Origin: Myxococcota bacterium
GTDB lineage: Bacteria > Myxococcota_A > Polyangia > Polyangiales > Sandaracinaceae
Direction of reading: 5' to 3'
NCBI GenBank assembly: GCA_036149055.1
Contig: JAYZQJ010000001.1
Coordinates: forward strand, 1 to 53,257
DNA length: 53,257 bases
Below, one piece after another: positions 1 to 53,257 of the stretch. Position numbers and translations under genes: made by a program. How positions within the stretch are numbered: position 1 is the stretch's first letter; every line of letters starts with the position of its first letter. A model generated the notes under the pieces. The model worked only from the letters and a program-made list of their open reading frames with translations, did not search any database and had not been told where the DNA came from.

Positions 1-2
1 GA

Positions 3-203
3 CACGCGCCCGGCCTGAGACCTCACCTCGCGGCGGGGAGCAAGGCGGTGCGCCGCGAAGGCATCGCGCGCCTGAAGGCCTTCCGCGCGCGCCACCGCGA
101 GTGCAAGCAGCGCTGGTGCGCGGGCGAGCGCGACGTCGTGTTCCCGGCGGGCACGTACTGGATGAAGAAGCACCACGGGGTGCGGACCGAGCCGTTTCCC
201 TAG
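3..203 (+). CDS. 3' end (partial) of a probable myxobacterial RAYT/IS200-like (Y1 HUH) transposase-family protein
   Basis: Open frame from the window edge to TAG at 201-203 (absent from the ORF track): ...LRPHLAAGSKAVRREGIARLKAFRARHRECKQRWCAGERDVVFPAGTYWMKKHHGVRTEPFP*. The G.RDVVFPAGTYW tail is one I recall from myxobacterial Y1-transposase-like proteins. The catalytic HUH part lies outside the window. Confidence 0.6.
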   Translation, partial: HAPGLRPHLAAGSKAVRREGIARLKAFRARHRECKQRWCAGERDVVFPAGTYWMKKHHGVRTEPFP

Positions 204-228
204 AAGCTCGGCGATCGCGTGAACCCAC

Positions 229-265
229 GACGGAGCTCGGCGGCCTCTGGCTGCCGGGCTCCGTC
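229..265. terminator. Long GC-rich hairpin downstream of the transposase-like gene (terminator or element end)
   Basis: GACGGAGCTCGGCGGC-CTCTG-GCTGCCGGGCTCCGTC: 16-bp stem with two G-T pairs and no clear U tract. Confidence 0.4.
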
Positions 266-403
266 CTTCGGGTCCTCGCCGGCTCTCGAGGGGGCAGATC
301 GGCCCCGCGCCGATCAGCCGACGCAGCAATCGTTCGTTCTGGCGGAAACGGGCAGCGCACGATCGCCGGCCCGAGCCCGCCACGCGCTCGCTTGGACCGG
401 GCG

Positions 404-436
404 GTACCACCTACCGGAGGCTTCGGTACCTGGTAC
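404..436. repeat. Imperfect palindrome (REP-like or HUH-element end candidate)
   Basis: GTACCA-CC-TACCGGA-GGC-TTCGGTA-CC-TGGTAC: two stems separated by a symmetric CC/CC internal loop. Confidence 0.45.
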
Positions 437-460
437 GGAGTCGGATCAGCCGGAACGGGC

Positions 461-2326
461 TCAGATCAGCGGGTTGATCCGCTCGAGGTCGGAGCCGCCG
501 GCGTATCCGTAGCTGCCGACCGAGTGATACCCGTAGACCATGATCCCCACCGGGAGGTCGGCGTCTACAGTGTGCGCGCCGGCCTCGACCGGGCAGGTGA
601 CGGCTTCGTAGGTCGTGCCGTCGAGCTCTCCGGCGCTCTCGTAGGTGCAGCGCGACATGAACTCGTCGCCGCGGATGTCGCCGCCGTCGAGCAGGACGCT
701 CGTGCCGACCGGGGCGCTGATGACGACGTAGTCGACGCTGAAGGTGCTCGGGGTGAGGAAGACGTAGCTCTCGCGGTACTGCTGGTACGGCGGGTAGAGG
801 ATCATCGAGGGGTCGCCGCCGTGGCCGCTCTTCCAGTCCGAGACCCAGCCCTGGCTGACCAGGATCTGCTCGATGCTCACCGGCGCGTCGGCGCGCAGGA
901 TGAAGGAGCGCTGGGAGTAGAACTCGCGCCACTGGCCGGGCTCGAGGACGAAGGTGTTGTCGGGGGCCGGGAGGTTGGTGGTCACGGTGGTCCGCGCGCG
1001 GTCGGCCATGATGCGGTAGATGTCCGGCTCGGCCCACGAGCGGCCGCGCTGCGGGCTGCGGGTCATGACGAAGTCGCGGCCCCACGCGGTGGTGGGGAAG
1101 ACCTGCTCCTCGAGGTGCTCGGTGCAACACCAGTCGTCGGGCATGCCGCCGGGGGGCGCGGGGACGCCGTCGGTGCTCAGCGGCGCGATGCCTCGCTCGC
1201 CTCCGCTGAAGACCGCCACCGGCGCGCTCGACTCGACGACGGTCCCCGTCAGGTCGCCGGGGGCCCCGTCGCTCTCCAGGTTCAGGACGTCGTACGCGCC
1301 GAGCGTCGTCTCGTAGACCTCCCCCGGCGCGAGCGGGCCGATGCCGAGGCCGTAGTTGTCGCCGACGATCGCCGCGCCCGCGGTGACCCGCACGGTGGTG
1401 CCCGCCTGCGTGCCGACGATGGTCACGAACGAGCGATCCGGGATGCCCTCGATGTTGCCGAAGGGCTCGATGGGGTTGGCGCTCCCCCACCCCAGGATGC
1501 GGTGGTGGTTGTCCAGCCCGCTCGCCGGGATGAGCAGCGAGGCGTCGTTCGAGAACGACTGGATGATCGGGTTGAACTGATACGCGACGACCGGGAAGTT
1601 CGTCGTGATCCGGTAGGCGTGACTGCTCAGCCAGGTGCCGCGGGTGTCGGCGTTGTCGGTCTGCGGGCCGTCCACCTCGCGCTGATCCAGCTCGATCTCG
1701 AGCACGTCCCGCGGCCCCACGGTGCCCTGGAAGACCTGCCGCTCGACCGGCGTGGTGCCCAGCGGCGCGTCGTTGACGAACACCCGCACCGTCGCGGTGA
1801 CGTCCGAGGGGTTGGCGATCGCGACCGCGTACTGCTCGGAGTAGGCGTCCTCGCTGACCAGGGATCCGCTCGCGTAGGCGTTGTCGAGGTCCACCGCCCA
1901 GTACTCGCAGCCGATGTTCGACCGGTTGGCGACCGCGTCGGCGCAGGCGCTCTGGCACATGCCCACCCGGCCGGACGCGCTGCAGATCTCGTCGGCGGTG
2001 CACGACATCTCGATGTCGAAGCCCGAGCCGTCCGCGCGGCAGCGGTAGAGGTCCGATCCATTGCACGTGTAGTGGTCGGGGCGGCAGGCGACGCAGCCGA
2101 GGCCGTCGGCGCAGACGGTGTCGCCGGTGCAGGTGGTCTCCGGGACGAGCGACCCGCCCTGACACCGCGCGACGACCTCGCCCGGCTGGCAGTAGAGCTG
2201 CCCGTTCATGCACGGGCCGGCGTCCGCCACCGAGCCGTCCGGGCCCCCCGGCGGGTCGTCGCCCCCGGCGGTGCAGGCGGCGAGCGAGAGGGCGAAGCAG
2301 AGCGCGACGGCGGCGTGAGGTCTCAT
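461..2326 (-). CDS. Lipoprotein with Cys-rich N-terminus and IgGFc-binding-protein N-terminal domain
   Basis: Lipobox LAAC; SNIGCEYWAVDLDN, AYRITTNFPVVAYQFNP, SNDASLLIP, HLEEQVFP...WG and C-terminal VYGY..SYGYAGG, typical of myxobacterial IgGFc-binding-domain proteins. Confidence 0.8.
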   Translation of the reverse strand: MRPHAAVALCFALSLAACTAGGDDPPGGPDGSVADAGPCMNGQLYCQPGEVVARCQGGSLVPETTCTGDTVCADGLGCVACRPDHYTCNGSDLYRCRADGSGFDIEMSCTADEICSASGRVGMCQSACADAVANRSNIGCEYWAVDLDNAYASGSLVSEDAYSEQYAVAIANPSDVTATVRVFVNDAPLGTTPVERQVFQGTVGPRDVLEIELDQREVDGPQTDNADTRGTWLSSHAYRITTNFPVVAYQFNPIIQSFSNDASLLIPASGLDNHHRILGWGSANPIEPFGNIEGIPDRSFVTIVGTQAGTTVRVTAGAAIVGDNYGLGIGPLAPGEVYETTLGAYDVLNLESDGAPGDLTGTVVESSAPVAVFSGGERGIAPLSTDGVPAPPGGMPDDWCCTEHLEEQVFPTTAWGRDFVMTRSPQRGRSWAEPDIYRIMADRARTTVTTNLPAPDNTFVLEPGQWREFYSQRSFILRADAPVSIEQILVSQGWVSDWKSGHGGDPSMILYPPYQQYRESYVFLTPSTFSVDYVVISAPVGTSVLLDGGDIRGDEFMSRCTYESAGELDGTTYEAVTCPVEAGAHTVDADLPVGIMVYGYHSVGSYGYAGGSDLERINPLI

Positions 2327-2391
2327 CGCGAGACCCGTGTCCTCCCGCGCCCGTCACCGATCACCGGACGCGGCGTCTCCTGTGCGTTCCA

Positions 2392-3516
2392 TCACCACGC
2401 GTAGACGGCGTCCTCGCCGTGACGCTCCACGAGCCCGTCGACGTGCTCGAGGAGATGACGCCGCCGGACCTCGAGGTTCGCCAGCTGCCGCTCGCTCAGG
2501 GTCGGCGCCAGCGGGTCGGCGGCGAGCCGCGCCTGGAACGCCTCGACGTCGAGGTCGCGCACCGCGTCGATGGTCTCCCGGCGGAAGCGCTGCACCTGGT
2601 GGAGGCGTCGATCCATGAGCGGGATGCGCGCGCGCCCGAGGGTGAAGGCGGCCGCGTTGTCGAGGAACATCAGCGGTCCGCCCTCGCCGACGGTCCGGAT
2701 GTTGGTGTTGTGCCCGCCCCATCGGTCGAGGTTGTTGGTGAGGTAGTCGAAGACGATGAGGTCGCTCATCTCGGCGGGTCGGTCCTCGACGTCCGGCGCG
2801 GGCGCGGCCGGCACGCTGCGGGTGCGTCCGGCGGCGCGCGCGCGACGGTAGGCGCCCGGCCGCTGGAAGGGCGACACCTCGGGCGGCTCGCCCTCGATCA
2901 GGAGCCATCGCTCCCAGCCGTCGGGCAGCGCGACCGGGCGGAGCCGCTCGGGCACCCACCAGATGAACGCGCCCTGGATCGAGCCGTCCTCGGCCGGCCG
3001 GAGCTCGTCCACCCGCGCGTCCGACGCCGCGGCCCGCGCGAGGTCCTCGTGCGACACCGACCGGGCGACCGAAGGCGCGGTGCGGCCGAAGCCCAGCTCC
3101 CGGTCGAGGTGATAGGCGGCGATCTCCGCCGTCCAGTTCATCCCGTTGAACGACTGCGCCGGCTTGAAGAAGCCCTCGGTGCCGTCGTCGAGGGTGATGC
3201 GGAACGAGAGCGAGCGGCCGCCGTGGCCGCGGCGCACCTCGGACACGTCACCTCGCGACAGCGCGCGCCGGATCGGAGCGTCCCGGTGCTCGAAGAAGCG
3301 GTCCTCGCGCACCGCCTGCGCGGGCGGCGCCGGCGCGTCTTCGGTCACGCGGGCGGTGACGACCGCGGGCGCGGCGACGGCCGGGCGCGCCTCCTTCTCT
3401 CCGCTGCGGACCTTCGCCGACGCTTGCCCCCCGCCCACTGCCCCCAGCGCGAGGATCGCGGCGGCCGCCGCCCACCGTGTCCGCCTTGCCGCGTTTCCGT
3501 CTCCGAGCTTCCTCAT
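2392..3516 (-). CDS. Secreted Four-jointed/Fam20C-like atypical kinase
   Basis: ATG at 3516 with GGAGGAG RBS; hydrophobic signal segment; motifs GHGGRS, FFKP, EIAAYHLDRELGFGR, DLIVFDYLTNNLDR, FLDNAAAF. Confidence 0.75.
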   Translation of the reverse strand: MRKLGDGNAARRTRWAAAAAILALGAVGGGQASAKVRSGEKEARPAVAAPAVVTARVTEDAPAPPAQAVREDRFFEHRDAPIRRALSRGDVSEVRRGHGGRSLSFRITLDDGTEGFFKPAQSFNGMNWTAEIAAYHLDRELGFGRTAPSVARSVSHEDLARAAASDARVDELRPAEDGSIQGAFIWWVPERLRPVALPDGWERWLLIEGEPPEVSPFQRPGAYRRARAAGRTRSVPAAPAPDVEDRPAEMSDLIVFDYLTNNLDRWGGHNTNIRTVGEGGPLMFLDNAAAFTLGRARIPLMDRRLHQVQRFRRETIDAVRDLDVEAFQARLAADPLAPTLSERQLANLEVRRRHLLEHVDGLVERHGEDAVYAW

Positions 3517-3561
3517 CGCTGGCCCTCCTCCCCGGGGAATCGCCCCGCGATCGACGGAGAC

Positions 3562-3594
3562 TGCAGGGAGCGAGCCAGCGGATCGCGGGTTGCA
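3562..3594. promoter_or_regulatory. Back-to-back sigma54-like (-24/-12) motifs for the divergent kinase and NAGPA genes
   Basis: Minus strand 3577-3562 TGGCTCG-CTCC-CTGCA; plus strand 3579-3594 CGGATCG-CGGG-TTGCA. Both keep the GG-N10-GC spacing. Confidence 0.4.
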
Positions 3595-3607
3595 GCTCGG
3601 GGACTCC

Positions 3608-4729
3608 GTGAAGACGTCACCGATCGTGGTGTGGCTCGTGTTCGCCCCGGCCATCGCCCTGGCCCAGCCCGAGCCCCCCTCCGCCGAGATCCCCCGCGCG
3701 CTGGGCGAGCCGCGCGATACCTGGACCGACCCGAACCCGGGCGTCCGTCATCTCTCCCGCCGCTACGCGTCCCCGCCGATCCGCGTGCACGCTCTGGTGG
3801 TCGACACCCGCGTGGAGGGGGTGCGGGTCGTCGCCACCCCCGAGGCCGAGCGCTGGGGCACGGTCACCGACTTCGCGACCTCGCGAGGCGCGGCGGCCGC
3901 GATCAACGGCGGCTTCTGGGGGCTCTGGCAGAGCCCACACGGCATCACCGCGGGGGGCGGCGCGCTCTGGGATCGCAGCACCCCCGACCCGGACTTCGGT
4001 CACTTCGGCGTGCTCGAGGGCGGCCGCGGCGTCGTCCACGCGCCCGGCGAGGGCGAGGATCCGTCCAGCCTCGCGCGGCTCCACGACGCGGTCGCCGGCC
4101 GCCCGGTGCTCGTGACCGGCGGCGAGGTCGACACGGCGCGCCTCGACGGCTTCGAGACCGCGAACCTCCGTCAGCCTCGCACGGCGATCGGCGTCTCTCG
4201 GGACGGGCGCACCTTCGTGCTCGCGGTGGTCGACGGCCGGCAGGGCCACAGCGTCGGCTTCACCCTCTATCAGCTCGCGCGGCTGCTCGTGGAGCTCGGC
4301 GCGCACCGGGCGATCAACCTCGACGGCGGCGGGTCGAGCGCGATGTACATCGCCAACGAGGGCGGCGTGGTCACCTCCCCCGCGCGGGGGCGCTGGGTCC
4401 GCGCGCTCGGGTTGGGGGAGGCGGAGACCCGGCGGGTGCGCACCCAGGACGGCGCGCGCGACGTCTACGTGCGCGGCGTCGAGCGGGAGGTGATGAACCA
4501 CCTCGCGGTGATCGCGCCCGCGCCGGAGCGCGACGTGGCGGTGCGCGGCGTCGACAGCGCGCTCGCCGACGGCCTCGGGCCCATCCGGTCCGAGCCGCTG
4601 GCCGCGCCGCGCTCCTCACCGATCCGGCTCGGTCGCCTCCGGGAGCTGGTCGCCCCCGCGCTCACGTTCGGCGCGCCCGCGATCCTGCTGCTCGGCGTGG
4701 TGGTGCTGCGCCGCCGCCGGGCGTCATGA
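3608..4729 (+). CDS. Phosphodiester glycosidase (NAGPA family) with signal peptide and C-terminal membrane anchor
   Basis: GTG start, signal peptide ...AIALAQ; INGGFW, PRTAIGVS, VVDGRQ, AINLDGGGSS motifs; C-terminal TM helix followed by RRRR. Confidence 0.85.
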   Translation: MKTSPIVVWLVFAPAIALAQPEPPSAEIPRALGEPRDTWTDPNPGVRHLSRRYASPPIRVHALVVDTRVEGVRVVATPEAERWGTVTDFATSRGAAAAINGGFWGLWQSPHGITAGGGALWDRSTPDPDFGHFGVLEGGRGVVHAPGEGEDPSSLARLHDAVAGRPVLVTGGEVDTARLDGFETANLRQPRTAIGVSRDGRTFVLAVVDGRQGHSVGFTLYQLARLLVELGAHRAINLDGGGSSAMYIANEGGVVTSPARGRWVRALGLGEAETRRVRTQDGARDVYVRGVEREVMNHLAVIAPAPERDVAVRGVDSALADGLGPIRSEPLAAPRSSPIRLGRLRELVAPALTFGAPAILLLGVVVLRRRRAS

Positions 4730-5593
4730 GCTCGAGAGCAGGCCGGCCAGCGCGGACGGCGGGATCTCGTAGACCTGGCCGCAGTAGTCGCAGGTGATGT
4801 GCAGCGACTCCTCGCTCGACATCAGGTCCTCGATGTCCGAGCGAGGCAGGGTCGCGAGGCTGCTCAGCACCCGCACCGAGCTGCAGTGGCAGCCGAAGCG
4901 GAGCTGGGTCTCCTGCGTCTTCTCGAACGGCATCTGCCAGAGGATCTCGGAGAGCATCTCGTCGGGGTCCTTCTGGATGCCGCGCACGACCGAGGGGATG
5001 TCGGAGAAGTCCGCGTCGAGTCGCTCCGTCATCACCGCCAGCGGCGCCCGGCTCACCTCGGGCAGGAGCTGCACCAGGTAGCCTCCGGCCGCGACCAGCT
5101 CGCCGCCCTCGAACACGCAGCCGACGCGGGCCACCGAGGTGATCTGCTCCGACGTCTGGAAGTAGCCCATGAGCGCGCCGCTGATCCCCGAGGCCGGCAC
5201 CTCGACCATGCCCTGGTTCACCGCGCCGGTCGGGAGGGTGCGCATCATCACCATCACCGCGCCGTCTCCGAGCGAGACCTCCTTCAGGCCCTTCGGGCGC
5301 TGGATGAGGCCGCGGGCGCTGCCGTCCGGGTGGCTGTCGCCGACGAGCGTGCCCCGCTGGTCGGGACCGCGCACGATGCCCTGCACCCGGTAGGTGGGGG
5401 CCATGGTGAGCCGGACGAGGATGCTCCCGCTCAGCACGTCCGCGAGGTTGCGCGCGTTGTCGCCCTCGATCTCCTGCGTCTCGATGGAGCGGCGCACGGT
5501 GTCGGTCGTGCGCATCACGATGACCCGGAAGGCGCCGTCGTGGGTCACCGCGGTGACCGCGCGGTCGCCGCTCGATTCGGTCTCGTCCGTCAT
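4724..5593 (-). CDS. hslO: Hsp33 redox-regulated chaperone
   Basis: YFQTSEQI, AAGGYLVQLLP and C-terminal zinc centre CHC...CDYC; start re-picked at MTDETES. Confidence 0.92.
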   Translation of the reverse strand: MTDETESSGDRAVTAVTHDGAFRVIVMRTTDTVRRSIETQEIEGDNARNLADVLSGSILVRLTMAPTYRVQGIVRGPDQRGTLVGDSHPDGSARGLIQRPKGLKEVSLGDGAVMVMMRTLPTGAVNQGMVEVPASGISGALMGYFQTSEQITSVARVGCVFEGGELVAAGGYLVQLLPEVSRAPLAVMTERLDADFSDIPSVVRGIQKDPDEMLSEILWQMPFEKTQETQLRFGCHCSSVRVLSSLATLPRSDIEDLMSSEESLHITCDYCGQVYEIPPSALAGLLSSS

Positions 5594-5683
5594 TTGAGGC
5601 CAGGTGTACGTCTCCACGGCGTCGGGCGCCACGACCTGCCGGGCGACGCTTCTTTGCCCGATGCCGAGGAGCCGCGGCATCCT

Positions 5684-6637
5684 GTGAGGGTGGGAGAGCG
5701 ACTCCGTCTGGGCGACATGCTCGTGGCCGCCGGCCTCGTCACCGAGGCGCAGGTCCAGGAGGCGCTCGGGGAGCAGAAGAAGCGCGGCAAGCGCCTCGGC
5801 GAGACCCTGGTCGCCCTCGGCTACGTGAGCGAGGCGCAGATGACCCAGATCGTCTCCAACCAGCTCACCATCCCCTGGGTGAATCTGTATCACGTGGACT
5901 TCAGCCGGGAGCTGCTCGACCTCGTCCCGGCCGCCCTCGCCGAGGAGCACTCGCTGGTGCCGGTCTACGTCCGGAACGTGCGTCGCCAGGGCGATACCCT
6001 CTACGTGGCGATGGAGGACCCGCTCAACCTCGACGCCCTGCAGCTCGTCGCCGACCACGCGGGGCTCCCGGTGAAGCCCATGGTCGCCTCGCCCACCGAC
6101 CTCGAGAACGCGATCCGGGTCTACTACCTCGGCCTGCCGCCGCTCGAGGAGGGGGAGGCGCGCCCGTCGATGCCGGCGCCGCGCAAGAGCGACATCGAGG
6201 AGCTGGAGCTCGCGGAGGACGAGCTGCAGGAGCTGGCCGACAGCCTCCCCCCGCCCGACGTCGACGCGGAGCCGGAGCCGGAGGAGCAGGGCCCGACCGC
6301 GACGCCCTCGGTGCCTCCGCCGGCGCGCCCGGGGCCGGGCTTCCTGACCCTGACCCTGCTCGACGGGACGCAGGTGCGTCTCCCCTCGGGCGGCTCCAAG
6401 AAGCCCGCCGAGGAGGAGGAGCCCGAGGCGCGCGGCCTCACCACCCGCGATCTCATCCACGCGCTGCAGGCCCGCGCCGCCGGGGAGGACGTCTCGGACG
6501 TGGTCCCCGAAGATCAGTGGGAGCCGCTGGTGGCCGCGCTGCTCTCGGTGCTCCTGCGCAAGGGGCTCATCGCCGACTGGGAGTTCGTCGACGAGTGGAA
6601 GAAGCAGCGGGAGCGCTCGACGCGAAAGAAGCGATGA
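5684..6637 (+). CDS. Stand-alone MshEN (GspE/PilB N-terminal, c-di-GMP-binding) domain protein without ATPase
   Basis: Tandem motif RLGDMLVAAGLVTEAQVQEALGEQ / RLGETLVALGYVSEAQ, then LYVAMEDPLN; no Walker A; acidic Pro-rich linker. Confidence 0.82.
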   Translation: MRVGERLRLGDMLVAAGLVTEAQVQEALGEQKKRGKRLGETLVALGYVSEAQMTQIVSNQLTIPWVNLYHVDFSRELLDLVPAALAEEHSLVPVYVRNVRRQGDTLYVAMEDPLNLDALQLVADHAGLPVKPMVASPTDLENAIRVYYLGLPPLEEGEARPSMPAPRKSDIEELELAEDELQELADSLPPPDVDAEPEPEEQGPTATPSVPPPARPGPGFLTLTLLDGTQVRLPSGGSKKPAEEEEPEARGLTTRDLIHALQARAAGEDVSDVVPEDQWEPLVAALLSVLLRKGLIADWEFVDEWKKQRERSTRKKR

Positions 6638-7584
6638 CGTTCTTCCTGACCCGGCCGCTCTCGATCGATCCGCGCGAGGTCGTCGGCGACGAGGTGGAGG
6701 TGCGGATCTTCCAGCACGTCCGGGTGCCGACGCCCGACGAGGTCGCGCGCGCCGCGAGGGGCTGCACCACGCTGCTGACCCTGGTGAGCGATCCGGTCGA
6801 CGGCGCGCTGCTCGACGCGCTGCCCGAGGTGAAGCACGTCGCCCAGGTCGCCGTCGGCTACGACAACGTGGACGTCGAGGCTTGCCGGTCCCGCGGGGTG
6901 CTGGTCACCCACACCCCCGGCGTCTTGACCGACGCGACCGCCGATCTCGCGATGACGTTGATCCTCTCCGTCGCTCGCCGGGTGCGCGAGGGCGAGCAGC
7001 TGCTGCGAGACGGTCGCTTTCACGGCTGGTCGCCGACCATGCTGCTCGGCATGGAGCTGAGCGGGCGCACCCTCGGCGTCTTCGGCTTCGGCCGCATCGG
7101 GCGCGCGGTGGCGCGGCGCGCCCGCGCCTTCGGCATGGAGGTCGTCTACTGCTCGCGCTCGGAGGTGCCGGGCGAGGACGCGCGGCGGGTCTCCTTCGAG
7201 GCGCTGCTCGCCGAGAGCGACGTGATCAGCCTGCACGCGCCGCTGACCGACGAGACCCGGCACGCCTTCGACGCCGCCGCGCTCGCTGCGATGAAGCCGG
7301 GCTCGATCCTCGTCAACACCGCTCGCGGTCCTCTGATCGACGAGCGGGCGCTGGCGGCCGCGCTCGAAGACGGCCCGCTCTTCGGCGCCGGCCTCGACGT
7401 CTACGAGCACGAGCCGGCGGTGCACGTCGGGCTGCTCGATCGCGACGACGTGGTGCTGCTCCCTCACCTCGGCAGCGCCACCGAGGCGGCGCGTCGGCGA
7501 ATGGCCGAGACCGCGCTCCGGGACGCGCTGGCGGTGCACCGCGGCGAGCGCCCCGCGTTCGTGATCCCGGAGCTGTCGTCTTGA
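6634..7584 (+). CDS. D-glycerate dehydrogenase / glyoxylate reductase (D-2-hydroxyacid dehydrogenase)
   Basis: AVGYDNVD, TPGVLTDATAD, GFGRIG, NTARG, GLDVYEHEP, LLPHLGSAT; ATGA overlap with the upstream gene. Confidence 0.92.
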   Translation: MTFFLTRPLSIDPREVVGDEVEVRIFQHVRVPTPDEVARAARGCTTLLTLVSDPVDGALLDALPEVKHVAQVAVGYDNVDVEACRSRGVLVTHTPGVLTDATADLAMTLILSVARRVREGEQLLRDGRFHGWSPTMLLGMELSGRTLGVFGFGRIGRAVARRARAFGMEVVYCSRSEVPGEDARRVSFEALLAESDVISLHAPLTDETRHAFDAAALAAMKPGSILVNTARGPLIDERALAAALEDGPLFGAGLDVYEHEPAVHVGLLDRDDVVLLPHLGSATEAARRRMAETALRDALAVHRGERPAFVIPELSS

Positions 7585-8153
7585 GCGTCGACTTCACCGC
7601 GTCGGCCCGCCCGGTCTCGATGTCGCTGGTGAGCGGGCGCGGGCACTACGAGACGGTGATCGCGGCCCTCCGCGAGGCGAAGGTCAGCGTCTGGATCGCC
7701 ACCGCCAACCTCAAGGAGCTGATGGTCGACGAGCCGTCGGTGGGCCGGAGGCGGCGCTGGCGGAGCGTGCTCGAGATCTTCGACGGCCTCGCCTCGCGCG
7801 GAGTCGAGCTGCGCATCCTGCACGCCGGCTTCCCGTCCCGCGCGTTCCGCGACGCCTTCGATCGGCACCCGCGGCTCGTCGAGGGCGGGCTGGAGCTCCG
7901 GCAGTGCCCGCGCGTGCATCTCAAGACGGTCATCGTCGACGGCCAGCGCCTCTACCTCGGCAGCGCCAACTGGACCGGCGCCGGCCTCGGCGCCAAAGGC
8001 GACGCCAAGCGGAACTTCGAGCTCGGCGTCTGGAGCGGCGACGAGCTGCTGCTCGACGAGGTGCAGGCGCTCTTCGACCGCCTCTGGCGCGGCGGCGAGT
8101 GCGCGGGCTGCGGTCGCCGCGACGTCTGCGACGACCCGATCGACACGCTGTAG
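7581..8153 (+). CDS. Small single-HKD phospholipase D/nuclease-family protein
   Basis: HLKTVIVD...GSANWT...NFELG; C-terminal CxxCx4C; TTG start overlaps the upstream stop. Confidence 0.82.
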   Translation: MSVDFTASARPVSMSLVSGRGHYETVIAALREAKVSVWIATANLKELMVDEPSVGRRRRWRSVLEIFDGLASRGVELRILHAGFPSRAFRDAFDRHPRLVEGGLELRQCPRVHLKTVIVDGQRLYLGSANWTGAGLGAKGDAKRNFELGVWSGDELLLDEVQALFDRLWRGGECAGCGRRDVCDDPIDTL

Positions 8154-8185
8154 AACATCCGGCGTCCTGGCGCGTATGGCTCCTC

Positions 8186-8512
8186 ATGCGCCACCTCGCT
8201 CTCACCGCCGCCGCCCTGCTCCTCCCCGCGCTCGCCAGCGCCGAGCCGGCCGGCCTCCACGAGACCCTCCGACGCGCTCAGCCGGCGATCCATCGCTGCG
8301 TGGAGCGCTCGATCCGCGCGGGCGAGGACCCGGGTCGACGGGCCGAGGTGGTCGCGCGCATCGCCCCGACCGGGCGGGTGACCGAGGCTCGGCTCGCGGG
8401 CCGGGACGCGCACCCGCGCTTCGCTCGCTGCGTCGAGGCGACGGTCGAGCGGCTCCGCTTCCCGAGCCGCCGCGAGCCGGTCACGGTGCGCTTCCCGCTC
8501 TGGATGCGGTAG
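8186..8512 (+). CDS. Secreted AgmX/PglI C-terminal (TonB-C-like) domain protein
   Basis: Signal peptide; IHRCVE...IAPTGRV...FARCVE...LRFP...VRFP pattern with two Cys. Confidence 0.7.
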   Translation: MRHLALTAAALLLPALASAEPAGLHETLRRAQPAIHRCVERSIRAGEDPGRRAEVVARIAPTGRVTEARLAGRDAHPRFARCVEATVERLRFPSRREPVTVRFPLWMR

Positions 8513-9773
8513 CGCAGATCGCCGGTCGGGCCGCGCGCAGCCGCTCCACCAGCCGCGCCTCCAGCGTCCTCCGGGCCTCGGGCGATCCGTCCACCGGGGA
8601 CACCGAGGACGCGCCGCCTCCGAGCGGGATCGCGGGTAGCGCCGCGGGCACGCAGCCTTCGACCCGTCCGGCCTCGGTCACCCGGAGCAGCTCGGCCGCG
8701 TGGTTCTCGCCGGGTCGGTCGCTGTCGGGCCAGGTGAGCGTGCCCTCGGCGAGCGTCCGGTCGCCGTCCACCCAGGCCCACGCCAGGCGGGTCTGCCCGC
8801 TGTGGCTCCAGCCGCCGCGGCCGAAGCCCATGTGCCCCTCGAGCCCGGCGCGAAACCGCCGTCGCAGCCTGGGCGGGGCGGGCACCTCGCGCAGCCGAGT
8901 GCGTCGCCGGGTCACCGTCTCGGCGCCGAGCAGCATCCAGGCGGCCTCCCGCAGGTTGTCGAGCGGCAGCCGCCCGGACTCGACGACGATCTCGCCCGGG
9001 CGCGCGTGGGCGTCGACGGTGCCGCCCGGCTGGAGCGCGAGCCCTCGGCAGCTCCGGGCGGCGATCGCGCCCCCGGTCGAGAGGTCGTAGGCCCGCACCT
9101 CCTCGCAGTACCGGTAGTGACCGCGCCGTCCCCGCAGCACCAGCCAGCCTCGGGTCGGCGCGCGCCAGCGCTCGAGGGGCAGGGCGCCGGGGGCCGGAGC
9201 GCGGGACGCCTCGCAGCGGGCCCAGTTGTCCCAGCGTCGCCCGTGGCTCGAGCGACGGATCACCGCGGCGCAGTCTCGGTCGGCCTCCGACGCTGCGGCC
9301 TCGAACGCGGCCTCCGCCCGCCGCCGCCAACCGAGCGTGTCCGCGCCGCAGCTCGGGTCGCTCCTCGGACACATGAGCGCGCGCAGCCCCGGCGAGAGCG
9401 CGTCCAGGTCCAGGGGCGCCGGGGGCTCGGGCGGGATGACGAGCGCGTCCTCCGCGGAGAGCAGCGAGTAGAGCCAGTCCCGGCCCCCCGCGTCCCACCA
9501 GGCGCGGAAGTGCGGCAGCGACGCGAGGTCGGGCGGGGGCATCGTCTCGGCCGCGATCGCGAGGCACGGCTCGTCACGCACCGTCTCCCAGCGGCGGCGC
9601 AGCGTCTCCAGCGGCTCGCCTCCTTCGAGCGCCCCGCCGAAGTGGCGCAGCGCCTCGCGGGCGCGCCGGGCCTCCCCGTCGTCGGGCGCGCAGGGGGCCA
9701 CCCAGCCCCCGGGATCCGGCTGGGCGGAGGCGGCGGCGGGGCAGAGCAGGAGCAGGGCGATCAGCGCGCGCAT
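8481..9773 (-). CDS. Secreted hypothetical protein
   Basis: Signal peptide MRALIALLLLCPAAASAQ; GC-rich third positions; Trp/Cys-containing body (GWLVLRGRRGHYRYCEEVRAYDL). Confidence 0.7.
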   Translation of the reverse strand: MRALIALLLLCPAAASAQPDPGGWVAPCAPDDGEARRAREALRHFGGALEGGEPLETLRRRWETVRDEPCLAIAAETMPPPDLASLPHFRAWWDAGGRDWLYSLLSAEDALVIPPEPPAPLDLDALSPGLRALMCPRSDPSCGADTLGWRRRAEAAFEAAASEADRDCAAVIRRSSHGRRWDNWARCEASRAPAPGALPLERWRAPTRGWLVLRGRRGHYRYCEEVRAYDLSTGGAIAARSCRGLALQPGGTVDAHARPGEIVVESGRLPLDNLREAAWMLLGAETVTRRRTRLREVPAPPRLRRRFRAGLEGHMGFGRGGWSHSGQTRLAWAWVDGDRTLAEGTLTWPDSDRPGENHAAELLRVTEAGRVEGCVPAALPAIPLGGGASSVSPVDGSPEARRTLEARLVERLRAARPAICATASRAGSAP

Positions 9774-9798
9774 GGCGACACCGACCGCGAGGGCGGGC

Positions 9799-10236
9799 TC
9801 AGGTTCCGTCGGCGCGGCCGTAGTTCGCCGGATCGGCGACCGAGACGCAGAAGCGGCGGTCGCCACGCTCCTCGTCGACCACCTCGGCGATCGGGTCGCC
9901 GCCCATGGTCTCGGTGGCGAGCACCTCGTCCGCGCCGAGGCAGATGAAGTCCTCGCTCACCCGGCAGGCCTCGTCGACCTCGCACGGCTTCATGCACGCG
10001 GTGAAGGTCAGGCGCGACGGGTCCGGGCGGAAGCGCACGCAGACCGCGTCGTCGGGGCAGGTGTCCGCCTCGCAGCCGAAGATCGTGCACACCCCGCTCG
10101 GCTGCGACAGGTCGCACTGCCGGTCCCCGTTGATCGAGCAGTCGAAGCTGTTGTTGCAGCCGTCGCCGATCTGCGGCGCGCAACCTACCGAGATCACGGC
10201 GAAGACAACCAATACGAGGTGAAGCGGGGACCGCAT
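9799..10236 (-). CDS. Small Cys-rich lipoprotein
   Basis: Lipobox SVGC; about 12 Cys (GDGC..DC..C..GVCTIFGC..TCPDDAVC). Confidence 0.78.
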   Translation of the reverse strand: MRSPLHLVLVVFAVISVGCAPQIGDGCNNSFDCSINGDRQCDLSQPSGVCTIFGCEADTCPDDAVCVRFRPDPSRLTFTACMKPCEVDEACRVSEDFICLGADEVLATETMGGDPIAEVVDEERGDRRFCVSVADPANYGRADGT

Positions 10237-10348
10237 GGGCGGCGGAGCATAGCGGAGGGGTCCGGTCGGGGCGAGCCGGCGGCCCGGGCGGCTGGTGTAC
10301 AACCGCGGCGTGGAATCCCCCGGGCTCGCTCTCGCGTTGCGACCCTCG

Positions 10349-12502
10349 ATGCGCGCCGCTCTCCTCTGCCTCGGCTTGCTCGCCGCGCTCGCCACGCCGG
10401 CCGCGCCGCGGGTTCGGGCGCAGGACGATCCGTTCGAGGCGATCGCGCCGCTGGTCCGCCGCCGCGCGGACGCCGAGGCCCTCCGGGCGCTCGTCCGCTC
10501 GCCCGGCCCGGTCCGGGACGGATCCCGCGGGCGCTATCTGCGCGGCCGGCTGCTCGAGCGGCTCGGTCGCTGGGCGGAGGCGGCCGAGGCCTTCCCGGTG
10601 GACGAGGCGGCGGCCGGGCTGCCCGACACCGTGCGCGCCGACGCCGCCCGCCGACGCGCGATCGCCCTGGCCCGGGCCGGTCGATGCGAGGCGGCGGCGG
10701 CGCTCCTCGAGGACCTCGGGGACGACCCGCTGATCCAGGCCCGGGCGGCGGAGTGCCGGCTCGCGAGCGGCGACGAGGGCGCGGTCGAGGCCCTCCGGCG
10801 GGTGGTGGCGCGCGCGGCGCCGGCGGTGGATCTCTTCGCGGCGCGCTTCGAGCTGGCCGAGGCCCTCGCCCGGGCCGGCGAGCGCGAGGAGGCGCGGCGG
10901 GTGCTGCTCGAGCTGAGCCTCGACCGGGTCGAGCACCCGGAGGCGCCCCGCGCCTGGGCCGCGCTCGAGGCGCTGACCGACGGAGAGGTCGCGCTCACCT
11001 TCGACCAGCGGCTGCGCCGGGCCGAGCGCCTGATGGAGGTGCGCCGCTACCCCGAGGCGCTGACCGAGCTCGAGGCCGCCGGGCGCCCGCCCGGCCGGGC
11101 GGAGCTGAGGCGCTTCCTGCACGCGCGGGGCATGGCCCTCTACCAGACCCGGCGCCGCTACCCCGAGGCGGCGGAGGTGCTGGCCGAGAGCGCCGGGCTC
11201 GGCGGCGCCCACGCGGCGGACGACGCCTTCCACGCGGCCCGCGCGCTCTCCCGCGCCGATCGAGACCGGGAGGCGATCCGCGCCTACCGTCGCTTCGCCC
11301 GCCGCTACCGCAGCCATCAGCGCGCCGCCGAGGCGACCTACCTCGCGGCCTGGCTCGAGCTGCGGCACGGGCTCGCGGGCGGCGAGCGGCAGATGAGCCG
11401 CTTCGTGCGGGGCCCGCTCGCCGATCGCGCCCCCCGGCTGGCCCGCGACGGGCGCTGGCAGCTCGCCCTGCGCGCCTTCGAGCGGGGCCGGCACCGCCGC
11501 GCGGCCGAGCTCTTCCAGCGCTACGCCGACAGCGACGCGCAGCCCCTCGTGCGAGGCCGGGGGCTCTACTGGGTGGGCCGGGCGCACCACGCGCGCGGGG
11601 ACCATCGGGCCGCGATCGCGGCCTACCGGGAGGCGCTCTACGTCGAGCCGCTCCACTGGTACGGGATGCTCGCCCGGCAGCGGCTGATGGAGCTCGGCGA
11701 GGACTCGCCGCCGCCCTTCCCGGAGCCGCCCGAGGACGGGGCCGAGGACGCGCCGCCGCTCGCGCTGCCGGAGGACGCTCGGCTCTACGCCGCGCTCGGC
11801 CTCCGCGAGGACGCCCGCGACGCGCTCCGGTCCCGCGAGCGCGAGCTCCGTCGGGCCGACGGGCTGCGCGCGGTGGTCGAGGCCTACCAGCGGCTCGGCG
11901 AGCCCTCGCGCCTGGTTCGGCTCGCGGGCGGGCCCTCCACCACGCGGCGGCGCGCCCAGCCCGGCCCGGCCGACCGGTGGCGCTGGGACGCGGCCTATCC
12001 CCAGCCCTGGCGCCGCGAGGTCCAGAGCGCGGCCCGCGCGGCGGGGCTCTCGCCGGCCCACCTCTACGCGGTGATGCGGCAGGAGAGCGGCTACGACCCG
12101 GACGCGGTCAGCTACGCCGACGCCATCGGGCTCATGCAGCTCATCCCGCCGACCGCCGCGCGGCTCGCCGAGGACATGGGCCTGGAGCTCGAGCGCGAGA
12201 TGCTCTTCGACCCCGCGGTCAACGTGCGCCTCGGCGCCGCCTACGTCGGCGCGCTCGTGCGTCGCTTCGGCGTCCCGCTCGCCTTCGCCGCGTTCAACGC
12301 CGGGGAGCACCGGGTGGCCGAGTGGCTCGAGGAGCAGGGGCGCACCGAGCTGGATCTCTTCGTCGAGCGCATCCCCTTCCAGCAGACCCGCAACTACGTG
12401 CGTCGCGTGACCACGCACTTTGCGCACTACCTCTACCTCCGCGATCCCGCCGGCGGCTGGCCGCTCACCCTGCCCAGCCACGTCCCCGTCCCCGCCGACT
12501 GA
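10349..12502 (+). CDS. slt: Soluble lytic murein transglycosylase (Slt70-like; TPR region plus SLT domain)
   Basis: Signal peptide, helical TPR-like region, catalytic MRQES, AIGLMQL, NVRLGAAY, AAFNAG, FVERIPF.QTRNYV. Confidence 0.88.
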   Translation: MRAALLCLGLLAALATPAAPRVRAQDDPFEAIAPLVRRRADAEALRALVRSPGPVRDGSRGRYLRGRLLERLGRWAEAAEAFPVDEAAAGLPDTVRADAARRRAIALARAGRCEAAAALLEDLGDDPLIQARAAECRLASGDEGAVEALRRVVARAAPAVDLFAARFELAEALARAGEREEARRVLLELSLDRVEHPEAPRAWAALEALTDGEVALTFDQRLRRAERLMEVRRYPEALTELEAAGRPPGRAELRRFLHARGMALYQTRRRYPEAAEVLAESAGLGGAHAADDAFHAARALSRADRDREAIRAYRRFARRYRSHQRAAEATYLAAWLELRHGLAGGERQMSRFVRGPLADRAPRLARDGRWQLALRAFERGRHRRAAELFQRYADSDAQPLVRGRGLYWVGRAHHARGDHRAAIAAYREALYVEPLHWYGMLARQRLMELGEDSPPPFPEPPEDGAEDAPPLALPEDARLYAALGLREDARDALRSRERELRRADGLRAVVEAYQRLGEPSRLVRLAGGPSTTRRRAQPGPADRWRWDAAYPQPWRREVQSAARAAGLSPAHLYAVMRQESGYDPDAVSYADAIGLMQLIPPTAARLAEDMGLELEREMLFDPAVNVRLGAAYVGALVRRFGVPLAFAAFNAGEHRVAEWLEEQGRTELDLFVERIPFQQTRNYVRRVTTHFAHYLYLRDPAGGWPLTLPSHVPVPAD

Positions 12503-12590
12503 CAGCCCGTTGCTGCTGCGCGTGCGGGGCTTACTCATCGCAGAGGCAGCGCACCGCGGGGGGCGGCGCGCCGATCGAGAGGCTTTCGCG

Positions 12591-14528
12591 ATGCAGAGAC
12601 TCGCTCTGGTGATCCCGTGCGTCCTGTGCCTCGTCGGGTGCGACGACGGCATGGGTGACCCCATGGCGCCCCCGGGCGCGCGCTCCTACGTGCTGCGCGT
12701 CGAGAACGTCGCCGGCGCGTCCTTCCCGAGCGCGATCTCGCCGGGCGTGTGGCTGGCCCACGCCGACGCCGATCCGCTCTTCACCGAGGGCGAGCGCGAC
12801 CGGGGCGAGGGGCTCGAGGCGCTGGCCGAGGACGGCGATCCGTCGGCGCTCGCCGCGACGCTCGATCCCGCGCTCTCGGGGATCTTCGGCGACGGGCCGC
12901 TCGCGCCCGGGGAGTCCCTCGAGGTCACCGTGCACGTCACCGGCGAGCGGCCGCGGCTGAGCTTCGCGACCATGCTCGTCGAGACCAACGACGTCTTCCT
13001 CGCCCCGGCCGGCGACGGGATCGACCTGAGCGGCATCACCGCGGAGACCGACATCACCGACCGCCTGCAGCTCTGGAACGCGGGCACCGAAGACGACGAG
13101 GCCCCGTTCCTCGGCCCGCACCAGGCCCCGCGGCAGCAGACGCCGGGCGCCGGGCCGGTCGAGGGCGTCATCCGTCACTTCGGCGCCGCGACCCGGACCC
13201 TGCCGCGCAGCTTCGACATGCTCGCGATCCGGGTCACCGAGGCGGGCGGCACCTACACCTTCGCCTTCGAGAACGTCTCGATGGACCGGCGAAACTTCGT
13301 CACCCCGCTCTCGCCGATCTTCTGGGCGCTGCACGGCGACGAGTGGCGCCTCTTCACCGCCGGCGAGCCGGCCCCGGCGGGCCTGGACGAGCTGGCCGAG
13401 ATCGGGGATCCGCGCGCGCTCCTGCGCGGGGCGATGGGCGCGCCCGGGGTGGCCGACGCCGGGATCGCCAACCAGCGCGTCGGGAGCGGCGACTTCGGGC
13501 TCCTGCGCCCGGGCGACGTCTTCGAGATCGAGGTCACGCCCGACGCCGATCACCCGCGGCTCTCGTTCGCGACGATGCTGATCGCCACCAACGATCTCTT
13601 CCTCTCGTTCCCGGGCGAGGGCCTGGCCCTGCTCGACGAGGACGGCGCGCCGCGGAGCGCGGCCGAGGTGGAGCGCGAGGCCCGGCGCTGGCTCGCCGCC
13701 TGGGACGCGGGCACCGAGGCGAACGAGGTCCCGGCCGGCGGGCATCACCAGGGGCCGGTCGGCGGGCTCGACGACATGCCCGACGATCCCAACCCGGCGG
13801 TGCGCCTCTACGACGACTTCACGAACGACGTCGAGGGGCCCGGCGCCAACGGCCTGGTGGAGGTCACCATCACCCACCAGAGCGGCACCACCTTCCAGGT
13901 GCGGGTGCGCAACGGCTCCGACACCATGCCCTTCAACGCGCTGCTGACCCCCTTCGTCTGGATCGTGCACGACGACGGCGACGGCCTCTTCGGCGTCGAC
14001 GGGCTGCAGTCGCCGGGGCTGATCGAGCTCGGCGAGGACTGCCTGACGAACCTGCTGCACCAGGAGATGCAGGCGAACGAGTCGGTGGTGAGCTCCGGGG
14101 TGGTCAGCGTGCCCGACATGAGCACGACCTCGGCGCCGATCTTCCCGGGGGAGAGCTTCACCTTCGAGGTCACGCTGGACGCGGCGCACCGCTTCTTCAA
14201 CCTGGCCTCGATGCCCTACCCCTCGAACGACATGTTCGTCGCCTTCGAGCCGCCGGGCGTGGCCCTGCTCGACGAGGGCGGCTCGCCCCGCTCCGACGCC
14301 GCGATCGCGTCCGACGTCGCCGCGCTCTTCTACGCCTGGGACACGGGCACCGAGGCCAACCAGGCCGGCGGCGGCGGGCGGGACAACGTGCCGCTCCAGA
14401 ACAACGAGATGCTCACCGACGTCGGCGCCTCCGAGGGCGACGGCACGGTGCGCGCGGAGCCCGACCCGACCTACGGCTTCCCGAGCCCGGCCGAGCTGGT
14501 GCGGGTCACCATCGCGCCGGTCGAGTGA
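12591..14528 (+). CDS. Lipoprotein with three tandem Spondin_N domains
   Basis: Lipobox LVGC; three copies of V.N...(S/T)P..W..H...LxE.G...LSFATML..TND.F...W(D/N)AGTE. Confidence 0.8.
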   Translation: MQRLALVIPCVLCLVGCDDGMGDPMAPPGARSYVLRVENVAGASFPSAISPGVWLAHADADPLFTEGERDRGEGLEALAEDGDPSALAATLDPALSGIFGDGPLAPGESLEVTVHVTGERPRLSFATMLVETNDVFLAPAGDGIDLSGITAETDITDRLQLWNAGTEDDEAPFLGPHQAPRQQTPGAGPVEGVIRHFGAATRTLPRSFDMLAIRVTEAGGTYTFAFENVSMDRRNFVTPLSPIFWALHGDEWRLFTAGEPAPAGLDELAEIGDPRALLRGAMGAPGVADAGIANQRVGSGDFGLLRPGDVFEIEVTPDADHPRLSFATMLIATNDLFLSFPGEGLALLDEDGAPRSAAEVEREARRWLAAWDAGTEANEVPAGGHHQGPVGGLDDMPDDPNPAVRLYDDFTNDVEGPGANGLVEVTITHQSGTTFQVRVRNGSDTMPFNALLTPFVWIVHDDGDGLFGVDGLQSPGLIELGEDCLTNLLHQEMQANESVVSSGVVSVPDMSTTSAPIFPGESFTFEVTLDAAHRFFNLASMPYPSNDMFVAFEPPGVALLDEGGSPRSDAAIASDVAALFYAWDTGTEANQAGGGGRDNVPLQNNEMLTDVGASEGDGTVRAEPDPTYGFPSPAELVRVTIAPVE

Positions 14529-14546
14529 GCTTGCTACCCCTCCGGG

Positions 14547-15587
14547 GTGCGCCGCGTCTCCCGCCGCTACGACGATCCGCTCGACCGGGTGTGGCTCACC
14601 GCGGCCGAGCGCGTCGGCCTGCGGGTGAGGCGCAGCCCGGACGCCTTCGCCTCGACCGACGGCCGGGGCGGGCTGATCATCGGCTCGGTCGAGACCCTCG
14701 ACCCGGACGACTGCCTCGCGCAGATGATCTTCCACGAGCTCTGCCACTCGCTGGTCCAGGGCCCCGAGAGCTTCGAGCGGCCGGACTGGGGGCTCGACAA
14801 CGAGAGCGAGCGCGACCTCGTGCGAGAGCACGCGTGCTTGCGCCTCCAGGCGTTCCTCTCGCGCCGCCACGGCCTGCGCGCGGTGCTGGCCCCGACCACC
14901 GATCACCGCGCCTTCTACGACGCGCTCGGCGTCGATCCGCTCGCCGGCGAGGACGCGTCGGTGCCCCTGGCCCGCGCCGGCGTCGCCCGGGCGGAGCGCG
15001 ATCCGTGGAGCCCGCACCTCGCCGAGGCGCTCGAGGCGACGGCGGCGATCGCCCGGGTCGCCGCCGCGCATCTGCCCCGACCGCCGCGTGGGGTGGTGCC
15101 CGAGGACGCGCCCCCCGCCGCGCTCCCCTCGCTCTGGGCCGACGTCACCGACCCGCCGCCTCGCCACCCCACCGGCCGCTTCGTGCACGCGACCGAGACC
15201 GCGACCTGCGCCGGCTGCGCCTGGAACGCGGCCGGGGTGTGCGCGGGCGCCGAGCTCGTCGACCCCGGCTGGCCGGCCTGCGAGCGCTTCGAGCGCGCCA
15301 TCGTGTGCGAGGACTGCGGCGCCTGCTGTCGCGAGGCCTACCACCAGCTCGAGCTCGAAGAAGACGACCCCTTCCTGGCCCGCCACCCCGACCTCGTCGA
15401 GCGCGTCGACGGCCGCCTCGCCCTGCGCCGCCTCGACGGCCGCTGCCCCCCGCTCCGCGGCGACGGAACCGCGCCGTCCCCCTACCGCTGCGCCGTCCAC
15501 GCCGACCGCCCCCGCACCTGCCGCGAGTTCACGCGCGGCAGCGCGAGCTGCCTGGACGCGAGACGCCGCGTGGGCCGCTCGATCTAG
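14547..15587 (+). CDS. HExxH-domain protein fused to a YkgJ-family (CxxCxxCC) cysteine-cluster domain
   Basis: FHELCH plus downstream E; central CAGCAW...C...C; C-terminal CEDCGACC...C...CAVHADRPRTC. Confidence 0.75.
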   Translation: MRRVSRRYDDPLDRVWLTAAERVGLRVRRSPDAFASTDGRGGLIIGSVETLDPDDCLAQMIFHELCHSLVQGPESFERPDWGLDNESERDLVREHACLRLQAFLSRRHGLRAVLAPTTDHRAFYDALGVDPLAGEDASVPLARAGVARAERDPWSPHLAEALEATAAIARVAAAHLPRPPRGVVPEDAPPAALPSLWADVTDPPPRHPTGRFVHATETATCAGCAWNAAGVCAGAELVDPGWPACERFERAIVCEDCGACCREAYHQLELEEDDPFLARHPDLVERVDGRLALRRLDGRCPPLRGDGTAPSPYRCAVHADRPRTCREFTRGSASCLDARRRVGRSI

Positions 15588-16648
15588 ATCTGGGAGACCA
15601 CCCACTCGCCGACCGCACGGGTGCCGAGCTCGCCGCCGACGTCGGCGGTGCAGTGGCCCTCGTCGACGGCGCGGCGCACGAGGTCGACCAGGCGGGCCTC
15701 CTCCTCGGGCCAGCCGAGGTGGGTCATCATCATGCCGATCGTCAGCACGGTCGCGAGCGGGTTCGCCTTGTCTTCGCCGGCGATGTCGGGCGCCGAGCCG
15801 TGGACCGGCTCGAACAGGCCGATGCGGCCCGGGTGCACGTTGGCGCTCGCCGCCATGCCGAGGCCACCCTGCAGCGCGGCGCCGAGATCGGTGACGATGT
15901 CACCGAAGAGGTTGTTGGTGACGACGACCTCGAACTGCGACGGATCGCGGATCAGGTTGAAGCAGAGCGCGTCGACGTACTGGTGCTTCGCCTCGATGCC
16001 CGGGTAGTCGGCGGCGACCTCGCGGAAGCAGCGCTGCCAGAGCTCGTGGGCGTGCTTCATCGCGTTGGATTTGTCGGCCATGTGTACGCGGGTGCGGCCG
16101 TGGGCCTTCGCGAAGTCGAACGCGGCGCGGATCACTCGCTCGACGCCCTTGCGAGTGTTCACGTCCTCGTTGATCGCGACCTCGTCCGGCGTGCCCTTCT
16201 TGAACTGGCCGCCGACGTTCACGTAGATGCCCTCGGTGTTCTCGCGGAACACCACCATGTCGCAGTCCCGGGCCGTCTTGCCCTTCAGCGGCATGAGGCG
16301 GTCGCTGAGGCACTGGATCGGGCGGATGTTGCAGTAGAGATCGAGCCCGAAGCGCAGGCCGAAGAGGATGTCGCGCGCGTAGTCGAGGCTCGGGACGCGG
16401 GGGTCGCCGAGCGCGCCGAGCAGCACCGCGTCGCAGGTCTCGCGGATCGTCCGCTGGTCTTCTTCCGGAAAGGTGGCACCGTCCCGGAGAAATCGATCGG
16501 CGCCGAGGTCGAAATGCACCAGCTCGATTTGGTAGCCTCGCGTCTCGGCGAGGCGCTCGAGGAGCGCGACGCCGACCGCCACCACCTCCTTGCCGATGCC
16601 ATCCCCCTCGATGATCGCGATGCGCTTCTGGTCCGACTGCTCCGACAT
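15584..16648 (-). CDS. leuB: Isocitrate/isopropylmalate dehydrogenase family, probably 3-isopropylmalate dehydrogenase
   Basis: GDGIGKEV, RENTEG.Y, DKSN, NLFGDIVTD, FEPVHGSAPDIAG; a tartrate/D-malate dehydrogenase is not excluded. Confidence 0.75.
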   Translation of the reverse strand: MSEQSDQKRIAIIEGDGIGKEVVAVGVALLERLAETRGYQIELVHFDLGADRFLRDGATFPEEDQRTIRETCDAVLLGALGDPRVPSLDYARDILFGLRFGLDLYCNIRPIQCLSDRLMPLKGKTARDCDMVVFRENTEGIYVNVGGQFKKGTPDEVAINEDVNTRKGVERVIRAAFDFAKAHGRTRVHMADKSNAMKHAHELWQRCFREVAADYPGIEAKHQYVDALCFNLIRDPSQFEVVVTNNLFGDIVTDLGAALQGGLGMAASANVHPGRIGLFEPVHGSAPDIAGEDKANPLATVLTIGMMMTHLGWPEEEARLVDLVRRAVDEGHCTADVGGELGTRAVGEWVVSQI

Positions 16649-16783
16649 GGCGGCGGAAGGTAGCACCGACTTCACGGACGGGTCGCCCGTTCAGCACGAA
16701 TCTCGCTTCCCGCGCACTGCCTTCTTGACACTGCGGCGCGTTCACGGGAGCTTTTCCGCTACGCGCATGCCCAGGCGCCGTCC

Positions 16784-17551
16784 ATGAACATCATCGCTGC
16801 AGGACTGTCCGACGTCGGGCAACAGCGGGAGCACAACGAGGACTCCTTCTGCATCCTGCCCGAATACGATCTCTTCATCGTCGCTGACGGGATGGGAGGT
16901 CATCGGGCTGGGGACGTGGCGTCCAAGATGGCCACGCACACCATCGCGTCGTTCTTCCAGGCGACGTCGAAGGAAGACGCGACGTGGCCCTTCCACTTCG
17001 ACCCGCACCTGTCGGTCGAGGAGAACCGCCTCATCACCGGCATCAAGGTGGCGAACAAGCGGATCTTCGAGGCCTCGACCCGCTACCGCGAGGTCCACGG
17101 CATGGGCACGACGGTGGTCGGGGCGCTCTTCTCGCCCGAGCGAGGCCGCATGTACGTGGCCCACGTGGGCGACAGCCGGGCCTACCGGGTGCGCGGCGGT
17201 GAGATCACGCAGCTCACCCGCGACCACTCGCTGCTCAACGACTACCTGCTCGTCATGCCCGACATGACCCAGGAGCAGCGCGACGAGCTGCCGAAGAACG
17301 TCATCACCCGGGCGCTCGGCATGCAGGACTCGGTGGTCGTCGACCTCGTGCCCGAGCAGCCGCACGTCGGCGACGTCTACGTCCTCTGCTCCGACGGCCT
17401 CAGCGGCATGATGGAGGACGACGAGATCCGCGAGATCGTGAACAGCCACGCCGGGGACCTCGACGCGGCCTCGCAGGCGCTGATCGACCTCGCCAACGCC
17501 AACGGCGGCGAGGACAACATCACCGTGGTCCTGCTCGGCATCACCGAGTAG
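16784..17551 (+). CDS. PP2C-family Ser/Thr protein phosphatase (Stp1/IreP type)
   Basis: [45 protein letters not shown]. Confidence 0.95.
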
Positions 17552-17590
17552 CGAATTCGTGCTAAGGCCCTCCCCGAACGGAGGACGCCC

Positions 17591-18100
17591 TTGGCCACGA
17601 AGATTCAGACGCGCGACCACTTCGCCGTCACGCCGCAGCAGTTCTGGGACGAGGTCTTCTTCGACGAGGCCTACAACCAGCAGCTCTACACCGACGCGCT
17701 GGGCTTCGTCGGGCTCGACATCCAGAAGATGGAGGGCGGCCCGGGCGAGCCGCGGCATCGGGTGATGAAGGCCGAGCCGAAGAGCGAGATGCCTTCGGTG
17801 ATGAAGAAGATCGTCGGCGACTCGCTGGCCTACACCGAGACCGGCGACTTCGACCCGAAGACCGGCATCTGGACCTACCGGGTCGTGACCAACAAGGTCG
17901 GCGACAAGGTGAAGATCGGCGGCAAGCTGTGGTGCGAGCCGAAGGGCGACGACGGCTGCATCCGCGTCGCCGAGGTCGAGATCGAGGTGAAGATCTTCGG
18001 GGTCGGCGGGACGATCGAGAAGTTCATCGAGAAGCAGACCCGCGAGAGCTACGAGAAGACCGCGACCTTCACCAACCGCTGGATTGCCGAGCGCGCCTGA
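17591..18100 (+). CDS. DUF2505-like (START/SRPBCC-fold) protein
   Basis: TTG start with GGAGG RBS; FWDEVFFDEAYN...EVKIFGVGGTIEKFI pattern. Confidence 0.7.
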   Translation: MATKIQTRDHFAVTPQQFWDEVFFDEAYNQQLYTDALGFVGLDIQKMEGGPGEPRHRVMKAEPKSEMPSVMKKIVGDSLAYTETGDFDPKTGIWTYRVVTNKVGDKVKIGGKLWCEPKGDDGCIRVAEVEIEVKIFGVGGTIEKFIEKQTRESYEKTATFTNRWIAERA

Positions 18101-18139
18101 TCGGGGCATGCTCCCGCCCGCTTTCGAACGGAGTCCGAC

Positions 18140-18289
18140 GTGGCCAAGAAGCAGCTGAACCCCGAGAACGAGCGCACCACCAGCCTCGACCTCGCCCTCC
18201 TCGTGGCGATGCCCGGCGTCATCGTCGTGCTCGGCGTGGTGATCTGGTACCTCGCGGAGCTCACCACCGCCGCGATGCAGGCGGGCTGA
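18140..18289 (+). CDS. 49-aa single-pass membrane microprotein (absent from the ORF track)
   Basis: GGAG RBS, GTG start; MAKKQLNPENERTTSLDLALLVAMPGVIVVLGVVIWYLAELTTAAMQAG*; third positions almost all G/C. Confidence 0.7.
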   Translation: MAKKQLNPENERTTSLDLALLVAMPGVIVVLGVVIWYLAELTTAAMQAG

Positions 18290-18295
18290 CCTCGC

Positions 18296-19147
18296 TCACT
18301 CGATCAGCGCCCACGGGCGCCGGATGACCGCGCTCCGGTAGGCGCCGACCTCGGCGTCCTCGACGCGAACGAGCACCCCCTCGGCGTCCTCGGGCACCCG
18401 CTCGTGGAGCGGCATCAGCTCGTCGAGGCCGCACGGGAGCGCGGCCCGGGGGCAGCGCGCCCAGCCCGAGGGCGTGCGGGCCAGCGCGGCGAGTCGGCTC
18501 CGGGCGTGCTGCGCCCAGGCGGCGGCGAGCAGACCGGCCCACGCCACCCCGAGCGCGAGCCACGGCGGCCGTCCAGCGAGCAGGCAGACGCCAGCCACCG
18601 CCCCTCCGGCCACCGCGACGGTGAGCCCGACCGCCCAGCCGACTCGCGACGGGCTCGCGAGGGTCGGCCGGCGCCGCGCGAGGTGGAGCTCGGGGCCGGC
18701 GTAGGCGCAGCCGAGGCCGTAGAGGGCGCCGAGCGGGGCGCCGACGAAGAGCCCCAGCACGAGGCCGCTCACCCAGCCGGTGACGAGCGCCTCGAGCCAC
18801 CTGTCCGGGGCATGCCCCGCCAGGAGCAAGGTGCAGGTCACCGGGGCAGTGAGCCAGCCGGCGAGGGCGCAGTTGGCAACGAGATGCATGCGGACCCGCC
18901 AGCCGAGGCGCGAGTCCTGGGCCGGCTTGCGGATCCCCCGAGTGAGCGCGAGCGCGAACAGGCCCGCGATCGAGAGTCCGGCGGCCACCAGCAGCCCGCT
19001 GGATCCGAGCGCGGCCGTCACGCGCGGAGACGAGCCCAGCAGGAGGTCCACGATCACGGCGCCGAGCGCCCCGCCGGCGACGGCCAGCGCCAACGACCCG
19101 GCCCGGGTCGCGCGCCCGCCGCAGCCTCGCCTCGAGGGGGTCTTCAT
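18296..19147 (-). CDS. Multi-pass membrane protein, paralog of 19144-20025
   Basis: About six hydrophobic segments; LHLARRRPTL and C-terminal PLH...VLVRVE...GAYR shared with its neighbour. Confidence 0.7.
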   Translation of the reverse strand: MKTPSRRGCGGRATRAGSLALAVAGGALGAVIVDLLLGSSPRVTAALGSSGLLVAAGLSIAGLFALALTRGIRKPAQDSRLGWRVRMHLVANCALAGWLTAPVTCTLLLAGHAPDRWLEALVTGWVSGLVLGLFVGAPLGALYGLGCAYAGPELHLARRRPTLASPSRVGWAVGLTVAVAGGAVAGVCLLAGRPPWLALGVAWAGLLAAAWAQHARSRLAALARTPSGWARCPRAALPCGLDELMPLHERVPEDAEGVLVRVEDAEVGAYRSAVIRRPWALIE

Positions 19148-20025
19148 GCCGGCTCCGACCCCGGGGTGACGCCCGGTGTTCCCGGCGGCGCGTCCACCAG
19201 CGCCAGCGGGACCCGGAGATCGCCCCGCCGATAGGCGCCGCCCCCGCGCCCCTCGAGCCTCACGAGCACCTGACCCGGCGCGTCGCTCACCCCGTCATGC
19301 AGGGGGAGCACGCCGGCGAGCGCGTCCTCGAAGCTCGAGCGCGGCACGCGGGCCAGGCCCTCGGGGAGCGGCCCGTCCCACCGCATCAGTCGCCAGCGCG
19401 CGCGGCGCCCCGCCGCGGCCGCGACCCCGCCGGCCACCGACACCGCCGCGGCCCCGCCCGCGACCGCCACGTGGCCGCCCGCGGCCAGCGCGATCGTCAT
19501 CGCGAGCCCGGCGAAGCCGACCGTCGCGCCCACCGCGGCGGCGACGCCCGGCCCGGCGGTCAGGGTGGGGCGGACCCGGGCCGCGTGGAGCGCGCCCCCC
19601 ACCCACCGCGAGAGCAGGCCGCCGAAGAGCCCGACCGGGGCCGCGAAGAACGGCCCGAGGAAGGCCGCGCCGCAGACGAGCGCGACCGAGAGGCCAGCGT
19701 CCGCGACGCTCCGGTCTGCGGACCGGACCATGAGCTCTCCTGCGCCCAGCGCCGCCACCGCCACGAAGGCGCCCCAGGCGTAGAGGCCGCACGACCACAC
19801 GACGCGCTCGTCCAGGTCCGCGCTGTGCAGCAGCCCCCGGGCGCGCTCCGGCTGATCCGTCGCGGCCCAGATCGCGCGCGCGTAGAACGCGCCCACGACC
19901 ACCGCCGCGAGGAGCGCGGCCGGGTCGAAGCCCGCGGCCGAGAGCGTCCCCAGGCCGAGCAGCGTCGCGGTGGCCACGCCGAGCGCGGCGACGCCCCAGA
20001 CGGCTGGACGCGAAGATCGCTTCAC
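19144..20025 (-). CDS. Multi-pass membrane protein, paralog of 18296-19147
   Basis: GTG start (MKRSSRPAVWG); LHAARVRPTL; PLH...VLVRLE...GAYR; ATGA overlap with the downstream paralog. Confidence 0.7.
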   Translation of the reverse strand: MKRSSRPAVWGVAALGVATATLLGLGTLSAAGFDPAALLAAVVVGAFYARAIWAATDQPERARGLLHSADLDERVVWSCGLYAWGAFVAVAALGAGELMVRSADRSVADAGLSVALVCGAAFLGPFFAAPVGLFGGLLSRWVGGALHAARVRPTLTAGPGVAAAVGATVGFAGLAMTIALAAGGHVAVAGGAAAVSVAGGVAAAAGRRARWRLMRWDGPLPEGLARVPRSSFEDALAGVLPLHDGVSDAPGQVLVRLEGRGGGAYRRGDLRVPLALVDAPPGTPGVTPGSEPA

Positions 20026-20099
20026 GCGCTCAGCATGAAGGTTGGACCGACGTCTTTCCACCCCCGCCCTGGGCCTACCGCCCCCCTGCGCCCCTGGCC

Positions 20100-20126
20100 C
20101 TCTGCGTCTCGGCGCCTCTGCGAGAG
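20100..20126. repeat. Solo octamer-triplet intergenic motif related to the 46.6-46.8 kb inverted repeats
   Basis: CTCTGCGT-CTCGGCGC-CTCTGCGA-GAG versus CTTTGCGC-CTTGGCGG-CTTTGCGA-GAG at 46779. Confidence 0.55.
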
Positions 20127-20162
20127 ACAAATTGCGCCGACGCTCCCAGGTCGGGCTCGAAG

Positions 20163-21914
20163 TCAGCGCCCGGCCGGGAGGCCGCCCTTGCGCGGATCGC
20201 TGGCCGCGAGGATGCGGACCTCGCCGTCGTCGCCGCGGATCACGCGGATCACCTGCACCACCGCGGAGTGGTCGACGACCTCGAGCGCGTGGCCGCGGGC
20301 GGCGAGCGCGCGGGTCATCGCCTCGTCCATGCCCTCCTCGTAGCGGAGGGTGCGGGGGATGCCCTGGTGGTGCACCCGGCGCCGGGCGAGGGCCTCGCCG
20401 GGGGTGTCGCCGAAGAGCACGCTGAAGAGCGCGACCTGCTGGGTGGCGGTGATGATGCGGCTGCCGCCGGCCCCGCCGACGCAGAGGATCGGCTGGCCGC
20501 TCGGGTCGAACACGATCGTCGGCGACATGCTCGAGAGCGGGCGGCGTCCGGGCCCGGGCAGGTTCGGCGCGCCGCCGACGAGGCCGAAGGCGTTGGGCTC
20601 GCCGACCTCGCGGGCGAAGTCGTCCATCTCGTCGTTCATCACGATGCCGGCGGCGGTGAAGCGCGCACCGAACGGGAGGTTGACGGTGGTGGTGATCGCG
20701 GCGACGTTGCCCTCGCCGTCGACCACGCAGAGATGCGAGGTGCCGTGATCGCCGCCGGGCTGCGCGGGGCGGGTCTCGCGGCCGGCGATCGGCAGGTCGT
20801 AGTGCTCGGCGCGGCGGGCGAGCATCGGGTGGAAGAGCGCGGCGCGGGCGTCGGCGCGGGCGTCGGCGAGCAGCGCGTCGACCGGCACGTCGACGTGGTC
20901 GGTGTCGCCGAGGTAGTGGTGCCGGTCGGTGTAGGGGCCCTTCCAGCTCTCGGCGAGCGCGTGGCGGAACAGCGCGCTGTCGGCCTGGCGGTGGGGAGCC
21001 GGGAGCCAGCGCTCGAGCAGGGCGAGCGAGCTGAGCATGGTGACGCCCCCCGCGCTCGGCGGCGGCGAGGAGACGAAGCGGTGGCCGAAGAAGGTTCCGC
21101 TGACCGGCTCGCGCGCGCGCACCTCGTAGGCGGCGAGGTCCTCCATCGTCATGATCCCGCCGTGCTCGCGGACCCGCCGCACGATCTCGCGCGCGATGGC
21201 TCCCCGATAGAAGGGCTCGGCGCCGCGGGCCGCGAACTGCTCCAGGGTGCGGGCCTGGGCCGGGTTCCGCAGGGTGTGCCCGTCGGGGATGATGTCGCTG
21301 CCCTCGGGGAACCAGGTCGAGAAGACCGGATCGGCCCGCATCTCGTCCCCGATCCAGCGGGTGAAGCGCTCGAACGACGCGCTCGCCGGGAAGCCCTCGC
21401 GCGCGTGACGGATCGCGGGCGCCGCGATCTGGGCCCGGGTCACCTCGCCCGAGCCGAAGCGCTCGATGAGGGCCGCGATGCCGGCCGGCTCGCCGGGCAC
21501 GCCGACCGCGAGGCCGCCGGCCCGGGAGCGGTTGGCGGCCTCTTGCTCGGTGTCGCCCTCGCGCCGCGCGAACATCTCCGCCGTCGCCGCGCCCGGCGCC
21601 TCCTCGCGGAAGTCGAGGAAGTGCACGCTCTGATCGCTCGCCCGGTAGTAGAGCGCGAAGCCGCCGCCCCCGAGCCCGCTCGACGCCGGGCTGACCACGC
21701 CCAGCGCGAGCATGGTCGCCGCCGCCGCGTCGGCCGCGTTGCCCCCGGCGGCCAGCACCTCCGCGCCGGCCCTCGAGGCGAGCGGATGATCCGCCGCCAC
21801 CGCGTACTCCCGATAGGCGCGCTCGGTCGACGGCTCGGCCGGCGCCTGCCCCAGCAACGTGAACGCGAGGGCGCAGACCGCGGCGACCCGTAGCAGGAAG
21901 GAGAGCCTCTTCAT
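20163..21914 (-). CDS. ggt: Gamma-glutamyltransferase
   Basis: Signal peptide; GGNAADAA, SGLGGGGF, DFREEAP, GVPG, autocleavage GTSHLCVVD, MNDEMDDF, PLSSMSPT, DPRKGG. Confidence 0.95.
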   Translation of the reverse strand: MKRLSFLLRVAAVCALAFTLLGQAPAEPSTERAYREYAVAADHPLASRAGAEVLAAGGNAADAAAATMLALGVVSPASSGLGGGGFALYYRASDQSVHFLDFREEAPGAATAEMFARREGDTEQEAANRSRAGGLAVGVPGEPAGIAALIERFGSGEVTRAQIAAPAIRHAREGFPASASFERFTRWIGDEMRADPVFSTWFPEGSDIIPDGHTLRNPAQARTLEQFAARGAEPFYRGAIAREIVRRVREHGGIMTMEDLAAYEVRAREPVSGTFFGHRFVSSPPPSAGGVTMLSSLALLERWLPAPHRQADSALFRHALAESWKGPYTDRHHYLGDTDHVDVPVDALLADARADARAALFHPMLARRAEHYDLPIAGRETRPAQPGGDHGTSHLCVVDGEGNVAAITTTVNLPFGARFTAAGIVMNDEMDDFAREVGEPNAFGLVGGAPNLPGPGRRPLSSMSPTIVFDPSGQPILCVGGAGGSRIITATQQVALFSVLFGDTPGEALARRRVHHQGIPRTLRYEEGMDEAMTRALAARGHALEVVDHSAVVQVIRVIRGDDGEVRILAASDPRKGGLPAGR

Positions 21915-22040
21915 CGAGGCGACCTTGCCGCCTTCCCCCTTCGTCCGCCACCCCCCTCCCGGGCTGTCGGAAGCTCGAGCGGGAAGCTCGGACCGGCCGC
22001 TACTCGGTCCCGGCCCCGGCAGCGGCCTACTCGCCGGAAT

Positions 22041-22570
22041 GGAGGAAGGTGGTCGGTCCCAGTTCCCTCCTCGCTTCCACCCTTCCTCGCTTCCTGGGAG
22101 TGGCTGGGGTCGAGCGGAGCGGCGGCCCGGTAGCCGGTGGCCGGTCATCGTGGCGGGCCGGTCGGTCCCAGTTCCCTCCTCGCTTCCACCCTTCCTCGCT
22201 TCCTGGGAGTGGCTGGGGCCGAGCGGAGCGGCGGCCCGGTAGCCGGTGGCCGGTCCATCGTGGCGGGCCGGTCGGTCCCAGTTCCCTCCTCGCTTCCACC
22301 CTTCCTCGCTTCCTGCGAGTGGCTGGGGCCGAGCCGAGCGGCGGCCGGTGGCCGGCGGCCGGTCACCCTGGCGGACGTTCCCCTCGCCTCCTCGCTTCCA
22401 CCCTTCCTCGCTTCCTGCGAGTGGCTGGGGCCGAGCGGAGGCGGCGGCCGGGTAGCCGGTGGCCGGTCACTCTGGCGGACCGTTCCCCTCTCGCCTCCTC
22501 GCTTCCCCCCTTCCTCGCTTCCTGGGAGTGGCTGGGGCCGAGGCGAGCGGGGATGCCCGGAGGAAGGTGG
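22041..22570. repeat. Non-coding tandem array of five ~102-110-bp units bounded by a 12-bp direct repeat
   Basis: Core CCTCCTCGCTTCCACCCTTCCTCGCTTCCTG(G/C)GAGTGGCTGGGG(C/T)CGAG starts at about 22066, 22175, 22285, 22387 and 22494; GGAGGAAGGTGG at 22041-22052 and 22559-22570. Confidence 0.92.
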
Positions 22571-22702
22571 CTACTCCAAGAGCCGGTGCGTCCAGAATAT
22601 GAACGGTGTGATCGGGTCGAGTTGGCACGGAATGGGGGAGGTGCGCAGGGATCGTGCGATCGGGAGTCCGCAGCTGTCCGTCGGTTGCGCTGTGCAAGGA
22701 GC

Positions 22703-22717
22703 GGGCACGGTAGCTGC
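22703..22717 (+). promoter_or_regulatory. Possible sigma54 promoter of the amidase gene
   Basis: GGGCACG-GTAG-CTGC with GG-N10-GC spacing, about 33 nt upstream of the ATG. Confidence 0.35.
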
Positions 22718-22749
22718 GAAGGAGACCCGTCGAGTTGGAGCGACGGGAC

Positions 22750-24324
22750 ATGACAAACACGACGAAGACGATCGCGATGATGCTGGCGCTGACCGGATGC
22801 ACGGGTCAGCTGGGGGCGAGCGAGGAGGAGCTGGGCCACGACTCGCACGAGATGCGGGTGTCCCCCTCGGAGCTGACCGAGGGCTGGCGCCGGGACGGCG
22901 AGTGGCTCGTGTCGCCGACGCTCGAGGCGCCCGACGGGGCGAGCCGGGTCGGCGTCTACCTCGCGCTGACCGAGGAGGGGGAGCTGCCGGCGCTCGAGGC
23001 GCGACCGCTGCTCGGCGATGAGCCCGTCGGGGAGTGGGTGCGGGTCGACGCGACCTGGAGCGAGGTCGACCACCACGTGGGCGTGGCCGAGCTCGGCACC
23101 ATCGGCGACGGCGCGGAGCTGCGGATCGCGGCGAGCGCGGCGGACCGGCTCGCGCTCTTCCGCTGGAACGCGGTGATCCCCGAGGAGGCGATCCCGATGA
23201 GCCTCGACGAGGGCGACGTGGGCGCGAGCAGCGAGGCGCTCCGGAGCGAGCTCTCGGGCATGGGCATCGTGACCCGCTCGGCCTGGGGCGCGCGGGCCAC
23301 CCGCTGCACCAGCCGCAACGCCAGCAAGTCCCGCATGGCCATCCACCACACCGTCACCCCGAGCGCCAACCCCGAGCGTCAGATGCGCGGCATCCAGCGC
23401 TTCCACATGGACTCGCGCGGCTGGTGTGACGTCGGCTACCACTTCCTGATCGGCCAGGACGGCCGGATCTACGAGGGGCGCCCGCTGCACCTGCTCGGCG
23501 CGCACGTCGGGGGGCACAACACGGGCAACATCGGGATCAGCTTCATCGGCTGCTACCACTCGAGCGGCTGCAACACGTCGACCTACGGGCCCAACCGCCC
23601 GAACGACGCGTCGATCCGGGCCGCCGGTCGTCTGGTGGGCCGCCTGTCGAGCCTCTACGGCATCGCGATCAACACCAGCAACGTGAAGGGGCACCGCGAC
23701 CACAGCGGGCAGGGCACGAGCTGCCCGGGAGACCACCTCCGCTCGCGGCTCGGGGACATCCGCTCGATCGGCCGCAGCGGCGGCGGCGGGAGCACGCCCC
23801 CTCCGAGCGGCGGCGGCAGCTGCACCCACAGCCTGGGCGGCAACTACGCGAACCAGGCCTGCAGCGCGGGCTGGCAGTGCTGCGACGGCCGGTGGGGCAG
23901 CCGCGGCTCGTGCGGCAGCTGCCTCTGCGTCGAGGAGAGCGGCACCACCGGCTGCACCCGCGCCGGCGGCGGCTCGACCCCGACGCCGCCCCCGGGCGCG
24001 AGCTGCACCCACAGCTACGGCGGCCGCTACGTCAACACCGCGTGCAGCGCGAGCTGGCAGTGCTGCGACGGCCGGTGGGGCAGCCGGGGCTCGTGTGGCA
24101 GCTGCTTCTGCACCGAGGAGAGCGGCCGGAGCGGGTGCAGCAGCCCGAGCGGCCCGCCCCCGCCCCCGCCCGGCGCGAGCTGCACCCACAGCTACGGCGG
24201 CCGCTACGCGAACACCGCGTGCAGCGCGAGTTGGCAGTGCTGCGATGGCCGGTGGGGCAGCCGGGGGTCGTGCGGGAGCTGCTACTGCACCGAGGAGAGC
24301 GGCCGGAGCGGCTGCGGGGCCTAG
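22750..24324 (+). CDS. PGRP-type N-acetylmuramoyl-L-alanine amidase lipoprotein with three C-terminal 8-Cys repeats
   Basis: Lipobox LTGC; IVTRSAWGA, IHHT, GWCDVGYHF, IYEGR, GAHV, GHRD, TSCPG (Zn ligands His/His/Cys intact). Confidence 0.9.
   Translation: MTNTTKTIAMMLALTGCTGQLGASEEELGHDSHEMRVSPSELTEGWRRDGEWLVSPTLEAPDGASRVGVYLALTEEGELPALEARPLLGDEPVGEWVRVDATWSEVDHHVGVAELGTIGDGAELRIAASAADRLALFRWNAVIPEEAIPMSLDEGDVGASSEALRSELSGMGIVTRSAWGARATRCTSRNASKSRMAIHHTVTPSANPERQMRGIQRFHMDSRGWCDVGYHFLIGQDGRIYEGRPLHLLGAHVGGHNTGNIGISFIGCYHSSGCNTSTYGPNRPNDASIRAAGRLVGRLSSLYGIAINTSNVKGHRDHSGQGTSCPGDHLRSRLGDIRSIGRSGGGGSTPPPSGGGSCTHSLGGNYANQACSAGWQCCDGRWGSRGSCGSCLCVEESGTTGCTRAGGGSTPTPPPGASCTHSYGGRYVNTACSASWQCCDGRWGSRGSCGSCFCTEESGRSGCSSPSGPPPPPPGASCTHSYGGRYANTACSASWQCCDGRWGSRGSCGSCYCTEESGRSGCGA
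23821..24315 (+). repeat. Three intragenic 135-bp repeats (period about 180 bp) encoding a 45-aa Cys-rich module
   Basis: CTHS(L/Y)GG.Y.N.ACSA.WQCCDGRWGSRGSCGSC.C.EESG..GC at 23821, 24004 and 24181, with Pro/Gly linkers. Confidence 0.9.
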
Positions 24325-24333
24325 ACCGCCCCT

Positions 24334-24697
24334 GGACGGAGTTTCCTTGTTTCCCAACGATCCTCCCGGGCCGCTCGCTGACCTCGGAAGGTGACACCGG
24401 GACGGAGTTTCTTTGTTTCCCAACCGTCCGCCCGAGCCTGGCGGTGGCACGATCGGGACGCCGGGGCTCGGCGAAGCGCCCGGGGGCTCCACTTCTGCTG
24501 GCCGGAACCAACCGCAGCCCAACTCGGCAACTAGGAAACTCCGTCCCGGCGTCCTGATGCGGGGATGAGCCGACGCCTCGCGGCCGCGTTGGGCAACAAG
24601 GAAACACCGTCCCCGTGCCCCTATCGGCGGCCAGTGAGGGACCCGCGGGGCGTGTAGGCGAGTGAACTACGTAAGTTCACAAGTTCACTCCGTCCCC
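24334..24697. repeat. REP/BIME-like cluster: two direct and two inverted 25-bp copies plus a variant half copy
   Basis: GGACGGAGTTTC(C/T)TTGTTTCCCAAC at 24334 and 24400; inverted copies at about 24523-24546 and 24588-24612; GTGAACT-N5-AGTTCAC palindrome and CTCCGTCCCC near 24662-24697. Confidence 0.85.
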
Positions 24698-24711
24698 TCT
24701 CGGCCGGGTCC

Positions 24712-25710
24712 CTATCGGCCCGACCAGGCGAGGGCGACGGCGCGGTGGGTGTCGGGGATGGCGTAGAGGAGCTCGCACTCGCCGCGGCGGGTGATGCGGT
24801 AGAGGAAGCCTTGCTCGTCGCTGCCGCCTTCGAGCTCGCCGTCGACGAGCACGAGGGCGGCGTCGCCGTCCTGGGCGACGGCGATGTAGTCCGCGTCGGC
24901 TTCGGGGAGCGGGGTGCCGGCGAAGGCGGGCCACTGGCAGTGCACGGGGCCGAGGAAGGCTTCGGGCAGGCCGGGGCTCCACCAGGAGACGCCGTCGTGC
25001 TGGGCGACGACGACCTGCCCGCCGACGACGTCGGCGTCGTTCGGGGCGCCGGGGGTCAGGGCGACCTGGAGCTCGCCGGTGGTGGAGGGCTCCGCGCCGC
25101 CGGGGTCGAGGCGGTACTCCTGCAGGCCGTCGTACTCGACCTGCGCGAAGCGCGCGGCCTGGCCGCTCGGGGCCGGGGCGACGACCTTGTCCTCCCAGTC
25201 CGCGTCGTAGGTGCCGATGAGCGAGAGGTCGCTCAGCCGGTAGAGCTCGAGGGCCTCGCCGCTGTCGCTGCTCGAGCTCGCCGAGCCCCAGAGGATCGCG
25301 AGCGCGCCGCCCTCGATGGCCACCTCCGAGATCGAGATCGGGCGGTAGGAGTCGCTCTCGACCCGGGCGACCTCACGGTCGCCGTCGAAGATCACCACCG
25401 CCCCGGAGCCGCCGCGGCCGCCGCTGAAGCCGACCGCGTCCCGGCCGTCGCTCAGGCCGCCCACCTCGACGAGCGCGCCCCAGTCCTCGTCGGGGAGGCT
25501 GATCCCGCGGCAGGGCTGGAGGCTCGCGTCGAAGCGGAGCAGCGCCGGCTCGGCGCCCGAGGTGCGCAGGTGGAGGCCCATCGCGAGGTGAGGGCCGGCC
25601 GGGCACTCCGAGACCCGGGTCGGGTCGGTCGGGTTGGCGCGCATGACCGGGTCCCGGCGGCAGCCGGGGAGGGCCACGATCATCAGGGCGAGCGGGACGA
25701 CCCAGCGCAT
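24712..25710 (-). CDS. Lipoprotein (probable beta-propeller), paralog of the divergent neighbour
   Basis: Lipobox LPGC; CPAGPHL...LLRFD...C, HDGVSWWSPG, RGECELL. Confidence 0.75.
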   Translation of the reverse strand: MRWVVPLALMIVALPGCRRDPVMRANPTDPTRVSECPAGPHLAMGLHLRTSGAEPALLRFDASLQPCRGISLPDEDWGALVEVGGLSDGRDAVGFSGGRGGSGAVVIFDGDREVARVESDSYRPISISEVAIEGGALAILWGSASSSSDSGEALELYRLSDLSLIGTYDADWEDKVVAPAPSGQAARFAQVEYDGLQEYRLDPGGAEPSTTGELQVALTPGAPNDADVVGGQVVVAQHDGVSWWSPGLPEAFLGPVHCQWPAFAGTPLPEADADYIAVAQDGDAALVLVDGELEGGSDEQGFLYRITRRGECELLYAIPDTHRAVALAWSGR

Positions 25711-25741
25711 GGAACCGACGGTGATGCAGCCGCGCTCCCGC

Positions 25742-25755
25742 TTCAAGCGCTTGAA
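25742..25755. promoter_or_regulatory. Perfect 14-bp palindrome between divergent genes (operator candidate)
   Basis: TTCAAGCGCTTGAA within the 84-bp divergent gap. Confidence 0.4.
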
Positions 25756-25794
25756 CGCGCGGGGAAGGCAGCATACGAACGAGGCGTACCGGTG

Positions 25795-26859
25795 ATGGTG
25801 AGACGCGCGCACAGCTCGACCTACGCTCTCGCGCTGGTTTTTTCCCTGCTCGCGGCCGGCTGCCTCCCGGATCTCGACGCCTACACCATCGTCGCGCGCG
25901 GCCAGGACGGCGCGCCGCCCCCCACCGACGGGGGGACCGGCACCCCGAACCCGATCGATCTCGGCGCGCCCTGCGGTGACCCGCACCTGCTGGTCGCCAC
26001 CGTCACCGGCACCAGCGGCGAGGCCCGCGCGATCCGCTGGGACGTGGCCGCGGGCGCCTACTGCCGCGCGACCCCGAGCCTCGAGCGGCAGCGCGCCTTC
26101 GGCTGGGCGATCCGCGACGTCGACTGGCACCCCGAGACCGGCGACCTGCTCGGCCTCGACGACGCGGTGGTCGCGCTCGACGACCAGGGTTTCCTCGGCT
26201 GGCGCCACCAGCCCTTCGACGACTCGGCCTTCTCGGGCAGCTGGGTGGTGGCCCTCGGCAGCGGGCCGTCGCTCCGGGTCGCCGCGTTCTGGACCGAGCG
26301 CAGCAGCAGCTCGCTCGAGTACGGGCGCCTCCTCGACGCGAACGGCTTCGTCACCAACGAGCGCTTCGAGATGCCGTTCTCGCACTCGCGCATCGTCACC
26401 GCGCACCCGTCGGGCGACGGCCGCCTGCTCATCGCCAGCGGCGGGCCGATCTTCGCCATCTCGGTCGGCGACGGGACCGAGCGGCTGCGCGAGGCCGACG
26501 GCGTCGACCTCTTCCCGGGCATGAGCCCGAGCTTCAACGACCTCGCCGGCAGCCGGAACCACCTCGACACCGACGTGGCCACCCGCCGGGTCTCGATGGC
26601 CCACGACCGGGGGGTGCTGCTCTGGACCCTCGGCGATCCGCCGCCGAGCAGCCTCTTCACCTGCCCGAGCCTCTGCGAGTCCTACGAGATCGCCACCCCG
26701 GGCCCGGGCGACGAGGTCTTCTCGATCTGCGATCCGCCCGGCAGCAGCGACCGCCACCTGGTCCACATGACCCGCGGGAGCTGCGAGCTGCTCATCGACG
26801 GCACGTCCCTCGGCAGCCACGATCTGCAGGACGTGACCCTGGTCCGCGAGGCCCGGTAG
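25795..26859 (+). CDS. Lipoprotein (probable beta-propeller), paralog of the divergent neighbour
   Basis: Lipobox AAGC; CGDPHL...AIRWD...C, HDRGVLLWTLG, RGSCELL. Confidence 0.75.
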   Translation: MVRRAHSSTYALALVFSLLAAGCLPDLDAYTIVARGQDGAPPPTDGGTGTPNPIDLGAPCGDPHLLVATVTGTSGEARAIRWDVAAGAYCRATPSLERQRAFGWAIRDVDWHPETGDLLGLDDAVVALDDQGFLGWRHQPFDDSAFSGSWVVALGSGPSLRVAAFWTERSSSSLEYGRLLDANGFVTNERFEMPFSHSRIVTAHPSGDGRLLIASGGPIFAISVGDGTERLREADGVDLFPGMSPSFNDLAGSRNHLDTDVATRRVSMAHDRGVLLWTLGDPPPSSLFTCPSLCESYEIATPGPGDEVFSICDPPGSSDRHLVHMTRGSCELLIDGTSLGSHDLQDVTLVREAR

Positions 26860-26907
26860 GCGCGGCGGCTTGCCAGGCGGGTGGTTCGTGCCCCATGAGA
26901 AGGCGGC

Positions 26908-27843
26908 ATGCGGATCGTCTTCGTCATGGATCCCCCGTCGACCGTGCTCGTCGACGAGGACACCTCCTTCGCCCTGATGCTCGCCGCCCAGAGCCGCGGC
27001 CACCGGGTGGATCACTGCATGGCCCAGGAGCTCTGGCTCCGCGGCGGCACGGCCGGCGCCCGGGTGCGGCGCGCGACCTGTCAGCGCGACCCCAAGAACC
27101 CGATCACGCTCGGCGAGCCGGAGGACCTCGACCTCGCCGACGCCGACGTGGTCTTCGTGCGCAAGGACCCGCCCTTCGACGACGACTACCTCTGGGCGAC
27201 CCAGATCCTCGAGCACGTGCGCGGGCAGACCCTGGTGGTCAACGATCCGCGGGGCCTGCGGGACGCGAACGAGAAGATCTACGCGACCTACTTCCCGGCG
27301 CTGATGCCGGACACCCTGATCGCCAACGACAAGGCGCGCATCAAGGCGTTCGTGAAGGAGGTCGGCGGCCGCGCGGTGATCAAGCCGCTCAGCGGCGCGG
27401 GCGGCGAGGGCATCTTCGCGCTCACCGAGTCGGACCCGAACCTCAACGCCTGCATCGAGACGGTGACCCGCGGCGGCAAGCGCCTGGCGATGGCCCAGGC
27501 CTTCCTGCCGGACGTGACCAAGGGCGACAAGCGCATCCTCCTGCTCGACGGCGAGCCGCTCGGCGCGATCCTCCGGGTGCCGCAGGGCGGGGACCTCCGC
27601 AGCAACATTCACGTGGGCGGCCGGGTGGACGCGGCCGAGCTCGACGACGCCGACCGGGCGATCATCGAGGCGGTGGCCCCGCGGCTGAAGGCGGACGGGC
27701 TCTACTTCGTCGGCCTCGACGTGATCGGCGGCAAGCTCACCGAGGTCAACGTGACCAGCCCGACCGGCATCCAGCAGGCCTCGCGCCTCAGCGGGCGCGA
27801 CCTCGAGGCGAAGGTCGTCGACTGGCTCGAAGCGAAGGCGTGA
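26908..27843 (+). CDS. gshB: Glutathione synthetase
   Basis: MRIVFVMDP, DTSFALMLAAQ.RG, RKDPPFD, VVNDPRGLRDANEK, GDKRILL, RSNIHVGG, GLDVIG..LTEVNVTSPTG. Confidence 0.97.
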   Translation: MRIVFVMDPPSTVLVDEDTSFALMLAAQSRGHRVDHCMAQELWLRGGTAGARVRRATCQRDPKNPITLGEPEDLDLADADVVFVRKDPPFDDDYLWATQILEHVRGQTLVVNDPRGLRDANEKIYATYFPALMPDTLIANDKARIKAFVKEVGGRAVIKPLSGAGGEGIFALTESDPNLNACIETVTRGGKRLAMAQAFLPDVTKGDKRILLLDGEPLGAILRVPQGGDLRSNIHVGGRVDAAELDDADRAIIEAVAPRLKADGLYFVGLDVIGGKLTEVNVTSPTGIQQASRLSGRDLEAKVVDWLEAKA

Positions 27844-28586
27844 TCGCCGAGTCCGACGCGCTGGTGCTCGGCTGGGCCGGCTCCAGCGAGCGCCAGGTCC
27901 GCGGCATGGCCAGCTTCTACGAGCGGGCCGGCGCCCGGGTGATCACCGCCCGGGCCGACGTGCTCCGGGCGATGGGCCTCCCCCACGGCTGGCGCGAGGA
28001 GGGCGAGCGCCTCGCGCCCCGCCTGCGCGGCGAGCGCCCCCTGATCGTGCACCTCTTCAGCAACGCCGGCTTCTGGCTCTGGGCCGCGACCCTCGAGGCG
28101 ATGCGGCCCGAGGACCGCGCGCGGGTGTCGGCGGTGATTCTGGACTCGGCCCCCGGGGTGCCGCCCCGGATCGAGCCCGGCTTCTACGCGAAGTACAGCG
28201 CCCGGGCGATGATGCCGCTGGTGCTCGCGGGTCTCGGCCGCCGGCCGCGGTTGACTCACCCGGTGCTGACCCCGCCGCTCTGGGCGTTCATGCGGCTCTG
28301 GTATCACCTGAGCGGCCCTCAGATCCGGTTCGCCGAGCGCTCGCTCGAGATCGTGGCCGGCGTCGACGCCCCGCACCTGCTCCTCTACACCGAGGACGAC
28401 TCGCTGGTGAGACCGGTGCACGTGGAGGCCTTCGCCCGCCGCCTCGGCGACCGGGCTCGGAAGATGCGCTTCGAGACCGGTGGGCACGTCCGGGCGGCGC
28501 TGGTGCACCGGCACCGCTACTGGCCGCGGGTCGAGGCCTTCCTGGCCGACGCGCTGGCCGCCTCCGAGCCCTCTCCCGGCCACTAG
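27840..28586 (+). CDS. DUF829/TMEM53-like alpha/beta-hydrolase-fold protein
   Basis: GTGA overlap with gshB; LGWAG, HLFSNAG, ILDSAPG, LLYTEDDSLV, HV..L.H..RYW..V..FL. Confidence 0.75.
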   Translation: MIAESDALVLGWAGSSERQVRGMASFYERAGARVITARADVLRAMGLPHGWREEGERLAPRLRGERPLIVHLFSNAGFWLWAATLEAMRPEDRARVSAVILDSAPGVPPRIEPGFYAKYSARAMMPLVLAGLGRRPRLTHPVLTPPLWAFMRLWYHLSGPQIRFAERSLEIVAGVDAPHLLLYTEDDSLVRPVHVEAFARRLGDRARKMRFETGGHVRAALVHRHRYWPRVEAFLADALAASEPSPGH

Positions 28587-28624
28587 ACCCGCCGCCAGCG
28601 AGCCCGAGGCCCCTACGGCGGGCG

Positions 28625-28640
28625 TGGATCGGTGGTTGCA
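28625..28640 (+). promoter_or_regulatory. sigma54-like promoter of the PLD lipoprotein gene
   Basis: TGGATCG-GTGG-TTGCA, 13 nt before the ATG; same motif and spacing as upstream of 3608. Confidence 0.45.
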
Positions 28641-28653
28641 GACCGAGACCGCC

Positions 28654-30408
28654 ATGGCGAAGCGCGCGCTCGGTCTTCTGATGACGGTTCTGGCCCTGAC
28701 GGGCTGCGTGGCGGAGATGGACTCTCCGGACGGGATCGACGAGGTCGGCCTCGTCCCGGGCGGCAAGGCCGACGGGAGCGACTACGGAGCCTGCGAGCTC
28801 GGCGCGGTCGTCGACTGGCTCAACGAGGGTCCCAGCGTCGATACGCTGAAGGAGGCGGGCGTGCACACCCGCGCCGCCCGCAACCTGGTGGCCCACCGGG
28901 ACGGCGAGGACGGCGTCTTCGGCACCGCCGACGACGATCTCTTCGACGACATCCGCGAGGTCGACGACGTGAGCTGGGTGGGCCCGGTGGCCCTGCGGCA
29001 GCTGGTCGAGGCGCGGGCCGACGTCTGCGCGGCCGCGCCGGCCGCCGCCGAGGTGATCTTCTCGCCCCAGGCCTACGACGAGAGCCACCTCGCCCGCATG
29101 GTCGAGCTGATCGACGCCTCCGAGCGCTCGATCGACATCGCGATGTACAGCTACCGCGACGGCGCCATCGGCGACGCGCTCGAGCGGGCGGTGGCCCGGG
29201 GCGTGACCATCCGCATGATCTTCGAGAAGGCCAACGACGACCGCCGGGACCCGGCCGGCACCGCGAGCGCCCGGCTCGAGGACGCGGGGATCGAGGTCCG
29301 CTACGTCAACAAGATCATGCACCACAAGTTCGCGATCTTCGACGGGCCGCGCGCGGACCTCGGGTACGCGGACGAGGCCACCCTGGCGAGCGGCAGCGGC
29401 AACTGGTCGAACAGCGCGGCCACCCGCTACGACGAGAACACGCTGATCACGGTCGGCAACGCCGAGCTCAACCTCCGCTTCCAGCGCGAGTTCAACCACC
29501 TCTGGGACCACGGCCGTCACTTCGTCTGGAACGAGTCCATCGAGACGGTGCCCCACGTCGCGATCACCGACGCCGACATCCCCGACGACCCCGCGGTCGA
29601 CGCGATCTTCACCAGCGCCAACTTCCGCACCTACGACTCCTCGCGCTACGGGCCGACCTTCAGCGTGATCCGCGGCGAGAACGAGGTCTCGGATCGCTGG
29701 GTCGAGCTCATCCGCGGCGCGCGCCGCAGCATCCGCATCGCCAGCGGGCACCTGCGCAGCCGCCCCATCTCCGAGGCGCTGATCGAGGCCGCCCGCGCCA
29801 ACCCCGAGCTCGACGTGCGCGTCTACCTCGACGGCCAGGAGTACCTGAGCGAGTGGGGCCACGACGCCCAGGAGCGCGACCTCGAGGCCTGCCTGATGGA
29901 CGCCGCCGGCAGCGACGCGCGCACCCAGGACTGCATGGATCGCGGCTTCCTCTTCAGCTACCAGCTCCACCAGGAGGGCGTGCCCGTCCGCTTCAAGTAC
30001 TACGCCTACCGCTGGGACTACTCCTACGCCGAGCAGATGCACCACAAGTACATGGTCGTGGACGACGAGATCCTGATCACGGGCAGCTACAACCTCAGCG
30101 ACAACGCCGAGCACAACACGATGGAGAACGACACGGTCCTCCGCGGGCCGGCGTTCCAGGGCGTGATCGACGCCTACATCGACAACTTCGACGCGCTCTG
30201 GGTGACCGGCGAGGAGCTGGGGCTCTTCGCCTCGCTGATGGACGAGATCGAGACCGGCGCCGGCGACTTCCCCATCGTGTTCGACGCGATGGCGCTCGAC
30301 TGGGATCAGGTCACCGCGCTCAAGCAGACCATCCGCGACCACTGCCCGCTGATCAACAGCGCCGAGTACCGAGAGAACGCCGCGCGCCACCGCTACTGCG
30401 ACCGCTGA
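28654..30408 (+). CDS. Lipoprotein with an HhH/ComEA-like region and two HKD phospholipase D/nuclease domains
   Basis: Lipobox LTGC, GGKADG; AARNLVAHR...FDDIREVDDVSWVGP (HhH-like); HHKFAIFD..GSGNWS and HHKYMVVD..GSYNLS. Confidence 0.85.
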   Translation: MAKRALGLLMTVLALTGCVAEMDSPDGIDEVGLVPGGKADGSDYGACELGAVVDWLNEGPSVDTLKEAGVHTRAARNLVAHRDGEDGVFGTADDDLFDDIREVDDVSWVGPVALRQLVEARADVCAAAPAAAEVIFSPQAYDESHLARMVELIDASERSIDIAMYSYRDGAIGDALERAVARGVTIRMIFEKANDDRRDPAGTASARLEDAGIEVRYVNKIMHHKFAIFDGPRADLGYADEATLASGSGNWSNSAATRYDENTLITVGNAELNLRFQREFNHLWDHGRHFVWNESIETVPHVAITDADIPDDPAVDAIFTSANFRTYDSSRYGPTFSVIRGENEVSDRWVELIRGARRSIRIASGHLRSRPISEALIEAARANPELDVRVYLDGQEYLSEWGHDAQERDLEACLMDAAGSDARTQDCMDRGFLFSYQLHQEGVPVRFKYYAYRWDYSYAEQMHHKYMVVDDEILITGSYNLSDNAEHNTMENDTVLRGPAFQGVIDAYIDNFDALWVTGEELGLFASLMDEIETGAGDFPIVFDAMALDWDQVTALKQTIRDHCPLINSAEYRENAARHRYCDR

Positions 30409-30430
30409 AGAGCGGGAGTAGACTTGGCGC

Positions 30431-31723
30431 GTGCGGTGGATCCTCCTCTCGGCGCTCTGGGCGACGGGCTGCGGCCTGACGCTCGATCTCGACCCTCCCG
30501 ATCCGCCGCCCGACGCGAGCGGCCTCGACGCCGGCGTCCGGGACGCGGCGCCCGAGACCGACGCGGGGGAGTGCGCGGCCCGCCCCGACGGGAGCCGCTG
30601 CGCCGGAGGCTTCTGCGTCGACGGGGCGTGCGCGCCGAGCGTGTGCGGCGACGGGATCGTCGACCCCGACGCCGGGGAGCAGTGCGAGGGCGGCGAGGCC
30701 TGCGAGGCCTGCCGCTTCGTCTGCGACTGCCCGGACCTCGTCGCTCCCTGCCTCGTCGAGCTGACCTGCGAGTCGGATCGCTGCGCCCCGGTCTGGGCGC
30801 CGGACGGAGCCGTCTGCGGCGAGGAGGCGGGCATCGACGGCGAGTGCCGCGGCGGGCGCTGCATCCCGGACGGCTGCGGCGACGGAGTCATCGAGGGCGT
30901 CGAGGAGTGCGACGACGGCAACGATCGCCCCGCCGACGGGTGCGAGATCGACTGCACCTTCACGTGTCACGAGGACGCCGACTGCGACGACGGCGACGTC
31001 TGCGACGGCGAGGAGCGCTGCGTCACGCTGAGCGACCCGGAGGTCGGGGTCATCGCCCGGCAGTGCACCGACGGCGCGCCCCTCGAGCTCGGCCCGTGTG
31101 AGGCCTGCGATCCCGACCGGGGCCCGTACGTGCCCGACGCGGACGGAGACGGCTTCGCGGGGCCCGACGCGCCGAGCGGCTGCCGCACCCTCGACTGCGA
31201 CGACGCCAACCCCGCGGTGAGCCCGGGCGCGACCGAGGTCTGCGACGGCCTCGACAACGACTGTGACGGCAGCGTCGACGACGGGAGCGACCCGGTGATC
31301 TGCGCCCCGGACCGGGACGGCGACGGCTGGGCGGGCACCGAGGCCGGCACGACCGCGCCCGGCTGCGCCGACTGCCCGCCCGGGACGGCTCCGGTGCGCT
31401 CGGTCGGCGCCGACTGCTGGGACGTGCCCGACAGCTTCGGGCCGAGGGTGAACCCGGCCCAGACCGGCTTCTTCCCCTTCCCCTTCTGCGACGCCGCCGA
31501 TCCGCGCTGCAGCCAGGGCTTCGACTGGAACTGCGACGGCACGGTCGAGCGCCAGCTGGAGCGCGAGGTCGACTGCGACAGCCTCCGGATCCGGGGCTGC
31601 CGCGGCGACGGCTGGCAGGGCGGCGTGCCCGACTGCGGCGACGCCGCCCCCTTCGTGACCTGCGAGCCCCGCGTGCTGTTCTGCGGCTCCAGCCGCGACA
31701 CGGCCACCCAGTCCTGCCGCTGA
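30431..31723 (+). CDS. Cys-rich lipoprotein (Myxococcus Cys-rich repeats plus MopE-like putative metal-binding repeat)
   Basis: Lipobox ATGC; CGDG.I...EECDDGN; DCDDANPAVSPGATEVCDGLDNDCDG. Confidence 0.85.
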   Translation: MRWILLSALWATGCGLTLDLDPPDPPPDASGLDAGVRDAAPETDAGECAARPDGSRCAGGFCVDGACAPSVCGDGIVDPDAGEQCEGGEACEACRFVCDCPDLVAPCLVELTCESDRCAPVWAPDGAVCGEEAGIDGECRGGRCIPDGCGDGVIEGVEECDDGNDRPADGCEIDCTFTCHEDADCDDGDVCDGEERCVTLSDPEVGVIARQCTDGAPLELGPCEACDPDRGPYVPDADGDGFAGPDAPSGCRTLDCDDANPAVSPGATEVCDGLDNDCDGSVDDGSDPVICAPDRDGDGWAGTEAGTTAPGCADCPPGTAPVRSVGADCWDVPDSFGPRVNPAQTGFFPFPFCDAADPRCSQGFDWNCDGTVERQLEREVDCDSLRIRGCRGDGWQGGVPDCGDAAPFVTCEPRVLFCGSSRDTATQSCR

Positions 31724-31767
31724 GCGTTGACACTCCCGCGCCCGGGGGGCTAAGGCCGGCGGGCGAG

Positions 31768-33834
31768 GTGAACGTGCCGACGAACGCGAAGATCTGGATC
31801 TCCCTTGTTCTCGTCCTCTCGATGGGCTGCGGGCCCACCGCGCTGCGCGGTCAGTCCGCCGGGCCGTCGCTCTCTCTCGGGGGGCAAGCGAGCCGCCGGG
31901 TCGAGACGCTGACCGACCTCGAGGAGGTGCGGGACGTGCTCGTGCGGGACACGGGGGACGTCTACGTCGCCACCGACGCGGGCCTCTTCCTCCACCCCGC
32001 CGACGGCATGGCCCCGGCGCTGGTCGAGGGCCTGCCCAGCGACGACGTGCGCGGGCTGGTGGACGACGAGGGCGCGGTCCTGGTGGCGACCAGCCGCGGG
32101 CTCGCCCGGATCGCCGACGGCCAGGTCACCCCGCTCGAGGGCGCGCCCCGGATCGGGCACCTGACGGACATGAAGGAGGCGGCCGACGGCACCGTCTGGC
32201 TCTGCGGGCTCGGCGGCGTGGCCCGGCAGGCGGAGGGCGGCGGCTGGGAGATCTTCGGCGATCCGGTTCGCTGCACCGGCCTCGCGCCGACGCCCGAGGG
32301 GCAGATCTGGGTCGGCACCACCTCGGGGCTCTGGTACGTCGAGGGCGACGTCACCCGCGAGCACCCGATCAGCGGCGGCATGCCCGAGGGCTACGTCCGC
32401 TCGGTCGTCCCGGTGCTCCCGGGCCAGATCATGGCGCTGCTCCAGGGCCCGAACGACGCGCAGATCGGCTTCTGGGACGGCGAGCGCTGGTACGGCTACA
32501 CGATCCGCGGCCTCGAGGGGCAGGCGGCGAGCCTGATCCGCCGCGGCAACGACGTCCTGCTCATCAGCCAGGATCAGGTCATCGCGATCGCGCCGCGCGG
32601 GGAGGGCGTGCCGCTCGAGCCGCTCTCCAGCACCGAGGGCACCGTGCGGAGCTTCCGCCCGGCCATCCAGCCGGCGGCGGAGCACCAGCCGGGCGAGCTG
32701 CCCAACCCGGAGGTGCTCGAGGAGCCGAAGCGCCTCGCCGACATCCCGGCCAACCGTCCCACGATCCAGGCGCCGCCCTTCCGGGCCCGGGTGCTCGACG
32801 TGGAGCTGCCGGGCCGCGCCTACCGCGCGCTCGTCCGCGGGCCCGATGCCTTCCTCGCGATCGCGAACCAGGGCGTGATGCAGCTCCCCGGCGACGGCCG
32901 GCCGCCGCGCTTCTTCCGCACCCGCACGCTGGTGCCGGAGGAGGACATGCAGATCGCGACCGACGGCGCCGGCACGGTGTGGACGATCTCGCGTGAGGGC
33001 CACCTCGCGAAGATGGTCAACGGCCGCCTCCGCCGGGTGCGCCTGCCCGAGGGCTACGTCGCCCAGGCGGTGGCGAACGGCCCGGCGGGCGCGTACCTCG
33101 CGGCGCTGAAGCCGAGCGTCGGCCCGAACACGGTGCAGATCTTCTCGAACGCGGGGCGCGGCTGGACGGAGCTCGCCGAGCGCACCCTCGAGGTGCCGAC
33201 CGAGCTGGTCGGCGTGCCCTTCATGGGCGTCGATCAGGACGGCCACGTGTGGCTCGCGATCGAGATCCAGCGCGAGACCGGCGCGGGCACCCGGGTGCGC
33301 GGCGCGGCGGTCGTCGACCCCGGCCAGGAGGCGGTCGTCTACCACCACCGCGGCGCCGACCGGGAGGCGGGTGGCCTGCCGCTGCCGGACGAGATCAGCG
33401 CGGTCGACTTCGACACCGACAACGCGTGGTTCGCGAGCCTGAGCGGGCTGGTGCGGGTCGGCTCGAGCCAGGCGGTGACGTTCGGGGAGGCCCGCGGGGT
33501 GCGCGGCGAGGTGGTCACCGACGCGGTGGTCGGCAGCGGCATCATCTGGGTCGCGGCCGCCGAGGGCCTCGGGAGCTACGACCGCAACGAGTTCAGCTTC
33601 GCGGCGCAGCCGGAGCTGGTGCAGGACGCGCGGCCGACGAAGCTCGCGATGGACCTGGTCGGCCACCTCTGGATCGCGAGCCCGCGCGGCCTGATCCTGC
33701 ACGAGGGCGAGGAGTGGCTGATGCTCGATCAGGACGACGGCCTGCCGGTCACCGAGCTCCGCGACGTCGAGGTCGACGGCGGCGGCCGCGTGTGGCTCCT
33801 CGCCGAGGACCGCGTGATGCTGCTCTCGCGTTGA
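31768..33834 (+). CDS. Lipoprotein with two-component-regulator-type beta-propeller repeats
   Basis: Lipobox SMGC; repeated D..G.VW(V/I)(A/G)T..GL and GLPSDDV / DGLPVTEL motifs. Confidence 0.75.
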   Translation: MNVPTNAKIWISLVLVLSMGCGPTALRGQSAGPSLSLGGQASRRVETLTDLEEVRDVLVRDTGDVYVATDAGLFLHPADGMAPALVEGLPSDDVRGLVDDEGAVLVATSRGLARIADGQVTPLEGAPRIGHLTDMKEAADGTVWLCGLGGVARQAEGGGWEIFGDPVRCTGLAPTPEGQIWVGTTSGLWYVEGDVTREHPISGGMPEGYVRSVVPVLPGQIMALLQGPNDAQIGFWDGERWYGYTIRGLEGQAASLIRRGNDVLLISQDQVIAIAPRGEGVPLEPLSSTEGTVRSFRPAIQPAAEHQPGELPNPEVLEEPKRLADIPANRPTIQAPPFRARVLDVELPGRAYRALVRGPDAFLAIANQGVMQLPGDGRPPRFFRTRTLVPEEDMQIATDGAGTVWTISREGHLAKMVNGRLRRVRLPEGYVAQAVANGPAGAYLAALKPSVGPNTVQIFSNAGRGWTELAERTLEVPTELVGVPFMGVDQDGHVWLAIEIQRETGAGTRVRGAAVVDPGQEAVVYHHRGADREAGGLPLPDEISAVDFDTDNAWFASLSGLVRVGSSQAVTFGEARGVRGEVVTDAVVGSGIIWVAAAEGLGSYDRNEFSFAAQPELVQDARPTKLAMDLVGHLWIASPRGLILHEGEEWLMLDQDDGLPVTELRDVEVDGGGRVWLLAEDRVMLLSR

Positions 33835-33900
33835 AGTCGGTGTGCGGGCTGCGGTCCGAGGCGCGATGCACGTCTTGACGGCCTCCGCTACCCTGGAGGC

Positions 33901-34629
33901 ATGACTCGCTTTGCCTTCACGCTGATCATCTTCACCGGCCTCGCCTGCTCCTCCCCCACCGGGGACATCGAGTTCGAGGAGGAGGAGTGTGCTCCGGTCG
34001 ACGGCCCGGCCTGCCCGGCCGCCGACCAGGAGCGCCCGAGGGTGCGCGGCGTCGGTCCGCCCGGACTCTTCCAGGGCCCGGTCCTCTTCGTGGACGACGG
34101 CTACCTCCAGGTCCAGGGGCCGGAGACCGTCCACTGGCTGGTGGCGCCCGGGGCCACGCGCGACGAGCTCGCGCCCTACGACGACCTCCTCGTGCTCGTC
34201 GACGCCTCGGACCCCGAGGCCCAGACGGTGACCGCGCAGGACGACGGCCGCCTCATCCTCGCCACGGACGGGCCGACCCCGATGCCCGCCGACGGGAGCC
34301 TGCCGGAGACCCCGCCCCGCCTCCTCGAGCTGGGAGGCTGGACCCTCACCGGGGTCGAGCGGCGCTGCGGCTGGGCGCACGAATACTACGCGTCCTTCTG
34401 CCCGCCGCACCTCTACGGCGTCTACGACCTGCTGCTCACCCACGAGAGCGGGGAGACCGCGCGGCTCGCCCAGGGGGAGACGCTGACGCTCGAGGGGTCG
34501 TATGGCACCTACCGCGCGTTCCTGCGCGAGGCGACCCAGCTCGAGGACGACGTCGGCGGGGGCTGCTCCCGCTGCTCCGACCTGCCGACCTACGGCATCG
34601 ATCTCGTCTACGTGCGCATCTCGGGGTGA
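33901..34629 (+). CDS. Hypothetical lipoprotein
   Basis: Lipobox GLAC; typical codon bias. Confidence 0.7.
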   Translation: MTRFAFTLIIFTGLACSSPTGDIEFEEEECAPVDGPACPAADQERPRVRGVGPPGLFQGPVLFVDDGYLQVQGPETVHWLVAPGATRDELAPYDDLLVLVDASDPEAQTVTAQDDGRLILATDGPTPMPADGSLPETPPRLLELGGWTLTGVERRCGWAHEYYASFCPPHLYGVYDLLLTHESGETARLAQGETLTLEGSYGTYRAFLREATQLEDDVGGGCSRCSDLPTYGIDLVYVRISG

Positions 34630-34633
34630 TCGA

Positions 34634-36427
34634 TCACCTCCCCAGGAACTCGAGGGCGCTGGCCCGCAGCGCGGCCGGGTCGGTGACCGGCATCGAGCAG
34701 GCCTCGCTGGTGCAGAGGAAGATCGCTGGCTCGCCGGGGTAGGGGTAGCGGCTCTGTCCCGGCCGGCCGAGCTCGACCAGGCGGGTCGGCTCGTAGAGCG
34801 CGATCGCGGCCCGGTGGAGCGCCTCGGTGCGCGGGTCCTCGGGGCCGACCACGCTGAGCAGCACGTAGCCGGCGTCGAGCGCCTCGAGCGCGAGCAGGTA
34901 CTCGCCGACCATGCGGCCGAGGGAGCGCAGCTCGGCCGGTCGCGCGCTCGCCCGCAGCGCGGCCACCGCCGCCTCCCGGTAGCGCGCGTCGTCCTTCAGC
35001 CGCGAGAGCGTCAGGAGCGCCCGGGCCGCGACGCCGTTCTCCTCGATCGGCACCCGGCGGTCGGCGAAGAAGCCGGCCGCGCGCGGGTCGTCGGTGTGAG
35101 CGTGGAAGCCGCCGTCCTCGTCCTGGAGGGCGGCGATCATCGCGTCGGCCAGCCGCTCCGCCTCGTCCTCCCAGCGCGCCTGCCCGGTCGCCTCGTGCAG
35201 GGCGAGCCACGCCGCCAGCACGTGCGCCTGATCCTCCAGGTAGAAGAGCGGGTCGTCGCTCTCGGCGTCGTGACGGAAGAGGCCGGACTCGGCGCGGTGG
35301 GTCCGGAGGATGCGCTCGGCCGCGGTGAGCGCCTGCGACAGCGGGGCGCGCCGGCCCGAGGCGACGTGCAGATCGGCGAGCGCCTCGATGAGCATGCCGT
35401 TGGTCGAGGCGTAGACGTGGGTGTCGATCCGCGGGATCCCGAGGGCGCGCCGGCCGGCCTCGTCGAGCGCGTAGTACTCCCCGCCCGGCACGTGCGGGCC
35501 CGGCTGGCCGTGGCCCCCGAGGTCGGCGTCCTGCGCGGTGTAGAAGGCGCCGTCTTCGGCGCGGAGGAAGGCCTCCACGTAGCGGTGCACGTCGAAGGCG
35601 TGCTCGAGCCAGCGCGCCTCGCCGGTGACCCGGTAGGCCTCGCCGAACGCGCGCATCGCCCCGGCCTGCACGGGCACGATCTTCTCGAAGTGGGGCCGGT
35701 CCCAGACGTCCGGGACGGAGTACTGGTACATGCCGCCGAACACCGGATCGAGGAGCCGCGCGTACTGGGCCAGGCTCTCGAGCGCGCGCTCCCGCCAGAC
35801 GTCCTCGCCCCGCACCGCCGCCCGGAAGAAGGCGTGCTCGACCGGGGCCGCGAACGGGTAACGCTGCCGTCGCCCCCAGCCGCCCGCCTCCTCGTCGTAC
35901 ATGCCGTCGAGCTGCGCCCGCACCGCCGCGCGCACCGCGTCGAGATCCTCGGCCGGCGCCTCGCCCGCGCCCGCGTCGTCGTCGAGGGTGCGGCCGTCGG
36001 CGTGCGCCGCGATCACCTGCTCGAGGATGGCCCGGAAGCGCGCCGGCGGGCGGTAGCCGCGCAGCCCGAGGATCTGCTCGCCCTCGGGCGAGAGGAACAC
36101 CGTCGCCGGCCACGCGTAGCGCTGGTAGCGGTCGGCGAGATCGGGGCGGGCGTCCCCGTCGGCGCGGATGAGCACGAAGCGCTCGCCCAGCCGGCGCAGC
36201 ACCTCGGGATCGCGGTAGGTGACGTCGTTCATCACGTGGCACCAGTGGCACCACCCCGCCTGCACGCTGAGCAGGATCGGCTTGTCCTCGCGCCGCGCGC
36301 GCGCGAACGCCTCCTCGCTCCACTCGCTCCAGTCGGGGCCGCTCGAGACGTCGGCGGCCGAGCGGCTCGTGGCGGGGGCGCCGCCGCAGGCGGCGAGCAG
36401 CAGGCTGAGCGAGAGGAGGCGATGCAC
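34634..36427 (-). CDS. Thioredoxin-domain DUF255/YyaL (SSP411-like) lipoprotein
   Basis: Lipobox LAAC; EAFARARREDKPILL, WCHWCHVM, RPDLA..Y..WPATVFL, W..PHFEK, FYTAQDAD. Confidence 0.88.
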   Translation of the reverse strand: MHRLLSLSLLLAACGGAPATSRSAADVSSGPDWSEWSEEAFARARREDKPILLSVQAGWCHWCHVMNDVTYRDPEVLRRLGERFVLIRADGDARPDLADRYQRYAWPATVFLSPEGEQILGLRGYRPPARFRAILEQVIAAHADGRTLDDDAGAGEAPAEDLDAVRAAVRAQLDGMYDEEAGGWGRRQRYPFAAPVEHAFFRAAVRGEDVWRERALESLAQYARLLDPVFGGMYQYSVPDVWDRPHFEKIVPVQAGAMRAFGEAYRVTGEARWLEHAFDVHRYVEAFLRAEDGAFYTAQDADLGGHGQPGPHVPGGEYYALDEAGRRALGIPRIDTHVYASTNGMLIEALADLHVASGRRAPLSQALTAAERILRTHRAESGLFRHDAESDDPLFYLEDQAHVLAAWLALHEATGQARWEDEAERLADAMIAALQDEDGGFHAHTDDPRAAGFFADRRVPIEENGVAARALLTLSRLKDDARYREAAVAALRASARPAELRSLGRMVGEYLLALEALDAGYVLLSVVGPEDPRTEALHRAAIALYEPTRLVELGRPGQSRYPYPGEPAIFLCTSEACSMPVTDPAALRASALEFLGR

Positions 36428-36494
36428 GCCCCTTCGTACGAGCCACTCGCGCGAACGGTTTCCTTCCAGTAAGAGGCGGCCAGGGGAGGACGAC

Positions 36495-37322
36495 ATGACG
36501 GACGCATATCAGCACGTCGACGCGAACGGGATCCGCTTCGCTTACCTCGAGGAGGGTGAGGGCCCGCTGGTGCTCTTGATCCACGGCTTCCCCGACACCG
36601 CGCACACCTGGGACGACGTGCGTCCGCGCATCGCCGCCAAGGGCTACCGAGCCGTCGCCTACTTCCAGCGCGGCTACCACCCGAGCGGGATCCCGATGCG
36701 CGACCCCGACCAGGAGACCACGGCGCGCGACGCGCTCGCCCTCATCGAGGCCCTGGGCGAGGAGCGCGCGATCCTGATCGGGCACGACTGGGGCGCGAAC
36801 GCGGCCTACGGGGCGGCGGCGATCGGCGGGCCCGCGCGGGTGTCGAAGCTCTTCACCGTCGCCATCCCGCACCCGCTCGCGATCAAGCCGACCGTCTCGA
36901 AGGTCTGGGGCGTGCGGCACTTCTTCACCTACAAGCTCCCGGGCGCGGCCAGGCGCTTCGCCAAGGACGACTTCGCGACGCTGCGCGAGCTCTACGCGCG
37001 CTGGAACCCGAGCTGGGTCGACGTGCCGGAGTCGGAGCTCGAGCCGGTGAAGCGCGCGTTCTCGAACCCGGCCAGCCTCGAGGCGGCGCTCGGCTACTAC
37101 CGCACCCTCGGGCCGACCCCGCCGGCTTACCTGAAGAAGAAGATCGACGTGCCCACCGTGACCGTCGCCGGCACCGACGACCCGATCGCGGAGCTGAGCG
37201 ACTACGAGCGCGCCGAGCGCTGGTTCACCGCGGGCTACACCGTCGAGACCATGCCCGGCGGCCACTTCCTCCACCGCGAGCACCCGGACATCTTCGCCGA
37301 GAAGGTGCTCGCCCACCTCTGA
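36495..37322 (+). CDS. Alpha/beta hydrolase, epoxide-hydrolase-like
   Basis: GGAGGA RBS; HGFPD, GHDWGA, GHFLHRE. Confidence 0.9.
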   Translation: MTDAYQHVDANGIRFAYLEEGEGPLVLLIHGFPDTAHTWDDVRPRIAAKGYRAVAYFQRGYHPSGIPMRDPDQETTARDALALIEALGEERAILIGHDWGANAAYGAAAIGGPARVSKLFTVAIPHPLAIKPTVSKVWGVRHFFTYKLPGAARRFAKDDFATLRELYARWNPSWVDVPESELEPVKRAFSNPASLEAALGYYRTLGPTPPAYLKKKIDVPTVTVAGTDDPIAELSDYERAERWFTAGYTVETMPGGHFLHREHPDIFAEKVLAHL

Positions 37323-37325
37323 TCG

Positions 37326-37859
37326 TCAGCGGATGTGGGTGACGTACCAGCGGGGGCCCCAGTTGATGAGCGTGCGCAGCTCGAAGCGGCGCTCGTCGTC
37401 GTCGACGCGGTAGTAGATCCAGTCGTGGCGCGAGGCCCAGTAGGGGATCGCGTTCGCCTCCTGGCGGCGCTCCACCCAGCCCCCGCGGCGGGTCATCACC
37501 AGGCGATCGAACACCGCGCCTTCGGGGATCTCCGCGTGCAGCGCGTGGATGTCCCGCTCGTAGTGGTGCAGCAGCACCTCCCAGTAGCGGCGAGGCTCCG
37601 CGATGCCCTTGAGCACCATGAAGGGCTCGAGCGGGAAGAAGAAGTCGCGCGCCAGCGCCGGGTCGTCGGCGAGGATGGCGGCGAAGAGCTGACCGGCGCG
37701 GGCCTCGGCGTCGCCGGGCGGAGGGCGGCGGTCCGGCGGATCGCGCCAGTCGTTCTCGGGCGGGATCTCGATCCGAGGAGGCTGGGCGAAGGCGCTCGCG
37801 CTCAGGCAGGCGAGGGCGAGGGCGACGAGGGCGCGCCGGATCATTCGACGACTCCTCAT
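37326..37859 (-). CDS. Secreted hypothetical protein, translationally coupled to the esterase-like lipoprotein gene
   Basis: Signal peptide ...SASAFAQ; aromatic-rich body (FFFP, YW, WYVTH); ATGA overlap; alternative start at 37844. Confidence 0.72.
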   Translation of the reverse strand: MRSRRMIRRALVALALACLSASAFAQPPRIEIPPENDWRDPPDRRPPPGDAEARAGQLFAAILADDPALARDFFFPLEPFMVLKGIAEPRRYWEVLLHHYERDIHALHAEIPEGAVFDRLVMTRRGGWVERRQEANAIPYWASRHDWIYYRVDDDERRFELRTLINWGPRWYVTHIR

Positions 37860-40699
37860 TCGACGACCTGAAAGGACTCCGGGCTCCGGGTCCGGTACTC
37901 GGCGTCGACGTGCGACATGAGGTCGAGCAGGAAGGTCTGCATCTGCGCGCCGCCCGGCACCTCCTCGGGCGCGTCGGTGTAGAAGGTGCCGCGCAGGCAC
38001 TCGTTGCCCCGGCAGCGGCCGTCCGGGAAGACCAGGATCATCTTCTGCATCCGGCGCGAGCTGCCCACCCGCGGCGTGTTCATGTCGGCCCACATCAGCA
38101 GCCCGAGCGCGACGAGATCTTCGGGGGACATGCCGTAGCCGTGGAGGAAGTAGACGACCGGGTAGCGGCGGCCCTGGTTCTCCTCGAGGAAGTAGCCGGG
38201 CGGCAGCACCATCGAGACCGGGCCGGTCCGGCCGGTGGTGGCGGTGAAGTCGAAGACGAAGGTGTTGACGTAGCCGCACTGCTCGCGGTCGTTCTCGGCG
38301 CAGATCCGGTCCCGGGTGACCCGGTCGCGGTCGCCGTCGGGCCAGCGCGCGTCCATCATCATCAGCCCCGCGCGGAGCCGATCGATGAGCTGGCTGCTCG
38401 TGCCTACGTGGCCGCCGTCGCCGGCCTCGATGAAGCGCGGGTCGATGTCCGGGTCGCCGTAGCGCACCATCGCCGCGCGGCCGACGTCCTGCCAGGGCAC
38501 GTCGAAGTAGTCGAGCTCCAGGCGCCCGTCCATGTGCAAGGCGGCGTGCCCGTTGTAGTAGCGGACCGGGAAGCCGCGGGCGGCCCAGCCGGCGGTCGTG
38601 ACGTTGGCCATCACCACCCAGTTGAACAGGTCGCGGATGCCGCCGTCGGCGAAGAGGTCGACGTCGCGCAGGGTCTCGAGGTCCATGCGCTCGGCCAGCC
38701 AGCGCGGCGACGACTCGATCATGCGCTGCGCGCCGCGGGCCCGGTCGAAGCAGCCGTTGCCTTCGCCGATGTCGAAGCCGCCGCCGGGGAGATCGGCGGT
38801 GGGCGCGAGCTGGCGGGTGCCGAGCATGCCGTCGAGCCCGACGTCGAGGAAGGCCTCGGCCACGCCCGGGGCGCCGGCGGTGCACGGATCGCCGCCCACC
38901 ACGTCCCGGGTCCAGTTCCCCTCGGTGCCGGTCGGGTTGTACTGGAAGTGGAAGTCGTCGCCCGCCGGGTCCGGGTTGGTGATCGGATCGTAGGGCGTGC
39001 CGTCCGCGCTGACCTCGCTCTCGCTGGGCACGCCGTCGAGGCCGAAGTCGTCGAAGGGCTCGCGGCCGTTGCGGATGACCGGCTCGCCCGCGTCGCGCAC
39101 CCCGTTGGCGTTCACGTCGACCGCGAGCACGACCTCGATCGGCATCCCGTGCCCGCCGTCCGGGTTCCAGCGGCCGATGTCCCCCGGCACCTCGCCGCCG
39201 TCGCAGAAGGTGATGACCGGGTGCTGCCCTTCGGGGTTGAACTCGTCGTCGAAGAAGCCCGCGCCCTCGCTGCCGCTGAGGAGGTCGCCGGTCCCGTCGA
39301 AGGGCGGGATGACGATCTGGGCGTCCGGCGCGCAGCGGGCGCTCGCGGGCATGCCGCGCACCTCGTCCGGCACACCCGGCGGGGTCACGCTCGGCTCGCT
39401 CGGGTCCGCGGTGCGGTCGTAGTTCGGGTTGCCGAACATCGTCGCGAGGTCGCGGAAGATCGAGATGTAGTCGGTGCGGTTGAAGGTGCCGCCCTGGCCC
39501 TCGTAGCCGTCCTCGTACCACCAGTGCTCGAAGGTCTGCGGGTGCTCGTGGATGTGCTCGACCGGCGGCGTCCGGGCCAGCGACGCGCCCTCCGCGCAGC
39601 CCTCCGGGTCGGCCTGCCGCTCCGCCTCGGTGCAGAAGCCCGCCACGTGGAAGTTCCGGATGTGCTCGAGCATGAACGTCCAGTCGGTCGGCCCCCCGAG
39701 GGGCGCGACGAAGTCGAACAGCTCGGGGTTGCCGAGGCCGATCCGGCCCGAGCCGCTGCCGCCCATCGAGAAGCCGAGGATGCCGCGGAACACGAACTCG
39801 CGATCTCGCACCGTGGGCGCGTCGGTCCGGACGACCGCCTGGTAGGTGCCGAGGCGCGCCATCTCGAAGGTCAGGGTGCCGACGCCGGCCGAGCCCTCGA
39901 AGCGGGGGCTCGCGATGCCGACGAGCCGGCCCTCCTCCATGTGGGCGCCGCGCCACACGACCTCGACGTGGGCGAGCCCCGCGCCGCTCGGGAGCCGCGC
40001 GGTCGAGACGGGGATCGTCAGCGGGATCTCGCGGGCCAGGACGGTGTGCGCCGGCCCGAAGGTCACCGCCGGGCCGAGGGCCAGGTAGCCGTCGGGGGTG
40101 AGGTCCTCCGCGCACGCGATCGTCACGTCGAGCGGGTCCACGTGGTAGCGGTCGTCCCGGGCCGCGCCCTCGGGCACCGCGAGCGCCGCGCCGGCGAGGG
40201 TGCCGCCGTCGACCGTCAGCGCCTCGGCCGGGGCCACCGTCCCCGACGCCTCGCCTTCGCAGGCGGGCAGCGGCGCGTCCTCGATCACCACGACCTCGAG
40301 GGCCGCGCTGACCTCGTCGCCGTCCTCGTAGGTCGCGCGGGCGGTCAGGGTCACGGTGCCCGCGCTCAGCCCGCGCAGGCGGAGATCCACCCGGTCACGC
40401 CCGACCGGGATCATCGCCTCGGCCGGCGCCTCGACCACGCCGTCGGCGCTCGCCTCGAGCGCGAGCGTGGCCCCCGGGAGGCAGTCCTTGTCGAAGCGCA
40501 GGTGCACCGCGCGCTCCGCGCCGACCGTCATGCCCACCGAGGGGCGCGACCAGCGCAGCTCCGGGAACGGGATGGTCCCGCAGGCCTGCACCTCCTCGGG
40601 GCCCGCGTCGCCGGGGCCTCCGTCGAGGGCGGGCGCCCCGTCGTCGCAGGCGACGAGCGAGAGCAGGAGGGCGAGCGGGAGGAGGCGAGTGAAGCGCAT
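37856..40699 (-). CDS. Large lipoprotein with an apparently circularly permuted esterase (alpha/beta-hydrolase) domain
   Basis: Lipobox LVAC; nucleophile elbow GFSMGG near aa 310; YPVVYFLHGYG...ILVFPDG...VDAEYRT at the extreme C-terminus; DxxxDG Ca-binding-like motifs between. Confidence 0.75.
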   Translation of the reverse strand: MRFTRLLPLALLLSLVACDDGAPALDGGPGDAGPEEVQACGTIPFPELRWSRPSVGMTVGAERAVHLRFDKDCLPGATLALEASADGVVEAPAEAMIPVGRDRVDLRLRGLSAGTVTLTARATYEDGDEVSAALEVVVIEDAPLPACEGEASGTVAPAEALTVDGGTLAGAALAVPEGAARDDRYHVDPLDVTIACAEDLTPDGYLALGPAVTFGPAHTVLAREIPLTIPVSTARLPSGAGLAHVEVVWRGAHMEEGRLVGIASPRFEGSAGVGTLTFEMARLGTYQAVVRTDAPTVRDREFVFRGILGFSMGGSGSGRIGLGNPELFDFVAPLGGPTDWTFMLEHIRNFHVAGFCTEAERQADPEGCAEGASLARTPPVEHIHEHPQTFEHWWYEDGYEGQGGTFNRTDYISIFRDLATMFGNPNYDRTADPSEPSVTPPGVPDEVRGMPASARCAPDAQIVIPPFDGTGDLLSGSEGAGFFDDEFNPEGQHPVITFCDGGEVPGDIGRWNPDGGHGMPIEVVLAVDVNANGVRDAGEPVIRNGREPFDDFGLDGVPSESEVSADGTPYDPITNPDPAGDDFHFQYNPTGTEGNWTRDVVGGDPCTAGAPGVAEAFLDVGLDGMLGTRQLAPTADLPGGGFDIGEGNGCFDRARGAQRMIESSPRWLAERMDLETLRDVDLFADGGIRDLFNWVVMANVTTAGWAARGFPVRYYNGHAALHMDGRLELDYFDVPWQDVGRAAMVRYGDPDIDPRFIEAGDGGHVGTSSQLIDRLRAGLMMMDARWPDGDRDRVTRDRICAENDREQCGYVNTFVFDFTATTGRTGPVSMVLPPGYFLEENQGRRYPVVYFLHGYGMSPEDLVALGLLMWADMNTPRVGSSRRMQKMILVFPDGRCRGNECLRGTFYTDAPEEVPGGAQMQTFLLDLMSHVDAEYRTRSPESFQVVE

Positions 40700-40805
40700 C
40701 GGGAGGGAGAATAGCGAGATTGGCCCGACCGATCGCGCGCCGGGCCCCGAAAGGCGCGCCGGCCCCCGTCGGTAAGGGTCGTGTCAGGCCTGCGCACGAC
40801 CGCGG

Positions 40806-41780
40806 TCAGCGCCAGCGGGCGTCGCCGCCCAGAGGGCTGACCTCCCCCGCGAGGACGGGGCCGTGCGCCTCGAAGAGCGAGATCACGTACTCCCAGAGCG
40901 CTCGCACCCGCGCGACGCGGCGCAGGTCACCCGGCATGAGGAGCCACGTGTCGCGCTGGTCCTCGACCTCCGAGACGCGCACGACGCCGGCCTCGTACAC
41001 GCTGGGGAAGCAAGGCAGCATGCACAGGCCGAACCCTGCGCTGCAGGCCGCGTGCATGGTGGCCACGCTGTCGGTGCGGAGCGAGGCGCGGAGCTGCGGG
41101 GCCACCTCGAGCGCCCACGAGGAGCCGGGCAGGTAGAGGGCGTCGCCCTGGGGGAGCACCGCAGCGTGCCCCGCGACCTCGCGGATGTTCGAAGGCACGC
41201 CGTGGCGCGCCAGATAGGCCTCGGACGCGAAGACCGCGAACGCGATCGGGCCGACGCGCCGGGTCACCACATCGACGTGAGCGAGGGCCTCGACGCCCGG
41301 GCCAGCCCCCGGGGCGCGGTGGCGGACGACGACGTCGACCTGCCCGAGGGTGAGGTCGACCATCGCGTCGCCGGTGCTCAGCTCGAGCTCGATCTCGGGG
41401 TGCCGCTGGCGGAACTCGCCGAGGCGCGCGACGAGGAAGTTCGCGGCGAGGTTCTGGGTGCAGTTCAGGCGCACCCGACCGGCGAGCTTGGCGTCTCCCC
41501 CGGCCACCCGCCGCTGGATCCGCAGGACCTGCCGCTCGATCAGCTCGGCCGGCTCGCGCATGCGCTCGGCCGCGGCGGTGGGCACGAGGCCGTCGCGGGT
41601 CCGGCTGAAGAGCTGGGCCCCGACGCTCGACTCCAGCGACGCGAGGCGTCGCGCCGTCGTGGTGGCGTTGACCCCGATGCGTCGCGCCGCGCCCGCGAAG
41701 GTGCCCTCGCGGAGGAGCGCGAGGAACACCCTCAGATCATCCCAGCTCGGCTCCTGAGCCTGCGATTCTGCAGGGGGCAC
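40806..41780 (-). CDS. LysR-family transcriptional regulator
   Basis: WDDLRVFLAL..EGTF..AA..IGV...T..RRL..LE..VG..LF.R HTH, plus substrate-binding domain; start approximate. Confidence 0.92.
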   Translation of the reverse strand: MPPAESQAQEPSWDDLRVFLALLREGTFAGAARRIGVNATTTARRLASLESSVGAQLFSRTRDGLVPTAAAERMREPAELIERQVLRIQRRVAGGDAKLAGRVRLNCTQNLAANFLVARLGEFRQRHPEIELELSTGDAMVDLTLGQVDVVVRHRAPGAGPGVEALAHVDVVTRRVGPIAFAVFASEAYLARHGVPSNIREVAGHAAVLPQGDALYLPGSSWALEVAPQLRASLRTDSVATMHAACSAGFGLCMLPCFPSVYEAGVVRVSEVEDQRDTWLLMPGDLRRVARVRALWEYVISLFEAHGPVLAGEVSPLGGDARWR

Positions 41781-41781
41781 C

Positions 41782-41795
41782 TGCGAATCTTCGCA
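41782..41795. promoter_or_regulatory. Dyad in the LysR/methyltransferase divergent gap (operator candidate)
   Basis: TGCGAA-TC-TTCGCA. Confidence 0.45.
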
Positions 41796-41855
41796 TTGAG
41801 GCTGCGGACATGCACGCCGCATGGTGAGCACATGCATCTCACGGGGAGGAACACG

Positions 41856-42953
41856 ATGACCGAGCAGACCACCACGAGGCCCACCAGCACGACGCCCACC
41901 AGCACGACGAGCCCCAGCACGACGAGCCCCCTTCGGGCGCCGAGCCCGGACCACATCATGCAGACCGCGACCGCCTTCTGGGCGTCCAAGACGCTGCTCA
42001 CGGCGGTCGAGCTCGACCTCTTCACCCGGCTGGGTGACGGCCCGCTCACCGCCTCCCGGATCGGCGAGGCGCTGGGGCTCCACCCTCGCGGCACGCTCGA
42101 CTTCCTCGACGCCCTGGTCGCGCTGCGTTTCCTCGAGCGCGAGGGAGACGGCCCCGACGCGCGCTACGCCAACACGCCGGAGACCGCCGCGTTCCTGGAC
42201 GCGCGGAGCCCCACCTGCATCGGCGGCATGCCGAAGATGCTCAACTCGCGCCTGTTCGGGTTCTGGAACCACCTGGGGGAGGCGCTCCGGACCGGCAAGC
42301 CCCAGAACGAGACCCGCGGCGGGGGGCGTCCGATGTTCGAGGAGCTCTACGCGGACGAGGCTCGCCTCGGCGAGTTCCTCGAGGCGATGACCGGCTTCCA
42401 GGCGGGCAACTTCGCGCTCCTCGCGGAGCGGTTCGACTTCTCGCGCTACGCCACGGTGGCGGACGTCGGCGGCGCGCTCGGGCTCCTCTCCCGCCTGGTG
42501 GGCGCGCGGCACCCGCACCTCTCGTTCACCACCTTCGATCTGCCGCCGGTGGCGCCGCTCGCGCGCCGCGCGATCGCGGACGCGGGCATGACCGACCGCG
42601 TCGAGGTGGTGTCGGGAGACTTCTTCGTCGACCCGCTGCCCCGCGCCGACGTGATCACGATGGGCAACATCCTCCACGACTGGAACCTGGAGAAGAAGCG
42701 CGCGCTGATCCGGAAGGCGTACGACGCGCTGCCCGAGGGCGGCGCGTTCATCGCCATCGAGAACCTGATCGACGACGCGCGCCGCGAGAACGCCTTCGGG
42801 CTCCTGATGTCGCTCAACATGCTCATCGAGTTCGGCGACGCCTTCGACTACACCGGCGCCGACTTCCGGTCGTGGTGCGGAGAGGTCGGCTTCCGCTCCT
42901 TCGAGGTCCTGCCCCTCGCGGGCCCGACGAGCGCCGCGATCGCCTACAAGTAG
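41856..42953 (+). CDS. SAM-dependent O-methyltransferase (dimerisation domain plus Methyltransf_2)
   Basis: GGAGGA RBS; VADVGGALG, GDFF, GNILHDW; N-terminal Thr/Ser/Pro repeat encoded by a 15-nt tandem. Confidence 0.9.
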   Translation: MTEQTTTRPTSTTPTSTTSPSTTSPLRAPSPDHIMQTATAFWASKTLLTAVELDLFTRLGDGPLTASRIGEALGLHPRGTLDFLDALVALRFLEREGDGPDARYANTPETAAFLDARSPTCIGGMPKMLNSRLFGFWNHLGEALRTGKPQNETRGGGRPMFEELYADEARLGEFLEAMTGFQAGNFALLAERFDFSRYATVADVGGALGLLSRLVGARHPHLSFTTFDLPPVAPLARRAIADAGMTDRVEVVSGDFFVDPLPRADVITMGNILHDWNLEKKRALIRKAYDALPEGGAFIAIENLIDDARRENAFGLLMSLNMLIEFGDAFDYTGADFRSWCGEVGFRSFEVLPLAGPTSAAIAYK

Positions 42954-43009
42954 CCGCGCGTGACTTTCCGGCTCGACGGAACGACCCTCTCTCTCTGGAG
43001 GAGGAGCTC

Positions 43010-43942
43010 GTGGAGTCGGCGTCCGCCTACACCGACGCGCTGAACGCGCACGTCACCGCCGCGATGGGCGCGATCGCGCTGACCGCGCTCGGGCTGACGC
43101 TCGTGGTGGTGTTCGCGGCCGCGCGCCGCGGGCGAGGGGGGGCGGGGCGCTTCGTGTGGGCGCCGCTCGCGATCTCGCCGTTCGCGCTCTTCCTGTGCGA
43201 CCCGCCTCCGCTGGCCCCTCCTCTGCTGCCCCCTCCCGTGGGAGCGGAGCCGGTCGAGATCCGCGCCCGCGCCCAGCGGTGGCGCTGGGAGTTCGAGCAG
43301 CCCAACGGGATGACGGACGGGGCCCTCGTCGTGCCGGCGCGGCGGCCGGTGCACCTCGTGATCGAGAGCGCCGACGGCGCCCTCCACTCGTTCCAGGTGC
43401 CCGCGCTCGGGATCCGGGCCGCGGTGGTGCCCGGCGGGGAGACGCACGTGCGCTTCATGGCCGATCGCGAGGGCCGCTGGGGCATCGGGTGTGGGGAGCT
43501 CTGCGGGAGCGGCCACTCGCGCATGCTCTCCGAGCTGGTCGCGGTGCCCTACGACGACTGGTCGAATCCGCTGAGCTGCCGAGGCCTGCTGCCGCCCGAC
43601 CTCGACATCGTCGAGACGGGAGAGCGGCTGTTCGAGTCGAACGGCTGCCCCGCCTGCCACGCGATCGAGACCGACGAGGTGCTCGTCGGGCCGTCGCTCC
43701 GCGACATCGCGTTCCGGGACCGGCCGCTCGAGGACGGGGTCGCGCTGGCCGACGTCGAGTACCTGAGGGCCGCCATCCTCACCCCGCAGCGCGACGTGTC
43801 GCGGGGCTTCGACCACGTGACCATGCCCGCCTACCACCTGCCCGAGTCTCAGGTGGACGCGCTCGTGGCCTATCTGCTGGCGGCCTCGAGCCAGCCGGAG
43901 ATCCGGGCGCGGTCGCGGAAGCTGTACCCGGCTCCGTATTGA
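43010..43942 (+). CDS. Cytochrome c oxidase subunit II-like protein (CuA domain plus cytochrome c), orphan
   Basis: AQRWRWEF, HSF, CGELCGSGHSRM (CuA ligands), CPACH heme motif, TMP; no subunit I gene nearby. Confidence 0.8.
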   Translation: MESASAYTDALNAHVTAAMGAIALTALGLTLVVVFAAARRGRGGAGRFVWAPLAISPFALFLCDPPPLAPPLLPPPVGAEPVEIRARAQRWRWEFEQPNGMTDGALVVPARRPVHLVIESADGALHSFQVPALGIRAAVVPGGETHVRFMADREGRWGIGCGELCGSGHSRMLSELVAVPYDDWSNPLSCRGLLPPDLDIVETGERLFESNGCPACHAIETDEVLVGPSLRDIAFRDRPLEDGVALADVEYLRAAILTPQRDVSRGFDHVTMPAYHLPESQVDALVAYLLAASSQPEIRARSRKLYPAPY

Positions 43943-43964
43943 GGGGCCTTTTCTGGCGCTCCCC

Positions 43965-43994
43965 GGGCACGGGCACGGGCACGGGCAGGGGCAC
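43965..43994. repeat. (GGGCAC)5 hexamer tandem repeat between convergent genes
   Basis: gggcac gggcac gggcac gggcag gggcac. Confidence 0.8.
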
Positions 43995-44022
43995 GGGGCG
44001 GCCTGTCGCCGCTTCGCGGCGG

Positions 44023-46137
44023 TCAGGCCGCGTCGAGCGAGGTGCACACGCGGTTGCGGCCGGAGCGCTTGGCCGCGTAGAGCGCGTTGTCGGTGATCTT
44101 GAAGAGCGCCTCGGGGGTCTTCGCGTCCTGCGGGAAGGTCGCCACGCCGACCGAGCACTTGACGCTCAGCTTGCCGAGCTCGGTGTTGAAGACCGTCTCG
44201 CCGAGCTCCTCGCGGATGCGCTCGGCCAGCGTCACCGCGCCCTCGGTGTCGGTCTCCTCGCAGAGCACGCAGAACTCCTCGCCGCCGAAGCGCGCGACCG
44301 CGTCGGTGTCGCGCTTCACCCGGTTGAGGATCGCGCCGAGCTCCTTGATCACCACGTCGCCCACGTCGTGCCCGTAGGTGTCGTTGACGCTCTTGAAGTG
44401 GTCGATGTCGGTGACGAGCAGCGAGAGCTTGCGGCCGAAGCGGTCGGCGCTCTTGAGCTTCGCGTCGAGCTCCTCGAGGAACGCGCGCTTGTTCAGGCAG
44501 CCGGTCAGGCCGTCGGTCGTCGCCATCTCCTCGAGCCGCCGCACCGCCGCCGCGTTGCTCATCGCCACCGCGAGCTGGTTGGCGAGCACCTGGAGGGTGG
44601 GCCGGACCGCGTCGTTGAAGGCGTCGCGGCGGTGGGCGGCCAGCGCCAGCGTGCCGATCGCGTCCTCGCGCACGATGAGCGGCAGGATGAGGAGCGACGA
44701 CATCTCCTTGAGGTTCGCGCGCTTCGTGTAGACGACCTGCTGCCGGGCGTCGAACTCGCCGCGGTAGGGGAGGTAGTGCCGGTTCTTCACCGCCATCGCG
44801 GTGAGGGAGGTGTTGTCGCGGAAGGTGAGCTTCGCGAAGCGCTCGGCGTCCTCGCCGACCGCCTTGCGCACCGAGTGGCGCTTGGCGTCGGGGTCGTAGA
44901 GGGTGATCGCCGCGAAGTCGTAGGGCGCGATGTCCCCGGCCGCGCCGAGCCCGGCGTCGATGACCTGGTCCTCGGTGAGCGCCTCGCCGAGGGTCTGGGA
45001 CGCACGGTAGAGGTGGGTCTGCTCGCGCTTGCTGCGCTCGAGCTGCACGAACACCCGCTCGTTCTGGATGGCCCGCAGCACCTGCGCGACCGCGCCGCTG
45101 AGGACCTCCTCCTCCTGCGGCGTGAACGGGCGCGCCCCGAGCCGGTCGGCGCAGAGCGCGCCCTGCACGTTGCCGCCCTCCTGGACCGGCACGCCGAGGA
45201 AGGTCTTCACGAGCGCGCCGTTCTGGTAGTAGCAGAGCCCCTTGTAACCCGGCTTGAGGTTCTCGAGGTTCATCGTCAGGCCGCGGCTCGCGACCGCGCC
45301 GACCGCGCCCTCGCCGGCCGAGAAGGGCCCCTCGGCGACGTCGTCCGAGTCGGTGGCGAGCTCGACGATGCGGAGCTTGCCCACGTCGTCCTTCATGAAG
45401 AGCACGCAGGTGTGCAGCTCGAGCGTGCGCTTCAGCAGATCGAGCACGTGGTAGAGCGCGTCGTGCACCTGCTCGAGGCTCGAGCGGAAGACCTTGTCCT
45501 CGGCCTGGGCGGAGGCGTCGCTGCTCGCCGCGCCGACGAGGCGGAAGAGGCGGCTCTCCTCCCGGACCTTCTCGCGCTCCTGGTCGAGCTCCTTCTTGCT
45601 GCGCTCGCGGACCCGGGCGATCTCGGCCCGGGTGAAGACCACGTTGAGCGCGCCGAAGAGCACGATGAACACGCCGTGCAGGGCGAAGCGCTCCCAGTCG
45701 GCGCGCGCCTCGGTCACCCACCAGAGCGCCGCCTCGAAGGCGAGCGCGAAGAGCACCAGGGTGGTGCCCATCGGGCTCCGGGCGAACGAGGCGAGGAACG
45801 CCACGAGCACGTAGATCGCGGGGTAGACCGGGCCCTCGAGCCCGCCCCCGAGCTGCACCCCGGCGTGGGCGGCGATCAGCATCAGCACGCCGAGCTCGAG
45901 GTCGAGCCACTTGCCGTCCTCCGCGCCGGGCTTCTCGCGGGCGCGCTTGGCGGCGCGCACCCCGAAGATCGACAGCCAGGCGAGCCCGACGGCGCCGTGC
46001 TCGAGCCCGAGCGACTCCGGGTCCACCAGGAAGACGCCGAGGAGCACGAGCACGCCGAAGGCCGCCGCGGCGACGAAGCCGAAGGAGGCCCGCGCGGTCT
46101 TGCGGATGGTGAGCGCAGCGTGGACGAGGGACGACAC
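44023..46137 (-). CDS. Membrane-anchored diguanylate cyclase (TM region, two GAF domains, GGDEF)
   Basis: About six TM helices; two GAF-like regions; DIDHFKSVNDTYGHDVGD, RDTD I-site, ARFGGEEF, AKRSGRN. Confidence 0.93.
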   Translation of the reverse strand: MSSLVHAALTIRKTARASFGFVAAAAFGVLVLLGVFLVDPESLGLEHGAVGLAWLSIFGVRAAKRAREKPGAEDGKWLDLELGVLMLIAAHAGVQLGGGLEGPVYPAIYVLVAFLASFARSPMGTTLVLFALAFEAALWWVTEARADWERFALHGVFIVLFGALNVVFTRAEIARVRERSKKELDQEREKVREESRLFRLVGAASSDASAQAEDKVFRSSLEQVHDALYHVLDLLKRTLELHTCVLFMKDDVGKLRIVELATDSDDVAEGPFSAGEGAVGAVASRGLTMNLENLKPGYKGLCYYQNGALVKTFLGVPVQEGGNVQGALCADRLGARPFTPQEEEVLSGAVAQVLRAIQNERVFVQLERSKREQTHLYRASQTLGEALTEDQVIDAGLGAAGDIAPYDFAAITLYDPDAKRHSVRKAVGEDAERFAKLTFRDNTSLTAMAVKNRHYLPYRGEFDARQQVVYTKRANLKEMSSLLILPLIVREDAIGTLALAAHRRDAFNDAVRPTLQVLANQLAVAMSNAAAVRRLEEMATTDGLTGCLNKRAFLEELDAKLKSADRFGRKLSLLVTDIDHFKSVNDTYGHDVGDVVIKELGAILNRVKRDTDAVARFGGEEFCVLCEETDTEGAVTLAERIREELGETVFNTELGKLSVKCSVGVATFPQDAKTPEALFKITDNALYAAKRSGRNRVCTSLDAA

Positions 46138-46241
46138 GGCGGTACCCCATCCGGTAACGGATCGCGGCGTCGGTGGTCAAAAAAGCGGGCGCCCCCAAAA
46201 TCTGGACGGATCACGCCCGAGCTGGCCAGAGTGGGCGGCCC

Positions 46242-46535
46242 GTGTCCCGACTCGGAAGCGCCTTCGCCTGGATGCTGCCCTTCGGCCTCTTGATCGTCTC
46301 GATCGTGAGCGTGCCGCTGGCGATCCTCGACGACGAGGGCCTGCCCCGCTACCGCGCGCTCAAGGCCGAGCGCGCCGAGGTCGAGCGGGTCAACGGCCGC
46401 CTCCGCCGCGACGTCGAGCAGCTCCACCGCGAGGTCGAGGCCCTCCGCACCGACCCCGAGACCATCGAGCGCATCGCCCGCGACGAGCTCGGCATGATCC
46501 GCGACGACGAGCTCCTCTTCCAGTTCCCCGAATAG
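46242..46535 (+). CDS. ftsB: Septum formation initiator FtsB/DivIC
   Basis: Single TM helix, GL motif, coiled coil, IERIARDELGMIRDDE; start approximate. Confidence 0.85.
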   Translation: MSRLGSAFAWMLPFGLLIVSIVSVPLAILDDEGLPRYRALKAERAEVERVNGRLRRDVEQLHREVEALRTDPETIERIARDELGMIRDDELLFQFPE

Positions 46536-46544
46536 CCAGCCTCG

Positions 46545-46595
46545 GCCTCGGCCGCTGCGACTTCCTGGAATCGAGGAAGGCGGGAATCGAGGAAG
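46545..46595 (-). repeat. Diverged solo copy of the 22-kb array core
   Basis: Reverse complement CTTCCTCGATTCCCGCCTTCCTCGATTCCAGGAAGTCGCAGCGGCCGAGGC matches array unit 5 at 42/51 positions by manual alignment. Confidence 0.75.
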
Positions 46596-46597
46596 AA

Positions 46598-46809
46598 TTG
46601 GCTCTCGCAAAGGCGCGAAGCCGCCAAGAGCGATCGGGGCAGCGGGGTGGGGGCTGGCCGGCGGGTCGGCTCACTGCCCAGCTCCGCCTCTGCTCGCCCG
46701 CCTTCGATCGCGACAGCTGCCGACCCGTTCGGCGGCCGAGTCGCGGTGGCGTAGCTCCACCCCGTGGCCAGCGATGGACTTTGCGCCTTGGCGGCTTTGC
46801 GAGAGCCAA
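46598..46809. mobile_element. MITE/REPIN-like element with 31-bp imperfect terminal inverted repeats
   Basis: Left TTGGCTCTCGCAAAG-GCGCGAAG-CCGCCAAG; right arm reverse complement TTGGCTCTCGCAAAG-CCGCCAAG-GCGCAAAG; about 150-bp non-coding interior. Confidence 0.6.
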
Positions 46810-46828
46810 AAACCGAACGCGAGCGGGG

Positions 46829-47281
46829 TCACTCCTCGGGGGGAGGGGGCTCTTCGACCGGGTCGGGGGCCAGGAGGTGGAGCACGGCGAGCACGATGAG
46901 GATGAGGACGGCGAGGCCGATCGCGAGGAGGTAGCGGCCCATGCCGGCGGCGGTGCCGAGGGCGGCGGTGGCGAGGAGGGAGGCGGCGGTGGTCAGGCCG
47001 ATGACCTTGTCCCGGCTGATGAAGATGGTGCCGGCGCCGAGGAAGCCGATGCCGGCCACGATCGCCTCGATCGCGCGGATCGGGTCGAGCCGGGCGTGGC
47101 TGTCGTCGACCACGTCGGTGAGGATCAGCGCGATGCCGCTGAAGGCGGCCGCGCTGGCCGCCACGAGCAGGTGGGTGCGCAGCCCGGCCGGGCGGGCCCT
47201 CCGCTCTCGATCCCAGCCGACCGGCACCGCGAGCACGACCGCCAGCGCGGTGCGGAGGAGCAAGACGCCATCCGTTTCCAC
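46829..47281 (-). CDS. MgtC/SapB family membrane protein
   Basis: GWDRE....PAGLRTH.LV, DP.R....IVAGIGFLGAG.I, GLTTAA. Confidence 0.9.
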   Translation of the reverse strand: METDGVLLLRTALAVVLAVPVGWDRERRARPAGLRTHLLVAASAAAFSGIALILTDVVDDSHARLDPIRAIEAIVAGIGFLGAGTIFISRDKVIGLTTAASLLATAALGTAAGMGRYLLAIGLAVLILIVLAVLHLLAPDPVEEPPPPEE

Positions 47282-47345
47282 GCCACTGGAGCTAGCTCCG
47301 GCGCCGAAGCGGCCAAGTCGACGCTGGCATAGGCCCCCCGGATGC

Positions 47346-47374
47346 TTGACACTCTGCCGGCGCCTTCCTATTTG
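47346..47374 (+). promoter_or_regulatory. Possible sigma70 promoter of the hrcA operon
   Basis: TTGACA-N17-TATTTG; the -10 box is imperfect. Confidence 0.4.
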
Positions 47375-47396
47375 CGACGTCGGAGCACTCCACCGC

Positions 47397-48449
47397 GTGT
47401 CCCATCCCGTACGACCGGAGCTGACTTTTCGCGCTCGGAAGATCCTGTACGCGGTGATCACCGAGTACGTGGCCAGCGGAGAGCCGGTCGGGTCGCGGCG
47501 GCTCGCGAAGCGCTACGGCATCAACCTGTCGCCGGCGACGATCCGGAACGTGCTCGCCGACCTCACCGACGCCGGCTTCCTCGGCCAGCCGCACACCAGC
47601 GCGGGCCGGGTGCCGACCGAGCGCGGCTTCCGGGTGTTCGTCGACGCCCTGATCCAGATGCGCGAGGTCACGGCCGAGGACCGCGACGCGGTGATGCAGC
47701 GCATGCGCGACCTGCGGCCCGGGGTCGACGACCTCGTGAAGGAGGCGGGGCGGCTGCTCGCCACGATGGCTGGGGCCGCCGCGGTGGTCACCCGCCCGCG
47801 CACCGCCGGTCAGCCGCTCAGCCAGATCCGCTTCCTCTATCTCCGGCCGGGCGAGCTGCTCGCGCTGATCATCACCAAGGACGGCGCGATCCAGAACCGC
47901 GCCATCCCGGCCCCCGAGCTCAGCGACTCCGCGCTCGAGCGCCTCAACAACTACCTGGCCGAGAAGGTCGCCGGCAAGACGCTCTCCGAGGTCCGCGCCG
48001 CCCTCTCGACCGAGGTCGACGACGAGCGGGTGCTGCACGAGCAGGCCCAGCAGGTCCTCGAGGCGGCCACGACCGGGCAGGCCGAGGAGCGCGAGATCGT
48101 GATCGAGGGCCACACCGTCCTCTTCGACCGGCCGGAGTTCTCCGACTCCGAGAACATTCGCCGCTACCTCCGCACCTTCGAGGAGAAGGAGCGCCTGCTC
48201 GACCTGCTCGACTCGACCATCGCGGCCGGGGGCGTGCAGGTGCTCATCGGCTCGGAGACCGAGCTGGAGGAGGTGCCCGACATCTCGCTGATCAGCGCGA
48301 GCTATCAGCGGAGCGGGCGGACGGCGGGCACGGTCGGCATCATCGGCCCCACCCGGATGGACTACGGGAAGCTGGTGCCGCTGGTCGGCTTCACCGCCCA
48401 GGTCATGAGCGACGTGCTCGACGGAGTGCAGCGCGACGAAGAAGAGTAG
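47397..48449 (+). CDS. hrcA: Heat-inducible transcription repressor HrcA
   Basis: IL.AVI.EY..SGEPVGS, SPATIRN..ADL...G.L.QPHTSAGRVPT..G.R, GIIGPTRMDY. Confidence 0.96.
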   Translation: MSHPVRPELTFRARKILYAVITEYVASGEPVGSRRLAKRYGINLSPATIRNVLADLTDAGFLGQPHTSAGRVPTERGFRVFVDALIQMREVTAEDRDAVMQRMRDLRPGVDDLVKEAGRLLATMAGAAAVVTRPRTAGQPLSQIRFLYLRPGELLALIITKDGAIQNRAIPAPELSDSALERLNNYLAEKVAGKTLSEVRAALSTEVDDERVLHEQAQQVLEAATTGQAEEREIVIEGHTVLFDRPEFSDSENIRRYLRTFEEKERLLDLLDSTIAAGGVQVLIGSETELEEVPDISLISASYQRSGRTAGTVGIIGPTRMDYGKLVPLVGFTAQVMSDVLDGVQRDEEE

Positions 48450-48556
48450 CGACTCGGAATTACGGTGCTACTGGCTGGAATTCGCGAACCTTTCTGATCA
48501 AACTCCGGCGCGCTGGACTATGATGTCGGGCTGCCGGACCAGGGAGTGAGACGGTC

Positions 48557-49162
48557 GTGAGCGACGTGGATATCAAGAGCCCCGACGAAGACACGGAAGA
48601 GCCGGAGCCGAGCGCCAAGAAGGCGCCGGTCGCCACCTTGCCCGACGACGAAGAGGTCGGCGCGGAGGCGGAGCTGTCGCCGCTCGAGGCGGCCGAGGCC
48701 GAGAAGGCGAAGCTGAAGGATCAGCTCCTCCGGACCGCCGCCGACTTCGACAACTTCCGCAAGCGATCGCGCAAGGACGTCGAGCTCGCCGAGCGCAAGG
48801 GCAAGGAGTCCGTGCTCCGCGAGATCCTGCCCGTGATCGACAACCTCGAGCGCGCGGTCGCCGCGTCGTCGGAGGCGGTCGACGTGCAGGCGGTGCGGGA
48901 CGGCGTGAACATGGTGCTGAAGAGCTTCGAGGAGTCCGCCTCCCGGCTCGGCATCGAGCGCGTGCAGTCGGTCGGCGAGCGCTTCGACCCGAACCTGCAC
49001 GACGCCTTCCAGCAGATCGAGACCGACGAGCACCCGCCCGGGACCGTGGTCCAGGAGTATCAGCCGGGTTACAAGATGGGCGACAAGCTGCTCCGCCCCG
49101 CCATGGTCGTGGTGGCCCGCAAGCCGCCGGAGCCCAAGCCGGAGGAGGGCGACGCGTCCTGA
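48557..49162 (+). CDS. grpE: Nucleotide exchange factor GrpE
   Basis: [47 protein letters not shown]. Confidence 0.97.
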
Positions 49163-49181
49163 CCGACGCCGGCGCGCTGGC

Positions 49182-50999
<1,818 letters not shown>

Positions 51000-51035
51000 C
51001 TCCGTCCTTTGGCTCGGGGATCTGGAGGTTCCCTG

Positions 51036-51941
51036 ATGCGGCTCTTCACTCGTTCCTTCGCGCTGGCGATGCTCTGCGTCGCCTGGCTCACGTCCGTCCA
51101 GGACGCGCACGCCCAGGACGCGCCCGCGGCGGCGGTCCTCGAGACCCAGGTCGGCCAGGACGTCGAGTCCGGGACCGGCGGCGCCGTCGATCGGCTGATC
51201 CGCGCCGAGCTCGACGGGCTCGGCGTGGTGCGCACCTCGAGCGGCGTCGCGCTGGATCTCGGCGAGGTCCAGCTCGCGCTCGGCTGCGTGGGTGAGACCC
51301 CCGAGTGCCTCGGCCCGGTGGCCGACGAGCTCTCGGTGTCGCTGCTCCTGATCCCGCACCTCGACCAGAGCGGCGTCGAGCAGATGCTGACCATCGCGCT
51401 CTTCGATCGTCGCGACGGATCGATCCGCCGCGTCGTGCGGCGGGCGGAGAGCCGGCCCGAGCTCCTCGACGCCATCGAGGGTCAGCTCCGGGAGCTCTTC
51501 GGGCTGCCGGCGGCGATCGAGCCCGAGCCGGACCCGGATCCCGACCCGGATCCGGTCGTGACCCCGCCGCCTCCCGCCGGCCCGGACCTGGTCCCCGGCG
51601 TGACGCTCATGGTGGTCGGCGCGGTGGCCCTCGGGGTCGGCGGCGCGATGGGCGCCCTCCACCTCGACGCGCAGAGCGAGTTCGAGGCGGCGCGGCCGAC
51701 GACCATGGCCGAGGCCGACGCGGCGGCGGACGCGCTCTCCCGCTCGGAGACCTTCGCGATCACCGCCGACGTGCTCTTCGTCGCCGGCGGCGTGCTCCTG
51801 GCGGGCGGCGTTGCCTGGCTGCTGGCCGAGGTGCTCGGCGCCGACGGGGGACAGGCCGAGACGGAGACCGAGGGGGACACGGTTCGCCTCCGCCCGGGGC
51901 GCGGCGGCTACGCTCTTCAGCTGGAATGGGGTGCGCGATGA
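51036..51941 (+). CDS. Secreted/membrane hypothetical protein (myxobacterial type, precedes a Cys-rich lipoprotein)
   Basis: GGAGG RBS; signal peptide AHAQ; LGC....ECL motif; (DP)n linker; two Gly/Ala-rich hydrophobic segments. Confidence 0.75.
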   Translation: MRLFTRSFALAMLCVAWLTSVQDAHAQDAPAAAVLETQVGQDVESGTGGAVDRLIRAELDGLGVVRTSSGVALDLGEVQLALGCVGETPECLGPVADELSVSLLLIPHLDQSGVEQMLTIALFDRRDGSIRRVVRRAESRPELLDAIEGQLRELFGLPAAIEPEPDPDPDPDPVVTPPPPAGPDLVPGVTLMVVGAVALGVGGAMGALHLDAQSEFEAARPTTMAEADAAADALSRSETFAITADVLFVAGGVLLAGGVAWLLAEVLGADGGQAETETEGDTVRLRPGRGGYALQLEWGAR

Positions 51942-53128
51942 AGCGCCTGACGATCCTCTTCGCCCTGCTCGCGGGCTGCACCGCCGACCCCGGCGCCAAC
52001 CCGAGCTACGGCTGCGACACCGACGCCGACTGCGACGGCGGCGTCTGCTACCGCGGCTTCTGCGTCGCGAGCGAGATCGACGCCGGCGCCGGCCCGGCCT
52101 GCGACGAGGCCGCGCGCTGCTTCACCGGCGACCCCGGCCTCCGCGGCGTGGGCGCCTGCGTGGACGGCTGCCTCCAGGACGACGTCTGCGTCGGTGAAGG
52201 CGCTCCCTCGGAGGAGCTCTGCAACGGCGTGGACGACGACTGCGACGGCACCACCGACGAGAACTTCGACCTGCTGCAGGACGAGGCCAACTGCGGCGGC
52301 TGCGGCGACGTCTGCGGCGACGGGCTCACCTGCTGCTCGGGCAACTGCGTCGACCAGTCGGCCAACGGGCTGAACTGCGGCGGCTGCGGGATCAGCTGCG
52401 AGGAGGGCGAGGCCTGCTGCGGCGGCGCCTGCACCGACCTCGGCACCGGGACCGACTGCGCGGCCTGCGGAGACGCCTGCGGCGCCGGCCGGGAGTGCTG
52501 CGACGGCAGCTGCGTGAACACCCAGACCAACTCGATGTTCTGCGGCGCGTGCATGGACGCGAGCTGCGCGGCGGGCGAGGAGTGCTGCGGCGGCGGCTGC
52601 TTCGCCGAGACCGCGCCCGAGTGCACCGACTGCGACCCCGCGTGCGAGGGCAGCGACGTGTGCTGCTTCGGGAGCTGCGCCGACACCGACAGCGATCCGC
52701 TCAACTGCGGCGGCTGCGGCGTCGCCTGCGGCGCCTCGGAGCTCTGCTGCGGCGGCTCCTGCGTGCCGAGCGACGAGGCCAACTGCGGGAGCTGCGGCCG
52801 GAGCTGCGGCGGCACCGAGCTGTGCTGCGGCGACGCGTGCGTGGCCGAGACCAGCCTCAACTGCGGCGCGTGCGGCACGACCTGCGCGGCCGGCGAGCAG
52901 TGCTGCGGGAGCGGCTGCACGGACACCCGCACCGACGCGATGAACTGCGGCACGTGCGGCAACGTCTGCCGGGACTCCGAGGCGTGCAGCAACTCCAACT
53001 GCTGCCCGGCTGGTCAGAACTTCTGCGACGGGCGCTGCCGCGAGAGCAGCGGCTCGTACTGCGGCCCCGGATGCGAGCGCTGTGGTCTGTTGCAGGGCTG
53101 CAACGGCACCCGCTGCGTCGGCATCTAG
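51938..53128 (+). CDS. Highly Cys-rich lipoprotein with Stig1-like NCG.CG..C....CC repeats
   Basis: Lipobox LAGC; ELCNGVDDDCDG; about ten NCGxCGxxC..CC units; ATGA overlap. Confidence 0.85.
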   Translation: MKRLTILFALLAGCTADPGANPSYGCDTDADCDGGVCYRGFCVASEIDAGAGPACDEAARCFTGDPGLRGVGACVDGCLQDDVCVGEGAPSEELCNGVDDDCDGTTDENFDLLQDEANCGGCGDVCGDGLTCCSGNCVDQSANGLNCGGCGISCEEGEACCGGACTDLGTGTDCAACGDACGAGRECCDGSCVNTQTNSMFCGACMDASCAAGEECCGGGCFAETAPECTDCDPACEGSDVCCFGSCADTDSDPLNCGGCGVACGASELCCGGSCVPSDEANCGSCGRSCGGTELCCGDACVAETSLNCGACGTTCAAGEQCCGSGCTDTRTDAMNCGTCGNVCRDSEACSNSNCCPAGQNFCDGRCRESSGSYCGPGCERCGLLQGCNGTRCVGI

Positions 53129-53257
53129 TGCAGAGATCCGACCGGTAGAAGGGGAGATGGCGCCGGACCGGCGCTTCAGGGCAAGGCGCGACGACGAGTC
53201 GATGCCCCGCATCGGCGAGGAGGAGCAACGCCGCCCTGGAGCGTCGGGACAAGCCAG

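Follow-up and report, generated by a model that had tools for sequence, protein, structure and literature searches.

Head-to-head genes for a Fam20-type kinase and a NAGPA-type glycosidase in a marine myxobacterium

The 53,257-nucleotide stretch of DNA analysed here (the window) comes from a marine myxobacterium and carries, head to head, a gene for a Fam20-type kinase and a gene for a NAGPA-type phosphodiester glycosidase, two enzyme types best known from the animal Golgi. The link between the two genes is real and wide, and together they form a conserved two-gene unit. We lean towards the reading that both proteins act outside the cytoplasm on a shared glycoconjugate, either secreted or of the envelope: the kinase would phosphorylate a hydroxyl group on a sugar or protein, and the glycosidase would remove the capping sugar from a sugar-1-phosphate diester, leaving a phosphomonoester. 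This reading is built on the observed family membership, fold, conserved catalytic residues, leaders and gene linkage, from which we infer export, activity, the shared substrate and the order of the steps. The pair suggests that bacteria place or expose phosphate marks beyond their cytoplasm by a route not yet described, and literature searches found no description of the pair.

An earlier note on this DNA had placed three genes here, separated by gaps of 65 and 91 bp, and an ORF check found them so (Table 1). The kinase gene starts with ATG, as does its database copy P0004 (100% identical, 374 aa), and the NAGPA gene with GTG. The intergenic region between them is presumably the site of both promoters; a simple scan revealed no sigma-70-like site in it, a result that is weakly informative at 74% G+C. 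Hydrophobic segments of all three proteins were located with a 15-residue Kyte-Doolittle scan, on the basis of which signal peptides were predicted. Those of the kinase and of the NAGPA protein, together with a segment at residues 4-21 of the lipoprotein whose LAAC reads as a lipobox, fit the labels that the proteins had been given (signal-peptide protein, membrane-anchored enzyme and lipoprotein, respectively).

Table 1. Features of the kinase-NAGPA locus in the window.
Feature	Positions	Strand	Remarks
Fam20-family kinase P0001, predicted exported	2392..3516	-	374 aa; hydrophobic leader 16-30; core from about residue 70; cysteine-free
NAGPA-type phosphodiester glycosidase P0003 (predicted)	3608..4729	+	373 aa; signal-like segment 3-21; DGGGS at 239; C-terminal anchor 347-368, then RRRR
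IgGFc_binding-domain lipoprotein P0002	461..2326	-	621 aa; LAAC lipobox; PF17517 at 261-599; neighbour in own clade only
Divergent kinase/NAGPA intergenic region	3517..3607	.	91 bp between both starts; head-to-head layout kept in 31 genomes
Spacer from kinase stop to lipoprotein start	2327..2391	-	65 bp

By Pfam, by the family profile against PDB and by the fold of its AlphaFold model, P0001 is a member of the Fam20 kinase family, a placement that was made against Fam20 references and does not separate Fam20 from Four-jointed. It scores above the cut-off for PF06702 Fam20C (35.1 bits, cut-off 26.8, E = 1.4e-8), a domain precomputed on most of 120 kinase homologs, among the matches listed. Its PDB sequence matches are FAM20A, FAM20C and Fam20B. 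Since phmmer gave E-values of 1.3e-9 for FAM20A and 8e-8 for FAM20C, and the family profile matched FAM20C best (E = 4.2e-26), the family match lies far beyond chance. The AF2 model (pLDDT 82.9, pTM 0.78) has Fam20C, Fam20A, C. elegans Fam20 and Hydra Fam20 as its best Foldseek matches (E = 6e-15 to 2e-12). Chains of Fam20C, Fam20A or Fam20B fill all of ranks 1-28 (E = 6e-15 to 1e-9, TM 0.49-0.58), an outcome that favours a kinase, and are followed by PI4KII, CtkA and actin-fragmin kinase. Pfam, PDB profile, fold matches and hydrophobic leader thus agree with the Fam20-family kinase fold and export signal proposed earlier. A relationship to CotH, also raised in the earlier note, was not seen: there was no Pfam match at E ≤ 1, and the 45 fold matches with E ≤ 0.001 included no CotH structure. 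CotH works within the mother cell, unlike the bacterial kinase, which would act after its predicted export. PMC12189002 states that this atypical kinase of the Bacillus spore coat is similar in sequence to Fam20C.

P0001 is one ortholog within a large, uncharacterised bacterial branch whose members mostly lack cysteine and are common in Polyangiales (Myxococcota). At E ≤ 0.001 the kinase profile matches 1869 clusters (50% identity), possibly with eukaryotic proteins among them, and of the 101 genomes sampled from the order, named Polyangiales per public records, 92 have a match. A hydrophobic leader is present in 103 of the 112 judged homologs and a lipobox-like motif in 55 of them, suggesting that the kinase would be exported through a Sec or lipoprotein-type leader.

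All the kinase motifs claimed earlier are present and were positioned on the ORF: FKP at residues 117-119 (positions 3160-3168), EIAAYHLDRELG at 131-142 (3091-3126), DLIVFDYLTNNLDR at 252-265 (2722-2763) and FLDN at 284-287 (2656-2667). The ATP-binding Lys, helix-C Glu, catalytic Asp and metal-binding Asp are all kept; in a profile alignment these residues (K118, E131, D264 and D286) align with the FAM20C segments FKP, AEIAAFHLDR, N-x-DRH and LDN, and they are invariant in 23 of 23 aligned family members. The kinase is probably catalytically active.

Animal Fam20 proteins (the Golgi casein kinase Fam20C, the xylosylkinase Fam20B and the pseudokinase Fam20A) belong to the same Pfam family and share the fold, and like them the bacterial kinase has an N-terminal export signal followed by a predicted lumenal or extracytoplasmic kinase domain with the conserved Lys, helix-C Glu, catalytic Asp (N-x-D-R) and metal Asp (L-D-N). 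It departs from the solved Fam20 structures in several ways (about 20% identity, TM about 0.56). The N-lobe is much shorter and lacks an insert of about 12 residues to which some of the Fam20B sugar pocket belongs. The four disulfides conserved among Fam20 enzymes (PMC5865150) are missing from P0001, and 85 of 112 homologs have no core cysteine. The residues of the Fam20B Gal-Xyl pocket (Tyr148-Glu149-Gly150-Tyr151, His301 and Lys321 in Hydra Fam20) are not kept: segment 148-151 sits in the missing insert, and His301 and Lys321, whose equivalents were found by counting residues in the 5xom alignment, correspond to Trp266 and Ala289, both of them invariant. Finally, the acidic partner of the Lys that is specific to Fam20 enzymes (Glu213 in C. 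elegans, Asp152 in Hydra, Gln in pseudokinase Fam20A; PMC5865150) has no counterpart, the aligned residue 126 being Met here and Ala, Ser or Thr in relatives.

These departures bear on whether the fold transfers phosphate from ATP at all. The protein could be a pseudokinase, a binding subunit or an enzyme with another donor or chemistry, as in other atypical kinase-fold enzymes. We know of no ATP supply in the periplasm, where the export signal would put the protein, and this counts against our model and for such a role. The loss of the ion-pair acidic residue, which is part of the pseudokinase state of Fam20A (PMC5865150), and the replacement of the two sugar-pocket residues point the same way. 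However, a phosphotransferase under purifying selection would be expected to keep all four catalytic residues invariant, as they are here, and we regard a fold without ATP phosphotransfer as improbable.

The partner, P0003, would be a membrane-anchored sugar-1-phosphodiester glycosidase with its catalytic domain facing outward. It matches PF09992 NAGPA with 109.2 bits (cut-off 25, E = 3.2e-31), and residues N237-L238-D239-G240-G241-G242-S243 do not vary among 13 orthologs, leaving DGGGS intact. The likeness to NAGPA (the mannose-6-phosphate uncovering enzyme) and DUF2233 proteins thus covers the family, the invariant DGGGS loop and a type-I-like layout of signal, outward catalytic domain and C-terminal membrane anchor. 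Unlike vertebrate NAGPA, the bacterial protein has no evident EGF-like stalk or propeptide, and the top PDB match of its profile is the bacterial DUF2233 protein 3ohg (2.9e-22), not vertebrate NAGPA (6pky/6pku, 1e-16). Among 35 longer NAGPA proteins, fusions to GH25 lysozyme (4/35), calcineurin-like phosphoesterase (9/35), PF00395 (2/35), which we take to be SLH, and FG-GAP repeats (3/35) were found; such fusions are in keeping with a role on glycopolymers outside the cytoplasm. According to PMC13474241, the DGGGS motif is strictly invariant and D286 is the catalytic residue of the NAGPA family.

The kinase-NAGPA link extends well beyond the studied genome, as a check of gene neighbourhoods in other genomes revealed. 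Linkage was counted by cross-reading gene coordinates and checked on fetched DNA. An ortholog-level NAGPA gene was found in 36 genomes of the order and adjoins the kinase gene in 32 of them, spread over eight families, with 31 pairs head to head and one in tandem (G240). It lies apart from the kinase in two (G407 and G220), that is, 2 of 34 resolved genomes, the last two (G415 and G462) being cases of contig ends. The three other NAGPA paralogs in the studied genome have no kinase beside them.

Adjacency could nevertheless mean little for function. The kinase might work by itself as an extracytoplasmic Ser/Thr protein kinase, Fam20C-like, on secreted or envelope proteins, with NAGPA an old neighbour kept by slow change of gene order and no common pathway; its top PDB sequence match is indeed the protein kinase FAM20C. 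In the order sample, 60 genomes carry an ortholog-type kinase (E ≤ 1e-100); 39 of them lack a NAGPA gene next to it while the catalytic residues are all kept, and most of these 39 (families f3, f72 and f73) gave no NAGPA match at E ≤ 1e-10 with the query used. In 64 of 81 loci the kinase is directly followed by an agmatine deiminase gene and then a carbon-nitrogen hydrolase gene, which have no obvious link to it in function; the region is syntenic in general, and the kinase-NAGPA adjacency could be partly inherited order. Against this stand the rarity of NAGPA away from the kinase and the persistence of the pair through changes of both outer flanks, the change of orientation in G240 and deep kinase divergence. 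The gene beyond NAGPA varies (Hsp33, sulfate permease, ABC permease, NUDIX, epimerase, MFS or PP-loop ATPase), and family f7 has the pair in 11 of 11 genomes despite a distant kinase subtype (E about 1e-30 to the profile). We consider a kinase working alone rather unlikely. Besides the genomes with an unpartnered kinase, the general synteny and the absent acidic residue, we weighed against our two-enzyme model that no kinase-NAGPA fusion was found among the 35 longer NAGPA proteins; one longer kinase match was seen and is unannotated.

A bolder form of the two-enzyme model makes the pair a phosphate-tagging unit, in which a kinase-fold writer would place phosphate, or a sugar-1-phosphate from a donor other than ATP, onto envelope or secreted glycans or proteins, and NAGPA would uncover or edit the mark; the unit would be a prokaryotic counterpart, possibly the source, of the Golgi phospho-tagging enzymes (Fam20 and the mannose-6-phosphate uncovering enzyme). 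We give this form a small chance. That Myxococcota may have supplied endomembrane genes to eukaryotes has already been discussed. Hexose-1-phosphate diesters are usually written by a Stealth-family transferase; a search of 101 genomes for Stealth (PF11380) gave no match, but the controls stayed silent as well.

Documented here is a large, predicted exported bacterial Fam20 branch with a conserved partner from a second 'Golgi' family. A Fam20 evolution paper (PMC5865150) and a review (PMC7948968) treat Fam20 kinases as animal secretory-pathway enzymes, and the main text of the former never uses the word 'Bacteria', while the latter has it once, in a reference title. Two other sources describe Four-jointed (Fj/Fjx1) as a Golgi cadherin-domain kinase distantly related to FAM20C (PMC3416761) and remark that FAM20B has Myxococcota as sister group (2026 preprint, 10.64898/2026.05.08.723234); the bacterial kinase branch makes the latter remark testable. 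The motifs of the bacterial kinase are those of the Four-jointed/Fam20 superfamily. If the kinase is active, the question arises of donor and target for phosphorylation outside the bacterial cytoplasm, to which a small cysteine-free kinase and its partner offer a tractable entry.

The third gene fared differently. P0002 matches PF17517 IgGFc_binding over 297 of 297 profile positions (187.2 bits, cut-off 25.6, E = 5.4e-55), and it had been proposed as a further member of the module and possible substrate. Kinase, NAGPA and lipoprotein would then act together, for which one can cite the spacer in front of the lipoprotein gene, where no terminator-like hairpin was detected, the studied kinase's own clade (support 100/98), in which 8 of 8 rows show one or both neighbours, and a second lineage with the lipoprotein behind the kinase (L061; G414 of family f84). 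Yet only 7 of 80 related loci have the lipoprotein behind the kinase (6 of 72 among those with at least 2.5 kb downstream), and NAGPA and lipoprotein are both present in 4 of 62 loci with both flanks. Genomes of families f4 and f5 have the pair and gave no P0002 match at E ≤ 1e-20, and the IgGFc_binding family is multi-copy, with three Pfam matches in the studied genome and up to 12 P0002 matches in one genome. Linkage is confined to close relatives, the ortholog being beside the kinase in 5 of the 10 genomes that hold it and elsewhere in the other 5; the lipoprotein is therefore not a conserved third part. A three-gene module with the lipoprotein as substrate is very unlikely in our judgement, and the lipoprotein is a clade-specific neighbour outside the conserved unit. 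Between its lipobox and PF17517 lies a cysteine-rich segment, with 14 Cys within residues 39-140.

The window carries three adjacent open reading frames, for an IgGFc-binding lipoprotein (P0002), a Fam20-like kinase candidate (P0001) and a NAGPA-family protein (P0003), and their coordinates bear out the gene arrangement described in the earlier note, including the gaps of 65 bp between kinase and lipoprotein and 91 bp between kinase and NAGPA. The four kinase motifs also lie where that note had placed them, and Pfam matched all three family labels; the starting observation is confirmed, and the interpretation built on it is supported in part. The kinase scored 35.1 bits in Pfam (cut-off 26.8), and its start codon is the same in an identical database protein (P0004). 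NCBIfam gave no meaningful match for the kinase, the NAGPA protein or the lipoprotein, whose N-terminus, MRPHAAVALCFALSLAAC, we read as a lipobox. A scan of positions 300-4900 for promoters and terminators found none, a result that says little at the high G+C of the window (71-79% in 24 of 26 bins of a composition scan).

Coordinates of the genes and regions discussed, in the window and in related loci
Feature	Sequence	Coordinates	Strand	Description
IgGFc_binding lipoprotein	window	461-2326	-	621-aa ORF; PF17517, E 5e-55
Kinase candidate	window	2392-3516	-	374-aa ORF; PF06702 (Fam20C)
NAGPA-family protein	window	3608-4729	+	373 aa, GTG start; PF09992, E 3e-31
C-terminal G-R-x-R-E-(L/W) region of NAGPA	window	4610-4729		conserved motif and membrane helix
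Hsp33	window	4727-5650	-	context gene beyond NAGPA
MshEN-domain protein	window	5699-6634	+	context gene
D-2-hydroxyacid dehydrogenase	window	6517-7581	+	context gene
SLT-TPR lytic transglycosylase	window	10253-12499		adjoins the Spondin_N-matching ORF
Spondin_N-matching ORF	window	12411-14525		705 aa; E 7e-8
Stretch of unusual composition	window	16001-20000
Second Fam20-like/HipA_2-like paralog	G000, contig C94	14097-14519		364 aa; L082:7432-8523
Kinase/agmatine deiminase/carbon-nitrogen hydrolase	L023	8889-9893		example locus
Kinase/agmatine deiminase/carbon-nitrogen hydrolase	L102	5327-7268
Kinase/agmatine deiminase/carbon-nitrogen hydrolase	L106	5419-7519
Kinase/agmatine deiminase/carbon-nitrogen hydrolase	L107	1135-2232
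Membrane protein near tandem pair	L105 (genome G240)	6915-8384		490 aa

Searched against the PDB, the single kinase sequence matched FAM20A, FAM20C and the Hydra xylosylkinase with E-values of 1e-9 to 1e-7, while a 23-member family profile found FAM20C at 4e-26 together with every other solved Fam20 protein. An AlphaFold2 model from the 23-member alignment (pLDDT 82.9, pTM 0.78) had Fam20C, Fam20A, C. elegans Fam20 and Hydra Fam20 as its top fold matches (E 6e-15 to 2e-12, TM about 0.56), followed by PI4KII, CtkA and actin-fragmin kinase. The proposed Fam20-like kinase fold is thus supported. No CotH chain is among the fold matches listed for the model. Residues K118, E131, D138-R139, D252, D257, N262, D264-R265-W266 and D286-N287 are the same in all 23 aligned family members and align with the lysine, the helix-C glutamate, the catalytic-loop Asp and the metal-binding Asp segments of FAM20C. 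We regard it as nearly certain that the kinase belongs to the Fam20 family and fold. The nearest bacterial cluster in the ESM Atlas bears the automatic name 'Golgi casein kinase, C-terminal, Fam20 domain-containing protein', so the Fam20 assignment is already present in automatic annotation. By a heuristic that is not a signal-peptide predictor, 103 of the 112 homologs with a judgeable N-terminus have a hydrophobic 12-residue leader stretch and 55 of the 112 a lipobox-like motif; the nine homologs lacking the leader appear to be N-terminally cut.

The kinase differs from the animal enzymes in several features. In Fam20 enzymes the lysine is paired with an acidic residue (Glu213 in C. elegans, Asp152 in Hydra), which is replaced by Gln in the pseudokinase Fam20A (PMC5865150); this position aligns with Met126 of the bacterial kinase and with Ala, Ser or Thr in its relatives. 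Compared with Fam20B, the kinase lacks the N-lobe insert bearing the sugar-pocket residues Tyr148-Tyr151 (PMC5865150), and by hand count on the 5xom alignment His301 and Lys321 of Fam20B align with the invariant Trp266 and Ala289, respectively. Fam20 enzymes have four conserved disulfides (PMC5865150), but the window kinase has no cysteine at all, and a core cysteine is lacking in 85 of 112 homologs. The protein therefore belongs to the Fam20 family and has its fold, but its substrate-binding features are not those of a Fam20B or Fam20C ortholog. A 2026 preprint names FAM20B as one of the genes that Myxococcota may have contributed to endomembrane functions of eukaryotes, with a signal described as 'not always unequivocal' (10.64898/2026.05.08.723234).

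Matches to the kinase number 141 in a 90%-clustered collection, and the source names shown among the 120 listed are all hypothetical proteins from Sandaracinaceae, Myxococcales or Deltaproteobacteria metagenome bins. Relatives occur in 183 species genomes, with the label Myxococcota on almost all of the top 80, and the kinase profile matched 1869 clusters of 50% identity at E ≤ 0.001 and 199 at ≤ 1e-30. Among the matches listed, the profile had a match in 92 of the 101 genomes sampled from the order Polyangiales at E ≤ 1e-8 and in 60 at E ≤ 1e-100; in the phylum sample it had one in at least 112 of 401 genomes, a floor because that search had a stricter first look. DNA near-identical to the window is present in seawater or marine metagenomes of 12 studies. 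The window's own genome (9.9 Mb, 289 contigs) contains one ortholog and one distant paralog. The latter matches the kinase profile at E 2.5e-37 on its ORF and Pfam HipA_2 at 5e-5, and its gene is flanked by one for cytochrome c assembly and one for a histidine kinase. Five loci from other Myxococcota families (L090-L094, in genomes G006, G019, G211, G266 and G271) code for proteins of 890-1290 aa with a C-terminal Fam20-like domain, three of them with N-terminal zinc-ribbon matches. We found no description of this architecture, and no informative domain partners for these large proteins or for the paralog.

Conservation of the neighbourhood was scored in the 80 best related kinase loci, with neighbours called by tblastn at E ≤ 1e-5. 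A divergent upstream NAGPA gene was present in 7 of them (L002, L003, L004, L007, L010, L048 and L065; 6 of the 68 loci having at least 2 kb upstream), a downstream IgGFc lipoprotein gene in 7 (L003, L004, L005, L006, L007, L010 and L061; 6 of the 72 having at least 2.5 kb downstream), and both together in L003, L004, L007 and L010 (4 of the 62 with both flanks). In the kinase tree the window falls within an 8-row clade (support 100/98) in which every row has at least one of the two partners. The resulting reading, that NAGPA linkage is local to the window's clade, was overturned by order-wide searches; the first count was misleading because a single clade lacking NAGPA predominates among the 80 loci.

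In these wider searches, P0003 and the kinase profile were run against 101 genomes of the order, and a NAGPA profile against 401 from the phylum (best 150 matches each); coordinates were compared by hand and doubtful cases checked on the DNA sequence. Among the matches listed, ortholog-level NAGPA occurs in 36 genomes (33 at a best E ≤ 2.6e-54 in the P0003 search, G419 with a split match, and G220 and G240 from the phylum profile search). It lies head to head with the kinase in 31 of the 36 and in tandem in G240, upstream of the kinase on the same strand. It stands apart in G407, where its neighbour is a rotamase, and in G220, which has no kinase within about 3.7 kb; in G415 and G462 contig ends make adjacency unreadable. 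Orthologs of this NAGPA protein hardly ever occur apart from the kinase. Kinase and NAGPA are linked in 32 of the 36 genomes with ortholog-level NAGPA among the matches listed, counts that are not independent events because the genomes are relatives. The 32 pairs span eight families (nine in f1, three in f9, two in f78, three in f5, two in f4, one in f74, 11 of 11 in f7 and one in f3). Although the kinases of f7 form a distant subtype, which lacks the central insert and matches the profile at about 1e-30, they keep the NAGPA partner and its orientation.

The kinase would be able to work without the glycosidase. Among the matches listed, 60 genomes have an ortholog-type kinase, with an adjacent NAGPA in 19, no adjacent NAGPA in 39 and an unreadable arrangement in 2, and the P0003 query matched 1 of 11 genomes in family f3, 0 of 12 in f72 and 0 of 10 in f73. 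Three other NAGPA paralogs in the window's genome have no kinase alongside. The genes outside the pair differ from one context to another. On the NAGPA side they encode Hsp33 (in the window and L002), a sulfate permease (G065), ABC permeases (G185, G400), a NUDIX protein (G424), an epimerase (G240), an MFS transporter (G120) or a PP-loop ATPase (G457). On the kinase side they encode agmatine deiminase in many genomes, the IgGFc lipoprotein in the window's clade, and otherwise DUF2079/ThiE (G400), an AlkZ-like protein (G457) or an RCC1-repeat protein (L048). The Hsp33, MshEN and D-2-hydroxyacid dehydrogenase genes also lie near the kinase in relatives L044, L002, L061 and L043, so this block of the window is syntenic.

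The lipoprotein, put forward as a third part of the module, did not hold that place: it adjoins the kinase in only 5 of the 10 genomes of the order sample with an ortholog at E ≤ 1e-150 (G000, G380, G458, G355 and G414), and in 7 of the 80 best loci. It lies elsewhere in G453, G360, G059, G419 and G401, and the f4 and f5 genomes, in which the kinase-NAGPA pair is present, gave no match to it at E ≤ 1e-20. The lipoprotein is a clade-specific neighbour of the kinase.

The order kinase, agmatine deiminase (PAD_porph), carbon-nitrogen hydrolase was seen in 64 of 81 loci, and in most relatives the PAD_porph gene starts within a few bases after the kinase on the same strand; in the window's clade the lipoprotein occupies its place. 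This arrangement appears to put an exported kinase into one operon with genes of a polyamine pathway that is likely cytoplasmic. In G240, a membrane protein encoded two genes away from the tandem pair partly matches the TLC ATP/ADP transporter family (E 5e-18, over profile positions 27-110 of 491; one genome), which may be relevant to nucleotide supply outside the cytoplasm.

The NLDGGGS segment is invariant in 13 NAGPA orthologs (alignment A2), and a published account describes DGGGS as strictly invariant from bacteria to humans, with D286 as the catalytic residue (PMC13474241). Among solved structures, the Bacteroides DUF2233 protein 3ohg matches best (2.9e-22), and vertebrate NAGPA comes next (1e-16). 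In longer relatives the domain is joined to GH25 lysozyme, calcineurin-like phosphoesterase, PF00395 (SLH), FG-GAP repeats or PF02638 (GHL10). A fusion search, weak as evidence, found a kinase domain in none of 35 longer NAGPA proteins and, on the kinase side, one longer relative without domains. The 13 orthologs also have in common a G-R-x-R-E-(L/W) motif that directly precedes the C-terminal membrane helix and might serve in juxtamembrane interaction or sorting.

Functional coupling of kinase and NAGPA appears moderately likely. As for the whole reading, we lean slightly towards an exported, probably active Fam20-type kinase and an outward-facing NAGPA-type glycosidase that would form a conserved two-gene unit, both acting on one envelope or secreted glycoconjugate. 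Its weaknesses are that the region is syntenic in general and that the Fam20-specific acidic residue is, judging from the alignment, absent from the kinase. Complex prediction with the kinase core (70-374) and NAGPA domain (30-310), using separate alignments, scored 0.00, which speaks neither for nor against binding. Each of the three genes is covered in part, at 95-100% identity, by contigs from seawater metatranscriptome libraries X17 and X18 (one study) and from small-share runs X19 and X20, although such RNA libraries may contain DNA. A single contig (3379-4040) spans the divergent intergenic region, and none among these contigs bridges the kinase-lipoprotein spacer (2327-2391). Stealth_CR2 (PF11380), a candidate writer, matched in 0 of 101 genomes, but control genomes were equally silent, so the zero count is no evidence of absence. 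No paper on bacterial Fam20 kinases or a Fam20-NAGPA pair was found among the full-text literature matches listed; the kinase is a new bacterial variant of a known enzyme family, and lies in a conserved gene pair that appears unpublished.

Elsewhere in the window, one ORF has a weak match to Spondin_N, a domain better known from animal extracellular proteins, and is adjoined by a lytic transglycosylase gene. In the stretch of unusual composition, positions 16001-18000 have a G+C of only 0.66, and AT skew rises to 0.295 over positions 18001-20000.
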